Positions 1-48,254 of a stretch of 48,254 nucleotides of DNA are shown here, in pieces. Under the pieces are notes generated by a model, which ran no database searches, was not told the origin of the DNA, and saw nothing but the letters and a program-made list of their open reading frames with translations. Position 1 is the first letter of the stretch. Each line of letters starts with the position of its first letter. The position numbers and the translations under genes are program-made. The stretch is from a bacterium (GTDB lineage: Bacteria; Patescibacteriota; Doudnabacteria; UBA920), in the NCBI GenBank assembly GCA_016699995.1, contig CP064996.1, positions 478,330-526,583 on the forward strand. The letters are read 5' to 3'.

Positions 1-25
1 CCGGCATATATACTAAGGATTTCTT

Positions 26-101
26 TGGTTGCGGGGGTGGGATTCGAACCCACAGCCTCCAGGTTATGAGCCTGGCGAGATGCCAATTTCTCTACCCCGC
101 T
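26..101 (-). tRNA. tRNA-Met (anticodon CAT), initiator-like
   Basis: The reverse complement folds as a 76-nt cloverleaf. Acceptor positions 2-7 pair with 66-71, with an A.A mismatch at 1:72. D stem GAGA/TCTC with GG in the loop. Anticodon stem CCAGG/CCTGG, loop CTCATAA. T arm GTGGG-TTCGAAT-CCCAC. Discriminator A and an encoded CCA end. Confidence 0.85.
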
Positions 102-192
102 ATGAAGTTACCTAGAGATTATAGTATAAAACTCATAAGAAATCAAGTCTAAATAGCCGAAAAGCCTAGCAAAAATATCCACAGAATGGCAC

Positions 193-221
193 TTGCACGG
201 GTTTTTGGCGTTTGGTAAGAT
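193..221 (+). promoter_or_regulatory. candidate sigma70-type promoter (TTGCAC-17 nt-TAAGAT)
   Basis: TTGCAC at 193-198 and TAAGAT at 216-221, with a 17-nt spacer. No ORF follows directly; a hairpin and a terminator do. Confidence 0.3.
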
Positions 222-227
222 ATAGGA

Positions 228-291
228 GGTCGCAAGACCAAAGAATTTTGATTTCCAAAGCAGACTTTCTAGAGGAGTCTGCTTTTGGTTT
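228..291 (+). ncRNA. candidate small RNA of about 64 nt (GNRA hairpin plus intrinsic terminator)
   Basis: Hairpin ggtc-gcaa-gacc at 228-239. Terminator hairpin gcagact/agtctgc at 260-282, followed by ttttggtttt at 283-292. There is no start codon after the AGGAGG at 224-229. Confidence 0.25.
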
Positions 292-340
292 TATCAAGAG
301 TTAGCTACATAAACAAAGAGGTCTTTGATATACTGAATTC

Positions 341-1369
341 ATGGATCCATTATTTATTGCCATTTTTGCAGTTCTATTTATAGCAATTTTAATCTTGCTC
401 TATTTGGTGTTTCAGATTAAAAAACGTGCGGAGACTCCTCAGGAAAATGAGAGCCTAAAAGTCATGATGGAGTGGATGCGCGACATCAAAGCCGGCACAG
501 AAGCGACCAAAGATCAGATGGAAAAGTCGATCTCTGCCACTAACCGAGATATTAACGAACGCTTAGACAATGCAGCTAAAGTTATCGGCGCATTGCAAGG
601 CCGATTAGGCGAAATGAGCCAAATTGGGCCAGACATTCGTCGATTGAGCGAAGTTTTAGCCTCCCCAAAGGCTCGAGGCAACTTTGGAGAAGAGATGCTG
701 GAGCAGATGCTTTCGCAGGTTTTGAATAAAAATTCATATAAATCTCAATACAAATTTAAAAATGGGGAAGTGGTCGATATGGCCGTGTTCGTAGGCGATA
801 AAGTGCTGTCTATTGATAGTAAATTTTCTATGGAAAACTTCCGGCTATATAAGGAGGCGAAAGAAGATGACGCAGCAGAAAATCTGCGCAAAGCTTTTTT
901 GCGTGACGTTAAAAAGCGCATCGATGAGATTCATAAAAAATATATCTTACCGCAAGAGGGAACCTTTGACTTCGCATTAATGTACATGCCAAGCGAAGGA
1001 ATTTTTCATGAAGCCTTGGAGGATATTTCTTTGATCGAATATTCGCGTAATAAAAAGGTGTACATGGTCAGCCCGAATACCTTGTACCACCATTTGCAAA
1101 TTATTTTGATCGCTCTGCGCGGCCAGCAGGTCAACGAAGTAGCCGAGAAGCTGCTTCACATGGTGGCAGGTATTCAGCAGGAAAGCACTAAATTCAGCCG
1201 CAATCTTGGAGTGCTCTCTAATCACATCAAAAATGCCGGCAACACAATGGGCACAGTAGCCATTGATTTTGAAAAGCTGCAGACCAGCATAAACAATGCT
1301 GCAACTTTGCAATTGGAGGAAGCAGAAGTCGCTAAGCTAAACGCCGAAGAAACCAAAACTTTAATTTAA
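341..1369 (+). CDS. rmuC: DNA recombination protein RmuC family
   Basis: N-terminal TM helix, then a coiled-coil region. C-terminal blocks DSKFSMENF, MYMPSEGIF and VSPNTLYHHLQII are typical of RmuC. Confidence 0.8.
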   Translation: MDPLFIAIFAVLFIAILILLYLVFQIKKRAETPQENESLKVMMEWMRDIKAGTEATKDQMEKSISATNRDINERLDNAAKVIGALQGRLGEMSQIGPDIRRLSEVLASPKARGNFGEEMLEQMLSQVLNKNSYKSQYKFKNGEVVDMAVFVGDKVLSIDSKFSMENFRLYKEAKEDDAAENLRKAFLRDVKKRIDEIHKKYILPQEGTFDFALMYMPSEGIFHEALEDISLIEYSRNKKVYMVSPNTLYHHLQIILIALRGQQVNEVAEKLLHMVAGIQQESTKFSRNLGVLSNHIKNAGNTMGTVAIDFEKLQTSINNAATLQLEEAEVAKLNAEETKTLI

Positions 1370-1384
1370 TTAATCTAATATTTT

Positions 1385-1978
1385 ATGTCTATAAGAAACC
1401 CGGACCAGCGCATTGGCGTTTTCGTCGATGTACAGAACCTGTATTACAGTGCGCGCAACATTTACAATGCCCGCATCAATTTTAACGAAATCCTAAAAGA
1501 AGCAGTTGGCAACCGCCGCCTCATTCGCGCCATTGCTTACGTGGTAAAAGCCGATATGCCGGAAGAGCAAACCTTTTTTGAAGCTCTAGAAAAAGCGGGC
1601 TTCGAAGTTCGCATTAAGGATCTGCAAACTTTTGCCGGCGGCCACCAAAAAGGGGATTGGGACGTGGGTATTGCCATGGATATCATCAAGCTGATGAACA
1701 AGCTCGACGTAGTAGTATTAGCCAGCGGCGACGGCGATTTTGCCCCTCTATTAGAATACTTGCAAATGTCCGGCCAAATGACAGAAACTTTGGCTTTTGG
1801 AAAATCCACCAGCAGTAAAATTAAGGAACTTACAGATCATTTTATCGACTTAGACGAAGACACTAAGCGCTATCTTATGCCAATCCGGGGAGGCCGGGGA
1901 GGTTCCACCCGGGCGAGCGCTGCAAAAGGGCGCTCTTCTTCTACTCGTACTCCAAGAAAAACTACTATCAAAACATAA
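1385..1978 (+). CDS. NYN-domain (LabA-like) predicted RNase with an Arg/Gly/Ser-rich basic tail
   Basis: GVFVDVQNLYY and VLASGDGDFAPLLEYL motifs of the NYN/LabA family. The C-terminus is RGGRGGSTRASAAKGRSSSTRTPRK. Confidence 0.8.
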   Translation: MSIRNPDQRIGVFVDVQNLYYSARNIYNARINFNEILKEAVGNRRLIRAIAYVVKADMPEEQTFFEALEKAGFEVRIKDLQTFAGGHQKGDWDVGIAMDIIKLMNKLDVVVLASGDGDFAPLLEYLQMSGQMTETLAFGKSTSSKIKELTDHFIDLDEDTKRYLMPIRGGRGGSTRASAAKGRSSSTRTPRKTTIKT

Positions 1979-1989
1979 AATAATCGTCC

Positions 1990-3924
1990 GTGTCCGAAAG
2001 ACGACATTCATTGGATATCATTCCCGATATTGGCGTTCCTAAAAACGGCTTCGAGCTCCAGCACAGGGAAGAAGTATTCTTATCAGAGCAAACAGAGCAA
2101 CGAATTGAGCAAGATACATTGCCCGGTTTTTTAAGTATTGCAAAGGAGGCTGGTGCCAATGAAGAAGAATTGGACCGCCTAGAAGCATGCTACAAAGCTC
2201 TTGGAAGGCGCCCAAGCCAGATTGGGGTAAGCTATGGGTTTCATTTTTCAAACGATGGTAAGTATTTTGGCCCTGTTGTGGGATTAGATCGGCATTACCA
2301 TGCTATGCCTGACGTACTATCGGGCACTGATTTTAAAATTAGACCAGGAGTGGAAAAGCCAAAAATCGCGCCGGTGGACAGTGATAGAATTATGGACACG
2401 TTTGCCAAAGCCAGAATTATGTTCAGTTCCACAGATAACCAGGAGTATCGGGATAAGGTAAATGCCTACGAGAAATCAATTACCAAAATAAACCGCATCA
2501 TGTACAGAGTGCATGACGCTCTTCATATCTATCAAAATATTTTAATCGGGGACGAAATCAACGCTTTAAAATCAAAATTTTCGATGGCCGGCTGGACAAA
2601 TGAGGATGTAGAAAGAAGACTAATTAAGCGTGGTAATTACGCCAAGCTCATCGATTGGCAGCCACCAAAATGGGCAAAGGATTCTATTTTTACTAACCAG
2701 GACGTTCCGGAATACGCAGACATTCCCGACCATAATCCACAAGTGGTTAACAATGAGGCCACAATGGATGTTATGTCCGAATGGCTTTTAAAAGAAGAGC
2801 TTTCCAAGGAACCAGAGCTGATGCTATGGCTCCATAACACAATTACCCATGCAGTTGACGGGCTAAAAGCTATAAGGGAGCAATACCAATCTATAAACAA
2901 TTTGGACAACGCCGACACTTTGCCGCATAAACAGATCGAGCATATTTTAAACATGATATCAGCTGCTTATTTTGCAGTATACGAAAATTCCGAACAGGCA
3001 AAATCAGACTTGATCGAAAAGGAATATTCCGTTGCAGGCCGCCCAGCGCAAGCCACCATCGCCGAAGGTAGTTATTTTGATAGGTGCACCGTCCTGAATT
3101 TAATTTCAGAGCTCCATGAGTACTCGGAGCTGATTATCGCTTACCATGGCTCCCGCCAATTCGGCACCGAAAGAGATGCGAGAGCCGAAGAATATATGGC
3201 CATTAAAAAGAATAAGGCCAGCTTTCCTTCAGGGCAAGAGTGGTCTGCACAAAATTACGTACATGGCCCAATTACCACCAAAGGAGTAGAGACTGCTGCC
3301 AAAATTACTGCCAGCGTAGCCGAAAATAAAGGTAACCTGGACGACCTGATGGCCCTTTTCATGCAGATTCAATCCAGTATGGATGAATCATCGACCCCAG
3401 AAACGCAACAAACTATGCAAACTGCGGTTGCAAAAAGGATAAAAAATTTATACGGTATGGATTTAAATTCCAATGATATTCTTGAAATGAGAAATATTTT
3501 CCATTACATAGACATGTCCGGCCAGCTGAGCAAAGATAAATATCCCTATCAATATGTAATCAGAAAAAAGATAATGGAGCAGATGAAAAATGCTCAGCCC
3601 GAGCAAATTAATCAGCTTATTAAGTGGACAGTGTTTGAATTCCCCATGTATTTTCGTAAAGGCGATTATTTGGAGCTTACCGGATTCGGGGAAGTAGCAA
3701 CAGAAGAGACGCGGATGGACGCAGAGACAAGAAAAGTTCTGCCGTGGGAAAAGATTCTCGCCAGCCATAAGTTAGGCTTATTCAATATTAATATGAAAGC
3801 CCTGCCGCCCGAACAAATTGCAGAAATCAAAGCTCTATACGACCGCGGTTATAAAAAGCATGACCATACCGAAGACTTACGCATTCTGGCAAATATTGCT
3901 AAAATGCAGAAACAAATTGCTTAA
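1990..3924 (+). CDS. hypothetical protein, 644 aa, no domain recognised
   Basis: Long uninterrupted ORF with a GTG start. It lies 11 nt after the NYN gene and ends 6 nt before the PIN gene. No motif recognised by eye. Confidence 0.6.
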   Translation: MSERRHSLDIIPDIGVPKNGFELQHREEVFLSEQTEQRIEQDTLPGFLSIAKEAGANEEELDRLEACYKALGRRPSQIGVSYGFHFSNDGKYFGPVVGLDRHYHAMPDVLSGTDFKIRPGVEKPKIAPVDSDRIMDTFAKARIMFSSTDNQEYRDKVNAYEKSITKINRIMYRVHDALHIYQNILIGDEINALKSKFSMAGWTNEDVERRLIKRGNYAKLIDWQPPKWAKDSIFTNQDVPEYADIPDHNPQVVNNEATMDVMSEWLLKEELSKEPELMLWLHNTITHAVDGLKAIREQYQSINNLDNADTLPHKQIEHILNMISAAYFAVYENSEQAKSDLIEKEYSVAGRPAQATIAEGSYFDRCTVLNLISELHEYSELIIAYHGSRQFGTERDARAEEYMAIKKNKASFPSGQEWSAQNYVHGPITTKGVETAAKITASVAENKGNLDDLMALFMQIQSSMDESSTPETQQTMQTAVAKRIKNLYGMDLNSNDILEMRNIFHYIDMSGQLSKDKYPYQYVIRKKIMEQMKNAQPEQINQLIKWTVFEFPMYFRKGDYLELTGFGEVATEETRMDAETRKVLPWEKILASHKLGLFNINMKALPPEQIAEIKALYDRGYKKHDHTEDLRILANIAKMQKQIA

Positions 3925-3930
3925 TAATAT

Positions 3931-4374
3931 ATGAAAATAGTATTAGATACCAATGTAATTATCGACGGGATTAAGGATGAATACTCCTACGAAAAACAGA
4001 TTATAGATGCGGTCAGAGCAGGGGAAATAGAAGCCTATGCCAATCGCCAGACTATTCAGGAAAACAAGCTTATCATGCGCCGCTTGGTGGAAAACCCCGA
4101 ATACGAAAAAGAAATCGCCGACTTATTAACTCAAATCAACCAAGTGGTAAACCGCCGCCAGATTAACATTGTCCGCGATCCGGAAGATAATAAAATTTTA
4201 GAAAGCGCGGTGGAAGCAAGGGCCGAATACTTAGTAACCCGCGACAACGACCTGCTGTCTTTAGAAGAATACGAAGGCGTTCAAATTGTAAATCCTTCTC
4301 AATTCTGGGTGCGCTACAAAGACGAAGGCAACGACATCTGGAAGCAGTGGGCTGGCTTTTTTAATGGGAAGTAG
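3931..4374 (+). CDS. PIN-domain protein (PIN_3 / toxin-type nuclease)
   Basis: N-terminal IVLDTNVIID and C-terminal ILESAVEARAEYLVTRDNDLL supply the acidic PIN residues. Confidence 0.8.
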   Translation: MKIVLDTNVIIDGIKDEYSYEKQIIDAVRAGEIEAYANRQTIQENKLIMRRLVENPEYEKEIADLLTQINQVVNRRQINIVRDPEDNKILESAVEARAEYLVTRDNDLLSLEEYEGVQIVNPSQFWVRYKDEGNDIWKQWAGFFNGK

Positions 4375-4427
4375 GGTAATTAGGGCAAATATACCTAGCC
4401 TTCGGCATGGCACAATAATAAGGTAAA

Positions 4428-4456
4428 ATAAAAAAGCGGTGGAATGCCGCTTATTA
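4428..4456. terminator. bidirectional intrinsic terminator between convergent genes
   Basis: Stem aagcgg/ccgctt (4434-4439 / 4447-4452). An A-run lies on the left and a T-rich tract on the right. It is strongest when read on the minus strand. Confidence 0.55.
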
Positions 4457-4774
4457 CTTTGTTTCATGGTCAGCCTTTTTGCTGCCCGCATGAATGACTC
4501 GGATTCTATAAAACTGGACAGCCGTTTTCTTATCCACTCCGCCATCAATGGATCCGCCTACCAGGAAAGCATTAGCGCCGTTTGGAAGCTGCTTCCTAAG
4601 TGATTCGTTAAACAATTGCCGATCATTTTTGCCTTCTTTAAAAACATGGCGGGTAACAACTATCTTCGGCTCTCCGATGGGAATAGCGTCAACTTCAGAA
4701 GACTTTTTTCTGAATCGAAAACTATTAGTGCGATTTTCTTTAATATAAATTCTCCTCAATTTGACCGTTGTCAT
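4454..4774 (-). CDS. hypothetical protein, 106 aa
   Basis: ORF with a terminator directly downstream. The overlapping plus-strand ORFs look spurious. No motif recognised. Confidence 0.45.
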   Translation of the reverse strand: MTTVKLRRIYIKENRTNSFRFRKKSSEVDAIPIGEPKIVVTRHVFKEGKNDRQLFNESLRKQLPNGANAFLVGGSIDGGVDKKTAVQFYRIRVIHAGSKKADHETK

Positions 4775-4824
4775 CTTTCCTCCTCAACTGATTTAGTTCA
4801 TCAATATAACTAAAAATTATTTAA

Positions 4825-7761
4825 ATGTCAAAACTGCTCGAAGGGCTCAACAATGAACAGCTTCAAGCCGTAACCCATGCCACTGGGCCGCTGTTAATCG
4901 TGGCAGGAGCCGGCACAGGAAAAACAACCGTTATCACTCGCCGCATAGCTTATTTAATGGAACAAAAGCTAGCTGATCCTAAGCAAATCCTAGCTTTAAC
5001 ATTTACAGACAAAGCTGCGGGGGAAATGGAAGCCAGGGTAGAGCAATATCTTCCTTTAGGCAGTTACGATTTATGGATATCTACTTTCCACAGTTTCTGC
5101 GAACGAATAATTAAGCAGCATGGCATCGACATCGGCCTAAGTAATGACTTCGAGCTTCTAGACAAAACTCGGCAGTGGATTTTTGTTTATAAACATTTTG
5201 AAAAATTCGAGCTGGATTACTATCGCCCGATCGGCAGTCCCAACAAGTTTATAGACTCCCTGCTGGATCATTTTTCCAAATGCAAAGATGAAATGATTTC
5301 CCCGGAGGACTATTTGGAATACGCCGAACAGCTACGGCTGAGCGCCGGACAAAACGAACTTCCTTTAGGCAATGAAGACGAGACCGTCGTCGAAATTAAG
5401 CGCGTTGAAGAGCTGGCCAAAGCTTACCACACTTACCAACAGCTCTTGCTCGATAACGAGTATATGGACTTTGGCGATTTGATCCATTATGCTATCCGGC
5501 TGCTGCAAAAACGCCCGAATATTTTAAAATATTACCAGCAGCAATTTAAATTCATCATGATCGATGAATTTCAGGACACCAATGTTGCTCAGTACGACTT
5601 GATCAAATTGCTGGCGGGAACAGAGCAAAATCTGGTTGTGGTAGGGGATGATGACCAGTCAATTTACAAATTCCGCGGCGCTTCTGTATCGAATATTTTA
5701 AAGCTCAAGGACGACTATCCAACAATTAAAGAAATAACTCTTGTCGACAACTACCGCAGCAATCAGAAAATTTTAGATATCGCTTATAACTTCATTCAAG
5801 CTAACAACCCCAATCGACTAGAGCCAAAGCTAAATATTAATAAACGGCTTAAAGGGCATAATAAAGACAAAAGCCAAGTTCAGGTTATCGAGGGCAAAGA
5901 CTTAAGTGAAGAGCTAAATTTAGTAGTAGATCAGGCTCTAAAACTAAAAGAAGAATTTCCATCCGCCACGTGGAATGATTTTGCTATTTTGACCCGCGCC
6001 AATAGCGCGGCAACAGAAATTATTCCACTCCTCGACGCAAAAGGAGTGCCATATAGTTTTATGGCCAATCGCGGCTTATACCGCAAACCCCTGATTGCAG
6101 ATCTGATTAACTATCTCCGCTTGATGGACAACTATCACGAGTCGAGCAGTTTGTATCGGGTTTTAAACTTCCCTAAGTTCCATATTGATGCGATTGATGT
6201 GGCTCATCTGACTCAATTTACTAACCGCCGGACTATTTCTCTGTACGACGCTCTGCATAATGACGAAGCCTTGTCTATGCTTAACGAAGGTTCGGTAGTA
6301 AGAATAAAAACCCTGCTATCTTTGCTAGAGGTGCATTCAAAACTCACCACGGAAAAGTCCGCCGTCGAACTGTTCGTACAAATTATCGATGATCTGGAAA
6401 TCGATCTACTGCTAAACGAGGACACTTTAGAAAATGCTCAGAACCGGGAATTACTAGAGCAATTCTATAAAACCATAGAGGCATATTGCCAAACAGAGGA
6501 CGACCGCACCATGCGAGGCTATTTGAGCCGGCTGAATTTGGAACTTAAAGCGGGTGAAGAAGGGGCGCTTAAGTTTGATCCGGATAGCGGGCCAGAAAGC
6601 TTAAAAGTAATGACTGTCCACAGCTCAAAGGGGTTGGAATTCAAATTTGTATTCGTCATCAATATGGTGGACCAAAGATTCCCAACCAGGGCCAAAAGAG
6701 ACAATATAGAACTGCCGGAACAGCTTATTAAAGACATTCTGCCGGAAGGAGATTTTCATCTACAGGAAGAACGCCGCTTGTTCTATGTGGCGATAACGCG
6801 CGCCAAAACTCATTTATATCTTTCCTGGGCCAAAGACTACGGAGGAGCGAAAGAGAAGAGGCCATCACTGTTTCTGTCGGAAACTCAATTGGTTCCAACA
6901 GAAACTGCCAAGAAAGCGACTGGGAAGGTTGTATTCACCAAACCCTCCAGCTCGAGAGGAAAGAAGCAAGTTTATCAGGATCTACCGACCCATTTTTCTT
7001 TCAGCCAAATTAGCCAGTTCATAAACTGTCCGCTGGATTACAAATATAGATACTATTTAAGATTACCCATGAAGGGTAATCATCACCTAAGCTTTGGATC
7101 AACGATCCATGCCGTACTGCAAAAATATTTGGAACAATACCAGCGGGAGCTAAGCGCACGACAACAAGACTTATTCAGCAAGCAGGCTAATGCGGAGCTT
7201 CCTCCAGAAGAACTACTGTCAGAGCTTTATGAAAAAGAATGGATCGATGACTGGTATCAGACCAAGCAACAAAAAGAAGACTACAGGCAGCGGGGAAAGC
7301 AAATACTAAGGTCCTTTTATGAGTATTCACAGAAGAACAAGCCCAACCCATCCCTAATCGAGCAGCCATTTACCTTGAAGTTAGGCGTAAACAAAGAGTA
7401 TCAGTTTAACGGCAAAATTGACCGCGCCGATATTAGCGACGGAGGTTTAAAAATCATCGATTATAAAACTTCTGAAAAAGTTCCAAAAAAACCAGATGGC
7501 AACGATCTGGATCAGCTGCGCATTTACCAATGGGCAGCGGAAGAATTCTTTCATCAGCCAGTGGCTTCGCTGCAGTATTGGTACGTATATCCAAACCAGC
7601 TAGTACAAACACCTTTGGCAACGCCAGAGCAATTAACTGCACTGAAAGAGAAACTGCTAACGACCATAGAAGAAATTCGGGAAGCTGTTAAATTCGACCT
7701 GTTTTCCAAGCTTCATAAAAAGAGCAAGCAGCACACCTGCGACTACGCTGACTTAATGTAA
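4825..7761 (+). CDS. UvrD/PcrA/AddA-type SF1 helicase fused to a C-terminal PD-(D/E)XK (Cas4/AddB-like) nuclease domain
   Basis: Helicase motifs AGAGTGKT, MIDEFQDTN, VGDDDQSIYKFRGA, DNYRS, VHSSKGLEFKFVFV and RRLFYVAITRAK. The C-terminus has FSQISQFINCPLDYKYRYYL, IDRADISDGGLKIIDYKTS and a terminal Cys. Confidence 0.9.
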   Translation: MSKLLEGLNNEQLQAVTHATGPLLIVAGAGTGKTTVITRRIAYLMEQKLADPKQILALTFTDKAAGEMEARVEQYLPLGSYDLWISTFHSFCERIIKQHGIDIGLSNDFELLDKTRQWIFVYKHFEKFELDYYRPIGSPNKFIDSLLDHFSKCKDEMISPEDYLEYAEQLRLSAGQNELPLGNEDETVVEIKRVEELAKAYHTYQQLLLDNEYMDFGDLIHYAIRLLQKRPNILKYYQQQFKFIMIDEFQDTNVAQYDLIKLLAGTEQNLVVVGDDDQSIYKFRGASVSNILKLKDDYPTIKEITLVDNYRSNQKILDIAYNFIQANNPNRLEPKLNINKRLKGHNKDKSQVQVIEGKDLSEELNLVVDQALKLKEEFPSATWNDFAILTRANSAATEIIPLLDAKGVPYSFMANRGLYRKPLIADLINYLRLMDNYHESSSLYRVLNFPKFHIDAIDVAHLTQFTNRRTISLYDALHNDEALSMLNEGSVVRIKTLLSLLEVHSKLTTEKSAVELFVQIIDDLEIDLLLNEDTLENAQNRELLEQFYKTIEAYCQTEDDRTMRGYLSRLNLELKAGEEGALKFDPDSGPESLKVMTVHSSKGLEFKFVFVINMVDQRFPTRAKRDNIELPEQLIKDILPEGDFHLQEERRLFYVAITRAKTHLYLSWAKDYGGAKEKRPSLFLSETQLVPTETAKKATGKVVFTKPSSSRGKKQVYQDLPTHFSFSQISQFINCPLDYKYRYYLRLPMKGNHHLSFGSTIHAVLQKYLEQYQRELSARQQDLFSKQANAELPPEELLSELYEKEWIDDWYQTKQQKEDYRQRGKQILRSFYEYSQKNKPNPSLIEQPFTLKLGVNKEYQFNGKIDRADISDGGLKIIDYKTSEKVPKKPDGNDLDQLRIYQWAAEEFFHQPVASLQYWYVYPNQLVQTPLATPEQLTALKEKLLTTIEEIREAVKFDLFSKLHKKSKQHTCDYADLM

Positions 7762-7766
7762 CGATC

Positions 7767-7775
7767 TGCTATAAT
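7767..7775 (+). promoter_or_regulatory. extended -10 promoter (TGcTATAAT), 7 nt upstream of the ATG; leaderless-type
   Basis: tgctataat at 7767-7775. The ATG is at 7783 with no Shine-Dalgarno between. Confidence 0.5.
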
Positions 7776-7782
7776 AGACTAT

Positions 7783-8427
7783 ATGTTTGATTTAATAGAA
7801 TTAATAAAAGCAGCTGGGTACTTAGGCCTATTTGGAATAGTTTTCGCCGAAACCGGACTGTTAGTCGGATTTTTCTTGCCAGGCGACAGCCTCATGTTTA
7901 CTGCCGGAGTACTGGCAGCCGAAGGCTACTTGAACATCTATATTTTACTGATAATCCTCGTTTCTGCTGCGATTATAGGGGATAGCACTGGTTACGCCAT
8001 CGGCAAAAAGTTTGGGCCAAAGATCTTTGCCAAGGAAAACTCCCTGCTGTTTAACAAATCCCATGTCCAAAAGGCCGAGCAATTTTTTCACAAGCACGGA
8101 CCAAAAACCATAATCATCGCTCGCTTTGTACCGATTGTCAGGACATTCGTCCCCACGCTGGCAGGGGTCGGCAAGATGTCGTATTGGAGATTTTTAACTT
8201 ACAATATAGTTGGTGCTTTGCTTTGGGCGGCCGGCTTAACGCTTTTAGGCTACTACCTTGGTTTAAAAATAGACAATATTGATAAGTACATTCTGCCAAT
8301 TATCGCAGTGATAATTTTAGTTTCCATATCACCATACATAAAAAGGCTGATTACAGACAAGAACCTAAGGAGAGAAATTTATATTTACGCCCAAGCGCTA
8401 TATAAGAGAATATTTTCCAAAAAATAA
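7783..8427 (+). CDS. DedA-family membrane protein
   Basis: GFFLPGDSLMFTAG, GDSTGYAIGKKFG and IIARFVPIVRTFVPTLAG blocks typical of DedA/SNARE-associated proteins. Confidence 0.85.
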   Translation: MFDLIELIKAAGYLGLFGIVFAETGLLVGFFLPGDSLMFTAGVLAAEGYLNIYILLIILVSAAIIGDSTGYAIGKKFGPKIFAKENSLLFNKSHVQKAEQFFHKHGPKTIIIARFVPIVRTFVPTLAGVGKMSYWRFLTYNIVGALLWAAGLTLLGYYLGLKIDNIDKYILPIIAVIILVSISPYIKRLITDKNLRREIYIYAQALYKRIFSKK

Positions 8428-8490
8428 TTCAGTGCAATCCACTGTGCGCAAGACGTCAATTTAACCAAAAACAGAAGCAGGATAAATACT

Positions 8491-8883
8491 ATGGCTAAAA
8501 ATGCAAAAGATTACGAAGAGCGTCCTTGGGGCAATTTTACAGTCCTATCTGAACTGCAAAATCAAGGTCAGTCTAAAGACGTGATTATCAAGCGTCTGGA
8601 GGTTTATGCAGGCAACAGACTGTCTTACCAAAGACATAAGTTAAGAAACGAGCATTGGATAGTAGTTAGCGGTTCGGGCATGGCCATAATCAACGATACT
8701 GAGGTTCCGTTATCGCCAGGCGGGTCGGTCTACATCAAGATAGGCGACAAGCACCGGCTGGATAACACCAAAAGCACAGAACCGCTCATAGTAATCGAAG
8801 TTATAACAGGCGAATTTGATGAGTATGACAACGAACGCCTGGAAGACGACTATAACCGCGATTCGAGCTGGAGAAATGCATAA
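8491..8883 (+). CDS. cupin-domain protein (mannose-6-phosphate isomerase type II C-terminal-like)
   Basis: ERPWGNF, RLSYQRHKLRNEHWIVVSG and GDKHRL motifs of the ManC-type cupin. Confidence 0.7.
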   Translation: MAKNAKDYEERPWGNFTVLSELQNQGQSKDVIIKRLEVYAGNRLSYQRHKLRNEHWIVVSGSGMAIINDTEVPLSPGGSVYIKIGDKHRLDNTKSTEPLIVIEVITGEFDEYDNERLEDDYNRDSSWRNA

Positions 8884-8888
8884 AATAT

Positions 8889-8925
8889 AACCGCGATCGG
8901 CTTACTGGACCGCGGTTTTAAATTT
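8889..8925 (+). terminator. possible intrinsic terminator
   Basis: 7-bp stem aaccgcg/cgcggtt (8889-8895 / 8911-8917) followed by tttaaatttt. The loop is large. Confidence 0.4.
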
Positions 8926-8963
8926 TCTCAATTTTCAGACCTTTATGGTATAATAAATACATC

Positions 8964-9338
8964 GTGATACACCAGACTACCAAGCAATATTTGCTCCCAT
9001 TACTGGCTGGTAGCGTGGTCGCTATCACCGGGTTTATCTTTACAATTATCTACACTGACCCCTATCAGGCAGGAGTTTTAGGTCATATCATCTTCTACCT
9101 GACCTTATTCCTATTTACTTGCGGAATTTTCAGCATCATCAACCTGCTGATACGTAAAAGATTCTTTCCGGGGATATATTCGGAATTATTCCGAGTAAGC
9201 TTAAGGCAAGGGATTATTATCGGAATACTCATTACCAGCCTAGTATTTCTAGAAGCGATAAACCTCCTTTTCTGGTGGGTAGGGCTCACACTTGCGCTCT
9301 TCCTGATTGCTCTGGAATCATTTTTGACATCAAACTAA
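8964..9338 (+). CDS. hypothetical multi-pass membrane protein
   Basis: GTG-start ORF with four hydrophobic helices. TGgTATAAT lies at 8946-8954, 9 nt upstream. Confidence 0.5.
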   Translation: MIHQTTKQYLLPLLAGSVVAITGFIFTIIYTDPYQAGVLGHIIFYLTLFLFTCGIFSIINLLIRKRFFPGIYSELFRVSLRQGIIIGILITSLVFLEAINLLFWWVGLTLALFLIALESFLTSN

Positions 9339-9345
9339 AAATAAA

Positions 9346-10755
9346 ATGGCCGCAACACAAGAACACACACCATTCTACAATGTAATGCCAGACGTAACTA
9401 CTGGCACTATTACCAAACCGAAGACATCTCCGGTTGTTGCTACTGCGCCTGTTAGCGCTAAGCCTGCGGCGGATTTACCTCAACCACCAAAGATCAAAAG
9501 CGGCCCAATTAGCATCCCGCCAGCAGCGCGAAGGGCAAGCAAAAAGCGTTTTTACATATTCTTGGCGATCGCTTTATTTATAATCATCACCGCCACCGGA
9601 GCCGGCTTCTATCTAATGATGTCTAACGATCAAGCGGAGGATAACGGCGCCAAGGTCGCGAATAACGAAGAACAAGCCAATCCGGATGTCACCACTCCTG
9701 GGGAATGGCTGCAACGATACTTCGGCGCAGAAACTTGTACAGAACTGGTTACCTGCGGCGACAAATCCGACCCGGATCGGGATGGTATGGACAATAAGTC
9801 CGAATATGAAAAGGGCACCGATCCTAACAATAACGACAGTGACCGTGACGGTATTGCCGACGGAGATGAAGTCTTAATTTTTGGCAGCGATCCCTTGATC
9901 TCAAAAACTTACCGTGAAGGAACATATACCGACTCTGATTTCATTAAAGGCGGTTATGACATTCAGACCAACGAACCATACACCAACGAGCGATTGCTGA
10001 CAATTAAAACAATGATCAAGCAATACGGCTTGCATCAACCGACACTTACTACGCTGGGAACACTATCTTTTCAGTTATACGAATTTACCGATCCTAGCCA
10101 GCCAAGCCTGCCGGCAGACTTGGACCTCAGCCCCCAAGCCAAGCTAGACCGCGACAGTCAGCGGCAAAGCACCATTAAAAAAGTAGGGGCAGCTTTGTTA
10201 AAGTACCAGGCAGAAAAAAAGAGCTATCCTCCAACTGACGACTTTGTGGTAATGGCGGACATGGTTAAGTCATTTAATCCGGTAGCTACCAATTACAATG
10301 ACCCCATTGCTCGCGATCCTTATGTTTACGGATATACTGCAACAAGCAATAATGCCGATTTCGTACTTACTTACTACAGCGAAACCCAAAATCAGCTCAT
10401 CAAATACTTTGCAAAAGACGCCCAGGCTGATGCCGCTAAAGATACCAGCAAACAGGCCGATGAACAGAGAAAGCGGGATTTGGAAAATATCGCTGAGGCC
10501 TTATTAACATATTCTTTGACTCAAATAGAACCCGACAGCGACAAAGAATTTGTTTTCCCTGCAGCCGATAAGCTTCGCTCCTCTCTAATTCCAAAATACA
10601 TGACCCAAATGCCGACTGACCCAATCAGTAAGCTTGATTACCTATACCAGGTTGGTCCCGCGTTCGACACCTTTACCATTAAGGCGCAGTTGCAAAATCC
10701 AACCACCGGCACCACTGGTTATATGTGTAATCAAGACGAATGTAAAGCTTATTAA
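9346..10755 (+). CDS. membrane-anchored secreted protein with Asp-rich Ca-binding-type repeats and two pseudopilin-like segments
   Basis: A TM helix at about aa 70-90. DPDRDGMDNKSEYEKGTDPNNNDSDRDGIADGDE resembles thrombospondin type-3 repeats. Segments AALLKYQAEKKSYP and EALLTYSL resemble T2SS-G/pilin-like folds. Confidence 0.6.
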   Translation: MAATQEHTPFYNVMPDVTTGTITKPKTSPVVATAPVSAKPAADLPQPPKIKSGPISIPPAARRASKKRFYIFLAIALFIIITATGAGFYLMMSNDQAEDNGAKVANNEEQANPDVTTPGEWLQRYFGAETCTELVTCGDKSDPDRDGMDNKSEYEKGTDPNNNDSDRDGIADGDEVLIFGSDPLISKTYREGTYTDSDFIKGGYDIQTNEPYTNERLLTIKTMIKQYGLHQPTLTTLGTLSFQLYEFTDPSQPSLPADLDLSPQAKLDRDSQRQSTIKKVGAALLKYQAEKKSYPPTDDFVVMADMVKSFNPVATNYNDPIARDPYVYGYTATSNNADFVLTYYSETQNQLIKYFAKDAQADAAKDTSKQADEQRKRDLENIAEALLTYSLTQIEPDSDKEFVFPAADKLRSSLIPKYMTQMPTDPISKLDYLYQVGPAFDTFTIKAQLQNPTTGTTGYMCNQDECKAY

Positions 10756-10757
10756 CG

Positions 10758-11216
10758 ATGTTAAATTTCCTAAAAAATTTCTTTGGAGTAAAAACTGCAA
10801 ACGCTCCGTCTATAGATGACAATAGCCAGGCGGCTAACAAACCGGCTAGCAAAACTATCGGTGATCCTCTGATTATCGCAGCCAAAGTTACAAAAATCGA
10901 AAAGCACCCTAACGCGGATAGACTCCGCGTTATTAGCTTAACCGATGGTACAAGAACCATAGAGCCTGTGATTTGCGGAGCATTCAACTTTGTAGAAGGG
11001 GATATAGTGGCCCTAGCCTTACCCGGCGCTAAAATCGCCCAAAACATTCATTCCGATACTCACGAATCATTTATATTGGGTACAGCCAAAATACGGGGTA
11101 TAGAAAGCCAAGGCATGATCTGCGCACAATTCGAGCTGGGGTTAACATCCGAACCGGGAGATAAGCCGGAAATTATGATATTGCCGGCAAACACGGAACT
11201 TGGTAAAATGCTATAA
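10758..11216 (+). CDS. stand-alone tRNA-binding domain protein (PheT N-terminal/EMAP/CsaA-like)
   Basis: KIEKHPNADRLRVISLTDG...PVICGAFNFVEGDIVALALPGAKI matches the OB-fold tRNA-binding domain found at the N-terminus of bacterial PheT. Confidence 0.8.
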   Translation: MLNFLKNFFGVKTANAPSIDDNSQAANKPASKTIGDPLIIAAKVTKIEKHPNADRLRVISLTDGTRTIEPVICGAFNFVEGDIVALALPGAKIAQNIHSDTHESFILGTAKIRGIESQGMICAQFELGLTSEPGDKPEIMILPANTELGKML

Positions 11217-11218
11217 CT

Positions 11219-12367
11219 ATGGCAAATTTAGAAATTTCACCCCAGGAGCTTGAGCGCCAGAAAGCGCTCATCGCTGAGCTCGACAAAAGAACAGACAGTG
11301 AAGCCGGCCGCATCAAGCGGTATTTAAATATGGCTGACTTGTCCCGCCAAGACTCCGGACCCATCCGGGAATTAGTGAATAACATAACCGGACTGGACCA
11401 ATTTAAAGATTTTGACATTATCAAGATACCAGAAATCGTACCAGCAAGCGCAAGCTTCGATTTATTCAACTTTCCAGAAGACCATGTAGCTCGCAGCAAA
11501 AGCGATACTTATTATGTAGATGATGAAAACATTCTCCGCACCCATACTACGGTTATGTGGTGGTATTACTTCCAAAAGGAAGAGGTTAAAGCAAAAATGG
11601 TTGCGAACCAGCCATTAGGGGTTTTATGTCATGGAAAAGTTTATCGCAAAGACGAAATCGACCGCAACCACATGAATATCTTTCACCAAATGGATGGACT
11701 ATACCTTCACCCCACCAGCGAGCGGACTATAACCCAGGATGACCTTAAAGAAGCATTAGCAAATGTTGTAAAAGCCGCTTTCGGTGCCGATGTAAAATAT
11801 CGATTCAATGACGACAATTTCCCTTACACTCATTCTTCTTTAGAAATGGAAGTGGACAAAGACGGGCAATGGATAGAAGTGCTCGGAGCCGGCTTAGTGC
11901 AGCCTGGGGTTTTAGAAAAGCTGAATGTGGATCCAAACCAGTATAATGGCTGGGCCTTCGGCTTCGGCTTGGAAAGGTTAGCTATTATAGGCATGGAGCT
12001 GCCAGATATCCGCTTATTATGGAGCCAGGATCCGCGCGTAACCAAACAGCTAAAACTGGGGCGAAAATTTGTGGAGGTCAGTAAATACCCTCCGATTATT
12101 CGCGATATTTCATTCATCGTAGATAAGTCCTTTGAACCCAATACTTACTTCGACTTGATCCGCGATATCGGGGGCGACCTGGTAGAGCAGGTTGAACTTT
12201 TAGATAAATATGAAAATGCAGAAAAATTCGGAGCGGACAAGGTGTCTTACACTTACCGCATCACGTATCGCAGCACAGAGCGCACCTTAGAAGCCGAAGA
12301 AATAGAGCCGCTTCAGGACCAGATATACAAACAAACGGCGGAACAATTTGGCGCCGAGCTGCGATAA
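11219..12367 (+). CDS. pheS: phenylalanyl-tRNA synthetase, single-chain mitochondrial-type (PheS catalytic core fused to an FDX-ACB anticodon-binding domain)
   Basis: Class II core: RTHTT, GKVYRKDEIDRNHMNIFHQMDG, FPYTHSSLEMEV and GWAFGFGLERLAII. The C-terminal KYPPIIRDISFIV...DLIRDIGGDLVEQVELLDKY...YRITYRSTERTL is an FDX-ACB domain, collinear with mitochondrial PheRS as I recall it. Confidence 0.85.
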   Translation: MANLEISPQELERQKALIAELDKRTDSEAGRIKRYLNMADLSRQDSGPIRELVNNITGLDQFKDFDIIKIPEIVPASASFDLFNFPEDHVARSKSDTYYVDDENILRTHTTVMWWYYFQKEEVKAKMVANQPLGVLCHGKVYRKDEIDRNHMNIFHQMDGLYLHPTSERTITQDDLKEALANVVKAAFGADVKYRFNDDNFPYTHSSLEMEVDKDGQWIEVLGAGLVQPGVLEKLNVDPNQYNGWAFGFGLERLAIIGMELPDIRLLWSQDPRVTKQLKLGRKFVEVSKYPPIIRDISFIVDKSFEPNTYFDLIRDIGGDLVEQVELLDKYENAEKFGADKVSYTYRITYRSTERTLEAEEIEPLQDQIYKQTAEQFGAELR

Positions 12368-12378
12368 AGCATCATTGA

Positions 12379-12408
12379 CAACATACCGATTCATTGGTAT
12401 GTTGTTTT
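12379..12408 (+). terminator. intrinsic terminator after pheS
   Basis: 9-bp stem caacatacc/ggtatgttg followed by tttt. Confidence 0.7.
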
Positions 12409-12437
12409 AAATTGAAAACCTAAGGGAGGTTTGTTGA

Positions 12438-12875
12438 ATGGAGTATATTCAATTCACTGATAACCGCTATGGCATAGTATGTCCGGGCAAAGCTCTTACA
12501 GGCCAAACACATTTACTGCGTATCAAAGGTGCGCTATATCCGGACAGTAACAAAATAAATACCCATCGCTTTGGCTATGCATTGGTTGAGAATTTAAGAA
12601 AGCTATGGATGATTTATGACATTTCCGACCCTGGAAAAAAGGTATCAACTATAAAGCACAAATTGGCAGTTACCCAGTTTTTTGTAAACTTTTCTTTTAG
12701 GGCTTTCCTTTACGAAAAGCACGCGCCTTGCAAAGGATCAATTTTTGGTGGCAAGACGTTTGAGGAAATTACTAAAAATTACATGTACAGAGTTAAGTGC
12801 CTGGAAACCGGTTTAGAGCAGAAACTTGACCCCATCGAGATCGAGTTGAAATTGAAAAAATCTATATCAATTTAA
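12438..12875 (+). CDS. hypothetical protein, 145 aa
   Basis: ORF preceded by GGGAGG 8 nt upstream and followed by a terminator. No motif recognised. Confidence 0.5.
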   Translation: MEYIQFTDNRYGIVCPGKALTGQTHLLRIKGALYPDSNKINTHRFGYALVENLRKLWMIYDISDPGKKVSTIKHKLAVTQFFVNFSFRAFLYEKHAPCKGSIFGGKTFEEITKNYMYRVKCLETGLEQKLDPIEIELKLKKSISI

Positions 12876-12884
12876 TCTCAATAT

Positions 12885-12908
12885 ACCGCATATTCATGCG
12901 GTTTTTTA
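12885..12908 (+). terminator. intrinsic terminator
   Basis: Stem accgcat/atgcggt followed by tttttatt. Confidence 0.7.
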
Positions 12909-12971
12909 TTACTTCTTCCGTTAGAAAAACAGTGTTCAATATGATATAATTTAAGTACCTAAAATCAGTAA

Positions 12972-15122
<2,151 letters not shown>

Positions 15123-15126
15123 ACGT

Positions 15127-15150
15127 AAAACCGGCTCTCGCCGGTTTTAT
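15127..15150 (+). terminator. intrinsic terminator after gyrB
   Basis: Stem aaaaccggc/gccggtttt with loop tctc. Confidence 0.75.
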
Positions 15151-15198
15151 TGACTCCGAGGCGTGTTTATGCTACCTTAAAGCGTTACAGGAGGAAAC

Positions 15199-15885
15199 AT
15201 GCTAAAGGAAATACTCACAAAATCGAACCAGCCCTGGCTAAGCGAAGAGGGAGACCTTCTCATCTTGGGAGAGATCAATGCAATAGACCACGAAGATTTA
15301 ACCTTGTGTGAAATTGGTCTGAGGGAAGTTAATCTTGAAGACGAAGAGGTGATCCTGCAAGACCCACCAATTGTCTTGAAGAAGCTTTACTTTGTAAAGC
15401 AAAAGTACGAATCACTAATGTTAAATTTTAAGAATGACGCCCAAGAATTGCTAGAGCGGCCATACTTCTCTAAGAACCAATTCCTGGATGATCTACACAA
15501 GCACAGCCATGATATTAAGGAGATTTTACTAAAGCTGCGCTGTATAGAGACCCTTCTAAACATCTTTATGATGGAGCTGACAGGGTGGAAGTGCCAAGTT
15601 AATTTCGACATGCGTGCCGGCTGGATAGTCGTAGACAGAACCAAAGGCTATCTCCGGAAGAGAAGGGAGATGCAAGCCGAAATGATCCAGGAGGCCAAGG
15701 AAGATTTTGCGAGGATCATGAAGGAAGAGTACGGTATTGACCCGGATCAGGTTAATTACGCAGATGCTGCGATCGTTTCTGAAGAAGGGGAGATAATTCC
15801 TTTGTCCACTAATATGGACGAGCCCGTCGAAGAGAACTGGGACTTCCCAGACGATGGCATTATTACAACCAAGGACGACAAATAA
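15199..15885 (+). CDS. hypothetical acidic protein, 228 aa
   Basis: ORF with AGGAGG 6 nt upstream and a terminator downstream. No motif recognised. Confidence 0.55.
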   Translation: MLKEILTKSNQPWLSEEGDLLILGEINAIDHEDLTLCEIGLREVNLEDEEVILQDPPIVLKKLYFVKQKYESLMLNFKNDAQELLERPYFSKNQFLDDLHKHSHDIKEILLKLRCIETLLNIFMMELTGWKCQVNFDMRAGWIVVDRTKGYLRKRREMQAEMIQEAKEDFARIMKEEYGIDPDQVNYADAAIVSEEGEIIPLSTNMDEPVEENWDFPDDGIITTKDDK

Positions 15886-15887
15886 AT

Positions 15888-15915
15888 AACCGGAAGCGAA
15901 TTGCTTCCGGTTTTA
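15888..15915 (+). terminator. intrinsic terminator
   Basis: Stem aaccggaagc/gcttccggtt followed by ttat. Confidence 0.75.
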
Positions 15916-15924
15916 TATTGGAAT

Positions 15925-15954
15925 TTGACCAAGTCGGGAAATCTATAGTATAAT
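15925..15954 (+). promoter_or_regulatory. candidate promoter of secE-nusG (TTGACC-18 nt-TATAAT)
   Basis: TTGACC at 15925-15930 and TATAAT at 15949-15954. A GNRA hairpin (gccct-gcga-agggt) follows at about 15962-15975. Confidence 0.5.
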
Positions 15955-16026
15955 AGGTGAAAGCCCTGCGAAGGGTTTTAAAAAAGCTTAAAATATAATC
16001 AATATTTGGCTTAATTAAAAGGAATT

Positions 16027-16209
16027 ATGTCTAGAATCTTTAAATATTTTCGCGATGTTCGTAGCGAAGTTGCCAAAGTGGTTTGGCTTTCGCGCTCTGA
16101 TGCTGTCCGTTACACAATCGCAGTTATCGTATTTTCTTTAGTCTTTGCCGCCATCTTAGGCGCAGCCGACTATGGCTTGCTTAAAGGCTTTGAACAACTC
16201 ATTAAATAA
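16027..16209 (+). CDS. secE: preprotein translocase subunit SecE
   Basis: 60 aa. F(R)DVRSEVAKVVW plus a single C-terminal TM helix, located directly upstream of nusG. Confidence 0.85.
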   Translation: MSRIFKYFRDVRSEVAKVVWLSRSDAVRYTIAVIVFSLVFAAILGAADYGLLKGFEQLIK

Positions 16210-16253
16210 TCTTAAGCGCTTTTGGCAAAGCCAAAATCAGCGCAAAATAAAGT

Positions 16254-16799
16254 ATGTCTAAACAACAAGTAACCGGCGAGAAGCACTGGTACGTGCTTCA
16301 TACTTATAGCGGGTACGAAGACAGCGTCGCCCTCAACTTAAAACAGCGTATCGAAAACCTCAACATGCAGGACAAGATCTTCGACGCGATTGTGCCAAAG
16401 GAAAAAAAGATTAAGATCCGCGACGGTAAACGTACCACTTTTGAGGAAAAGATTTTCCCAGGCTATGTTTTAGTTAACATGATTGTAACCGACGACTCCT
16501 GGTACGTAGTCCGTAACACTCCTAACGTAACCGGATTCGTAGGCAGCGGAACTATTCCTACTCCTGTAGCAGAAGAAGAATGGAATTATTTGCAAAAGCG
16601 CATGGGCGCGGAAGAACCAAAGTTTAAAGTCGATTTCGAAGTCGGCGAACTGGTTCAAATTGTCGACGGTCCGTTTAAGGATTACGAAGGAAAAATCGGC
16701 GAACTCGACCAAGCTAAGGGCAAAGTCAAGGTAATGGTTACTATTTTCGGACGCGAAACTCCGGTAGAACTCGATTTCCTTCAGATTAAAAAGATCTAA
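16254..16799 (+). CDS. nusG: transcription termination/antitermination factor NusG
   Basis: WYVLHTYSGYE NGN domain and a KOW motif (GELVQIVDGPFKDYEGKIGELD). Confidence 0.95.
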   Translation: MSKQQVTGEKHWYVLHTYSGYEDSVALNLKQRIENLNMQDKIFDAIVPKEKKIKIRDGKRTTFEEKIFPGYVLVNMIVTDDSWYVVRNTPNVTGFVGSGTIPTPVAEEEWNYLQKRMGAEEPKFKVDFEVGELVQIVDGPFKDYEGKIGELDQAKGKVKVMVTIFGRETPVELDFLQIKKI

Positions 16800-16968
16800 T
16801 ATATTTTGTATTTTCTCGCAGCCTCTGCTTAACAGAGGCTTCGGAATAAATCCAAAAATGGATTCAATTAACAAGTAGTTGGCTTGCGAATACGTTCGCA
16901 GTCTCGTCCCTTTTCTGCTGGCGGCATGCCCAACAGCAAAAAAGAATAGAAAGGATTACTACAAGCAT

Positions 16969-17394
16969 ATGGCAAAGAAAATTAAATCTATGGTGAAGTT
17001 GCAGCTCCCAGCCGGAAAAGCAACTCCCGCACCTCCAGTAGGTACTGCGCTGGGACCACACGGTATCAATATCGCAGAATTTACTAAAGCGTTTAACGAT
17101 CAGACAAATCAGCTAGGGGATACCATCATCCCGGTCGAAATGACCATTTATGAAGATCGTTCGTTCACATTTATTCTAAAAACCCCGCCAGCTTCTGTCT
17201 TGATTCGCAAGGCAGCCGGGTTAGCAAAAGGTTCCAGCAACCCGTTGACCACCAAGGTAGGTAAAATTACTTCGGCACAGGTCCGAGAAATTGCAGAAAC
17301 TAAAATGCCCGACCTGAATGCTGTAGACGTAGAGGCGGCCGAAAAGATCATCCGCGGCACTGCTCGCAGCATGGGCGTGGAAATCAAAGATTAA
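16969..17394 (+). CDS. rplK: 50S ribosomal protein L11
   Basis: [35 protein letters not shown]. The ATG at 16969 is preferred over the upstream start in the track. Confidence 0.95.
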
Positions 17395-17456
17395 GTCATA
17401 ATTAACTGTGGCACTCAAGCCGGCACTGCTGCGCTAAACATGCCATCCAAAACGAA

Positions 17457-17816
17457 ATGAACTTATCATGGATCAAAAAAGTGTACCTTTACATGGTATC
17501 GCTTATCTCTCTGGTAATCCTAGTGATCGCCGGAATCATCCTCATTAACCTAGCGCTTAAAACCTGGGTATTCCCCAAGGCGGATACTAATTACTATGCA
17601 CCGGTTATGCGGGTCAATTGCGAATCCCTAAGTGAAGCGGATCGCAAATTGGAACCGTACTGCAGCGACCCAGAGTTTGCAGCCAAGGAAGAACAGCGTG
17701 CTAAAGAGGATCGGGCTGCCCAAAAGCAGCGCGATGCCTCCCAGGCATTAGCCATGATTATTGTTGCCAGTCCAGTGTTCTTTTATCACTGGAAGCTAGC
17801 TCGCAAAGAAGCGTAA
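17457..17816 (+). CDS. hypothetical two-TM membrane protein inserted between rplK and rplA
   Basis: 119-aa ORF with N- and C-terminal hydrophobic helices flanking a charged Cys-containing loop. Confidence 0.5.
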   Translation: MNLSWIKKVYLYMVSLISLVILVIAGIILINLALKTWVFPKADTNYYAPVMRVNCESLSEADRKLEPYCSDPEFAAKEEQRAKEDRAAQKQRDASQALAMIIVASPVFFYHWKLARKEA

Positions 17817-17824
17817 ATTATTAT

Positions 17825-17920
17825 TAGAATGCGGGAATATTTATAAAGTAGGTAGTCTGCTAGCGCCAGACCGCGCAGCGGTCAAGAGCGCTGCCTACGT
17901 ATAAATATTCCTGCATTCTA
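17825..17920 (+). promoter_or_regulatory. 96-nt structured inverted-repeat element upstream of rplA
   Basis: The 21-nt arms 17825-17845 and 17900-17920 are fully complementary, with one G.U if read as RNA. They enclose a GC-rich 54-nt core that can form further helices, for example gtaggta/tgcctac and tctg/caga. Confidence 0.45.
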
Positions 17921-17979
17921 AAAAACATTAATTGGTGGGAGAGCAGAGATACCTGCTCGCAGACCACGAAAGGAAATTT

Positions 17980-18663
17980 ATGACAAAATTGTCAAAGCGC
18001 GTTAAAGCTAACACAGAACAAATCGAAAAGGATAAAGTTTACACTTTAGAGGAAGCTATCGACTTAGCAAAGAAAACTGCTACTACTAAATTCGTCGGCA
18101 GCATCGAAGTGCATGTCCGCACTTCCATTGATGCCCGCAAGACAGACCAGGCTATTCGCGGCTCCGTAACTTTGCCTCACGGCACAGGCAAGACTAAAAA
18201 AATTGCCGCATTCGTATCCGAAGGTAAAGAAGCCGAAGCCAAAGAGGCCGGCGCGGACATCGTTGGCGGCGAAGACTTAATCAAGAAGATTAAGGAAACC
18301 GAAAAAACTGATTTCGACGTAGCAATTGCAGAACCTAGCATGATGCCTAAACTGGCGATTATCGCAAAAATTTTAGGTACCCGAGGCATGATGCCTAACC
18401 CTAAAACTGGCACTATTTCGGACAACATCGCAGGAGCGATAAAGGAAATTGCCGGCGGTAAAATTAACTTCAAGAATGACAACACTGGCAACGTTCATCA
18501 AATTATTGGCAAGACCAATTTTGAATCTAGTCAGTTAATTGAAAATCTTAAAAAGTTTTTGGAAGCTCTTCATGCTTCTAAGCCAGCTGCGGTAAAGAAG
18601 CAGTTTGTAGTAAACGCATCACTTAACTCATCTATGGGTCCGGGGATAAAGTTTAAAGCATAG
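17980..18663 (+). CDS. rplA: 50S ribosomal protein L1
   Basis: MTKLSKRVK...YTLEEAIDLAKK...FVGSIEVHVRT...GSVTLPHGTGK. The ATG at 17980 follows AAAGGA. Confidence 0.95.
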   Translation: MTKLSKRVKANTEQIEKDKVYTLEEAIDLAKKTATTKFVGSIEVHVRTSIDARKTDQAIRGSVTLPHGTGKTKKIAAFVSEGKEAEAKEAGADIVGGEDLIKKIKETEKTDFDVAIAEPSMMPKLAIIAKILGTRGMMPNPKTGTISDNIAGAIKEIAGGKINFKNDNTGNVHQIIGKTNFESSQLIENLKKFLEALHASKPAAVKKQFVVNASLNSSMGPGIKFKA

Positions 18664-18668
18664 ATTCC

Positions 18669-18697
18669 AACAGCGCCTTCGGGCGCTGTTTTTTGTT
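18669..18697 (+). terminator. intrinsic terminator after rplA
   Basis: Stem aacagcgcc/ggcgctgtt with loop ttcg, followed by ttttgttt. Confidence 0.8.
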
Positions 18698-18804
18698 TCT
18701 AAGAATATTTCCCGATTAATAATACTCTTAAGATTATAAGCACGTCACCTTTCAAAATTTAGAGATTCTGTTATAATAGGTCTAAAATCATCGGAGGAAT
18801 GACC

Positions 18805-19407
18805 ATGAAAGCCAGTAAAGAAACTCTAGCTCAAGAGCTTGCCCTGGCTAGCCTTATTGCCAGCGGAGATCAAGCAGCCTTTGAAAAGCTCTATAGTGCC
18901 ACGCATCGCAAAGTTTTTAGTATCTGCTACCGAATGACCAAAGATCCAGAACTGGCGGAAGACCTATGCCAACAGACTTACATCCAAATTTGGAAAAAAA
19001 TCGGTAAGTTCCGCGGCCAGTCAAGGCTTTCGACATGGATCCATCGCATAGCCGTTAACGAAGCGTTAATGCATTTTCGCAAGGCGCATGTCCGACATGA
19101 AAGCAAGTATACGGAGAGTGAATCAACAGAAGTTCAATTCGCTCTGGAACGTTACGCCGCCCCCAGCAACGAAGATTTGAGGATCGATCTGGAAAAAGCT
19201 ATAGGGCAACTGCCTAAGGGATATTTCCAGGTGTTCACACTCAAGGAAATCGAAGGGTTAGAGCATACAGAAATTGCGCAAACGCTCGGCACGTCCGAAG
19301 GCACAAGCAAATCCCAGCTATCGAAAGCCAGGGAGAAAATGAAACGTTTACTAAACCGAAAGGTTAACCCAAAAATCTACCCCTCTCTAGCCGAAGGCTT
19401 GCATTAA
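18805..19407 (+). CDS. ECF-type RNA polymerase sigma factor (sigma-70 family, group 4)
   Basis: Region 2 (LCQQTYIQIWKKIGKFRG...WIHRIAVNEALMHFRK) and region 4 HTH (EIAQTLGTSEGTSKSQLSKAREKM). The ATG at 18805 has better spacing from GGAGGA than the one at 18799. Confidence 0.85.
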   Translation: MKASKETLAQELALASLIASGDQAAFEKLYSATHRKVFSICYRMTKDPELAEDLCQQTYIQIWKKIGKFRGQSRLSTWIHRIAVNEALMHFRKAHVRHESKYTESESTEVQFALERYAAPSNEDLRIDLEKAIGQLPKGYFQVFTLKEIEGLEHTEIAQTLGTSEGTSKSQLSKAREKMKRLLNRKVNPKIYPSLAEGLH

Positions 19408-19414
19408 TGGACAT

Positions 19415-19442
19415 AAAACCGCACAAACAGTGCGGTTTTTTA
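19415..19442 (+). terminator. intrinsic terminator
   Basis: Stem aaaaccgca/tgcggtttt followed by a T-run. Confidence 0.75.
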
Positions 19443-19484
19443 TTATTTTTTGGGCTTTTCTGGGAGTCATAGTTGTAGTAAAAT

Positions 19485-20171
19485 ATGGAAAGTATGGCAT
19501 TTTGGAAGAAAAAAGAACAACCGCAAAAGCAGCCCGGCAAATTGATTGCCATCGAGGGCATAGACGGAGCAGGGAAATCTGCTCAATTAGAATTGCTGGC
19601 CAGAACCCTTACCGATCATAATTATGAAGGGATGATTTTCGAATTCCCCCAATACTCCGAAGTTTCTTCCGGACTGCTAAAAAAATACGCAAACGGCGAA
19701 TACGGGCAACTCACCTCTGAAGGTGCGAGCATTTTATACGCAATAGACAGGCTTGATGCCAGAAATCAAATTACCGAACAACTTGAATCCAGCAAAATCG
19801 TCTTAACCAAAAGATATGTGGCATCTAACGCTGCTCACCAAGGGTATAAGATTACAGATAAGGAGCAGCGAATCAGATTTTATAAATGGCTGGATCAACT
19901 AGAATATTCGACCTTCAACATCCCGCGGCCGGATCTGACAATTGTGCTACACGCCCCAGGCAATGTCCTGTATCAAAATAGCAAGCTTTCTCAGGAAGAG
20001 CTGGCTAAAAACAATGATATTATCAAAAGTTATACAGAAATTGCCAGCCTGCTTCCAAACATAAAATTGGTAGACTGCAGCTCAGACGGTACAATACTAA
20101 CTCCGGCAGAAGTCCATGCAAAGGTATGGGAACTTGTGCGGCGCATAGTTTTAAAAAATAATACTTTTTAA
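19485..20171 (+). CDS. tmk: thymidylate kinase
   Basis: P-loop IAIEGIDGAGKS and the overall dTMP kinase layout. The true start may be the ATG at 19494, 9 nt after TAAAAT. Confidence 0.85.
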   Translation: MESMAFWKKKEQPQKQPGKLIAIEGIDGAGKSAQLELLARTLTDHNYEGMIFEFPQYSEVSSGLLKKYANGEYGQLTSEGASILYAIDRLDARNQITEQLESSKIVLTKRYVASNAAHQGYKITDKEQRIRFYKWLDQLEYSTFNIPRPDLTIVLHAPGNVLYQNSKLSQEELAKNNDIIKSYTEIASLLPNIKLVDCSSDGTILTPAEVHAKVWELVRRIVLKNNTF

Positions 20172-20217
20172 GGAGCAAAGACTGATTCACTCATACAATT
20201 TTTAGGAGGAATAATGA

Positions 20218-20775
20218 ATGTTTATTATTATAGCTGCACTAGCGCAGAATAGGGTAATCGGAAAAGATAACGACCTACCATGGCATTTTCCCGAAGACTT
20301 AAAGCGCTTTAAGGAGCTCACGTTCGGTCATCCGGTAATCATGGGCTGGAATACTTTTGTTTCTATCATCGCCCGCATCGGAAAACCTCTGCCTGGACGA
20401 ATACACTTTGTCCTTACTTCAAAAAAACGGCAAGAGATAATAGAAGCGCTCAAGGCAGAATTGCCAGAGAAGTTTAAGGATTTCAGCATAGACAATTACT
20501 CCGACAGCCTGTTCTTCAGCCGCTCGCTAGGCAATGCTGTGCAGAAAGGGGAGGCACTGTCCAACAAAGTCTTTGCTATCGGCGGCGAACGAGTCTATAC
20601 CGAAGCGCTTAAGAGCGCTGATAAACTTGAGCTTACCTTGGTCAAAAGAGACTATGAAGGCGATGCATTTTTTCCTGAGTTCGACGAAAACAACTGGGAG
20701 AAACAACCGGGACCAGAAGAAAAGGTAAATTCTGAATACGAATTTGCCACCTACAAAAGAATCGGCTATCGCTAA
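20218..20775 (+). CDS. folA: dihydrofolate reductase
   Basis: IAALAQNRVIGKDNDLPWHFPEDLKRFKELT, VIMGWNTF and GGERVY motifs. AGGAGG lies upstream. Confidence 0.85.
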   Translation: MFIIIAALAQNRVIGKDNDLPWHFPEDLKRFKELTFGHPVIMGWNTFVSIIARIGKPLPGRIHFVLTSKKRQEIIEALKAELPEKFKDFSIDNYSDSLFFSRSLGNAVQKGEALSNKVFAIGGERVYTEALKSADKLELTLVKRDYEGDAFFPEFDENNWEKQPGPEEKVNSEYEFATYKRIGYR

Positions 20776-20809
20776 ACCGGCCAGCTCATTCTTATAAACA
20801 ATTAAATAT

Positions 20810-20844
20810 AAGCGCGCCTGCCATGTGGGAGTGCGCTTTTTTTG
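20810..20844 (+). terminator. possible intrinsic terminator after folA
   Basis: agcgc...gcgct stem with a large loop, followed by a T7 run. Confidence 0.45.
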
Positions 20845-20851
20845 TTATAAT
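20843..20851 (+). promoter_or_regulatory. extended -10 promoter (TGtTATAAT), 6 nt upstream of the prfB ATG; leaderless-type
   Basis: tgttataat at 20843-20851. The ATG is at 20858. Confidence 0.5.
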
Positions 20852-20857
20852 AAGCCA

Positions 20858-21949
20858 ATGAATGAATTAATTTCCCAGCTAGAAGAACTTGAGCAAGAAT
20901 CCCAGAATCTAACCGAAAAACTACACCTGGACCAAAAGCAGCAGCGGGTCATGGAGCTTGAGGATCGAATGCAAGCGCCCCAGTTTTGGGACGACCAAGA
21001 AACTGCTCAGAAAATCTCCCAACAGCACAGCAGCCTAACTACTTTCGTAGAATTCTGGAAAGGTCTTAGTGAAAGAATCAACGAACTTAAAGATCTCATT
21101 TCAACCAATACAGACCATTCCACAGAGACAGAAAATTTTTTAGCTGACCAAGTAGGACAGATCATAAAAGAATATCGCCAAAACCGATTAATGGTAATGA
21201 TGAGTGGCAAGCATGACGGCAACAATGCCATTTTCGCCATCCACGCAGGCGCAGGCGGAACCGACGCACAAGATTGGACAGAAATATTGTTACGGCAATT
21301 TTTAAGATACTGCGAAAAACATAATTTAAAAACTGATATCATAGACCAAAGCAAAGGCTCTGAAGCCGGAATCAAATCGGTGACCGTGCATGCCAAGGGT
21401 CCGTTTGCGTATGGCCTGCTTAAAAGCGAAGCAGGCGTGCACCGCTTGGTACGCTTATCGCCATTTAACCCGGCCCACACCAGAGAAACCTCATTCGCCC
21501 TGCTAGAGCTAATTCCCGAGCTAGAAGAACAAGGCTCCGTAAAGCTCGATCCTAAGGACTTAGAGATAGAAGCCAACACATCCTCAGGCCATGGAGGACA
21601 GAGCGTTAACACTACTTATAGCGCTATTCGCATTACCCATAAGCCTACGGGCATCCGCGTCAGTATCCAAAATGAACGCAGCCAGCATCAGAATAAAGAA
21701 TTAGCATTAAAGATTTTAATGGGCAAGCTGCAAGCCCTAGAAGACGAGAAGTTAGCGGCAGAAAAAAAAGAATTGCGAGGAGAATTCAAATCTGCGGAAT
21801 GGGGGAATCAAATTCGCTCTTACGTTTTGCATCCATATAAAATGGTAAAGGATCACCGCACCGGGTACGAAGAATCGGATCCAGATAAAGTACTAGACGG
21901 AGAGCTCGATGATTTTGTAGAAAAATATTTGGAGTCAAAAATCGAATAA
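20858..21949 (+). CDS. prfB: peptide chain release factor 2, encoded in a single frame
   Basis: SPF tripeptide (RLSPFN) and the GGQ motif (SGHGGQSVNTT). The MNELISQLEEL start is at 20858. The ORF is contiguous. Confidence 0.95.
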   Translation: MNELISQLEELEQESQNLTEKLHLDQKQQRVMELEDRMQAPQFWDDQETAQKISQQHSSLTTFVEFWKGLSERINELKDLISTNTDHSTETENFLADQVGQIIKEYRQNRLMVMMSGKHDGNNAIFAIHAGAGGTDAQDWTEILLRQFLRYCEKHNLKTDIIDQSKGSEAGIKSVTVHAKGPFAYGLLKSEAGVHRLVRLSPFNPAHTRETSFALLELIPELEEQGSVKLDPKDLEIEANTSSGHGGQSVNTTYSAIRITHKPTGIRVSIQNERSQHQNKELALKILMGKLQALEDEKLAAEKKELRGEFKSAEWGNQIRSYVLHPYKMVKDHRTGYEESDPDKVLDGELDDFVEKYLESKIE

Positions 21950-21979
21950 GAGCTAGCCGCGCAACACCCTAAATCAAAA

Positions 21980-22005
21980 AAGAACTGCAAGGGGTTGCAG
22001 TTCTT
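21980..22005. terminator. hairpin terminator between convergent genes
   Basis: Stem aagaactgcaa/ttgcagttctt with loop gggg. Confidence 0.6.
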
Positions 22006-22055
22006 CTAAAATCTTTTAGCGCAAGGGGGCGCTTTTGCACAATCACTCAAGGGGG

Positions 22056-22406
22056 TTAGATGATTGCGTAATTAAATCCAGGGCGAGTTTGTAGTTGGTT
22101 CATTTGCTGAGACCATGAAGGCGGCTCCGAAGTATGAATGCTTTCGGTGTCGACAACCATGGCTATAAGCTGGCCACTCAAAATTGGAAGACGCTCCAGC
22201 TTACCTGCACAGCTGCTGCAGCCAATGACGTGATCGGTTATCTGACCGAACAAATCATCGTCCATTCTGACTGTGCCTTTAAGATGCTGCTCAACCTTGC
22301 CGAGCATCATCTCGGATAAGCAAATATTGGAGAATTGAGACTCATCAAGCTGTCTCGAAACCTCACCGTTACTTATCCTTCCGCATGCTACTAACTTACC
22401 ATTCAT
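22056..22406 (-). CDS. hypothetical protein with an H-x3-C-x2-C (ZAS anti-sigma-like) motif
   Basis: DHVIGCSSC motif. The ATG at 22406 is preceded by AGGAGG. A TGgTACAAT box lies further upstream. Confidence 0.45.
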   Translation of the reverse strand: MNGKLVACGRISNGEVSRQLDESQFSNICLSEMMLGKVEQHLKGTVRMDDDLFGQITDHVIGCSSCAGKLERLPILSGQLIAMVVDTESIHTSEPPSWSQQMNQLQTRPGFNYAII

Positions 22407-22597
22407 ATTCCTCCTGTTTCCTTCCGAGAAGCGCTCGGTACGCATTGCCATTATTGGCCAATTCACAATAGAGGTATTGTACCATACGGCGGCAAAAAAT
22501 GCAAGGATACTAGTGAGCTAAAGATCTTATGCAAATACAAAAGGCTTGGGAACCGTTCCACGATAGCAATATCATGGGTTTTTTATATGCTAAAATG

Positions 22598-22606
22598 TGA
22601 TATAAT
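22598..22606 (+). promoter_or_regulatory. extended -10 promoter (TGaTATAAT), 8 nt upstream of the ftsE ATG
   Basis: tgatataat at 22598-22606. The ATG is at 22615. Confidence 0.5.
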
Positions 22607-22614
22607 AAATTTAC

Positions 22615-23292
22615 ATGATTCATTTCAAAAAAGTTACCAAATACTACGGCAATCATAAAGCTTTAAACAACATCGACCTCCGAATTGATCAGGGGGAATT
22701 TGTTTCTTTAGTGGGTATGAGCGGTGCCGGAAAATCAACTTTAATGAAGCTACTGGTGGGAGAAGAAGAACTAGACGACGGAAGCATACTCATCGACGAT
22801 ATCGACATGACCAGAATCCGCAAGACCGACCTGCCGTACCTGCGCAGGAAGATCGGGGTTGTGTTTCAGGATATAAAACTGTTACCAAAACGGACTGCGT
22901 TCGAAAACGTTGCTTTTGCCATGGAGGTTTCTGGCCATCGCAAAGAACAGATAAACAAAGACGTGCCAAAAATTTTAGACTTAGTAGGATTGAACCATAA
23001 AAAAGATAACTTCCCGCACGAAATGAGCGGCGGCGAAAAGCAGCGCGTGGCAATTGCGCGCAGCTTGGCGCATCGTCCGGTTTTGTTATTGGCAGACGAA
23101 CCAACCGGCAACCTCGACGAAATCAATGCAGCAGAAGTTATCGACCTGCTGTTAAAAATCAACGAACTTGGTACAACTGTAATCTTAGCGACCCATGCAG
23201 CCGATTTAGTAAACAAGATCCGCAAGCGCGTTATCACTATCGAAGGCGGGCAAATTACCATGGAACAGCTAAAAGGAAAATACAAACTCTAG
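22615..23292 (+). CDS. ftsE: cell division ABC ATPase FtsE
   Basis: Walker A GMSGAGKST, signature MSGGEKQRV and Walker B LLLADEPTGNLD. Followed by ftsX. Confidence 0.9.
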   Translation: MIHFKKVTKYYGNHKALNNIDLRIDQGEFVSLVGMSGAGKSTLMKLLVGEEELDDGSILIDDIDMTRIRKTDLPYLRRKIGVVFQDIKLLPKRTAFENVAFAMEVSGHRKEQINKDVPKILDLVGLNHKKDNFPHEMSGGEKQRVAIARSLAHRPVLLLADEPTGNLDEINAAEVIDLLLKINELGTTVILATHAADLVNKIRKRVITIEGGQITMEQLKGKYKL

Positions 23293-23293
23293 C

Positions 23294-24211
23294 ATGAAAG
23301 CATTCATCTCACTGTTTCGCATCATCAAAAGCGGTATAACCAATCTAAGGCGCAATCTCTGGCTGGCAGGTGCGTCCACTTTAATCATGACTATTACGCT
23401 GATTATCCTTTCGGTGTTGAGCCTGCTGTTCATCATCACCAGCTACTCTGTAAAATCAATCCAGCAGCGCGTGGACATTAGCGCTTACTTCAAGAGCGAC
23501 GTGTCAGAAGCCCGCGTGCTCACTATACGAGATGAAATCCGCCGGGACTCGCGCATTAAGGAAGTAAACTACGTATCATCCGAACAGGCTCAGGCTGCGT
23601 TCCGCGAAAAGCACCAAGGAGACCAGTTAATAATTGATTCGCTAGGGGAATTAAGCGAGAATCCATTCCCGCCGACTTTGCAAATCAAGGCGGTAAAACT
23701 TGAAGATTTTCCTGCCATTGCAGAATCGCTCAAGGCTGATAAATATAAAGATATAATTTCTGAGGTAAACTTTGAAGATAACCGAGTTATAATCGAACGA
23801 CTCAACTCGCTGTTAAAATTTATCATTACTTTCGGCTTAGTGTTGATGATCGTATTCTGCTTAATCGCTATCCTGGTAATATTTAATACTATTGCCCTCA
23901 CCATTTACAACCGCCGCGAAGAAGTGGAAATTATGCGCCTGGTAGGAGCTACTAACTGGTACATCCGTGGGCCGTTTATTGTGGAGGCATTTATGTACAG
24001 CATTATTGCGGCAGCCATTACCAGCGCATTGCTCATACCCTTGTACTTCCAAATGCTGCCACGCATCAGCAATTACCTCACTCCTGGAGCTAACATCTTC
24101 AACGGCAACATTAGTGTCTTCCTGCTCGTTGTCGTCATCCAACTGATAATCGCATTCATCCTGAGCACTATCTCCAGCCTGCTCGCCATGCGCAAATATT
24201 TACGCATCTAA
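23294..24211 (+). CDS. ftsX: cell division permease-like protein FtsX
   Basis: N-terminal TM, extracellular loop and three C-terminal TM helices. Starts 1 nt after ftsE. Confidence 0.85.
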   Translation: MKAFISLFRIIKSGITNLRRNLWLAGASTLIMTITLIILSVLSLLFIITSYSVKSIQQRVDISAYFKSDVSEARVLTIRDEIRRDSRIKEVNYVSSEQAQAAFREKHQGDQLIIDSLGELSENPFPPTLQIKAVKLEDFPAIAESLKADKYKDIISEVNFEDNRVIIERLNSLLKFIITFGLVLMIVFCLIAILVIFNTIALTIYNRREEVEIMRLVGATNWYIRGPFIVEAFMYSIIAAAITSALLIPLYFQMLPRISNYLTPGANIFNGNISVFLLVVVIQLIIAFILSTISSLLAMRKYLRI

Positions 24212-24288
24212 GGACTTCAGAAAAGCCCTAAAAGGGTGGGTCGCGCTGGATATCCACAGTGAAGTTGTGGATTAATACTTGACAAGCA

Positions 24289-24316
24289 TTGACAAAGGCT
24301 CAATTTCATGTATAAT
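24289..24316 (+). promoter_or_regulatory. consensus sigma70 promoter (TTGACA-16 nt-TATAAT)
   Basis: TTGACA at 24289-24294, with a second TTGACA at 24279-24284. TATAAT at 24311-24316. Confidence 0.6.
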
Positions 24317-24327
24317 AAGAAAGAGCC

Positions 24328-24358
24328 AAAACTCTCCACGGAGAGTTTTTTTGTTTTT
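24328..24358 (+). terminator. intrinsic terminator or attenuator hairpin between the promoter and rplI
   Basis: Stem aaaactctc/gagagtttt with loop cacg, followed by tttgttttt. Confidence 0.6.
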
Positions 24359-24389
24359 AAAACTAATAATGATTAGTAACTAATAATAA

Positions 24390-24836
24390 ATGAAAGTCAT
24401 TTTACTGAAAGACGTACCCAAGGTTGGCCGCAGCGGCGAAGTTAAAGAAGTTAACGCCGGTTTTGCGACCAACTTTTTGATTAAAAAAGGATTGGCTAAA
24501 TTGGCAACCGCAGAAGCACAGGCGCAGCTCGAAAAAGGAAAGAAGGAATTATCGGCTAAAAAGCAAAAGGAGCAAAACAAGCTTAACAAAGACAAAGACG
24601 AACTCGAGAGACGAACATTTACCGTAAAAGTGAAAACAGGGGATAAAGGACAAATCTTTGGCGGCGTACACGAACAAGACATCGCCAGAGCTGTATTCCA
24701 AAAAACAAAAATTAAATTAGAAAAATCCCAGATAGGAGCGCACAAGGGAATTAAAGAATTAGGAGAACATGCTATAGATATAAAATTAGGTTCGGGCGTA
24801 ACTGCCAAGACAAAAATTAATATAGAAAGTTTATAA
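24390..24836 (+). CDS. rplI: 50S ribosomal protein L9
   Basis: [37 protein letters not shown]-terminal domain, a long charged helix and a C-terminal domain. Confidence 0.9.
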
Positions 24837-24868
24837 ATAAAAAATTAACATAGAAAGTCTATAAATGT
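24813..24868 (+). repeat. tandem 28-nt duplication spanning the rplI stop codon
   Basis: 24813-24840 and 24841-24868 match at 24 of 28 positions: aaaattaatatagaaagtttataaataa / aaaattaacatagaaagtctataaatgt. Confidence 0.8.
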
Positions 24869-25696
24869 ATGAAGGAACACTTCAATAAGTTAGTTAGCGT
24901 GCTGATAGTTCTCGTAGTTTTAATCCTGCTGTACATAGGCAGTGTGATATTGAAAAAGAACACCACCTCGGAAGCACCAGCCACTCAAACACAGCCTCAA
25001 GCGGAGCAGAACTCTGCCGCCTCAGAACCCAGCGAGAGCACCCCTCAAGTTAGCTTTAGCTATGATTACGTAGCTAATTATAAGGAAAGTGGCGGTTATA
25101 CCGAGCAAAATTATGATGGGAAAATCATCAGAACCAACACAGAAACCAACGAGGTAACTACAATGATACCCAGCGTAAAACAGGCTTATCCGAAATTAAA
25201 GGAATATAAAAATCTTTCCCTGCAGAACCTCAACAGGTCGGAAAAGACAGGCAATCTGTATCTGACAACAGTACTCATGGAAAGCGACGGCGGACGCAAC
25301 GGCATTGTAAAATACGATCCTAAAACAAATAAGCTGACAGAATTAAAGATTAGCGATTACTTCAGAATATACAGCGCTAGAGAGTCTGCTAACTCCCCAT
25401 TTGCCGCAAGCATTCTAACGCCGGCAGAGAACATGGATACTAAGGATCCAAAAAAGCTCTACTTATTAGACTTGGATAACGACACGGTAAAAACCCTGAC
25501 AACCTTGCCAAAAGGACAGACTTTTAATTACTGCTATATCGGCGGCTGCATGTTCGGCGTAATGCCAGAAATCAAATGGCTGTCGGCTGAAGAATTTGAA
25601 GTGACAGTATTTAGCACCACCCAGACCGAAAAGGATGGATACGGCAATGATATGTCAAAACGCTTAAAGAAACTGAAATTTAACGTCAATCAATAA
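24869..25696 (+). CDS. hypothetical membrane-anchored exported protein
   Basis: N-terminal TM helix, then a low-complexity linker and a globular region. No motif recognised. Confidence 0.55.
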   Translation: MKEHFNKLVSVLIVLVVLILLYIGSVILKKNTTSEAPATQTQPQAEQNSAASEPSESTPQVSFSYDYVANYKESGGYTEQNYDGKIIRTNTETNEVTTMIPSVKQAYPKLKEYKNLSLQNLNRSEKTGNLYLTTVLMESDGGRNGIVKYDPKTNKLTELKISDYFRIYSARESANSPFAASILTPAENMDTKDPKKLYLLDLDNDTVKTLTTLPKGQTFNYCYIGGCMFGVMPEIKWLSAEEFEVTVFSTTQTEKDGYGNDMSKRLKKLKFNVNQ

Positions 25697-27405
25697 TGTC
25701 CTACCATATCAAGAACCGTAAAGCTAAAAAACTCAACACAAAATTTATCTTTGTCTCCGGAGGTGTAATTTCCGGAGTAGGGAAGGGCGTCACTACTTCT
25801 GTAATTGCCACGCTGCTGCAGTCACGCGGCTATGTTGTAGCGCCAGTTAAATGCGATGCTTACTTAAATGTCGATGCCGGCACCATCCGCCCACAGGAAC
25901 ACGGCGAAGTATTTGTCACCGACGACGGCATGGAGACTGACCAGGACCTAGGCAACTATGAACGTTTTTTAAATACAGACCTATCCAAAGCCAACTATGT
26001 TACTAACGGACAACTGTACCAAACAATTATTCAGCGCGAGCGCAATTTTGAATACGACGGCGAAGATGTAGAAGTTGCCTTACATGTTCCGGAAGAAATA
26101 ATTAATCGGCTTGAGCAGGCTGCACGAACAATGAAAGCCGACTTTGTAATTTGCGAAATCGGCGGCACCGTAGGGGAGTATCAAAACATTCTCTTTATAG
26201 AAGCTAACCGTATAATGAAGTATCGCGATGGCCGCGAAACTGCCCATGTTCATGTGGGTTACTTGCCAACACCTCCATCGCTCGGGGAAATGAAGTCTAA
26301 ACCGGTCCAAAATTCTGTTAAGCAGCTTATATCTTCTGGCATTCAGCCAGACTTTCTGGTTGCCCGTGCAGAAGGGGCACTGGATGATCGACGCAAGCAA
26401 ACTCTAGCTTGGACAACCAACATTCCTGCGGAGCACATCATTTCGGCGCCAAATGTAGACACTGTTTACCGCGTACCAAGCAATTTTGATAAGGAAGGTT
26501 TTACCGATCAGCTGCTCAACCACTTCAACATGCCGAGCAAGAAACGCGACCTGCGCAAGTGGAATAATTTGGCCGCAAAAGTGTCTAAACTACAAAAATC
26601 CGACAAGCGTTTGCGCATAGCTGTAGTAGGCAAATATTTTGAGACCGGGGATTTTAAGCTATCTGATGTGTACGTTTCGGTAATTGAAGCTCTCAAGCAT
26701 GGCGGTTGGGCCAATAACCAGGCTATTAAGCTCGAGTGGATTTCTAGCGCCACCATCGAAAAGCAAGGGGTAAAAGTAGTGCTCAGCGGTTACGACGGCA
26801 TATGCGTTCCTGGCGGTTTTGGCAGCCGTGGAGTGGAAGGAATCATTCAGGCTATAGAATTTGCCCGCAAGAATAAAATTCCATATTTAGGATTATGTTA
26901 TGGAATGCAATTGGCAACCATCGAGTTTGCCCGCAATGTTGCAAGATTAAAAACCGCCCATACGACAGAGGTTGAGAGCAAGACCAAACACCCGGTGATT
27001 CATATTATGCCGGAACAGGAAAAATTGTTACTCAATCGCGAGTACGGAGCCACCATGCGCCTGGGCGCCTGGGACTGCGTGCTTACCGAGGGAACTAATA
27101 CTGCGAAAGCTTATGCCAAAGCCGGCTGGATTAATCCCAACGGGCGCGGGCGCGGCAAAAATACTATTTCCGAACGCCATCGCCACCGCTATGAATTTAA
27201 CAATGAATATCGCGAACGGCTCGAAGCTAAAGGTTTAGTCGTAAGCGGCACGACGCCCGATGGCCAATTAGTAGAAATTATCGAGCTCAAAGACCATCCG
27301 TTCTTTATTGGCACCCAATTTCATCCGGAATTTAAGTCCCGGCCGCTAGACCCACACCCCTTGTTTGTTGAGTTTATCCGTGCTATTGTAAAGCAACAAA
27401 AATAA
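25696..27405 (+). CDS. pyrG: CTP synthase
   Basis: KFIFVSGGVISGVGKG, and the GATase GLCYGMQ and HRHRYE motifs. Confidence 0.95.
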   Translation: MSYHIKNRKAKKLNTKFIFVSGGVISGVGKGVTTSVIATLLQSRGYVVAPVKCDAYLNVDAGTIRPQEHGEVFVTDDGMETDQDLGNYERFLNTDLSKANYVTNGQLYQTIIQRERNFEYDGEDVEVALHVPEEIINRLEQAARTMKADFVICEIGGTVGEYQNILFIEANRIMKYRDGRETAHVHVGYLPTPPSLGEMKSKPVQNSVKQLISSGIQPDFLVARAEGALDDRRKQTLAWTTNIPAEHIISAPNVDTVYRVPSNFDKEGFTDQLLNHFNMPSKKRDLRKWNNLAAKVSKLQKSDKRLRIAVVGKYFETGDFKLSDVYVSVIEALKHGGWANNQAIKLEWISSATIEKQGVKVVLSGYDGICVPGGFGSRGVEGIIQAIEFARKNKIPYLGLCYGMQLATIEFARNVARLKTAHTTEVESKTKHPVIHIMPEQEKLLLNREYGATMRLGAWDCVLTEGTNTAKAYAKAGWINPNGRGRGKNTISERHRHRYEFNNEYRERLEAKGLVVSGTTPDGQLVEIIELKDHPFFIGTQFHPEFKSRPLDPHPLFVEFIRAIVKQQK

Positions 27406-27436
27406 ACACATTTTGCTTTATACAGGAGGAACGAAT

Positions 27437-27775
27437 ATGTTGCTTTTTTTGAAAAAATGCACTAACTGCGGCACTACCAAACAGGATCCCAAAATGAACA
27501 CCACTATGTGCCCGGAATGCGGACGGAACCGCGAATTCATGCCTGCCGAAAGGGCTGCTGATAACGGCCCCGCGCCTAAGGTTCACGCCGAAGCTACTTC
27601 TCCAAATCTGGAGGAACTCAGAAAAAAATACCTCGGAAACCGCAGACCCGCAACCCCTGCTCCGGCTCAACCTGCCCCCGCGCATGATATCGTGATAATG
27701 GTTGAGCATCCGGTAATTGGGAAAAAGGCCGTCATCCTGGATCAGCAGGGTACGATTATAGGAGAACAAGGATAA
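27437..27775 (+). CDS. small zinc-ribbon protein (paralog A)
   Basis: CTNCGTTKQD...MCPECGRNREF (C-x2-C...C-x2-C). AGGAGG lies 6 nt upstream of the ATG at 27437. Confidence 0.6.
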   Translation: MLLFLKKCTNCGTTKQDPKMNTTMCPECGRNREFMPAERAADNGPAPKVHAEATSPNLEELRKKYLGNRRPATPAPAQPAPAHDIVIMVEHPVIGKKAVILDQQGTIIGEQG

Positions 27776-27782
27776 GACAATT

Positions 27783-28037
27783 ATGGGAGTTATCATGCCG
27801 CCCTGCGATAGATGCGGTTCCACGAAACAGGACGCCGGACTAGGCAGCACCATCTGCCCTGATTGCCGCCAGGACCGGGAGCTAGTTATCGGCCCAGGCG
27901 GTAATGACTACGGTGCAGAGATGCCTATGCCAGCAGGCTTGCCGCAAGAAGACAAAGATCTGCTTAACGATATCCTGACTGATCTGCAAGAAGACAGAAA
28001 GTTAAAAACAGTTGAAGATGCACTTGAAGGAGGTTAA
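27783..28037 (+). CDS. small zinc-ribbon protein (paralog B)
   Basis: CDRCGSTKQD...ICPDCRQDREL, collinear with paralog A. Confidence 0.6.
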   Translation: MGVIMPPCDRCGSTKQDAGLGSTICPDCRQDRELVIGPGGNDYGAEMPMPAGLPQEDKDLLNDILTDLQEDRKLKTVEDALEGG

Positions 28038-28141
28038 AAATGAAAGCTGCATTTAAGTCAACCTAGCATCGGTCCAAGCAAAGCCCTTCCCGCATTACTA
28101 TACGAACACGGAGGCCGCTTTTGTAGGGCCACTAGGTTCAC

Positions 28142-28177
28142 AAAAACCGCGCATCAAGCGATGCGCGGTCTTTTATT
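28142..28177. terminator. bidirectional intrinsic terminator
   Basis: Stem accgcgcatc/gatgcgcggt flanked by aaaaa and ttttattt. It serves rpmA (minus strand) and the zinc-ribbon genes (plus strand). Confidence 0.75.
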
Positions 28178-28184
28178 TGTGCAA

Positions 28185-28487
28185 TTATTTTGCTGCCGGT
28201 TTGCTAGTGGCTACTGGTTCAACATTTACAATGCGAGTAGAACGCAAGTTGCCGTGGAACTTCTTCAACATCTTAGTCTGGAATTTTACAATGCCTGTGA
28301 CTAAGGAGTAAAGAGTATCGTTGCCACCTTTTTTTACATTCTTGCCAGGGTGCCATTTGCTGCCATGCTGGCGAACAATAATTTCACCTTTTTGAACGTA
28401 TTGGTCACCAAAGACCTTTACGCCTAATCGTTTGGATACGGAGTCTCGTCCTAAACTGGTAGAACCTCCGGCTTTCTTATGAGCCAT
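28185..28487 (-). CDS. rpmA: 50S ribosomal protein L27
   Basis: [31 protein letters not shown]...[18 protein letters not shown]. Confidence 0.95.
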
Positions 28488-28547
28488 ATTTCTCTATATA
28501 TCTTTATCAAATCCTTTACCTATGTTGGGGCAGTGACTTTTCTAAAG

Positions 28548-29837
28548 TTAATTCTTTTCAAAAATGATGATTTCTCTGGCGACGATCTGGTCTTTGCGAT
28601 CATATATAGCTGTTCCGCGATCCGTTAGTTTAAGGAACGGCAAGTTCGCTGCCAAATCGAGAGGAATCAAATCTATCAAATTATAGCCAATTTTCTTAAT
28701 AAAGTCAAGGTTTTCCAGTTGAGTGTATTGAGTCCCTTTTTTATAGGCCGGAAGGCACATTACCACTTTTCCACCTTTCGGCAAGAACTTGAGAAAATTT
28801 TGAAAGGCAGACGTGTATAATTCGGTCAGCTCTTTGAAATTCTTTTTGATCTCATCAGGCTTAGGGAACTCCGTGTACATAGGACCTAAGTAGCCTTCGG
28901 TTACGACTGCATCTACTTGGGTGAATGCGCCAACCTGCTTTAGATGATCAACGATTTTTGACACTTCCTTTACGTCGGAAACTTCGACATGGAATTTGCC
29001 TTTAGGAATCTTGTAGCGGTTGCGGAACCATTCCAAATTTTTTTCGCTGCCGGCAATGGCAGTAGGATTGATATCCGTACCTAAAACCCGGTAGCCTTGC
29101 AGTACGCCTTCCTGGACCATGGTGCCAATGCCGCACATTGGGTCAAGCAGAGTAGCGCCAGCCTTTTGGCCTGCTAAGTTGATCATCATCTGAGCGACTT
29201 TCGGAGGAATCATGCCTTGCTTTTCGTCGCGTACGGGACGCTGGTAATCGCGGCGGCCGTAATCTTCGAAATCCTGAACAACCAACGTCTTGGCGACGTA
29301 AAGCTTGGTAGGGGAGGCGAGTACGCAAATTTCAGCACCCTTCTCTATAAGATGGTTATGGGTAACGACCACGGAAGCCAAAGTTAAGCTGTTAGGCTTG
29401 GGAAGCACTAAGCGGATACTGGCTCCGCCTTCCTGCATGCCGCGCTTTATGAACATGCCCAAACGCTTTGGCTCATCAAAAGCGCGCATCTCCGGATCCA
29501 ATAAATATACACTAACCCCGAATTGAATCTTGCCTTTCGCATTTCCCAAGAAATCTTTCTTAAGCTTGCTCGGCTTGAAATAGTTTTGCAGAGCGAAGTT
29601 GATATAGTCCGTATCTTTCTTTTTAACTTCGTCGATAATTTTAAGGATCTTTACCACTCCGCCAAGATCTTTCTGAATTTTTCGAAAATCCAATTCTGTT
29701 TCTGTCTCCACTACCAAAGCTTCATGGGACAGATCCAAAATCTTTAAGGTCCAGTCATGATTTTGGAAATAAAAAAACAGCTCAGCTAAAGAAAGCGTGT
29801 AGACTCTTCCTAAAACAAAAGCATATCGATGGGTCAT
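28548..29837 (-). CDS. SAM-dependent RNA methyltransferase with an N-terminal THUMP-like region (Trm11/Trm14/UPF0020-like)
   Basis: SAM motif I LLDPMCGIGTMVQEG and VLGTDIN. The long N-terminal region precedes the methyltransferase fold. Substrate not assignable. Confidence 0.6.
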   Translation of the reverse strand: MTHRYAFVLGRVYTLSLAELFFYFQNHDWTLKILDLSHEALVVETETELDFRKIQKDLGGVVKILKIIDEVKKKDTDYINFALQNYFKPSKLKKDFLGNAKGKIQFGVSVYLLDPEMRAFDEPKRLGMFIKRGMQEGGASIRLVLPKPNSLTLASVVVTHNHLIEKGAEICVLASPTKLYVAKTLVVQDFEDYGRRDYQRPVRDEKQGMIPPKVAQMMINLAGQKAGATLLDPMCGIGTMVQEGVLQGYRVLGTDINPTAIAGSEKNLEWFRNRYKIPKGKFHVEVSDVKEVSKIVDHLKQVGAFTQVDAVVTEGYLGPMYTEFPKPDEIKKNFKELTELYTSAFQNFLKFLPKGGKVVMCLPAYKKGTQYTQLENLDFIKKIGYNLIDLIPLDLAANLPFLKLTDRGTAIYDRKDQIVAREIIIFEKN

Positions 29838-29864
29838 ATATAAATATTAATTATCCTCTATATT

Positions 29865-30263
29865 ATGTTGAGTAAAGTCGAAATTGACTTTGAAAAAATA
29901 AGAATGTGGGCCGTGATAGTAATTGTGCAGGCGGCTAGTTTTGGTATGGGAATGTATACCGCCCGAACTTACTGGAGGGATGCTCACGAGCCATCAGCTA
30001 GCCTTAATTATAGCACAGAACAGCCCAAAAGCCAAAATCAGACGGCAGTCCCTGCCGCAGGGGGAGTGAGCCAGGCGGGAGGAGCGGCTACGGCCTCGCT
30101 AGACCCCCAAAATTGCTCTCAGATCAAAGGAAATATCTCCGGCAGCAATAAGACCTACCATATGCCTGGCGGGGCATTCTATGACCGGACAACTACCCCG
30201 GAGATGTGCTTTTCCACCGAATCCGAGGCCCAGGCTGCTGGGTTTAAGAAATCTTCCAGGTGA
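29865..30263 (+). CDS. hypothetical membrane-anchored protein with a conserved C-terminal IKGN..YH.PG..Y...F.SE.EA.AAGF module
   Basis: TM helix followed by CSQIKGNISGSNKTYHMPGGAFYDRTT..EMCFSTESEAQAAGFKK. I recall this motif from secreted bacterial proteins but cannot name the family with certainty. Confidence 0.5.
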   Translation: MLSKVEIDFEKIRMWAVIVIVQAASFGMGMYTARTYWRDAHEPSASLNYSTEQPKSQNQTAVPAAGGVSQAGGAATASLDPQNCSQIKGNISGSNKTYHMPGGAFYDRTTTPEMCFSTESEAQAAGFKKSSR

Positions 30264-30307
30264 TACTTTACACTAGCCCACATTTTTGATAGACTGTCAA
30301 GGTAATT

Positions 30308-31585
30308 ATGAAGAAGTTAATTTACCTAGACAACGCCGCATCTACCCGATTGAGCTCCAAGGCAGCCAAAGCCATGAAGCCGTTTTTTGATACGCAATTC
30401 GGTAATCCATCCAGCTTGCACGAAGCAGGCAGAAGCTCGAAGCAAGCAATAGAACAATCCCGTTCAGATGCAGCAAAAGTGCTTAACTCACAACCTCGCG
30501 AAATTATTTTTACTGCCGGCGGGACCGAAAGCATCAATCTGGCAATCTTTGGCATCGCAAAGGTTTACCAAAGCACCCATCATAAACCTGGTCACATTAT
30601 TACTTCCACCATCGAGCACGAAGCTGTATTAGAATGCGTAAAAGCCCTCCAGCAGTGGGGTTGGCAAGTTGATTATGTAAATGTCGACAAAAATGGATTA
30701 GTAAAAACAGATGAACTGAAAAAGAAAATAAAAAAGAACACTGTTCTGATTTCTGTTATGTACGCTAATAACGAAGTCGGGACCATTCAGCCGATAGCAG
30801 AAATTGGCCGGACCATTTCGGGAATCAACCGCACGCGCAATAAACAAAATCTGCCGCCAATTTATTTTCATACCGATGCCTGCCAGGCTGGGGGAGTGCT
30901 CAGTTTGGACGTCGCCAAATTAAAAGTCGATTTAATGACCGTGAACGGCAGCAAGATCCATGGACCGAAGGGCTCCGGGATTTTATATCTCCGCACAGGA
31001 ATTAATATTGAACCTATTATCTACGGCGGGGGACAGGAAAGAGGACTGCGCAGCGGAACAGAAAACACTCCAGCCATTGTCGGATTCGCTGCAGCCTTAA
31101 CCGAAAGCCAGATAATAAAATCCAAAGAAACAAAGCAACTGCTTGCTTTGCAGCAAACTTTGGAATCTTCATTGCAAAAAATTAAAGGCATTACCATCAA
31201 TGGGCCAAGCAATTTTGCGCAAACAGCCGGCAGCAAACATGCTCCGTCTTCGCATCGCGCAAATTTCACTCAAAAATCTGATAATTTTGACTTAACAAAA
31301 TTACCAGGCACCACCAACTTTTCTATAAAAGGAATCGAAGGGGAAGCCTTTATGTATTACTTAAACGGCAAAGGCTTTGCGGTGGCCACTGGCAGCGCCT
31401 GTACCACCGGCAGCGAAGACCCTTCCCACGTTTTGTTAGCAATGGGTTTAACACCGGAAGCAGCTAAATCTTCAGTCCGCATCAGCTTAAGTACTGACAT
31501 AAAGAAATCTGATATAGCTAAATTCATCACGGCCCTCAAAGAATCAATTAAAATAATCGAGCATACCGTCCAGGAAATCGACTAA
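30308..31585 (+). CDS. cysteine desulfurase (class V aminotransferase, NifS/IscS-like)
   Basis: IYLDNAASTR, FTAGGTESINL, the PLP-lysine region NGSKIHGPKG and the active-site GSACTTG. Confidence 0.85.
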   Translation: MKKLIYLDNAASTRLSSKAAKAMKPFFDTQFGNPSSLHEAGRSSKQAIEQSRSDAAKVLNSQPREIIFTAGGTESINLAIFGIAKVYQSTHHKPGHIITSTIEHEAVLECVKALQQWGWQVDYVNVDKNGLVKTDELKKKIKKNTVLISVMYANNEVGTIQPIAEIGRTISGINRTRNKQNLPPIYFHTDACQAGGVLSLDVAKLKVDLMTVNGSKIHGPKGSGILYLRTGINIEPIIYGGGQERGLRSGTENTPAIVGFAAALTESQIIKSKETKQLLALQQTLESSLQKIKGITINGPSNFAQTAGSKHAPSSHRANFTQKSDNFDLTKLPGTTNFSIKGIEGEAFMYYLNGKGFAVATGSACTTGSEDPSHVLLAMGLTPEAAKSSVRISLSTDIKKSDIAKFITALKESIKIIEHTVQEID

Positions 31586-31621
31586 ACTACTCGCACCTTC
31601 TCCTTAGTTCGAGCTTCAATT

Positions 31622-31647
31622 AAGCCCTTGCCCGACAAGGGCTTTTT
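31622..31647 (+). terminator. intrinsic terminator
   Basis: Stem aagcccttg/caagggctt followed by ttttt. Confidence 0.75.
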
Positions 31648-31682
31648 TAGTATATTAAGAGATAATAAATTCAGGAGGAATT

Positions 31683-32618
31683 ATGAAAAATCAAACCGAC
31701 AATGGCTTAATCAGCGTTGTAGATTATCTACCTTTCGAGCAGAGAAAGCCAGATTCGCAGTATCAAAATCTGCTCCGCACCGTGTACGAACTCGGCCAGC
31801 CAGCAGAATCCTTTCACAAAGAAAGGTCTTTGACGTTTATGGCTCCGCACCCGCTGAGGTACGATTTGCGCAATGGCATCCCAATAGGCACCGAACGCAG
31901 TATGAAGCAAATTGCATCGAGCGCGGATGCAGAAATCCTTGGCTTTGCTCGAGGATATCGAACCCAGAAACAGCTCGTTGAATTCGGGGTAAGCCCTCGA
32001 TTCTGGGGTGAATTTGTGACCGCAGAAAAATGTGCAGAATTCGGACTGGAAGAAGGGGACTTAGGACCCGGTTCATACGGCGCCGCTTTTGCCAACTTTC
32101 CCACATCAGAAGGCAAAACCGTCAACCAATTCAAAAACGTTATTGCCCAAATCAAGCGGGCACCGCATTTAAGAACTCATTTTATCTCGCCCTGGATCCC
32201 GCAATATTGCATGAACGGCGAAAATGCCGAACGCAAAGTTGTCGTGGCTCCGTGCCACGGCTGGGTCCATATTCGAATTCTGAATAACGAACTCCATTTG
32301 CTTATGTTCCAAAGATCCGGCGACGTACCAATTGGCGTGCCTTCTAACATCGCTCAATACTCGATGTTGGCGCTCGCACTAGCACACGTGCTAGACATGA
32401 AGGCTTCGCATTACTATCACTCATTTTCGGATGCGCACATTTATGATACGCAGCCGGAAGCAGTGGAGGAAATTTTGTCTCGCGAACCAAAGGCTTTTCC
32501 CACGGTATACCTTCGCGAAAATACCCCTAAGGATCTGTTTCAAATTACCCCGGAGCACTTCGTAATAGAAGACTACGTTGCAAACCCTTCGATCAAAGGC
32601 ATACCGGTGGCAATATAG
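31683..32618 (+). CDS. thyA: thymidylate synthase ThyA family (divergent)
   Basis: Catalytic APCHG, FQRSGDVPIGVPSNIAQYS, SDAHIY and a C-terminal IKGIPVAI. AGGAGG lies upstream. Confidence 0.8.
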   Translation: MKNQTDNGLISVVDYLPFEQRKPDSQYQNLLRTVYELGQPAESFHKERSLTFMAPHPLRYDLRNGIPIGTERSMKQIASSADAEILGFARGYRTQKQLVEFGVSPRFWGEFVTAEKCAEFGLEEGDLGPGSYGAAFANFPTSEGKTVNQFKNVIAQIKRAPHLRTHFISPWIPQYCMNGENAERKVVVAPCHGWVHIRILNNELHLLMFQRSGDVPIGVPSNIAQYSMLALALAHVLDMKASHYYHSFSDAHIYDTQPEAVEEILSREPKAFPTVYLRENTPKDLFQITPEHFVIEDYVANPSIKGIPVAI

Positions 32619-32625
32619 GAGAGTT

Positions 32626-33099
32626 ATGGCAAAAAAAGTGAATGTAAACAGCGCGTATAACGAAGAATATAGAGAAGTGCTGGAGAAGATCGAAAAGAGC
32701 GGACAATGCCCTGCACCGTTTTGTAAGGATAAGGGGCCTAATCATAAACACAAGATCGAGTACAAAAGCGAGTTCTGGAAAGTTACCCGCAATACCTACA
32801 ACTACCAAAACGCTAAATTTGCGTTCTTAATAATCCCGAACCGGCATGTTGAAGATTTCTTAGAAATCCTTATTGCAGAATGGCGGGAGCTAAGACGCAT
32901 TATCCGTTACTTAGTCAAAAAGCATGACCTAAAGGGCTACACCTTTATGTGGAGAATGGGGGAGACATCTCACACCGGGGCATCAGTAGTCCATCTGCAT
33001 GCCCATCTGATTTGCGGATATGAGCGTCCGGACAAACTGGAAAAAGAGATCCCAGACAGCCAGATCATAAAGGCCGTCGTTGGTTTTGGTAAGGAATAA
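32626..33099 (+). CDS. HIT-family (histidine triad) protein
   Basis: Histidine triad VVHLHAHLI plus an N-terminal CPAPFC. The ATG at 32626 is preceded by AGGAGA. Confidence 0.7.
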   Translation: MAKKVNVNSAYNEEYREVLEKIEKSGQCPAPFCKDKGPNHKHKIEYKSEFWKVTRNTYNYQNAKFAFLIIPNRHVEDFLEILIAEWRELRRIIRYLVKKHDLKGYTFMWRMGETSHTGASVVHLHAHLICGYERPDKLEKEIPDSQIIKAVVGFGKE

Positions 33100-33100
33100 T

Positions 33101-33134
33101 AAAAAAACCCGTACGAAATTCGTACGGGTTATTT
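33101..33134. terminator. bidirectional intrinsic terminator
   Basis: Stem aacccgtacg/cgtacgggtt flanked by an A7 run and attt. Confidence 0.75.
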
Positions 33135-33975
33135 AATTTTCGTCAGCGACTCGAATTAATTCTACGCCCCTGAGGGCAAACAGTTTCTGAGCCGCGAGAG
33201 AAGAATACCCTTCGCTATAATACACTTTGCGGATCCCGGCCGTCACAATGTCGTAAGCACAGGGCGGACAAGGAAAGGTCGAAACATAAATCGAAGCTCC
33301 GCTCGTGCAGTTACCTTTGGCGGCAGCGCGGGAAATCAAAACCTTTTCCGCGTGATGAGCAGCAGAGATTTCCAAATGCTCGCCGGGGGTAAAATTATTT
33401 CTCGGATCACCCAAAGCATATAAGCTGTGCTGGGACGGCATGTGCTTGTTATAGGCAACATCCAGTATCACAGAATTCTGAACCAGTACTGCGCCCACCT
33501 GACGCCACCAATCCGGACTTCTTAAGGCCATGCTATGAGCTACACCCATCAGCCGCCGGTCTAAATCTGTGATATGCACTACAGAGTCAGGCTTAACCGG
33601 GTTTTGTTTAAATGCACTAGGTAAGTCATACCTTAGAAACACCGATTCAAATTGCACATTGCGGGCGGGGAGATACTTATCCTTGATGTGCCGGCAGATA
33701 TCTTCGGCCGGCATGACAATCTGACAATTCTGGTCAAGATTACACAACACCGACAAATCCATAATTTCGACACTCGCAAAGATGCCAAGAGAATCAATTG
33801 CTTTCTTGGCCGTTTCCGGATCCAAAGCCCTGATCTCGCGAGTCAAAGGTTCCTTCTCTCCGTAAAGAGAGGGAGCGAGCAGAAACAAGCTCGCTCCTTT
33901 ATGCTTATTAAAGAACCTAATATATCCGGCATGGAGCACTGGCACAAATGCAATCACAACTTGGTCGTTTTTCAT
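33133..33975 (-). CDS. dCMP/CMP deaminase domain protein with an N-terminal extension of about 150 aa
   Basis: C-terminal zinc motifs HAEKVLI and FPCPPCAYDI. The N-terminal VIAFVPVLHAGYIRFF resembles a degenerate H-x-G-H nucleotidyltransferase motif. Confidence 0.75.
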   Translation of the reverse strand: MKNDQVVIAFVPVLHAGYIRFFNKHKGASLFLLAPSLYGEKEPLTREIRALDPETAKKAIDSLGIFASVEIMDLSVLCNLDQNCQIVMPAEDICRHIKDKYLPARNVQFESVFLRYDLPSAFKQNPVKPDSVVHITDLDRRLMGVAHSMALRSPDWWRQVGAVLVQNSVILDVAYNKHMPSQHSLYALGDPRNNFTPGEHLEISAAHHAEKVLISRAAAKGNCTSGASIYVSTFPCPPCAYDIVTAGIRKVYYSEGYSSLAAQKLFALRGVELIRVADEN

Positions 33976-33977
33976 AA

Positions 33978-34613
33978 TTATATCTGCGCCTCAATTTCGT
34001 CAAACACTTCGTTAAGAATCTTATCTACAGTGGCGTTAACCCGTTTGATAACCTTGCCCCGCGAGACCTTTACGCCAGACATCATCAGGTGCCGCACTCG
34101 AGCGGTTGTTGATGTTTTCTCGGGCGGTGCCTGCGGCTCGAGGAAAACCATCTCTCCGGCATAAGCTTCATACTTTTTAAGATTTTCTTCCTTCATGTCG
34201 TTAGTGGACCTAGAAAATACGAGCTTGTCGGGACGGATAGCCTCCAGAGGAGCGATGAAATTTTCGTCAACCGGAATGATGATATCTACAGAACGCAAAT
34301 AAGACAGAATCATAACCCGTTCTTCGAAAGGCACGATTGGCCTCTCTACGCCATCCCGAGATTTTCTGCTTCGGGTAAACTCATCCGTATCGGCTCCAAC
34401 AATCAGAAGATCCATATCTTCCTTTGCCTTTTCTATATAAGCCATGTGGCCCAAATGAATTAGATCCCAAACGCCGCCTACAAATCCCACTTTAGCCTTC
34501 GGATGCAAGCTCCGGAAAGTGTCGATTAAAGCCTTTAGCTGAACCATGTCTGTGATAAAGCGGTCCTCAAAACAAGATTTTGAGGTATCAAATATACCAT
34601 TCAACATAAACAT
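33978..34613 (-). CDS. cytidylyltransferase-like nucleotidyltransferase (H-x-G-H family)
   Basis: GFVGGVWDLIHLGHMAYIEKAKE carries an HLGH motif. The gene ends 2 nt before the deaminase gene begins. Substrate not assignable. Confidence 0.7.
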   Translation of the reverse strand: MFMLNGIFDTSKSCFEDRFITDMVQLKALIDTFRSLHPKAKVGFVGGVWDLIHLGHMAYIEKAKEDMDLLIVGADTDEFTRSRKSRDGVERPIVPFEERVMILSYLRSVDIIIPVDENFIAPLEAIRPDKLVFSRSTNDMKEENLKKYEAYAGEMVFLEPQAPPEKTSTTARVRHLMMSGVKVSRGKVIKRVNATVDKILNEVFDEIEAQI

Positions 34614-34702
34614 TCCTCCTAACAGATTATATTATTCTAATCATACCTAAAGAGCAGGGGAGGCTCAATAGCATAAATGCCCTACTATGCTAAAAATACT
34701 AT

Positions 34703-34723
34703 ACTTTTTATATTAACGGTCGT
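34703..34723 (+). repeat. direct repeat copy 1 (actttttatattaacggtcgt)
   Basis: Matches 35118-35139 with one substitution and one 1-nt indel. Weaker similarity (tatgctaa...) extends about 20 nt upstream of both copies. Confidence 0.7.
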
Positions 34724-35043
34724 CTGAATAAACAGTATAGAAAACACGATTAGACTTAATGGAGAACAATTGAGATTACATTTAGGATTTTATAACAGCG
34801 GACATGCGAGTGGTGCCAGGGAATAGAGAATTGCAACTTTAAATTCAAAAAGTATCGGATAACTTAAAATGCCAGGGGATATAAGGTTTTCCTACATATC
34901 ACGTGTCGCACAATGTATCTTATGCGACATGGTATATTATGATAATAGCTTAAGACAGCTAATACTGATTTACACTAACTATCAATTAATTGAATTTGTT
35001 TCGACCTTTTATTGTTCTTACTACTTACCTGTCTCAGATAATT

Positions 35044-35068
35044 AAAAACCACCCGTAAAGGTGGTTTT
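35044..35068 (-). terminator. intrinsic terminator ending the minus-strand hydrolase operon
   Basis: Stem aaaaccacc/ggtggtttt with a 6-nt loop. Read on the minus strand it is followed by tttttaatt. Confidence 0.7.
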
Positions 35069-35117
35069 AATTGTTTCTATTCTATTCTCTACTACTCCCC
35101 TATGCTAAGGGTATTTC

Positions 35118-35139
35118 ACTTTTTATTATTGACGGTCGT
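35118..35139 (+). repeat. direct repeat copy 2 (actttttattattgacggtcgt)
   Basis: See copy 1. This copy lies between the stop codon at 35159 and the terminator. Confidence 0.7.
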
Positions 35140-35158
35140 TAATTATATTCATAGCAGC

Positions 35159-36130
35159 CTAGAGCGAGATCTGTATAAAATCTGATTCTGTAGAGATAAA
35201 TAGTGACTTAAGCTTTGCATTATAAACTACTTCTAATATATAGCCCTTGATCTTTGTATCGATATCCTTCACAAAGGCTGTTTTCCCATTTAAGTCCAAG
35301 CTGTGCAAGCCAAATTTTTCATTTTGAGTACCAATAACGTAAATTAAACTATCATTTTTTGAGAAAGATATATTAGTTAAGCTGTCTACAATTAAATTAG
35401 TTTTTACGGTACGTTTAGTTTTAAGATTAAACACAGACAATGCATGCCCGGAATTTTCTTGAGACTCGTTGCTGTTATTACTGGATCCATGTATTAATAA
35501 TTTATTACTATCATTGGTAGGTAAAAAATCTAAAAACGTTCCGTTGGCAACTGTTTCCAACTTTTTTTGAGCTAAATTAATCCTTAGTAATTCCACGTTG
35601 TAATCATCACTTTGCATTGGTAATAAATACAAATTCTCAATCTCGTGCCACCTAAGGATGTAAAAAAGATTTTCAGCATAATCCAGCGACACAACAAAGC
35701 TCTTGTAAGATTCCGTAAAATTAGCATCAGAAACGTAAATAGCACTCTCACCTAACTTCGGGTCATAAAAATGATAAGCAACCTGAGAACCATCTGGAGA
35801 AAAAGCGGCATTAATAATTCTCAAATCTAAAGTTTTCTTTTTCTTTGTTACCAAATCAATTAAATCAATCGCCTGACCAGGATACTTAGTAGACCCAATT
35901 GCCAAAACTTTATCTCGCTCCGGAGAATAAATCATACTATAAGGTTCATAGCCTAACTCAAAAACCAAATCCTCTCCCTGAGTGGTCTTTTTAAAATAAG
36001 CTAATTCCTGTCTATCAAAATAATATAGACTCCCATCGCTAGATTCCTGAACCCCAATAGCCAAACTTTCTGAAAGTTGAGCACTATCTTCTGTGTTAAT
36101 AAGAAAATACAAGGCAAATACTAAGCCCAA
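35159..36130 (-). CDS. PD40/TolB-like beta-propeller repeat protein (N-terminus probably extends to the ATG at 36176 across an A8 frameshift)
   Basis: FSPDGSQVAYHF-type PD40 repeat and repeated beta-strand-rich units. The upstream reading frame encodes KKIYFILIIGGILGLVFALYFLI, a TM anchor, but it lacks an ATG/GTG/TTG start. Confidence 0.6.
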   Translation of the reverse strand: MGLVFALYFLINTEDSAQLSESLAIGVQESSDGSLYYFDRQELAYFKKTTQGEDLVFELGYEPYSMIYSPERDKVLAIGSTKYPGQAIDLIDLVTKKKKTLDLRIINAAFSPDGSQVAYHFYDPKLGESAIYVSDANFTESYKSFVVSLDYAENLFYILRWHEIENLYLLPMQSDDYNVELLRINLAQKKLETVANGTFLDFLPTNDSNKLLIHGSSNNSNESQENSGHALSVFNLKTKRTVKTNLIVDSLTNISFSKNDSLIYVIGTQNEKFGLHSLDLNGKTAFVKDIDTKIKGYILEVVYNAKLKSLFISTESDFIQISL

Positions 36131-36178
36131 AATTCCGCCAATAATTAAAATAAAATAAATTTTTTTTACCCATCATAC

Positions 36179-37237
36179 TTAAAAACACTTCCCCTGCTCA
36201 TTCGAGAGACAGCTAAAATGCATATAATCTTTTAGGCTTTTCCACTCCCCTCCCCAACCAAAGCCTTGAGCTTTAAAAGCTTTATAAACAGAGCCATTAG
36301 CCGGAATAGAATATGGGCTGCAATTACTACCAGGACAAGGCCTCCAAAAATCACCTACCGTAGTATTACCTTTGATATAGTAATTTTCTACATAATTTAT
36401 ATCTGTTGCCAAGCCAGCAGCGTGAGCAGAAAGATTCCTACTACCCACAGCGTTACGGAAGGAATAACCACCAACAGACTTTATAGGAAACTTTTCTGGA
36501 TCTTTATATACTTGAGCAAAAGCAGCCTTAAATTTCTCGGCAACACAGCCCTGAACATCTAACGAACTCTTTGAAGCAACCTTAGAAGATCCAGAGAGTT
36601 TCCAAACATCAATAGTAATATTAACCATCTTAGCTCCTGCTGCTGCTGGGGTACGCATAGATAAATCACACGGGCCAGCAGATGAGACGGTTCCGCTACC
36701 AGAGGGTTGAATACCTTCTTCTACAATTATGCAGTCCTTCCCAAACCCTAGCTCCTCGCAGTTGGCTAAGTTTTTAGCATCAAATATCGGTGGTTGAATC
36801 GGTTTGAACGCAACAATATTTGGGTTAATAAAATACAATAGTAAATAACTGCCTAACAAAACCGCCATACCTGTCAAAGCATTCGGTAATACACCCTTTG
36901 CCTTTTCTTTTCCGTTTTGACCTCCTAGGATATATAGATAACCAGAATAGACAACAAAAAATACTAACAGTAGTGCGCCAGCAGAAATTCCAAACTTATA
37001 TAACCGGTTGATGCAACGAACCAAATCTTGACCATCACTATCCTCACTAGGAGCACATACATAATCACGGATACTTTGATCCGCCCCAGCGTTGTAAACT
37101 GGTAGGTCGGTAGGCTCTTGAGCAGGAGACTGGCTCAGTGCGGCTGGGCTTGCCGGTTGAGCAAAAACCAATGTTGGGTTGATCGCAACTGTGATAAATC
37201 CCAGAAAAATTAATATTTTGGAAAGATATTTATACAT
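36179..37237 (-). CDS. pilin-like N-module fused to a VanY/M15-type peptidoglycan peptidase (paralog P1)
   Basis: N-module: signal peptide, DYVCAPS...CINRLYKFG, two TM helices ending FINPN, and CEELGF..CII. The C-terminus has SAHAAGLATDIN...GFGWGGEW...DYMHFS (peptidase M15 H-x6-D...H). Confidence 0.75.
   Translation of the reverse strand: MYKYLSKILIFLGFITVAINPTLVFAQPASPAALSQSPAQEPTDLPVYNAGADQSIRDYVCAPSEDSDGQDLVRCINRLYKFGISAGALLLVFFVVYSGYLYILGGQNGKEKAKGVLPNALTGMAVLLGSYLLLYFINPNIVAFKPIQPPIFDAKNLANCEELGFGKDCIIVEEGIQPSGSGTVSSAGPCDLSMRTPAAAGAKMVNITIDVWKLSGSSKVASKSSLDVQGCVAEKFKAAFAQVYKDPEKFPIKSVGGYSFRNAVGSRNLSAHAAGLATDINYVENYYIKGNTTVGDFWRPCPGSNCSPYSIPANGSVYKAFKAQGFGWGGEWKSLKDYMHFSCLSNEQGKCF
36722..37237 (-). 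repeat. paralogous N-module coding segment, copy in P1
   Basis: Encodes aa 1-172 of P1, alignable residue-by-residue with the P2 and P3 N-termini. Confidence 0.7.
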
Positions 37238-37260
37238 TCAATAAAATAAGTAAAATTCAA

Positions 37261-38892
37261 TCACTCAGAAAAATGCCACCACTCATTATTAAATGGGCTA
37301 AAGCCAGCTGCTGTCATGGTATCTCTCAATAACTTTGCATCAGCATTACTAGACTTGTAATGTGCGGCGGTAGAAAACTCATCGAAATTAGAAGGCATAG
37401 ATGCACCAGATATCGTTAAATCTACAGCTTTACCAAGTGGATGATTACCTCCGGTAGCTATGTATGAACCTAAATAACTATTTGGTTGCTTTGCCTGCTT
37501 ACGTGCCCAATCTACTTTTCCTTTCGCCCATGCAACCATCAGCTCTTGTACAGCTTTTGGTCTATAACAATCGTATATCTCCAAAGTTTTTCCTTTCGCA
37601 GTCAAAGCTTGTTGCGCTTTTTTTAACTGGGTAGACATTGTAGAAGTCATATAACATTTTGCCTGTTTATATAAAGCTGTTCCGGTGAAGTTATCACTGG
37701 TTGCATATTTCATATTAATTTTAACTCCATGGCTCGATTCTGTGACTTCTGTCATTCCCGATAGCGGCGTTACATCAACTGCGACCGTAGAACCAGATGA
37801 GCCACCTCCCCCACCTCCGCCTACACCACCTTTACATGAAGCAATAGAAGACTTCATATTTTCCCAAGTACCACCTTTACCGTCACCTGTTATCCATTGG
37901 CCGCCTAGCTTTAATTCGAAGTGTAAATGAGGACCCAAAGCCCCTCTATACAAAGTAGTCTTTCCAATTTGCTGGCCAGCAGTAACTTGATCTCCTGCCG
38001 CCACATTGGCATCTATATGAGCGAGGTTCGCACACTGATTAGCATTGGAACATCCAGAACCACCAGACCTTGTATCTCCCGTAATTGTTACATAACCACC
38101 GGTGCCATCTCCTAACTCTCTACGAACATCTACTTTCCCGTTAATCGGAGAGTAAACCGGAACTTGATTCCCTTTACCAATAGCTAAGTCTACCGCGCCT
38201 TTAGGATCGTCCGGTGAATTAGGAGCACGCCTTACAGTTCTATGGCCTGTGGCACTTGGGTCTGTCCATGAATTATGGACTGTATTATTAAAACTCTTCA
38301 CGGCTGATGCCTCTATCGGCATAGCACACACCCCACCACCACTTACAACCTGACCAGCATTACCTCCTGTGGTGATAATACAATTTTGATTAAAACCAAT
38401 TTCTTCACAGCTCGGAAGATTACCGGCATCGAAAATTGGCGGCTGGATCCGTTTAATACTCACTAAATTCGGATTGATAAAATATAGAAGCAAATAACCG
38501 CCCAGTAATATGGCCAAGCCAGTACCTGTATTCATTAAGATTTTTTTTGCCTGCTCTTTACCACTTTGTGCGCCACTAATATACAAATACCCAGCATAAA
38601 CAATAAAAAATACTAGTAGTAATGCCCCAGCAGAAGCTCCAAATTTAAACAGACGATTAATACAAATTATTAGATCCTGGCCTTGAGCCTCTGGGCTTGG
38701 GGCACAAAGATAGTCTTTAATGCTTTGATCAACTCCAGCGTTATATACTGGCAGTTCTGGAGGTGCTTCTGCAGGCGGTTGACTCACTGTAGCTGGACTG
38801 GCTGGTTGAGCAAATACCAAAATCGGATTGACCGACATAACAGCCAATCCAAAAATCACTATGAATTTTGTCAGTTTATTTGGCAAGTTCAC
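37261..38892 (-). CDS. pilin-like N-module fused to an M23 endopeptidase and a VanX-like (M15D) D-Ala-D-Ala dipeptidase domain (paralog P2)
   Basis: Same N-module as P1 and P3. M23 block LAHIDANVAAGDQVTAGQQIGK...GPHLHFE. A poly-Gly linker follows. VanX-like block KYATSDNFTG...YDCYRP...GGNHPLGKAVDLTI...NEWWHFS. Confidence 0.8.
   Translation of the reverse strand: MNLPNKLTKFIVIFGLAVMSVNPILVFAQPASPATVSQPPAEAPPELPVYNAGVDQSIKDYLCAPSPEAQGQDLIICINRLFKFGASAGALLLVFFIVYAGYLYISGAQSGKEQAKKILMNTGTGLAILLGGYLLLYFINPNLVSIKRIQPPIFDAGNLPSCEEIGFNQNCIITTGGNAGQVVSGGGVCAMPIEASAVKSFNNTVHNSWTDPSATGHRTVRRAPNSPDDPKGAVDLAIGKGNQVPVYSPINGKVDVRRELGDGTGGYVTITGDTRSGGSGCSNANQCANLAHIDANVAAGDQVTAGQQIGKTTLYRGALGPHLHFELKLGGQWITGDGKGGTWENMKSSIASCKGGVGGGGGGGSSGSTVAVDVTPLSGMTEVTESSHGVKINMKYATSDNFTGTALYKQAKCYMTSTMSTQLKKAQQALTAKGKTLEIYDCYRPKAVQELMVAWAKGKVDWARKQAKQPNSYLGSYIATGGNHPLGKAVDLTISGASMPSNFDEFSTAAHYKSSNADAKLLRDTMTAAGFSPFNNEWWHFSE
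38362..38892 (-). repeat. paralogous N-module coding segment, copy in P2
   Basis: Encodes aa 1-177 of P2. The 32-nt stretch 38432-38463 matches 40716-40747 at 29 of 32 positions. Confidence 0.7.
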
Positions 38893-39628
38893 TGTCTATT
38901 ATTTGCTTGTAATTTTCATATGGCATAACACCTTCTGTTCTTATACCATTAATGAACACTGTAGGTGTAGAATTCACTCCGTACTTTTGACTCAAGTTAT
39001 TTGATTCCTCTATTAAGTCTTTATATAATCTAGTATCAAAGCACTTATTAAAAATTACTGAGTCTACTCCCAATTCTAAAGCTATCTTCTTTAAATTATC
39101 ATCGCTGAAAGCGCCTTGATTTTCTCCAAATTGACCATCAAATAGCCTATCATGATACTCCCAAAATTTACCTTGATCCTTTGCACAAACCGCAGCTTCT
39201 GCGGCCTTAATTGATTCATCGCCCAGAAAAGCTAAATCCCAGTAAATAAATTTCACTTTTCCTGTCTGAATATATTCGCTCTCCATCTTTGGAAAGATCG
39301 TTTTGTGCCATTCACCACAAAACGGGCATTGGAAATCGGCGAATTCAATAACAGTGACTTTTGCGTCATCACTACCCAGTTGAGATTTATATCTTGGAAT
39401 ATCAATTTGAACAGGTGTTTGATCTGTATTAATCTGTGATCCAGAATCTTTATTGACAGAGCCTTGTTCTCTGATCTCCCTTGAGATAAGCCAACCTGCA
39501 CCTAAAATACTGACTCCAATTAACCATGCAGCAATGATTATAGTTACGATAATTGGACTAAATCGCCCTTTAATCTTTTGTTTATCTTCAGACAACTTCT
39601 CGATATCGATATTATTTTGGTGATCCAT
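38876..39628 (-). CDS. DsbA-family thiol:disulfide oxidoreductase, membrane anchored
   Basis: TM helix followed by VIEFADFQCPFCGEWH (CPFC active site) and a thioredoxin-like layout. Overlaps the P2 start by 17 nt. Confidence 0.8.
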   Translation of the reverse strand: MDHQNNIDIEKLSEDKQKIKGRFSPIIVTIIIAAWLIGVSILGAGWLISREIREQGSVNKDSGSQINTDQTPVQIDIPRYKSQLGSDDAKVTVIEFADFQCPFCGEWHKTIFPKMESEYIQTGKVKFIYWDLAFLGDESIKAAEAAVCAKDQGKFWEYHDRLFDGQFGENQGAFSDDNLKKIALELGVDSVIFNKCFDTRLYKDLIEESNNLSQKYGVNSTPTVFINGIRTEGVMPYENYKQIIDSELAK

Positions 39629-39630
39629 AA

Positions 39631-40080
39631 TTATTCATTAAATGGTATAAAATCTTCACAAAAACTAAAGCCATAGCTTATCCCTGACATTTCTGGCCAA
39701 TAGGATGGCGGTATAATCAATGAAATTTTCTGAGAACAAATTGAGTCAGCATCCATTCCAGTGAAATTTAATAACTGTTGTTCTGCATCAATACGTAATT
39801 CATTAATAACAGCATTGGTCTGTTGACTAGGTAATAATACAATTAAAAATTCTTTTGTAACTTTGTCATAAGTAATAAAAAAGTTTTCTGTTTCATGAAG
39901 AGTTAAAATGTCTCCCTGGGATTTGACTGCCCTCTGTTCAAGTAATGCTTCTAAATTAGTTGGTGTTGTTTCTTTAGTTGGTTCGTTATTGCTCTGAGAC
40001 CTAACCAAAACAAACACTAAGCCAGACAAGACTGCGATTACAACTATTATTACAATAGCTAACTTTTGTTTTATACTCAT
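39631..40080 (-). CDS. hypothetical membrane-anchored protein, 149 aa
   Basis: N-terminal TM helix plus an extracytoplasmic domain of about 110 aa. Ends 2 nt before the DsbA gene start. No motif recognised. Confidence 0.55.
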   Translation of the reverse strand: MSIKQKLAIVIIVVIAVLSGLVFVLVRSQSNNEPTKETTPTNLEALLEQRAVKSQGDILTLHETENFFITYDKVTKEFLIVLLPSQQTNAVINELRIDAEQQLLNFTGMDADSICSQKISLIIPPSYWPEMSGISYGFSFCEDFIPFNE

Positions 40081-40117
40081 AAGATTTTATACTAATTTTT
40101 TAAGCATACTTTTATTA

Positions 40118-41179
40118 TCACCTTGGAGGGAAAGTTTTACAAAACTTGCTACGACTAGCAGCAGAATATGGTCCAGGAATTTGACATCGATAAGCTGAGC
40201 AAATCCAATCTTTAAAATTACCTCCTCGGCCCTTATAGAGACCGCACGCAACTTTGGTCTGTGCCGCCACATCACCCAAAGCCGAAACACAGGCTTGCAA
40301 TTCAGCTTTACTCACAGCTAACCGGCAACTAAAATTCTTCCCATTAAACAAAGTTTTTTGACAAGCTTGTGGCATATACGGCTGTCCTTGATGGTAAGTC
40401 AAATTAATCTGCCACAAACCATAAGAGAACGATGTTCCGTCGGCACATTTATCTGAACCTGAGGCTATCGTCAAATTTGCACCACCAGCACTTTCTAGAT
40501 TACAAACCCTTGAAGCATCTTCCGGATTCCACGCGCTACACAACTTCATGTTTTCTACAGAACAAGCACCAGAATTCATAATCTTACAACTCCCAGCGCC
40601 AGCTCCACCAGAACCAGTACTTGGATTAAACACTTGGCCACTGCTACCGCCGGTGGTTATGATACATTTATCAGAAAATCCAATCTCCTCACAACTTGGT
40701 AGATCGGCCGCATTAAAAATTGGCGGCTGAATCCGTTTAATATTGACCAGCTCTGGGTTAATAAAATTAAGTAATAGGAAGCTACCCAACATCACAGCCA
40801 TACCAGTAAATGCTGCTTGTAGTGTCTGCTTAGCTTTTGTTTTAGACGCCTCCGAACCAGTCATGTAAATGTAACCAGCGTATACAATAAAGAACACAAT
40901 CAACACTGCACCCGCAGAAATACCAAAACGATAGAGACGATCAATGCAGTCGAACAAATCTGTCCCAGTACCTTCTGGGGTGCAAAGGTAATCTTTAATG
41001 CTCTGATCTACGCCAGCGTTATAAACTGGTAATTCCGTTGGTTCTTGAGCAGCCGGACGCAGCGGGTCTGGTAAGGAATCTTGAGCATTAGCTTGTAAAG
41101 GCGCCAAAAAAGCAAAAAACTGAAACACAACAATTGTACTAAGTAAAGCAATCTTTAATTTGCGAGCCCAGGTTTTCAT
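40118..41179 (-). CDS. pilin-like N-module fused to a Cys-rich lysozyme-like / lytic transglycosylase domain (paralog P3)
   Basis: Same N-module as P1 and P2. The C-terminal CNLESAGG...SFSYGLWQIN resembles the catalytic E-S...G-L-x-Q-I signature of the SLT/lysozyme superfamily. Many Cys residues. Confidence 0.7.
   Translation of the reverse strand: MKTWARKLKIALLSTIVVFQFFAFLAPLQANAQDSLPDPLRPAAQEPTELPVYNAGVDQSIKDYLCTPEGTGTDLFDCIDRLYRFGISAGAVLIVFFIVYAGYIYMTGSEASKTKAKQTLQAAFTGMAVMLGSFLLLNFINPELVNIKRIQPPIFNAADLPSCEEIGFSDKCIITTGGSSGQVFNPSTGSGGAGAGSCKIMNSGACSVENMKLCSAWNPEDASRVCNLESAGGANLTIASGSDKCADGTSFSYGLWQINLTYHQGQPYMPQACQKTLFNGKNFSCRLAVSKAELQACVSALGDVAAQTKVACGLYKGRGGNFKDWICSAYRCQIPGPYSAASRSKFCKTFPPR
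40646..41179 (-). repeat. paralogous N-module coding segment, copy in P3
   Basis: Encodes aa 1-178 of P3. Confidence 0.7.
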
Positions 41180-41234
41180 TTATATTTATTTCAAATTAAT
41201 TAAGCCGCTTTCGCAATTTAGCGGCGGCTTAATT

Positions 41235-42581
41235 CTATTGTCCCAAGAAGGTCATCGGGTTATAAGTGTATCCCGATGGTACTGAATACGCTCCATAAAC
41301 ATCTGAGTACTTTCCAGGTGTCACGGTGTAGCCGTCGCAGTCAAATACCGAAAAATGTAGATGATAGCCACGTTCTGGACCATAAAGTAAACGAGTAGTA
41401 TTACCAGTGTTGCCTTCGTAACCAACTAAATCCCCTTTCTCAACCTTAGATCCAGTCTTAACTTTAATCGAACGCATGTGAGCATATAACGTAACTATAC
41501 AACGAGCTCCGCTTTTTGTTTCAATATTATGTTTTATAGTACACCAATTGCCATATGCCGCTTCGCCAGTATCACACTTAGCCACCGTTCCATCTGCCGC
41601 TGCATAAATCGGTTTACCAGCTGGGGCAGCGATGTCGATACCGTTATGAGAATTGTAACCAAGTGAACGGAAACCAGTGTTACCGTAACCTTGTGTTAAC
41701 ACGCCGTCCATTGGCCAAGCTAAAACGCCTTTGCTCACCGAAATAGATTTTTTACCACCCTTAGATTGAGCTGCGGAGTCTAAATCGCTCAACTCTTCTA
41801 GAATTTTATACTCTTCGTTTTTAGTCTGACCAAGCAAAGCCTGATAATTCTTTTCTGCACCCTTGGTTTGAGCAAGTAATTGCTCTTTTGCACCGCGCTG
41901 GCTTTCTAAAGTATCTTGACTTATAGCTAATTCATCCTTAAGGGATTCGAGTTTAGCCAAAGACTCTTTAAGATCTTTCTGCTGAGTTTCTAATTTAACT
42001 TTAATTTCTTTAATACGGGACACTAAAGAATAAACTTGATCCTGAACACTGCGCACATATTGTACTTGATCTAAAAAGCTAGAGAAATCATCCGTGCCTA
42101 AACCAATTTGTAAAAAGGAACTGTTATCCAGTTTAGCCAATTGTAAAATCAAAGAAGATAAGATTTTTTTATTCTCATCAATTTCTTCTTGTCGGCGTTG
42201 AATCTGAATTTCTAATTCGTTAATTTGAAGAGTTGTATCTTCTCGTTGAGTCTGATTAGCTTCGATTTGCAATTCTAAAGACTTAATCTGATTATCATAA
42301 ATACTAATCTCATTTTGCAGACTCGCAGACTGGTTACGAGTTTGGCTAATCTGTTGTTGGTAACTATTAATCTGACTCTTAAGTTGCTCCAATTTAAGCT
42401 GTAGACGATCTCGGTCGTTGGCACCATAAACAGTCGGGGTTTTGACAATACTATAACTACCCAAAACAGAGGTCACGACAGCCAAAAAAGCTAAACTTCC
42501 GATGAGTAGAGTTTTAGCATTTTTTTTACCTGTTTTAGAGGGTTTTTCTTGAATTTTTGTTTCTGATTTACTCGTTATCAT
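41235..42581 (-). CDS. coiled-coil M23 (LytM) peptidase, EnvC/PcsB-like architecture
   Basis: TM or signal anchor, then a heptad-rich region of about 230 aa. The C-terminus has HNGIDIAAPAGKPIYAAADG...YAHM...GYHLHFSVF (H-x3-D and H-x-H). Confidence 0.85.
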   Translation of the reverse strand: MITSKSETKIQEKPSKTGKKNAKTLLIGSLAFLAVVTSVLGSYSIVKTPTVYGANDRDRLQLKLEQLKSQINSYQQQISQTRNQSASLQNEISIYDNQIKSLELQIEANQTQREDTTLQINELEIQIQRRQEEIDENKKILSSLILQLAKLDNSSFLQIGLGTDDFSSFLDQVQYVRSVQDQVYSLVSRIKEIKVKLETQQKDLKESLAKLESLKDELAISQDTLESQRGAKEQLLAQTKGAEKNYQALLGQTKNEEYKILEELSDLDSAAQSKGGKKSISVSKGVLAWPMDGVLTQGYGNTGFRSLGYNSHNGIDIAAPAGKPIYAAADGTVAKCDTGEAAYGNWCTIKHNIETKSGARCIVTLYAHMRSIKVKTGSKVEKGDLVGYEGNTGNTTRLLYGPERGYHLHFSVFDCDGYTVTPGKYSDVYGAYSVPSGYTYNPMTFLGQ

Positions 42582-42588
42582 TACTGTG

Positions 42589-42597
42589 ATTATAGCA
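42589..42597 (-). promoter_or_regulatory. extended -10 promoter (TGcTATAAT on the minus strand), 7 nt upstream of the ATG at 42581; leaderless-type
   Basis: The minus strand reads tgctataat-cacagta-ATG. Confidence 0.5.
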
Positions 42598-42605
42598 CAA
42601 AATCA

Positions 42606-42635
42606 AAGACTTTTGAAGTGTTATTCAAAAGTCTT
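42606..42635 (-). terminator. hairpin terminator after gltX
   Basis: 12-bp stem aagacttttgaa/ttcaaaagtctt with a 6-nt loop. Read on the minus strand it is followed by attttgtgc. Confidence 0.55.
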
Positions 42636-42667
42636 GAGTGTAATATAGCTATTCTGATTTTAGATAC

Positions 42668-44185
42668 TTAGGATAATAAGTTTATCGCTTTATTTAAGCG
42701 ATTTATCACATTTTCTTTGCCGCCATTAAGAACCAAACAGCCAGCGACCTCAAATGGACTAGGACTCTTTGCTAAACCCGTTAATGCAACCCGCATTGGC
42801 CATAAAACATTGCCAGTATCAAAACCCTGCTCCCCTATCCACTCCTTTATAATCGCTTCTAATTTTTCTGCAACGAAATCTTCAACATCCAAAGCCGAAA
42901 GTTTTTCTACCAGAGCTGTGAGCTTAGCGACAGCATCTAGCCTATCAGCTTTCTTCCAAATCACAATTTCTGGATCGTATTCTGGTTCTGCAAAATAAAA
43001 CTGAGTATCTTCTTTAATCTGTGATAAATTTTTTAAACGCTCCTTCTCAATCTTAACTACTGCTTGTAAAAATTGCTCTGGATAATCTTCGAGTTTAATA
43101 CCTTGTTCAACGAGATATGGTTTAAGCAATTCCAGTAATCGATCTTCGTTAGTCTGACGAATGTACATACCATTCATCCAATCTAGTTTATGCAAATCTA
43201 ATACTGCTCCAGACTTGTTAACTTTAACGAGATCGAATTGTTCGATGAGTTCCTGCATGCTGAAAACTTCTTGTTCGGTCTTTGGGTTCCAACCTAAGAA
43301 AGCTACAAAATTAACCAACGCTTCTGGCAAATAACCTTTTTGCAAAAAGTCTTCTACAGCCACGTCACCTTGTCGCTTTGATAATTTAGTCTTATCAGGG
43401 TTTGTAATCAAAGGTAGATGAGCAAATTGTGGCTTATCCCAGCCAAAAGCTTCGAACAGTAATAAATGCTTGGGAGTAGAAGGAATCCAGTCTTCACCGC
43501 GAATAACATGAGTGATTTCCATATAATGATCATCCACCACTACTGCTAAGTGATAAGTTGGAAAACCATCCGATTTTAGCAAAACTTGGTCATCTAAAAT
43601 CTCATGCTTATAAATAATATCGCCATAAACCAAATCATGCACTATAGTCTGACCCTCTTCTGGTATAGCCTGGCGAATAACAGCATTGGGATTGTCGGCA
43701 AGCTTAGAAGAAACTTCATCTTCAGAAAGATTGCGGCAATGACGGTCGTACATTGGCGGCTTTTTAAGAGCAGTTTGCTCTTTGCGTAATTCTTCTAAAC
43801 GTTCCTGAGTACAAAAACAATAATATGCTTTTTTTAGAGTCACCAATTTCTGTGCGTGTTCTTTGTATAATTCCAACCGTTGGGATTGTACATAAGGACC
43901 ATGTGCGCCACGATACTCAAGTTGGTGATCACCTGTTAAGCGAGGCCCTTCGTCAAACTCGATGCCTAAAGTCTTCATAACAGATAACAAGTTTTCGACA
44001 GCACCATCTATTTTACGACTTTGATCCGTATCCTCAATTCGTAAAATAGCCGTTCCGCCATGATGGCGCGCAAACAGGTACGCAAACAAAGCAGTGCGGA
44101 AATTGCCAACATGAACAAACCCGGTTGGGCTAGGTGCAAACCGACTTCTGACAGGCTGATTTGTTGTTATCTCTTGGTTAGACAT
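42668..44185 (-). CDS. gltX: glutamyl-tRNA synthetase
   Basis: RFAPSPTGFVHVGNFRTALF (HIGH-type) and KLSKRQG (KMSKS-type). Confidence 0.95.
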   Translation of the reverse strand: MSNQEITTNQPVRSRFAPSPTGFVHVGNFRTALFAYLFARHHGGTAILRIEDTDQSRKIDGAVENLLSVMKTLGIEFDEGPRLTGDHQLEYRGAHGPYVQSQRLELYKEHAQKLVTLKKAYYCFCTQERLEELRKEQTALKKPPMYDRHCRNLSEDEVSSKLADNPNAVIRQAIPEEGQTIVHDLVYGDIIYKHEILDDQVLLKSDGFPTYHLAVVVDDHYMEITHVIRGEDWIPSTPKHLLLFEAFGWDKPQFAHLPLITNPDKTKLSKRQGDVAVEDFLQKGYLPEALVNFVAFLGWNPKTEQEVFSMQELIEQFDLVKVNKSGAVLDLHKLDWMNGMYIRQTNEDRLLELLKPYLVEQGIKLEDYPEQFLQAVVKIEKERLKNLSQIKEDTQFYFAEPEYDPEIVIWKKADRLDAVAKLTALVEKLSALDVEDFVAEKLEAIIKEWIGEQGFDTGNVLWPMRVALTGLAKSPSPFEVAGCLVLNGGKENVINRLNKAINLLS

Positions 44186-44243
44186 ATATAAAATTTACTA
44201 TATTTACGGGCTTTTTTCAACAGTTTAAAGGAGGTCTATAAAG

Positions 44244-45296
44244 CTAAAGCTCGGTGCCGATAAGCTGTGAAAGTTCATTCAAGACAATCTCGGCAGAAGC
44301 CCGGCGTTCCGGAGAAATAGTTGCCAGCACTTCTTCCTTACTAAGCCATTTCCATTCGCTAAAATAGCCGTCTTCCAATTTAATTTCAGAGTCATCGCCG
44401 AGGAATCTAAAAAATACGGTGCGCTGTTCTTGGCCGCAGTACAATCGGCGGCTCAAAAAGAGGCTGCGATAGCCGTTAGTCCAGTCATACTTGTTAATAT
44501 GCGTCGCGGTCCCCAAATATTCGACGTTAGCCAAGTTAGCTTCCTCAATCAATTCCCGCTTGGCAGACTGAATCAAATCTTCGTGAGGCTTAACCCCTCC
44601 TTGAGGAAACAGCCAAAACTTTTTTCCTGCCAAGCCATATTGCCCATTTTTTATAATCCGCTCCGGGTCGCTGGCAAACAAGAATATTTTGTTGTCATTA
44701 TTCACTACCACGCAGGAAGCATTGCTGCGATACGGGAAAGTGGAAAAAACTTTAAAGCGAACCAATGAAACTATCAGGCCGAGGGTTGCATTGATGATTC
44801 TCCTCCAGCGGCGGGGCTGCGTAACCAATCGGAACAGCCACTCCAGCCCACTATTGCGAATCCAGGACGGCGGATTGCGCTTTACGCCGGCCGCGTAATC
44901 GAAAGTGCCGCCCACGCCCATAGCAAGCTTAACCGGCAAATCTGGCAAATGCTGCTTGATCCACTTTTCCTGTCTTGGCTGGCCGTAAGCAATAAACAGC
45001 ATGTCCGGCGCTGCTTGTTTAATATCCGCAATCAAAGACGGGTCGTCCTTGCTTTTTTGTGAAACCATCACCTGCAGATGGGGATACTTTTTTTGGAGCA
45101 AATCGGCTGTCATCTGAGCCGAGTTAAGCTGGTCATTCACTAAGTAAACCGATTTGTTATTTTCGGCTGCTAATTGGATTAGATCAAAAAAAACGTCTGC
45201 TCCAGTAATCTTCTCCGGGATATTCTTATACAAATATTTTGGGGTGAGCAAAACGCGAGCCCCGCTAATTACAACATGGATCCAAGTTTCCAACAC
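44244..45296 (-). CDS. WecG/TagA-family (GT26) glycosyltransferase fused to a C-terminal NUDIX hydrolase domain; the N-terminus continues in another frame
   Basis: AYGQPRQEKWI...MGVGGTFDYAAGVKRNPPSWIRNSGLEWLFRL (WecG/TagA), then the Nudix box GGVKPHEDLIQSAKRELIEEANL. Confidence 0.75.
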   Translation of the reverse strand: MLETWIHVVISGARVLLTPKYLYKNIPEKITGADVFFDLIQLAAENNKSVYLVNDQLNSAQMTADLLQKKYPHLQVMVSQKSKDDPSLIADIKQAAPDMLFIAYGQPRQEKWIKQHLPDLPVKLAMGVGGTFDYAAGVKRNPPSWIRNSGLEWLFRLVTQPRRWRRIINATLGLIVSLVRFKVFSTFPYRSNASCVVVNNDNKIFLFASDPERIIKNGQYGLAGKKFWLFPQGGVKPHEDLIQSAKRELIEEANLANVEYLGTATHINKYDWTNGYRSLFLSRRLYCGQEQRTVFFRFLGDDSEIKLEDGYFSEWKWLSKEEVLATISPERRASAEIVLNELSQLIGTEL

Positions 45297-45486
45297 TTTG
45301 CCCCAAAAACTGTGCGGAGCGAAGCGGCCAGCTCAAAAAGCGCTCTGCCCACATAATCGCCACGCCGTCAGCCAAGGCAATGTCGGAACTGTTAAACAAG
45401 TCGCGCAATTCCCCACTTCGTAAGGCCGCAAACAAAAATTCTGAGTTGGGAGTAGTAATAAAAGTTTGCCCATTGCCTTCGAGCAA
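45265..45486 (-). pseudogene. N-terminal fragment of the WecG/TagA gene in a different frame
   Basis: TTPNSEF...ADGVAIMWAERF matches the WecG/TagA N-terminal region. The frames meet at a G4/T5 run (plus-strand C4 at 45301-45304, A5 at 45305-45309). Confidence 0.6.
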
Positions 45487-45556
45487 ACTTTTTACCTTTG
45501 TAAGAACTCAGATTTTGTGACTGCGGATATATATTTAAATTGGCGACTAAAACTTT

Positions 45557-46411
45557 TTATCCATTCTTTTCTAAGCAGGAATTAAAACTATTTACCTGCT
45601 GATTATATTCGTTAACTATTGTTTTGGTCTTGTCGATTAAAACATTGAGCTGCTCTGCTCGGGTATTATGCTCTGCCACAGCAGCCTCGTATTCGGCACG
45701 GGTCTTGTAGCGGTTGGCTTGAATCTGCGCGCGCAAAACGGATAGCTGCGCTTCTTGCTCTTCGATTGTTTCGCGGTTGCGGTCGATCTGGCTCTTTAAG
45801 CTCACGCTCGGCGTCGGACAGTTAGACATCGGCGCGCCAAATTCCTGCACAGCCAGCCACACTTCTTTGCCTTCAAACATGCCGCGTCCAACAGCTACGC
45901 CAATCTCGTTAAATTTGCTATCCAAAATGTTAGCGCGATGGCCAGGACTGTTCATCCAGGCTTCTACCAAAACTTGATCATTTTCGTAATTACCCAAAGC
46001 TAAGTTCTCCCCACTACTAAATATTCATAGCCCGCGGCTTTGATAACATCGGAGGGATGCTTGCCATCCGGAGATTCATGTTCAAAAGTATTGCTGTCGA
46101 AACATATCGTCCAGTTTTGCTTTAGCAGCTAAATTGAGTTTTGCATTCATACGCAGCGGCATCTGTTTGTACAATTCGCGCTGCTTGTTGGTTTCTTCGA
46201 TAACTCCGTTTAGGGTGAGATTGCTATTGCTAGCATCCAATGGTCCGCGCAATGGCCCAGATAAAGACTCCGGTACCGGCACTTGCGATAACAACCCATG
46301 AAAGTATTGGCCGCTCTTTACCCAATTACCAACACGCTGCGGCAAACCTTCGTAAATAGCTATTCCGCCGAATACCAAAACCAGCAAAATTATCAGAAAT
46401 TTATTCTTCAT
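45557..46411 (-). pseudogene. CAP/SCP (YkwD-like) secreted protein gene interrupted by two compensating 1-nt indels
   Basis: The N-terminal part (46082-46411) and C-terminal part (45557-45997) are in the same frame. The 84 nt between them encode FEHESPDGKHPSDVIKAAGYEYLVVG only in a shifted frame. The C-terminal part continues GENLALGNYENDQVLVEAWMNSPGHRANIL. Confidence 0.7.
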
Positions 46412-46418
46412 ACCCAAT

Positions 46419-46455
46419 ATTATACCTAGAAATAAGCAAAAATTCTAGGTATAAT
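46419..46455. promoter_or_regulatory. symmetric divergent promoter: two inverted TAGGTATAAT boxes
   Basis: 13-nt inverted arms attatacctagaa (46419-46431) and ttctaggtataat (46443-46455). Each TATAAT lies 6-7 nt from an ATG: 46411 on the minus strand and 46462 on the plus strand. Confidence 0.6.
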
Positions 46456-46461
46456 GAAGCT

Positions 46462-46785
46462 ATGGACTCCCTTAAAGACCTGGCTAAAGCGAAGAAATTC
46501 CCGCAAAAGAAAGATCCAAAATTGCACTCTGCCGCTCATGTGCTAGCCGACGAATTAGCTGCTCAATTGTCCGATCCAAAGCACTTTGGATTTTATTTAA
46601 AAATGGCAACGACCATGCCGGCAGCCGTACTCAGGGGCTTAGCCGGAAAGGTTTTGGAGAGTCAGAATGTGACCAATAAAGGACGGTTGTTTGCCTATCT
46701 CGTTAAACAGTACAATGCAGAGCAAAAAGCTGCAGCCGAGCAAACTAAAACCACCGAGCCAACTAACAAAGTAAAAAGATCATAA
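46462..46785 (+). CDS. hypothetical protein, 107 aa
   Basis: ORF starting 6 nt after a TATAAT box and overlapping the def start by 1 nt. No motif recognised. Confidence 0.5.
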   Translation: MDSLKDLAKAKKFPQKKDPKLHSAAHVLADELAAQLSDPKHFGFYLKMATTMPAAVLRGLAGKVLESQNVTNKGRLFAYLVKQYNAEQKAAAEQTKTTEPTNKVKRS

Positions 46786-47357
46786 TGATACTACCAATTT
46801 CCAAACTTCCGGCAAAAATTTTGCGCACCCCGACAGAAGAAGTTAATTTGCCTGGCGATAAAAATTTAACCCGACTCATCAACAATATGGTTACTACTTG
46901 CAAGGCCGCCAATGGGGTCGGTTTAGCTGCGCCGCAAATTGGGCAAAACTTACAACTGGCCATTATTTATTTAGAAGAAGCCGGCCTGCCGGTGTTCCCT
47001 ATTATCAATCCGCGCATCACCGAGGTTTCCAAAGAAACAGACGAAATGGAAGAAGGCTGCTTGTCTCTGCCGAACCTGTTCGGCAAAATTACCCGCCCAA
47101 AAAAAATTACAGTAGAAGCTTATAACCTGGCCGGCGAAAAATTCGTTCTAACCGATGATACATTTTTAGCACGCGTGCTGCAGCACGAAATCGATCATCT
47201 TAATAATATTTTGATTATCGACAAAATGAATGAGGTTACTTCCGGCCACGAGCTAATAAAGCAGTACCAAGACAAGCCGTTTAAGCTTATTGGCGAAAGC
47301 AAAACAGAGGATGCCGATAAAATGGCCAACTCTGCCGGCGGAGACGTTGCCGCATGA
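46785..47357 (+). CDS. def: peptide deformylase
   Basis: GVGLAAPQIG, EGCLSLP and QHEIDHLN motifs. Confidence 0.95.
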   Translation: MILPISKLPAKILRTPTEEVNLPGDKNLTRLINNMVTTCKAANGVGLAAPQIGQNLQLAIIYLEEAGLPVFPIINPRITEVSKETDEMEEGCLSLPNLFGKITRPKKITVEAYNLAGEKFVLTDDTFLARVLQHEIDHLNNILIIDKMNEVTSGHELIKQYQDKPFKLIGESKTEDADKMANSAGGDVAA

Positions 47358-47886
47358 AATTAATTAAAGACATACTTATCTTTCAGATCGAAGCTACCGG
47401 GGTAGACATCGAACGCGATCATATCATCCAACTCTCTGGAATTTTGCTGGACAAAGATAGCCTGCTGGAAAAGAACTACTTTAACTCATACGTAAAGGTG
47501 AGTTTTTAGACGGTACCCTGCACAACCATGCCAGCCATTTAGGCATCACCTTCGACGAATTGCGTAAAAGCCCTAAGATTACGGAAGCGATCAAGCAATT
47601 TGTAGCGGCATTCGGCTACGAGCCTTTACTGGCAACACAATCGGTTCAGAATTATTTGTTTTTAAAACAAGCCTTTAAAAAGACCTTAACCCCATTCAAT
47701 TACGACAAGCACTTATTAGACGTATGGTCGCTAAGCTATATCTATATTATCCACTACGGCATTAAGAAAATCCCAACTTTGGACACTCTCGCGACTCATT
47801 TTAATCTTAAGCTCAACCGGCCTAATGACGCGCTCGCCAGAGCGCGGCTTACGGCCGAGGTATTTAAACGAATCATTAAAGGCTAA
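47354..47886 (+). pseudogene. DEDD (DnaQ-like) 3'-5' exonuclease paralog 1, frameshifted at a T5 run and with degenerate Exo motifs
   Basis: The ATG at 47354 overlaps the def stop (ATGA) and encodes MKLIKDILIFQIEATGVD..., stopping at 47507-47509. One extra T in the 47503-47507 run would join it to the 47560..47886 ORF, aligned with paralog 2. Confidence 0.65.
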
Positions 47887-47915
47887 GGCTGTTATAGCCG
47901 CGGCAAAAATATACT

Positions 47916-48209
47916 ATGTTCAACAAAGACATTTTAATAATTGATGTAGAGGCCACTGGTGTGGATTTTAACAAGCACGAATTATTAGAGCTAGCCGGTG
48001 TTTTATTAGACAAGAAAACTTTGAACGAAAAGAAGCGCTTTGAGAGTTTCGTTAAGCCGACCAAATGGAAGAACCGCGACCCGGAGGCAATGGCCGTAAA
48101 CAAGATGACGTGGGACATGGTTAAGGGTGCGCCAAGCCTCAAAACTGTGTTAAAAAGTTCGAAAAGACTTTCGGCACTAACGTTATTATCGCCCCTTACG
48201 GAACTATAA
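47916..48209 (+). CDS. DEDD (DnaQ-like) 3'-5' exonuclease paralog 2 (apparent frameshift at the A5 run 48152-48156; runs to the window edge)
   Basis: ILIIDVEATGVD Exo I motif. After ...SLKTVLK the homologous sequence KFEKTFGTNVIIAPYGTIMDTAML continues in the neighbouring frame. Confidence 0.65.
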   Translation: MFNKDILIIDVEATGVDFNKHELLELAGVLLDKKTLNEKKRFESFVKPTKWKNRDPEAMAVNKMTWDMVKGAPSLKTVLKSSKRLSALTLLSPLTEL

Positions 48210-48254
48210 TGGATACGGCCATGCTGCGGACTTCGTATAAAAAGTGGGTATGAA

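Follow-up and report, generated by a model that had tools for sequence, protein, structure and literature searches.

The window analysed here, the whole 48,254-nucleotide stretch to which all coordinates refer, comes from an ultra-small bacterium of the CPR/Patescibacteria, whose genome is represented by one contig of 943,189 bp and is 96.65% complete. Two adjacent genes on the plus strand encode a stand-alone OB-fold tRNA-binding protein of 152 aa (hereafter the OB protein) and a candidate single-chain phenylalanyl-tRNA synthetase (PheRS) of 382 aa. Both open reading frames and the 2-nt gap between them were confirmed as given in a first-pass annotation of this DNA, and the sequence motifs quoted there are present. 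The features of the locus are as follows.

8964..9338, plus strand: small 124-aa ORF, syntenic anchor (synteny BLAST; no Pfam family)
9346..10755, plus strand: gene X, 469 aa, syntenic anchor (synteny BLAST; weak TSP3 repeat match)
10758..11216, plus strand: 152-aa stand-alone OB-fold tRNA-binding protein, retained 5′ end of pheT (N-terminus and B2)
11219..12367, plus strand: 382-aa single-chain PheRS (PheS-type core and FDX-ACB), the only PheRS candidate of the genome
11351..12049, plus strand: class II catalytic core containing motifs 2 and 3 as well as the Phe pocket (residues 45-277; Pfam tRNA-synt_2d)
12080..12364, plus strand: FDX-ACB (B8-type) anticodon-binding domain, residues 288-382 (Pfam FDX-ACB)
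12975..15122, plus strand: gyrB, downstream syntenic anchor (synteny BLAST)

The OB gene is separated by 2 nt from the synthetase gene (TAA-ct-ATG) and also by 2 nt from gene X (TAA-cg-ATG), whose Pfam match to TSP3_bac (22.4 bits) lies under the cutoff of that family. No terminator-like sites were found on the plus strand between 8964 and 12885, the promoter and terminator scans having performed no better than on shuffled sequence.

Architecture and family placement of the synthetase

The 382-aa protein joins a PheS-type core (tRNA-synt_2d at residues 45-277, E 8e-54) to a C-terminal domain at residues 288-382, and the earlier assignment of the latter to FDX-ACB is borne out by a Pfam match over the full profile (positions 1-94 of 94, E 8e-26); the same domain aligns to positions 694-798 of the NCBIfam model pheT_bact. 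The Pfam E-values of both reading frames in the locus are far beyond chance. A PheS N-terminal domain was not detected by Pfam in the 382-aa protein. In the alignment, R143, F155-H156-Q157, T204, A246 and R253 of the core are conserved, with T204 and A246 corresponding to T251 and A294 of the E. coli enzyme, and a Glu of the E. coli enzyme is replaced by Asp at position 159. The dN/dS of the synthetase is 0.014-0.023, an approximate range given that dS is near saturation. The pattern DIRLxW..D.R..KQ, considered as a junction exclusive to the mitochondrial enzyme, was rejected, as the alignment shows it to be an ordinary C-terminal tail of canonical PheS.

The first-pass annotation had called this protein mitochondrial-type, which is right in terms of architecture and fold. 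Pfam detects the core followed by FDX-ACB, as in mitochondrial PheRS, and among solved structures the human mitochondrial enzyme is the top match by both sequence (201 bits vs 139 for the top bacterial alpha subunit) and fold. The AlphaFold2 model (pLDDT 95.3, pTM 0.90) matches human mitochondrial PheRS 3CMQ over the whole chain (TM 0.77/0.73, rmsd 3.4, 388 columns), and its closed-state fold may reflect the training of AlphaFold on 3CMQ. However, the label does not extend to membership of the mitochondrial family proper. None of the curated cutoffs of the NCBIfam PheRS models is reached by the protein, which scores 239.4 bits against a cutoff of 258.35 for pheS_mito (TIGR00469), where the named eukaryotic enzymes score 389-472, and 166.7 bits against 237.45 for canonical PheS (TIGR00468). 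The top NCBIfam match by score is SrmL (NF051887), with 260 bits against a cutoff of 300.

Core and FDX-ACB domains were also placed in quick trees whose root was not inferred. In the core tree, a split supported at 99 parts the query from 28 canonical PheS sequences, and the query lies among 37 bacterial rows forming a clade (SH-aLRT 98) whose sister group combines SrmL with the mitochondrial-type clade (87). Its FDX-ACB domain groups with the FDX-ACB domains of single-chain proteins and not with PheT B8 (SH-aLRT 91), congruent with the core tree, and in both trees all single-chain forms, including the mitochondrial ones, are separate from the canonical subunits. The 382-aa protein thus falls outside the TIGR00469 family proper, in a separate bacterial clade. 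It is also not a canonical PheS, being under the cutoff, having no pheT to pair with and lying on the opposite side of the tree split. The single-chain type is carried by at least 571 species-level genomes, and several compact proteins of 345-367 aa (P0203, P0207, P0225, P0232 and others), placed in the mitochondrial-type clade, pass the pheS_mito cutoff.

PheRS genes in the genome and in its relatives

Searches of the whole genome (one contig, 96.65% complete) found no other pheS and no full-length pheT, no B3_4 (PF03483) or B5 (PF03484) domain, and no pheT_bact match outside the OB and synthetase genes. Therefore, the 382-aa protein is very probably the only PheRS of the genome and one without an editing domain. 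The first-pass reading of a PheRS without a PheT editing domain was accordingly upheld: a full-length pheT elsewhere in the genome had been set as its refutation test, and the search of the near-complete contig found none. A gene for tRNA-Phe(GAA) is present; it is interrupted by a group I intron and is normal once the intron is removed, which rules out its apparent absence from the default ARAGORN run.

Orthologues of the single-chain form, with 58-91% identity, occur in 36 of the 41 genomes of the order, all without a pheT over the cutoff. The other five have a canonical pheS (identity to the query core 30-33%) together with a pheT encoding 767-806 aa. The two forms never co-occur among the 41 genomes, and the single-chain form stands in for canonical PheRS in the source genome and the relatives that were searched genome-wide.

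Gene order was compared by synteny BLAST. In three genomes with canonical PheRS (G030, G031 and G035), the order is UvrD-nuclease, small ORF, pheS, gene X, pheT and gyrB; in the source genome and two relatives (G026 and G036), it is UvrD-nuclease, small ORF, gene X, OB gene, synthetase gene and gyrB. The ORF preceding pheS is a homologue of the 124-aa ORF in G030 and G035, and an unmatched 127-aa ORF is found there in G031. In the source genome, pheS is gone from between the 124-aa ORF and gene X, and the OB gene fills the slot that pheT has in the canonical relatives, after gene X and ahead of gyrB. The gyrB gene follows pheT in the canonical relatives and, in the source genome as in many further Patescibacteria, the single-chain gene; it is found in the flank of 37 of the 80 named loci.

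Origin and role of the OB gene

As the first-pass annotation had described it, the upstream gene encodes only the OB-fold tRNA-binding domain of PheT type. Pfam tRNA_bind (PF01588) covers residues 40-150 of the 152-aa protein (E 4e-16, 59.2 bits vs a threshold of 27, profile positions 2-95 of 96), and no other PF01588 domain was found in the genome. Of the 798 positions of the pheT_bact model, the protein aligns to 46-148 (the B2 region), with 94 bits vs a cutoff of 402.65; it therefore lacks the full B1-B8 architecture of a PheT beta subunit (TIGR00472) and is a fragment of it by descent. It is likewise under the cutoffs of YtpR (NF045760; 74.2 bits vs 100, a partial match) and TapR (NF045867; 42.7 vs 120).

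The identification of the OB protein as a truncated PheT, and not as a member of the Trbp111/YtpR type, is based on sequence comparison, phylogeny and synteny. With residues ~5-163 of full-length PheT from the sister genomes it shares 50-64% identity, and with E. coli PheT 34-37%. Compared with the same sister genomes, the synthetase is much further removed, its core being ~30% identical to PheS and its FDX-ACB domain 22-27% identical to the C-termini of PheT. OB proteins and the B2 domains of sister PheT form a clade (support 99/98 and 95/95), within which PheT B2 domains nest among OB genes. The nesting suggested that the stand-alone OB gene had arisen more than once, but this was not supported, as an AU test does not reject a single origin (p 0.55). 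Together with its position in the pheT slot, these data identify the gene as a 5′ remnant, left in situ, of the pheT that the lineage itself had, and not as a new module.

The OB gene also appears to be functional, judging from its purifying selection and invariant columns. Its dN/dS is 0.05-0.07 at dS >1.6 (approximate, with dS near saturation), 36 alignment columns are invariant, among them those of the motifs HPNADRL and RGxESQGMIC, all 14 aligned relatives have kept an intact frame, and most other single-chain genomes have an OB match without an internal stop. The OB gene lies directly upstream of the synthetase gene in G029 and in the majority of genomes from families f1, f3 and f5, and this arrangement recurs in distant lineages, including Moranbacteria, where the upstream OB gene is 33-38% identical to that of the source genome. 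At the protein level, tRNA_bind, core and FDX-ACB occur fused into one chain in eight clusters (504-520 aa). Among the 80 named loci, an OB gene is upstream in only five. Three genomes (G027, G037 and G314) have their sole tRNA_bind protein unlinked and of 108-118 aa, and no PF01588 domain was found in G032 (98% complete) or G034 (94%), both of which have the same type of synthetase. A complex prediction for the two proteins, run with a separate alignment per chain, scored 0.02, a value with no bearing on binding either way. The trans-acting tRNA-binding module suggested earlier for the OB protein is thus indirectly supported by natural fusions, purifying selection and conserved adjacency, whereas an obligatory role is not: because the same synthetase occurs in two relatives that lack tRNA_bind domains altogether, the OB protein would be an accessory of the single-chain enzyme.

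Taken together, we consider it likely that the genome relies on a sole single-chain PheRS, whose gene is a xenologue in the pheT slot, and that the OB gene is a retained, accessory 5′ part of pheT. The synthetase gene would have arrived by transfer and inserted into the ancestral pheT, replacing everything downstream of B2, and pheS would then have been deleted from its own slot two genes upstream, and the OB gene, closely spaced with the synthetase gene, would have been maintained by strong purifying selection. In the encoded enzyme, the class II core is predicted to activate Phe and transfer it to tRNA-Phe, and the C-terminal FDX-ACB domain to read the GAA anticodon. The synthetase is probably monomeric, by analogy with human mitochondrial PheRS, with an anticodon-binding domain that would swing open on tRNA binding. 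Since both a beta subunit and a B3/B4 editing site are lacking, discrimination against Tyr would have to come from the synthetic site alone, and proofreading in vivo is presumably absent. The OB protein would most likely be a non-essential tRNA-binding factor that helps this minimal synthetase to capture tRNA.

A less likely explanation, although one that deserves consideration, is that the OB protein has no specific relation to PheRS and is a general tRNA-binding protein or chaperone similar to Trbp111, CsaA or YtpR, kept as the only tRNA_bind module of the cell, with its adjacency to the synthetase gene being historical. As the sole PF01588 protein, it could serve tRNAs generally, and the top solved match to its profile is 3BU2, a stand-alone "putative tRNA-binding protein"; there is also the partial match to the YtpR model. 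The unlinked or absent tRNA_bind proteins of relatives with the same synthetase are consistent with such a role, as is the report by Mukai et al. 2017 (PMC5370408) that B2 is missing from many CPR PheRS-beta subunits and is fused to TyrRS or LysRS in some CPR. On the other hand, the eight independent fused clusters join the OB domain to single-chain PheRS itself, and the 2-nt-spaced adjacency is conserved over several families, with the upstream position shared by distant lineages.

It is very improbable that the 382-aa protein is instead a PheS-like accessory akin to the "mystery ligase" SrmL and acts on another substrate, with Phe-tRNA-Phe supplied by a gene missing from the assembly or by a host. 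SrmL is its top-scoring NCBIfam model, and metagenome-assembled genomes of Oligoflexia (3.4 Mb) and Pseudomonadota (2.6 Mb) carry a relative of the synthetase alongside a canonical-type PheT; however, the score remains under the SrmL cutoff, and a true SrmL, from an Azotobacter plasmid, reaches 515 bits and falls in a clade of its own with support of 100. Moreover, the contig is single and nearly complete and has no other PheRS, exclusivity with pheS and pheT is perfect in the 41 genomes, the Phe-pocket and catalytic residues are canonical, and the synthetase gene occupies the pheT slot. Equally improbable is that the OB frame is a remnant of the disrupted pheT that no longer functions but has so far escaped decay, since its origin as a truncated 5′ end and its loss in some relatives are outweighed by the low dN/dS, the invariant columns and intact frames, and the natural fusions.

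Implications and comparison with known systems

Reviews describe heterotetrameric PheRS as conserved in all prokaryotes and the monomer as unique to organelles (PMC3275996), and AARS Online exemplifies PheRS-M solely by the human mitochondrial enzyme (3CMQ, FARS2). Our literature searches found no paper on bacterial single-chain PheRS, SrmL or TapR. Many single-chain proteins are labelled "hypothetical protein" by the NCBI pipeline, so that the genomes concerned appear to lack PheRS. If the explanation favoured here, a sole single-chain PheRS with a retained accessory pheT fragment, is confirmed, a large bacterial radiation would make Phe-tRNA-Phe without the conserved Tyr-editing site, which bears on translational fidelity in reduced genomes, and the origin of mitochondrial PheRS would become a testable phylogenetic question with bacterial sister groups. 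The pheT stub would also be a natural experiment on the "dispensable" B2 domain, because related genomes show it in free, fused and lost states.

More tentatively, the joining of a PheS core to a B8-type FDX-ACB domain may have happened once, in ancient times, and given rise to every single-chain PheRS-like enzyme, namely the Patescibacteria enzyme, SrmL and mitochondrial PheRS. Monomeric PheRS would then not be a eukaryotic invention but would descend from, or share a donor with, a bacterial lineage that uses it as its sole, editing-free PheRS, some of whose members re-used the displaced beta-subunit fragment as a trans-acting and occasionally re-fused tRNA-binding cofactor.

Among known systems, mitochondrial monomeric PheRS (human FARS2 and yeast MSF1; PheRS-M, TIGR00469; structures 3CMQ, closed, and 3TUP, open with tRNA) has the same order of core and FDX-ACB and, like the 382-aa protein, has no beta subunit or B3/B4 editing domain, an absence that is genomic in the present case. 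It differs in that the 382-aa enzyme is bacterial and appears to be the only PheRS of its cell, is shorter (382 aa vs 415-470), lacks the insertion by which the HMM alignment of mitochondrial enzymes is broken into two parts and, in this lineage, has a pheT-derived OB companion. Canonical (alpha-beta)2 PheRS (TIGR00468 and TIGR00472; E. coli 3PCO and T. thermophilus 1PYS) has a homologous core with the same motifs 2 and 3 and pocket residues. Within canonical PheT, B8 is homologous to the FDX-ACB domain of the 382-aa protein, and B2 is the homologue and source of the OB protein. B1 and B3-B7, including the B3/B4 editing site and B5, are absent here, and the anticodon-binding domain, unlike that of canonical PheRS, is carried in cis by the chain with the catalytic core. 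SrmL ("PheS-related mystery ligase") likewise consists of these two parts, with its model aligning end to end to the 382-aa protein (positions 13-347 of 349), and lies on the same single-chain side of the core tree; however, the true SrmL is flanked by transposase and HNH genes, forms a long-branched clade and has diverged motif residues, such as PHQ for FHQ. Finally, the stand-alone tRNA_bind proteins (Trbp111/CsaA/YgjH and YtpR; 3BU2 and 3ERS), to be grouped here with cofactors that act in trans on aminoacyl-tRNA synthetases, such as yeast Arc1p, resemble the OB protein in being small and in consisting essentially of one PF01588 fold.

Domains of the two genes and the search for a second PheRS

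Two open reading frames were found at exactly the positions proposed in a first-pass annotation of this DNA (10758-12367, with a 2-nt gap), and both domains assigned there to the longer product, a PheS-type core joined to FDX-ACB, were matched by Pfam:

10758..11216, + strand: OB protein gene, 152 aa; ORF, Pfam tRNA_bind at residues 40-150 (E 4e-16)
11219..12367, + strand: single-chain synthetase gene, 382 aa; ORF, Pfam tRNA-synt_2d at residues 45-277 (E 8e-54) and FDX-ACB at 288-382 (E 8e-26)

The spacer between them reads TAA-ct-ATG, and 2 nt separate the OB gene from the preceding gene X (9346..10755). Earlier described as a PheT-type OB tRNA-binding domain, the 152-aa protein bears this out, aligning with positions 46-148 of NCBIfam pheT_bact (the B2 region) in addition to its tRNA_bind match. 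The 382-aa protein falls under all curated NCBIfam cutoffs (SrmL, 'PheS-related mystery ligase', 260 vs 300; pheS_mito, 239.4 vs 258.35; pheS, 166.7 vs 237.45). It keeps the catalytic residues of motif 2 (R143, F155-H156-Q157) and motif 3 (R253), and among the motif residues examined only position 159 differs, conservatively (Glu to Asp), a change also seen in some mitochondrial-type rows. T204 and A246 are conserved at the positions of Escherichia coli T251 and A294, which are determinants of the Phe pocket.

The genome, a single 943,189-bp contig (C1) that is 96.65% complete, was searched whole and in six frames. The earlier reading of a minimal PheRS depended on there being no full-length pheT elsewhere, and neither that gene nor a B3/B4 editing domain was detected in this search: pheT_bact matched only the OB and synthetase genes, and B3_4 and B5 gave zero matches, both being detected in 14 of 14 control genomes. 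Besides the synthetase, pheS gave only a 29-bit match in an unrelated 517-aa ORF, and the single PF01588 domain of the genome is the OB protein. The only copy of tRNA-Phe(GAA) (C1:882909-883194, + strand) carries a 211-nt group I intron within the anticodon loop (Rfam RF00028, 56.9 bits vs a gathering score of 50), and splicing leaves a normal cloverleaf that has A73 and a CCA end encoded in the gene.

Some additional features of the tRNA set were observed. The only tRNA-Tyr(GTA) gene (C1:425209-425487, - strand) is also split in the anticodon loop, by a 192-nt intron scoring 31 bits (E 1e-5) against the group I model, under the gathering score; a default ARAGORN run overlooks both intron-bearing genes (loci L036 and L037). 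A tRNA-Ile with anticodon UAU is present, CAU tRNAs number only two, and ARAGORN also gives an odd 'tRNA-???' with a four-base anticodon (cgtc); the sites concerned are C1:897522-897598, 478258-478430, and 889688-889761.

Distribution of the single-chain form and of the OB gene

Within the same order, 36 of 41 genomes have a clear synthetase orthologue (58-91% identity; mostly full length, a few split or cut by contig ends) and lack a pheT over the cutoff. In the remaining five (G025, G030, G031, G035, G040), a canonical PheS of ~340 aa, sharing 30-33% identity with the query core, is accompanied by a PheT of 767-806 aa (610-653 bits); none of the 41 genomes shows both states. In a sample of 301 genomes across the phylum, approximately 25 have the single-chain form, comprising the order itself and five outsiders (G046, G179, G274, G314, G301), and the rest gave canonical-type matches, among which the unpublished genome G190 is counted. 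At least 571 GTDB species genomes contain a relative, with named examples among Wolfe-, Harrison-, Taylor-, Moran-, Staskawicz-, Lipton-, Zambryski-, Vogel-, Niyogi-, and Doudnabacteria as well as Paceibacterota. In a Candidatus Doudnabacteria MAG (L140), identity is 80% for the synthetase and 74% for the OB protein, so the present organism probably falls in or close to that group. In three small genomes (0.8-1.0 Mb), the single-chain enzyme again comes with a stand-alone B2-like OB gene and without pheT. Two larger MAGs, assigned to Oligoflexia (3.4 Mb; G331, L073) and Pseudomonadota (2.6 Mb; G332, L074), encode a single-chain protein of the bacterial clade plus a canonical-type PheT, which could reflect either a second PheRS or MAG contamination; the G332 PheT match begins at model position 160, apparently without the B1/B2 region.

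Several irregular genes were also noticed in these genomes. The single-chain gene appears as two pieces in three relatives (L011 in G018:C1, G005:C15, and G039:C6), with an in-frame TAA giving ORFs of 204 and 173 aa in G018; these could be assembly errors, pseudogenes, or real splits. All five canonical PheS of the order (L038-L042, from G031, G035, G040, G030, and G025) are 36-39% identical to E. coli PheS, vs 41-50% for other Patescibacteria (CPR) PheS, and those inspected (G035, G031) show odd residues at otherwise nearly invariant positions (motif 2 FHQ to YQY or YDY; motif 3 ER to SR). In several other Patescibacteria lineages, canonical PheS-like matches lie inside open frames of ~990-1300 aa (G292:C1:233886-234563, G273:C1:79251-79922; also G251, G103, G120, G096, G226, G257, and G209), two without an internal stop and the others with one, which suggests PheS-PheT fusions or read-through.

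The OB gene shows a dN/dS of 0.05-0.07 vs 0.014-0.023 for the synthetase, estimated only where its dS, near saturation at 1.7-2.8, allowed, and its alignment has 36 invariant columns, including HPNADRL and RGxESQGMIC. Natural fusions occur as well: tRNA_bind, core, and FDX-ACB are joined in single polypeptides in eight clusters (504-520 aa; NCBI, JGI, ENA, and Logan). These features speak for a functional gene that is linked to the synthetase. Others speak against its being strictly required: an OB gene lies upstream of the synthetase in only 5 of 80 named loci, with gyrB flanking in 37 of the 80; relatives in families f4 and f6 have an X-synthetase-gyrB site without it, the sole tRNA_bind protein of G027, G037, and G314 (108-118 aa) is unlinked, and genome searches of G032 and G034 detected no PF01588 domain. 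According to Roy & Ibba 2006, as cited in PMC5370408, bacterial PheRS can dispense with its B2 domain for aminoacylation, and the domain contributes to tRNA binding and editing; many CPR PheT proteins are without B2, and elsewhere in CPR it is fused to TyrRS or LysRS (PMC5370408). The OB protein reads as a conserved but non-essential, putative accessory tRNA-binding factor, and it may serve either PheRS specifically or tRNAs generally.

Gene order and origin of the arrangement

Four genes of the window serve as syntenic anchors:

4825-7761: helicase-nuclease
8964-9338: small ORF
9346-10755: gene X, 469 aa; weak match to bacterial TSP3 repeat
12975-15122: gyrB

In canonical relatives (G030, G031, G035) the order is UvrD/PD-(D/E)XK helicase-nuclease, small ORF, pheS, X, pheT, and gyrB; in the window, G026, and G036 it is helicase-nuclease, small ORF, X, OB, single-chain PheRS, and gyrB. 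The OB gene thus occupies the pheT slot, the synthetase gene stands where the remainder of pheT would be, and pheS has been lost from its former position. The OB protein shares 50-64% identity with residues ~5-163 of sister PheT, from the N-terminus, vs only 34-37% for E. coli PheT, whereas the synthetase core is ~30% identical to sister PheS and its FDX-ACB domain 22-27% to sister PheT C-termini. In a B2-domain tree, stand-alone OB genes, fused OB domains, and sister PheT B2 formed one clade (support 99/98, or 95/95 once an artefactual row was dropped), and an AU test did not reject a single origin of the stand-alone OB genes (p 0.55). Judged from synteny, identities, and this tree, the synthetase looks like a xenologue that took the place of both pheS and pheT, and the OB gene is a vertically inherited stub.

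Two further observations concern the neighborhood. Gene X homologues (361-523 aa; L067-L072) are wedged between pheS and pheT in canonical relatives, so the pheST operon was split in this order already before the replacement. Between the synthetase and gyrB lies a 145-aa ORF (12438-12875, + strand) with no Pfam family, a promoter-like site of its own (12375-12403), and, behind the ORF, a terminator-like hairpin (12885-12902); no homologue was found in the loci of six relatives compared, the synthetase-gyrB gap in G036 being ~50 nt, and the ORF may be a lineage-specific insertion.

Relation to mitochondrial PheRS, SrmL, and canonical PheRS

Reviews describe the heterotetramer as conserved in all known prokaryotes and mitochondrial PheRS as the only monomeric class II synthetase (PMC3275996), and in AARS Online 2024 the sole example of the mitochondrial monomeric type (PheRS-M) is the human enzyme (3CMQ, FARS2). 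No description of a bacterial single-chain PheRS was found in the full-text literature searched; automatic database labels include 'alpha chain' (JGI), 'putative phenylalanine--tRNA ligase' (ESM Atlas), and often 'hypothetical protein' (NCBI).

Among proteins of solved structure, human mitochondrial PheRS is the best match by sequence (201 bits, E 2e-58), the top bacterial alpha subunit reaching 139 bits. A confident model of the synthetase (pLDDT 95.3, pTM 0.90) also matched the human enzyme best (TM 0.77/0.73 for closed 3CMQ; TMq 0.58 for open, tRNA-bound 3TUP), with bacterial alpha subunits matching the core only. An exhaustive search covered 1.84 billion representative proteins, and FDX-ACB was also present in nearly all top-150 representatives at least 330 aa long (111 examined).

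A core tree (189 rows, 234 columns; IQ-TREE quick search, LG+C20+F+G4 by PMSF, SH-aLRT only) separated 28 canonical PheS (19 CPR and 9 from named phyla; 99) from 161 single-chain rows (99). The bacterial single-chain clade (37 rows; 98) comprises this order, the CPR outsiders, Gracilibacteria, and the Oligoflexia protein. The SrmL clade (100), with an Azotobacter plasmid protein as its anchor, joins a mitochondrial-type clade (116 rows; 90), which contains every named eukaryotic enzyme, to form the sister group (87) of the bacterial clade. The FDX-ACB tree (99 columns; likewise a quick search with SH-aLRT only) was congruent and weaker (PheT B8 vs single-chain, 91; SrmL, 99; bacterial clade, 87; mitochondrial-type, 87), so the two halves have a common history, consistent with a single ancient fusion. 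Both trees are unrooted, with no archaeal or eukaryotic cytosolic outgroup, and transfer between bacteria and eukaryotes may have run either way. The anchoring SrmL itself (L066, Azotobacter chroococcum, 308-kb plasmid NZ_CP066311.1, 3827-4939), annotated as a hypothetical protein, has a DUF4942 gene on one side and an HNH endonuclease on the other, transposases are found close by, and its motif residues have diverged (e.g., PHQ for FHQ).

The 382-aa protein is best described as an enzyme predicted to work like PheRS-M, and not as TIGR00469 (pheS_mito) proper, SrmL, or canonical PheS. The first-pass annotation had called it mitochondrial type, which holds for its likeness to the human enzyme in sequence and fold but not for membership, as it lies outside the TIGR00469 cutoff and, in a separate bacterial clade, outside the mitochondrial-type clade. 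SrmL is likewise on the single-chain side but forms its own clade, its anchor scoring 515 bits on the SrmL model vs 260 for the 382-aa protein, whereas canonical PheS stands on the opposite side of the core tree.

Follow-up and report, generated by a model that had tools for sequence, protein, structure and literature searches.

Peptidoglycan hydrolases fused to pilin-like modules may serve a cell's own wall or help to breach that of a host, and an operon in a 48,254-nt stretch of a Patescibacteria chromosome (the window) raises the question of which of these it does. The operon is a self-contained chromosomal unit of this lineage; the closest records to the window are labelled Candidatus Saccharibacteria. 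The explanation we favour, with somewhat less than even confidence, is that autolysins tethered by a pilin-type hairpin, and an EnvC-like protein working with them, have the cell's own wall as their target.

Organization of the operon

Seven co-directional open reading frames occupy 35159-42581 of the minus strand, each at the position and on the strand given by the original prediction, and the gaps between them from g1 to g7 (55, 37, 2, -17, 23 and 48 nt) agree with the claimed range of -17 to 55 nt. The features are:

42606..42635, minus: gltX hairpin terminator, a 12-bp stem and then a T-rich tail; 5' boundary of the operon
42589..42597, minus: extended -10 box TGcTATAAT, 7 nt 5' of the g1 ATG; best-scoring site in the promoter scan
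41235..42581, minus: g1, membrane-anchored EnvC-like protein of 448 aa (Pfam Peptidase_M23, E 5.9e-24), TM segment at aa 24-42
41772-42419, minus: g1 coiled coil, about aa 55-270
41343-41651, minus: g1 M23 domain, intact by motifs, aa 311-413
40118..41179, minus: g2 (P3; T4SS_pilin 18.4 bits, SLT_3 16 bits)
40646-41179, minus: P3 pilin-type module, aa 1-178
40121-40594, minus: P3 Cys-rich lysozyme-like cargo, aa 196-353 (NLES aa 227-230, GLWQIN aa 254-259)
39631..40080, minus: g3, bitopic 149-aa protein, TM aa 8-26, small alpha/beta ectodomain with 2 Cys
38876..39628, minus: g4, membrane-anchored DsbA-like thiol-disulfide oxidoreductase (Thioredoxin_4 8e-35, DSBA 1.9e-16)
37261..38892, minus: g5 (P2; Peptidase_M15 1.4e-29, Peptidase_M23 4.8e-11, T4SS_pilin 23.3 bits)
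38362-38892, minus: P2 pilin-type module
37897-38196, minus: P2 M23-like domain without the first Zn-ligand His
37801-37821, minus: P2 G7 linker between M23-like and M15 domains
37267-37755, minus: P2 VanX-type M15 domain (YRP, HPLGKAVD, EWWH)
36179..37237, minus: g6 (P1; Peptidase_M15_4 2.2e-18, T4SS_pilin 17.2 bits)
36713-37237, minus: P1 pilin-type module
36212-36445, minus: P1 M15_4 (VanY/LAS-type) peptidase (HAAGLATD, DYMH)
35159..36176, minus: g7, TM-anchored putative PD40-type beta-propeller (PD40 E 0.099, TolB 0.064)
35045..35068, minus: palindromic hairpin AAAACCACC-N6-GGTGGTTTT, an intrinsic terminator usable on both strands
22615..24211, plus: ftsE-ftsX pair outside the operon (ABC_tran 5.1e-37, FtsX_ECD 5.7e-14, FtsX 8.4e-14)

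The operon is bounded by a TGnTATAAT box at its start and a hairpin terminator at its end, the latter present at 35045-35068. A promoter-consensus scan of the window returned 34 sites against 24 +/- 5 in shuffled sequence. Although there is no overall enrichment, the proposed promoter is borne out by conservation: in all nine genomes compared (the window and eight others) the box precedes the g1 ATG, by 7 nt or, in one genome, 9 nt, and the spacers around it are otherwise unconserved. Because the box lies only 7-9 nt from the first ATG, a leaderless operon mRNA is implied. Hydropathy places a hydrophobic segment at the N-terminus of all seven products, so that each, having a signal peptide or membrane anchor, should act extracytoplasmically.

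Hydrolases and their neighbours

The description of g1 as a coiled-coil M23 peptidase with intact H-x3-D and H-x-H motifs holds: besides the Pfam match, the motifs HNGID (aa 312-316), YAH and HLH were located, and by these the M23 endopeptidase domain is catalytically intact. Residues 49-397 align with chain E of PDB 8TZK, the EnvC of the Vibrio cholerae FtsEX-EnvC complex, and g1 is the best-conserved gene of the operon (60-82% identity to its counterparts in eight related loci). FtsEX is a candidate partner of g1, and its genes lie in the same neighbourhood in six of the nine related loci at the site, which are all those whose available DNA extends that far; alignment and synteny both strengthen the proposed EnvC/FtsEX link.

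P3 had been read as a pilin-like module joined to a lysozyme/SLT-like domain. The module part stands: T4SS_pilin is matched by 26 of 36 family members (the window P3 and 35 homologues), and the AF2 model has a helical hairpin (74-107/110-140). The identity of the cargo is less firm: its SLT_3 match is weak (16 bits, E 0.017), SLT_3 is matched by five of the 36 (best 1.9e-6) and SLT by two, and Foldseek with the P3 model, in which the cargo has pLDDT > 90, found no lysozyme match. For g3, family profiles gave no match, and its ectodomain (AF2 pLDDT 84-93) matched nothing in Foldseek (best E 0.25). The assignment of g4 as a DsbA-like protein is upheld by both profile matches and by CPFC at aa 101-104.

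P2 has the expected architecture of module, M23, poly-Gly linker and VanX-like domain, also found in P0183, P0196, P0202, P0009, P0015 and P0217, but the HxxxD motif of its M23 domain is without the first His: the sequence there is KGAVD, in which Gly takes the place of that His in an alignment with a solved M23 structure, and homologues have L or Q immediately before this Gly. P1 likewise proved to be a module with a VanY-like M15 peptidase, with an M15_4 match and located motifs. The H-x6-D and E/D-x-x-H motifs are intact in both the VanX-type and the VanY/M15_4-type cargo. The reading of g7 as a PD40 propeller is marginal (E 0.099). Its called open reading frame is 35159-36130, and the true ATG is probably at 36176, with a 1-nt frame shift in the A8 run at 36161-36168. 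Analogous anchored propellers are found downstream of distant pilin-SLT fusions.

VanX-type dipeptidases convert D-Ala-D-Ala to free D-Ala. It is improbable, however, that the tethered enzymes serve nutrition by freeing muropeptides, D-Ala and amino sugars from wall fragments that a host sheds or that occur in the environment, feeding a cell unable to make such building blocks. The VanX-type domain of P2 (1.4e-29) would release D-Ala, and biosynthesis in Patescibacteria is very reduced (PMC11665869), but no transporter or catabolic genes linked to the operon were found in the window or the related loci, and for such a purpose the EnvC-like protein and membrane tethering would be superfluous.

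The shared pilin-type module

Across their first ~175 aa the three paralogs share 56-65% identity, and every motif listed in the original prediction is present in the modules of P1, P2 and P3, which confirms that the module is shared. Behind its signal peptide lie an outer segment of ~45 aa, two TM helices with a Lys-rich loop between them, and another outer segment of ~35 aa, each outer segment containing one Cys pair; judged from hydropathy, such an arrangement would put the enzyme domains on the external side of the membrane. The linkers from module end to Pfam domain start measure ~20 aa in P3, ~55 in P2 and up to ~90 in P1. Among eight aligned N-modules, identity is 47-65% between close members and 34% to the most distant. 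The paralogs must be old, since the DNA of their module regions is only 69-79% identical over an 81-nt stretch, and no longer DNA repeat was found between these regions.

The claim that the module is of VirB2/TrbC type is sustained transitively, through relatives: T4SS_pilin (PF18895) is matched by 66 of the 120 best module relatives (best E 9.8e-28) and TrbC (PF04956) by six, whereas P3, P2 and P1 themselves (18.4, 23.3 and 17.2 bits) fall under the Pfam T4SS_pilin cut-off of 26.6. On this profile evidence the module is genuinely related to conjugative pilins, with family membership established via relatives only.

The module profile matches 22,662 representative proteins. Of the best 150 matches, 142 are longer than 200 aa, and the cargo in this set includes SLT, M15, M23, C39, amidase, CHAP, NlpC/P60 and GDSL domains. 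A literature search found no description of pilin-hydrolase fusions, in agreement with the original prediction, but the design is not a peculiarity of one locus, since by these matches the fusions form a large family that recurs throughout public protein data. Distant pilin-SLT fusions lie beside a YkuD L,D-transpeptidase (locus L011) or beside a pilin-NlpC/P60 fusion near yidC, rnpA and dnaA (L012). P0075 and P0081 have four tandem pilin modules and one SLT domain, an arrangement that suggests polytopic anchors rather than polymerising subunits; P0082, P0095 and P0131 are unfused pilins with the same N-terminal extension.

Conservation and chromosomal setting

A four-gene core follows gltX at one chromosomal site in all eight related genomes with the complete region, in the order gltX, M23 coiled-coil protein, pilin-glycosidase, 146-176-aa TM protein, DsbA in some, and pilin-peptidase(s). 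The order is thus complete in the window and eight genomes; the ninth locus (L003) ends at a contig end and has the downstream half only. Next, within a few kb, comes an aminotransferase gene, and beyond it MTase-CTP synthase wherever the locus DNA extends there. The predicted seven-gene operon is present in the window, but only the four-gene core is a conserved unit among relatives: DsbA is optional, no counterpart of g7 was found in related loci, and by this comparison g7 is an accessory gene specific to the window genome and the seven-gene form is peculiar to it.

Within the operon, later-position cargo varies among close relatives (M23 plus VanX, M15_4, amidase, several unrecognised domains, and M23 plus a C-terminal domain resembling, without an individual scan, the C39_2-type cargo of other fusions), and L013 has a pilin-Amidase_2 fusion added behind the EnvC-like gene. 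There are two subtypes of g3, which co-vary with the glycosidase cargo and are distributed incongruently with housekeeping-gene identity, and the DsbA gene is restricted to loci with the Cys-rich cargo type. The glycosidase/g3/DsbA cassette appears to have been exchanged without regard to how closely the genomes are related.

With its two TM segments adjoining muralytic domains, the design has a superficial likeness to holin-endolysin pairs, as if the module were a holin fused to endolysins in a prophage or mobile-element lysis cassette. This is highly improbable: the module bears a signal peptide that can be cleaved, its profile matches are to pilins rather than holins, the paralogs are old, and the same position in ten genomes, without phage or integrase genes, is effectively a refutation by synteny among housekeeping genes.

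No T4SS genes were seen in the 48-kb window or in flanks of up to 10 kb per side of the related loci (ten genomes including the window), and a pilus role of the fusions is therefore an unproven candidate. The same separation makes it rather unlikely that the module targets hydrolases to an assembling T4SS, or other envelope-spanning machine, to perforate the cell's own peptidoglycan locally for a channel or pilus, in place of VirB1. A pilin-like module is plausible as a T4SS address label, monoderm PrgK and TraG combine at least two hydrolase domains (SLT-type glycosidase and CHAP-type peptidase) much like the cargo here, and other glycosidases may fill the VirB1 role according to the authors of PMC12102498. 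However, it is not obvious why hole-punching should call for at least three specificities, with D-Ala-D-Ala peptidases and an EnvC-like protein among them, and this reading leaves cargo turnover among relatives unexplained.

Own wall or host wall

A mature, cross-linked wall offers DD-dipeptidases few substrates; un-cross-linked D-Ala-D-Ala termini are concentrated in nascent peptidoglycan by the membrane that produces it. The VanX- and M15_4-type cargos should act on such termini and so favour the cell's own wall as target, as do the fixed location among housekeeping genes without T4SS genes nearby, the EnvC-like nature of g1 and its high conservation, the short tethers, the hydrophobic N-termini of all seven products, the pilin-Amidase_2 gene behind the EnvC-like gene of L013, the wall-building genes adjoining the distant fusions of L011 and L012, and the anchor-like tandem-module proteins. 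The pilin-derived hairpin would be mainly a membrane tether and targeting device, holding a glycan-strand cleaver, cross-link endopeptidases and D-Ala-D-Ala peptidases a few nm from the cell's own membrane, where they would remodel and split its wall in growth and division; g1 would probably be switched by FtsEX, and g3 would probably pair with the glycosidase as its cognate partner or inhibitor.

Epibiotic growth of a cultured Saccharibacterium is reported to require conjugative pilins and T4SS-linked hydrolases (PMC10633639; PMC12102498), and the relationship of the module to such pilins speaks against a self-wall function. So do the differing later-position cargo of close relatives and the swapping of cassettes, a pattern that fits interaction or effector loci better than core division enzymes. 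A further argument against such a function is the absence of the operon from the cultured species S. epibionticum, whose supplementary Pfam table contains no matches to M23, M15 or M15_4; division thus does not universally depend on the operon.

The main alternative, somewhat less likely than a self-wall role, is that the cell's T4SS extracts the modules from the membrane and co-polymerises them with unfused VirB2-like pilins into a filament whose surface bears glycosidase and peptidase domains, cutting the wall of a bacterial host at the contact site. The transitive membership in the T4SS_pilin/TrbC family, the polymorphic cargo swapped among related genomes and the unfused pilins sharing the N-terminal extension fit such a filament; both hairpin ends face outward, so C-terminal cargo need not cross the membrane, and N-module conservation of 34-65%, as against a pilin-array average of ~25% (PMC12102498), fits a constrained assembly interface. 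In S. epibionticum a T4SS pilin array is essential (PMC10633639), as reportedly are lysozyme- and peptidase-like genes adjoining virB4 (PMC12102498). Yet T4SS genes are absent near the operon in ten of ten genomes, a division-type protein heads it, the tandem-module proteins favour an anchor role, a 17-40 kDa domain per subunit would, by estimate rather than computation, be hard to place on a VirB2-type lattice, and DD-dipeptidase-type cargo would find few substrates in a mature host wall.

Comparison with known systems

The modules share with the VirB2/TrbC-type T4SS pilins of Patescibacteria (PF18895; arrays of S. epibionticum ML1 and N. lyticus TM7x) a signal peptide and two hydrophobic helices with a short basic loop between, the profile matches of their relatives (66 of 120 to PF18895, six to PF04956) and the adjacency of several paralogs. 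Whereas the known pilins are stand-alone proteins of about 125-180 aa arrayed near virB4 (PMC12102498), the modules here carry 170-370 aa of enzyme, have extra Cys-pair segments at both outer ends and are 56-65% identical between paralogs rather than ~25% on average (PMC12102498), and no T4SS genes lie within flanks of up to 10 kb.

The monoderm VirB1-type hydrolases (PrgK of pCF10, TraG of pIP501 and CwlT of ICEBs1) likewise combine glycosidase and peptidase. They carry an N-terminal membrane anchor. These anchors are not described as pilin-like, however, and the genes lie inside conjugation clusters, whereas here two or three proteins, each bearing a pilin-type hairpin, share the activities between them, and their genes have housekeeping neighbours.

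Polymorphic effectors, including T6SS/T7SS wall-hydrolase effectors, have a conserved N-terminal delivery domain, a variable C-terminal enzyme and an adjacent immunity gene. The operon resembles them in its conserved N-module with wall-degrading cargo exchanged among relatives, and in having g3 as a small exported neighbour with a subtype that varies with the glycosidase cargo. It differs in having no linked delivery machine and a single candidate partner gene for two or three enzymes; an immunity role of g3, whose fold has no Foldseek match, is putative.

Among FtsEX-controlled hydrolases and activators (EnvC in Escherichia coli and V. cholerae; PcsB, CwlO and RipC in monoderms), none is known to be co-operonic with pilin-fused hydrolases, and cultured S. 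epibionticum has instead a coiled-coil CHAP protein adjoining FtsX. Whereas the LytM domain of EnvC is degenerate and activates amidases, g1 retains HxxxD and HxH; its anchor, long coiled coil and C-terminal LytM/M23 domain are nevertheless of EnvC type, and ftsEX is present and syntenic with its operon.

Operon organization and transcription signals

Seven open reading frames lie head-to-tail on the minus strand (35159-42581), separated in gene order by 55, 37, 2, -17, 23 and 48 nt, as the original prediction had described. They encode an EnvC-like coiled-coil M23 protein (g1), the pilin-module fusion P3 (g2), a small bitopic protein (g3), a DsbA-like oxidoreductase (g4), the fusions P2 (g5) and P1 (g6), and a putative propeller protein (g7). 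The following signals flank them:

42606-42635, minus strand: terminator hairpin of gltX with a 12-bp stem, upstream of the operon
42589-42597, minus strand: TGcTATAAT extended -10 box, 7 nt before the ATG of g1 at 42581
35045-35068: palindromic hairpin AAAACCACC-N6-GGTGGTTTT, downstream of g7

Consensus scans of the window found 34 promoter-like sites, compared with 24 +/- 5 in shuffled sequence, and 10 sites resembling terminators, compared with 6.6 +/- 2.4; by themselves they are not statistically persuasive for either signal. The predicted promoter is accepted because its box is kept across relatives while the rest of the spacer varies: TGnTATAAT lies 7 nt 5' of the ATG (9 nt in L002) in each of the eight related loci whose sequence covers the start of g1 (L001, L002, L004, L007, L008, L009, L010 and L013; nine genomes with the window), whereas the spacer outside the box is unconserved. 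By standard promoter geometry, a -10 box 7-9 nt from the ATG places the transcription start at or adjoining its A, and the g1 mRNA is very probably leaderless in this lineage. The terminator predicted at 35044-35068 coincides with the palindromic hairpin. The unit is conserved and has its own promoter. Since every product begins with a signal peptide or a membrane anchor, the whole set is predicted to be exported or anchored in the membrane.

A pilin-type module shared by P1, P2 and P3

The first ~175 residues of the three fusion proteins are 56-65% identical and follow one order: a signal peptide ending VFAQ, the motif LPVYNAGxDQSIxDYxCxP...C, helix 1, a Lys-rich loop (SKTKAKQ, GKEQAKK or GKEKAKG), helix 2 ending FINP, and IQPPIF...CEExGF...CII. 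Hydropathy gives each protein a signal-peptide segment and two transmembrane segments, and helices 74-107 and 110-140 are modelled as a hairpin (AF2, pLDDT 81-90). A signal peptide followed by two hydrophobic helices with a short positively charged loop is the trait of VirB2/TrbC pilins. By the positive-inside rule the loop would be cytoplasmic, which would place the Cys-pair segments and the cargo outside. At the DNA level, LPVYNAG..SI.DY.C (41012-41032, 38734-38754 and 37085-37105) is the most conserved stretch of the module. Because the only DNA repeat common to the three paralogs is one 81-nt stretch of 69-79% identity, they are considered old, and recent gene conversion between them was rejected.

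The predicted likeness to T4SS pilins is supported by relatives but not by the scores of the window proteins themselves, which reach 18.4 (P3), 23.3 (P2) and 17.2 bits (P1) with T4SS_pilin (PF18895; profile positions 5-62 of 71), under its 26.6-bit cut-off. Among the best 120 relatives of the module, 66 match T4SS_pilin (E <= 0.001, best 9.8e-28) and six match TrbC/VirB2 (PF04956); T4SS_pilin is also matched by 26 of the 36 P3-family members scanned. Judged by these matches of its close relatives, the module probably belongs to the superfamily of VirB2-like pilins, mapped across Patescibacteria by Quinonero-Coronel et al. (PMC12102498), as a separate branch with added disulfide-bearing segments at both outer ends. 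The sole match of the P3-family profile among PDB sequences pairs its N-terminal motif with the Atl amidase of S. aureus (4knk, SLPKYKPQVNSSINDYIC; 16 bits, E 0.036), a likeness that is probably due to chance.

Catalytic cargo of the fusion proteins

P2 (543 aa) combines an M23-like domain (4.8e-11), a G7 run and a VanX-type M15 domain (PF01427, 1.4e-29; NCBIfam D-Ala-D-Ala dipeptidase NF007557, 1.1e-28) with the motifs YRP, HPLGKAVD and EWWH. P1 (352 aa) has an M15_4 domain (PF13539, 2.2e-18) with the motifs HAAGLATD and DYMH. The family profile, H-x6-D and E/D-x-x-H of LAS/M15 peptidases occur together in both proteins, in agreement with the predicted VanX-like dipeptidase after a poly-Gly linker in P2 and VanY-like M15 peptidase in P1.

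The M23 peptidase predicted in P2 is confirmed only in part: the domain matches an M23-like profile and keeps HLH (aa 322-324) and a central His, but its HxxxD site (aa 231-235; 38188-38202) reads KGAVD, in which Gly takes the place of the His in the solved M23 structure 5kqb. Homologues read L/Q-G-A/T-V-D at this site. Throughout this subfamily, which includes P0028, P0032 and P0041 (module relatives from the profile search), the first zinc-ligand His of HxxxD is absent, HxH is kept, and a conserved His lies ~12-25 residues upstream (VHNSW, GHRTVRR). The activity of the domain is uncertain because the first His is replaced; it may have degenerated into a regulatory LytM domain, or it may use another ligand.

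The cargo of P3 (353 aa) carries 12 of the protein's 16 cysteines and was predicted to be a lysozyme/SLT-like domain. Within the P3 family, E229-S230 is nearly invariant, G254 and Q257 of GLWQIN are invariant, and 5 of the 36 members scanned match SLT_3 (best 1.9e-6) and 2 of the 36 match SLT. However, the window protein itself matches SLT_3 weakly (16 bits, E 0.017), and Foldseek comparison of its model with PDB and BFVD returned no lysozyme match, only helical-hairpin noise, although the cargo is modelled with pLDDT >90 (AF2). Alignment by hhalign gave a probability of 1.6% against SLT-type cargos, with only the GLxQI motif aligned, and of 35% (local) or 6.9% (global) against C-type lysozyme sequences, which is suggestive at the motif level only. 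The cargo is probably lysozyme-like.

The EnvC-like protein g1

The best-conserved member of the operon (60-82% identity across related loci) is g1, a 448-aa protein with a single transmembrane segment (aa 24-42), a long coiled coil and a Pfam Peptidase_M23 domain (E 5.9e-24). As predicted, its H-x3-D and H-x-H motifs are intact (HNGID, aa 312-316; HLH, aa 407-409), with YAH also present, and the domain aligns to 9gy1 and 5j1l. Residues 49-397 align with residues 32-360 of 8tzk_E (E 9.2e-12), from a study of V. cholerae FtsEX-EnvC, and the genes for both FtsE and FtsX were found at 22615-24211, where the original prediction had placed a possible partner pair. The protein therefore has the EnvC-type architecture of anchor, long coiled coil and C-terminal LytM domain, with ftsEX in the genome. 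The LytM domain of EnvC is degenerate and activates amidases, whereas that of g1 is not degenerate, which puts g1 nearer the active-hydrolase partners of monoderms than EnvC itself.

The proteins g3, g4 and g7

The bitopic protein g3 (149 aa) had no family match in profile searches. A homologue search yielded only two sequences, and the AF2 model made from this two-sequence alignment has an ectodomain of pLDDT 84-93; Foldseek matched it to no solved fold in PDB (best E 0.25, TM <0.3). A VirB8-like identity (NTF2 fold) was rejected, there being no VirB8-type structure among the 50 best PDB matches listed. The 250-aa g4 is the predicted DsbA-like oxidoreductase (Thioredoxin_4, PF13462, 8e-35; DSBA, PF01323, 1.9e-16), with CPFC at aa 101-104 and an N-terminal transmembrane segment at aa 26-44.

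The PD40 beta-propeller predicted for g7 (323 aa as called) is backed by one clear FSPDGSQVAY motif and a weak similarity (E 1.8e-6, two-sequence search) to anchored Tricorn-like propellers beside distant pilin-SLT fusions, but its profile matches are marginal (PD40, E 0.099; TolB, 0.064; DUF7099, 0.016) and its start is doubtful. The called TTG start (36130) splits a hydrophobic segment, and an ATGATG at 36176, one base out of frame, begins an ordinary membrane anchor, MMGKK-IYFILIIGGILGLVFALYFLI. A single A in an A8 run (36161-36168) separates the two frames, and with the start corrected to 36176 the gap between g6 and g7 is 2 nt. A nearby CAP-domain gene (45563-46411, minus strand) is called as an ORF of 146 aa; its alignment with a 284-aa orthologue covers the full length through two compensating frameshifts ~90 nt apart (about 45990-46085), one in a G-run, which suggests either homopolymer assembly errors or a pseudogene. 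Because of these frameshifts, the A8 shift in g7 is likely to be a homopolymer assembly error also, the alternative being a real slippage or phase site.

Conservation of the operon and its cassette types

The complete arrangement was found at the same site in eight genomes besides that of the window (L001, L002, L004, L007, L008, L009, L010 and L013). L003 is cut at a contig end and contains only the downstream half, from the C-terminus of the first fusion on. Upstream, the gene order is def, CAP, WecG/NUDIX and gltX. The operon core follows as M23 coiled-coil, pilin-glycosidase, a 146-176-aa transmembrane protein, DsbA in some loci, and one or two pilin-peptidase fusions; g7 has no counterpart in any related locus. 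Downstream, 0-3 kb of variable genes precede an aminotransferase, a methyltransferase, CTP synthase, ftsX, ftsE and RF, with other genes among them, and the window and L010 have four extra genes, including thyA and dCMP deaminase, between the operon and the aminotransferase. In L008, a reverse-transcriptase gene (RVT_1, 350 aa; 17422-18474) interrupts this otherwise constant neighbourhood, separating the gene for L27 from that for CTP synthase. Elsewhere in the window, a 644-aa ORF (1990-3924) with no Pfam match at E <= 0.05, flanked by a 197-aa ORF after RmuC and a 147-aa ORF before an AddA-like helicase-nuclease, may be a divergent AddB-type partner.

The cargo of the later fusions varies even among close relatives. 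L010 has a single later fusion, with a cargo that has no Pfam family and is unlike either cargo of the window; L013 has pilin-Amidase_2 and pilin-M23-M15 fusions; and the later fusion of L004 (P0028) has an M23-like region and then a C-terminal domain similar to region three of P0032 and P0041. Two types of cassette were distinguished. In type A (window, L010, L001 and L002), a Cys-rich P3-type cargo occurs with a g3 of ~150 aa containing two Cys and with DsbA. In type B (L004, L007, L008, L009 and L013), a different kind of cargo, matching Pfam SLT in L007, L008 and L013 and no Pfam family in L009, occurs with a Cys-free g3 of ~170 aa and no DsbA; the truncated L003 likewise has a type-B g3 and no DsbA. 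At housekeeping loci, L001 (type A) and L007 (type B) are each other's closest (78% identity), and L002 (type A), at 68%, belongs to the loci least similar to the window, values that are indicative only because the pooled marker sets differ between loci. As the two types do not follow genome relatedness, replacement of the cassette is suggested, and with it a functional link among glycosidase cargo, g3 and DsbA.

Distribution of pilin-hydrolase fusions

A search of 1.84 billion representative proteins with the module profile gave 22,662 matches at E <= 1e-3, 1,107 at E <= 1e-10 and 118 at E <= 1e-30. The relatives are long (142 of the best 150 exceed 200 aa), and many cargos without a recognised family accompany the following.

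Recognised cargo families among the best 120 module relatives
SLT: 10 proteins
Peptidase_M15: 8 proteins
M23: 7 proteins
Peptidase_C39_2: 5 proteins
M15_4: 3 proteins
VanY: 3 proteins
GDSL lipase: 3 proteins
Amidase_2: 2 proteins
CHAP: 1 protein

P0032 and P0041 (~790 aa) stack three cargo regions, judged by eye to be M23-like, VanX-like and a further C-terminal region, and in P0075 (L011:589-2427) and P0081 (L012:1361-3217) a single SLT domain follows four pilin modules in tandem. Directly 3' of both four-module fusions is a gene for a transmembrane-anchored Tricorn/PD40-like propeller. Upstream lies a YkuD L,D-transpeptidase gene in L011 and a pilin-NlpC/P60 fusion in L012, where jag-yidC-rnpA-dnaA downstream indicates that the fusion adjoins the replication origin. 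The genomic context of unfused extended pilins comes from two contigs, both under 2 kb; one of 1.3 kb shows another M23-pilin adjacency, an M23 peptidase gene (L015:1-753) followed by the unfused extended pilin P0131 (779-1288). A pair of genes like those of a diversity-generating retroelement (bAvd accessory protein and RVT_1 reverse transcriptase; L005:7321-8744, also in L006) lies 1.3 kb from a solo pilin/lysozyme-like fusion, P0227, in a 960-kb genome.

Judged by these profile matches, the operon is not a one-locus oddity but an instance of a large patescibacterial family of pilin-hydrolase fusions. The family appears to be undescribed: literature searches found no prior description of such fusions, in accord with the original statement that no system of pilin carriers with muralytic enzymes was known, and the pilins of published work are small stand-alone proteins in arrays near virB4 (PMC12102498).

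Possible functions of the operon

The original description is accurate apart from four corrections (the P2 M23 motif, the P3 lysozyme, g7 and the pilin scores), and its interpretation is partly supported. The enzymes would be held at the outer face of the membrane, where P3 could cut glycan strands, g1 and perhaps P2 the cross-links, and P2 and P1 the D-Ala-D-Ala termini. Action on the cell's own wall is the reading favoured here, at a little short of an even chance. It is favoured by the fixed location among housekeeping genes, by the EnvC-type gene that heads the unit and the syntenic ftsEX, and by the D-Ala-D-Ala-directed cargo, which finds its substrate mainly in nascent wall. The short to moderate tethers (about 20 to 90 aa), the fusions elsewhere that adjoin a YkuD transpeptidase or lie near yidC/dnaA, and the resemblance of the tandem-module proteins to anchors argue in the same direction.

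The main rival, that the enzymes ride on a T4SS-type pilus directed at the host wall, is possible though somewhat unlikely. In its favour are the pilin homology of the module, the outward-facing C-terminus, the unusually strong conservation of the module, the polymorphism of the cargo and the swapping of the cassette, and reports that a cultured Saccharibacterium cannot do without its pilins and T4SS-linked hydrolases. As for T4SS genes, the 48-kb window has no match to a VirB4, VirB6, PrgI or coupling-protein family, and none of the called genes lying up to 10 kb to either side of the operon in L001, L007, L008, L009, L010 and L013 matches a T4SS family. That the fusions serve as genuine minor components of a T4SS-type pilus, whose changeable wall-cutting enzymes would bore through both host and own wall, with g3 as a cognate inhibitor that protects the producer, is doubtful.

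A role as substitute for VirB1, intermediate between action on own wall and on host wall, is improbable. Nutrient scavenging by the fusions is unlikely, with a very slight chance of being correct, and a phage lysis cassette is unlikely in the extreme; the prophage or holin-endolysin reading was rejected on synteny.

Comparison with known systems

Patescibacteria account for much of bacterial diversity and for the most part are found attached to bacterial hosts. If fusion subunits of a pilus exist, they would make an enzymatically armed conjugative-type pilus, a delivery principle that we do not know to have been described for any secretion system. VirB2-like pilins are abundant in Patescibacteria (PMC12102498), and in the only species examined for it the pilin array proved essential (PMC10633639). 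The present analysis adds a sizeable branch of this family in which the pilin is fused covalently to a peptidoglycan hydrolase, with many specificities represented; in one lineage the fusions share a conserved operon, transcribed on its own, with an EnvC-like protein. Should the modules serve purely as anchors, a pilin fold would have been recruited for anchoring, and autolysins would be confined in a new way; if the modules polymerise, they would form a new kind of armed pilus and offer a molecular handle on how epibionts breach their hosts.

The cultured species S. epibionticum (strain ML1) has seven PF18895 pilins, all stand-alone, and the hydrolases linked to its T4SS are large proteins of their own; the species is considered to be without the operon because no M23, M15 or M15_4 match appears in its supplementary Pfam table. 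Known VirB2/T4SS pilins are small stand-alone subunits encoded together with virB4 and other T4SS genes, whereas the proteins of the window are 352-543 aa in length, bear catalytic domains C-terminal to the hairpin, and are encoded with no T4SS gene in the window or in the flanks, up to 10 kb on each side, of the related operons.
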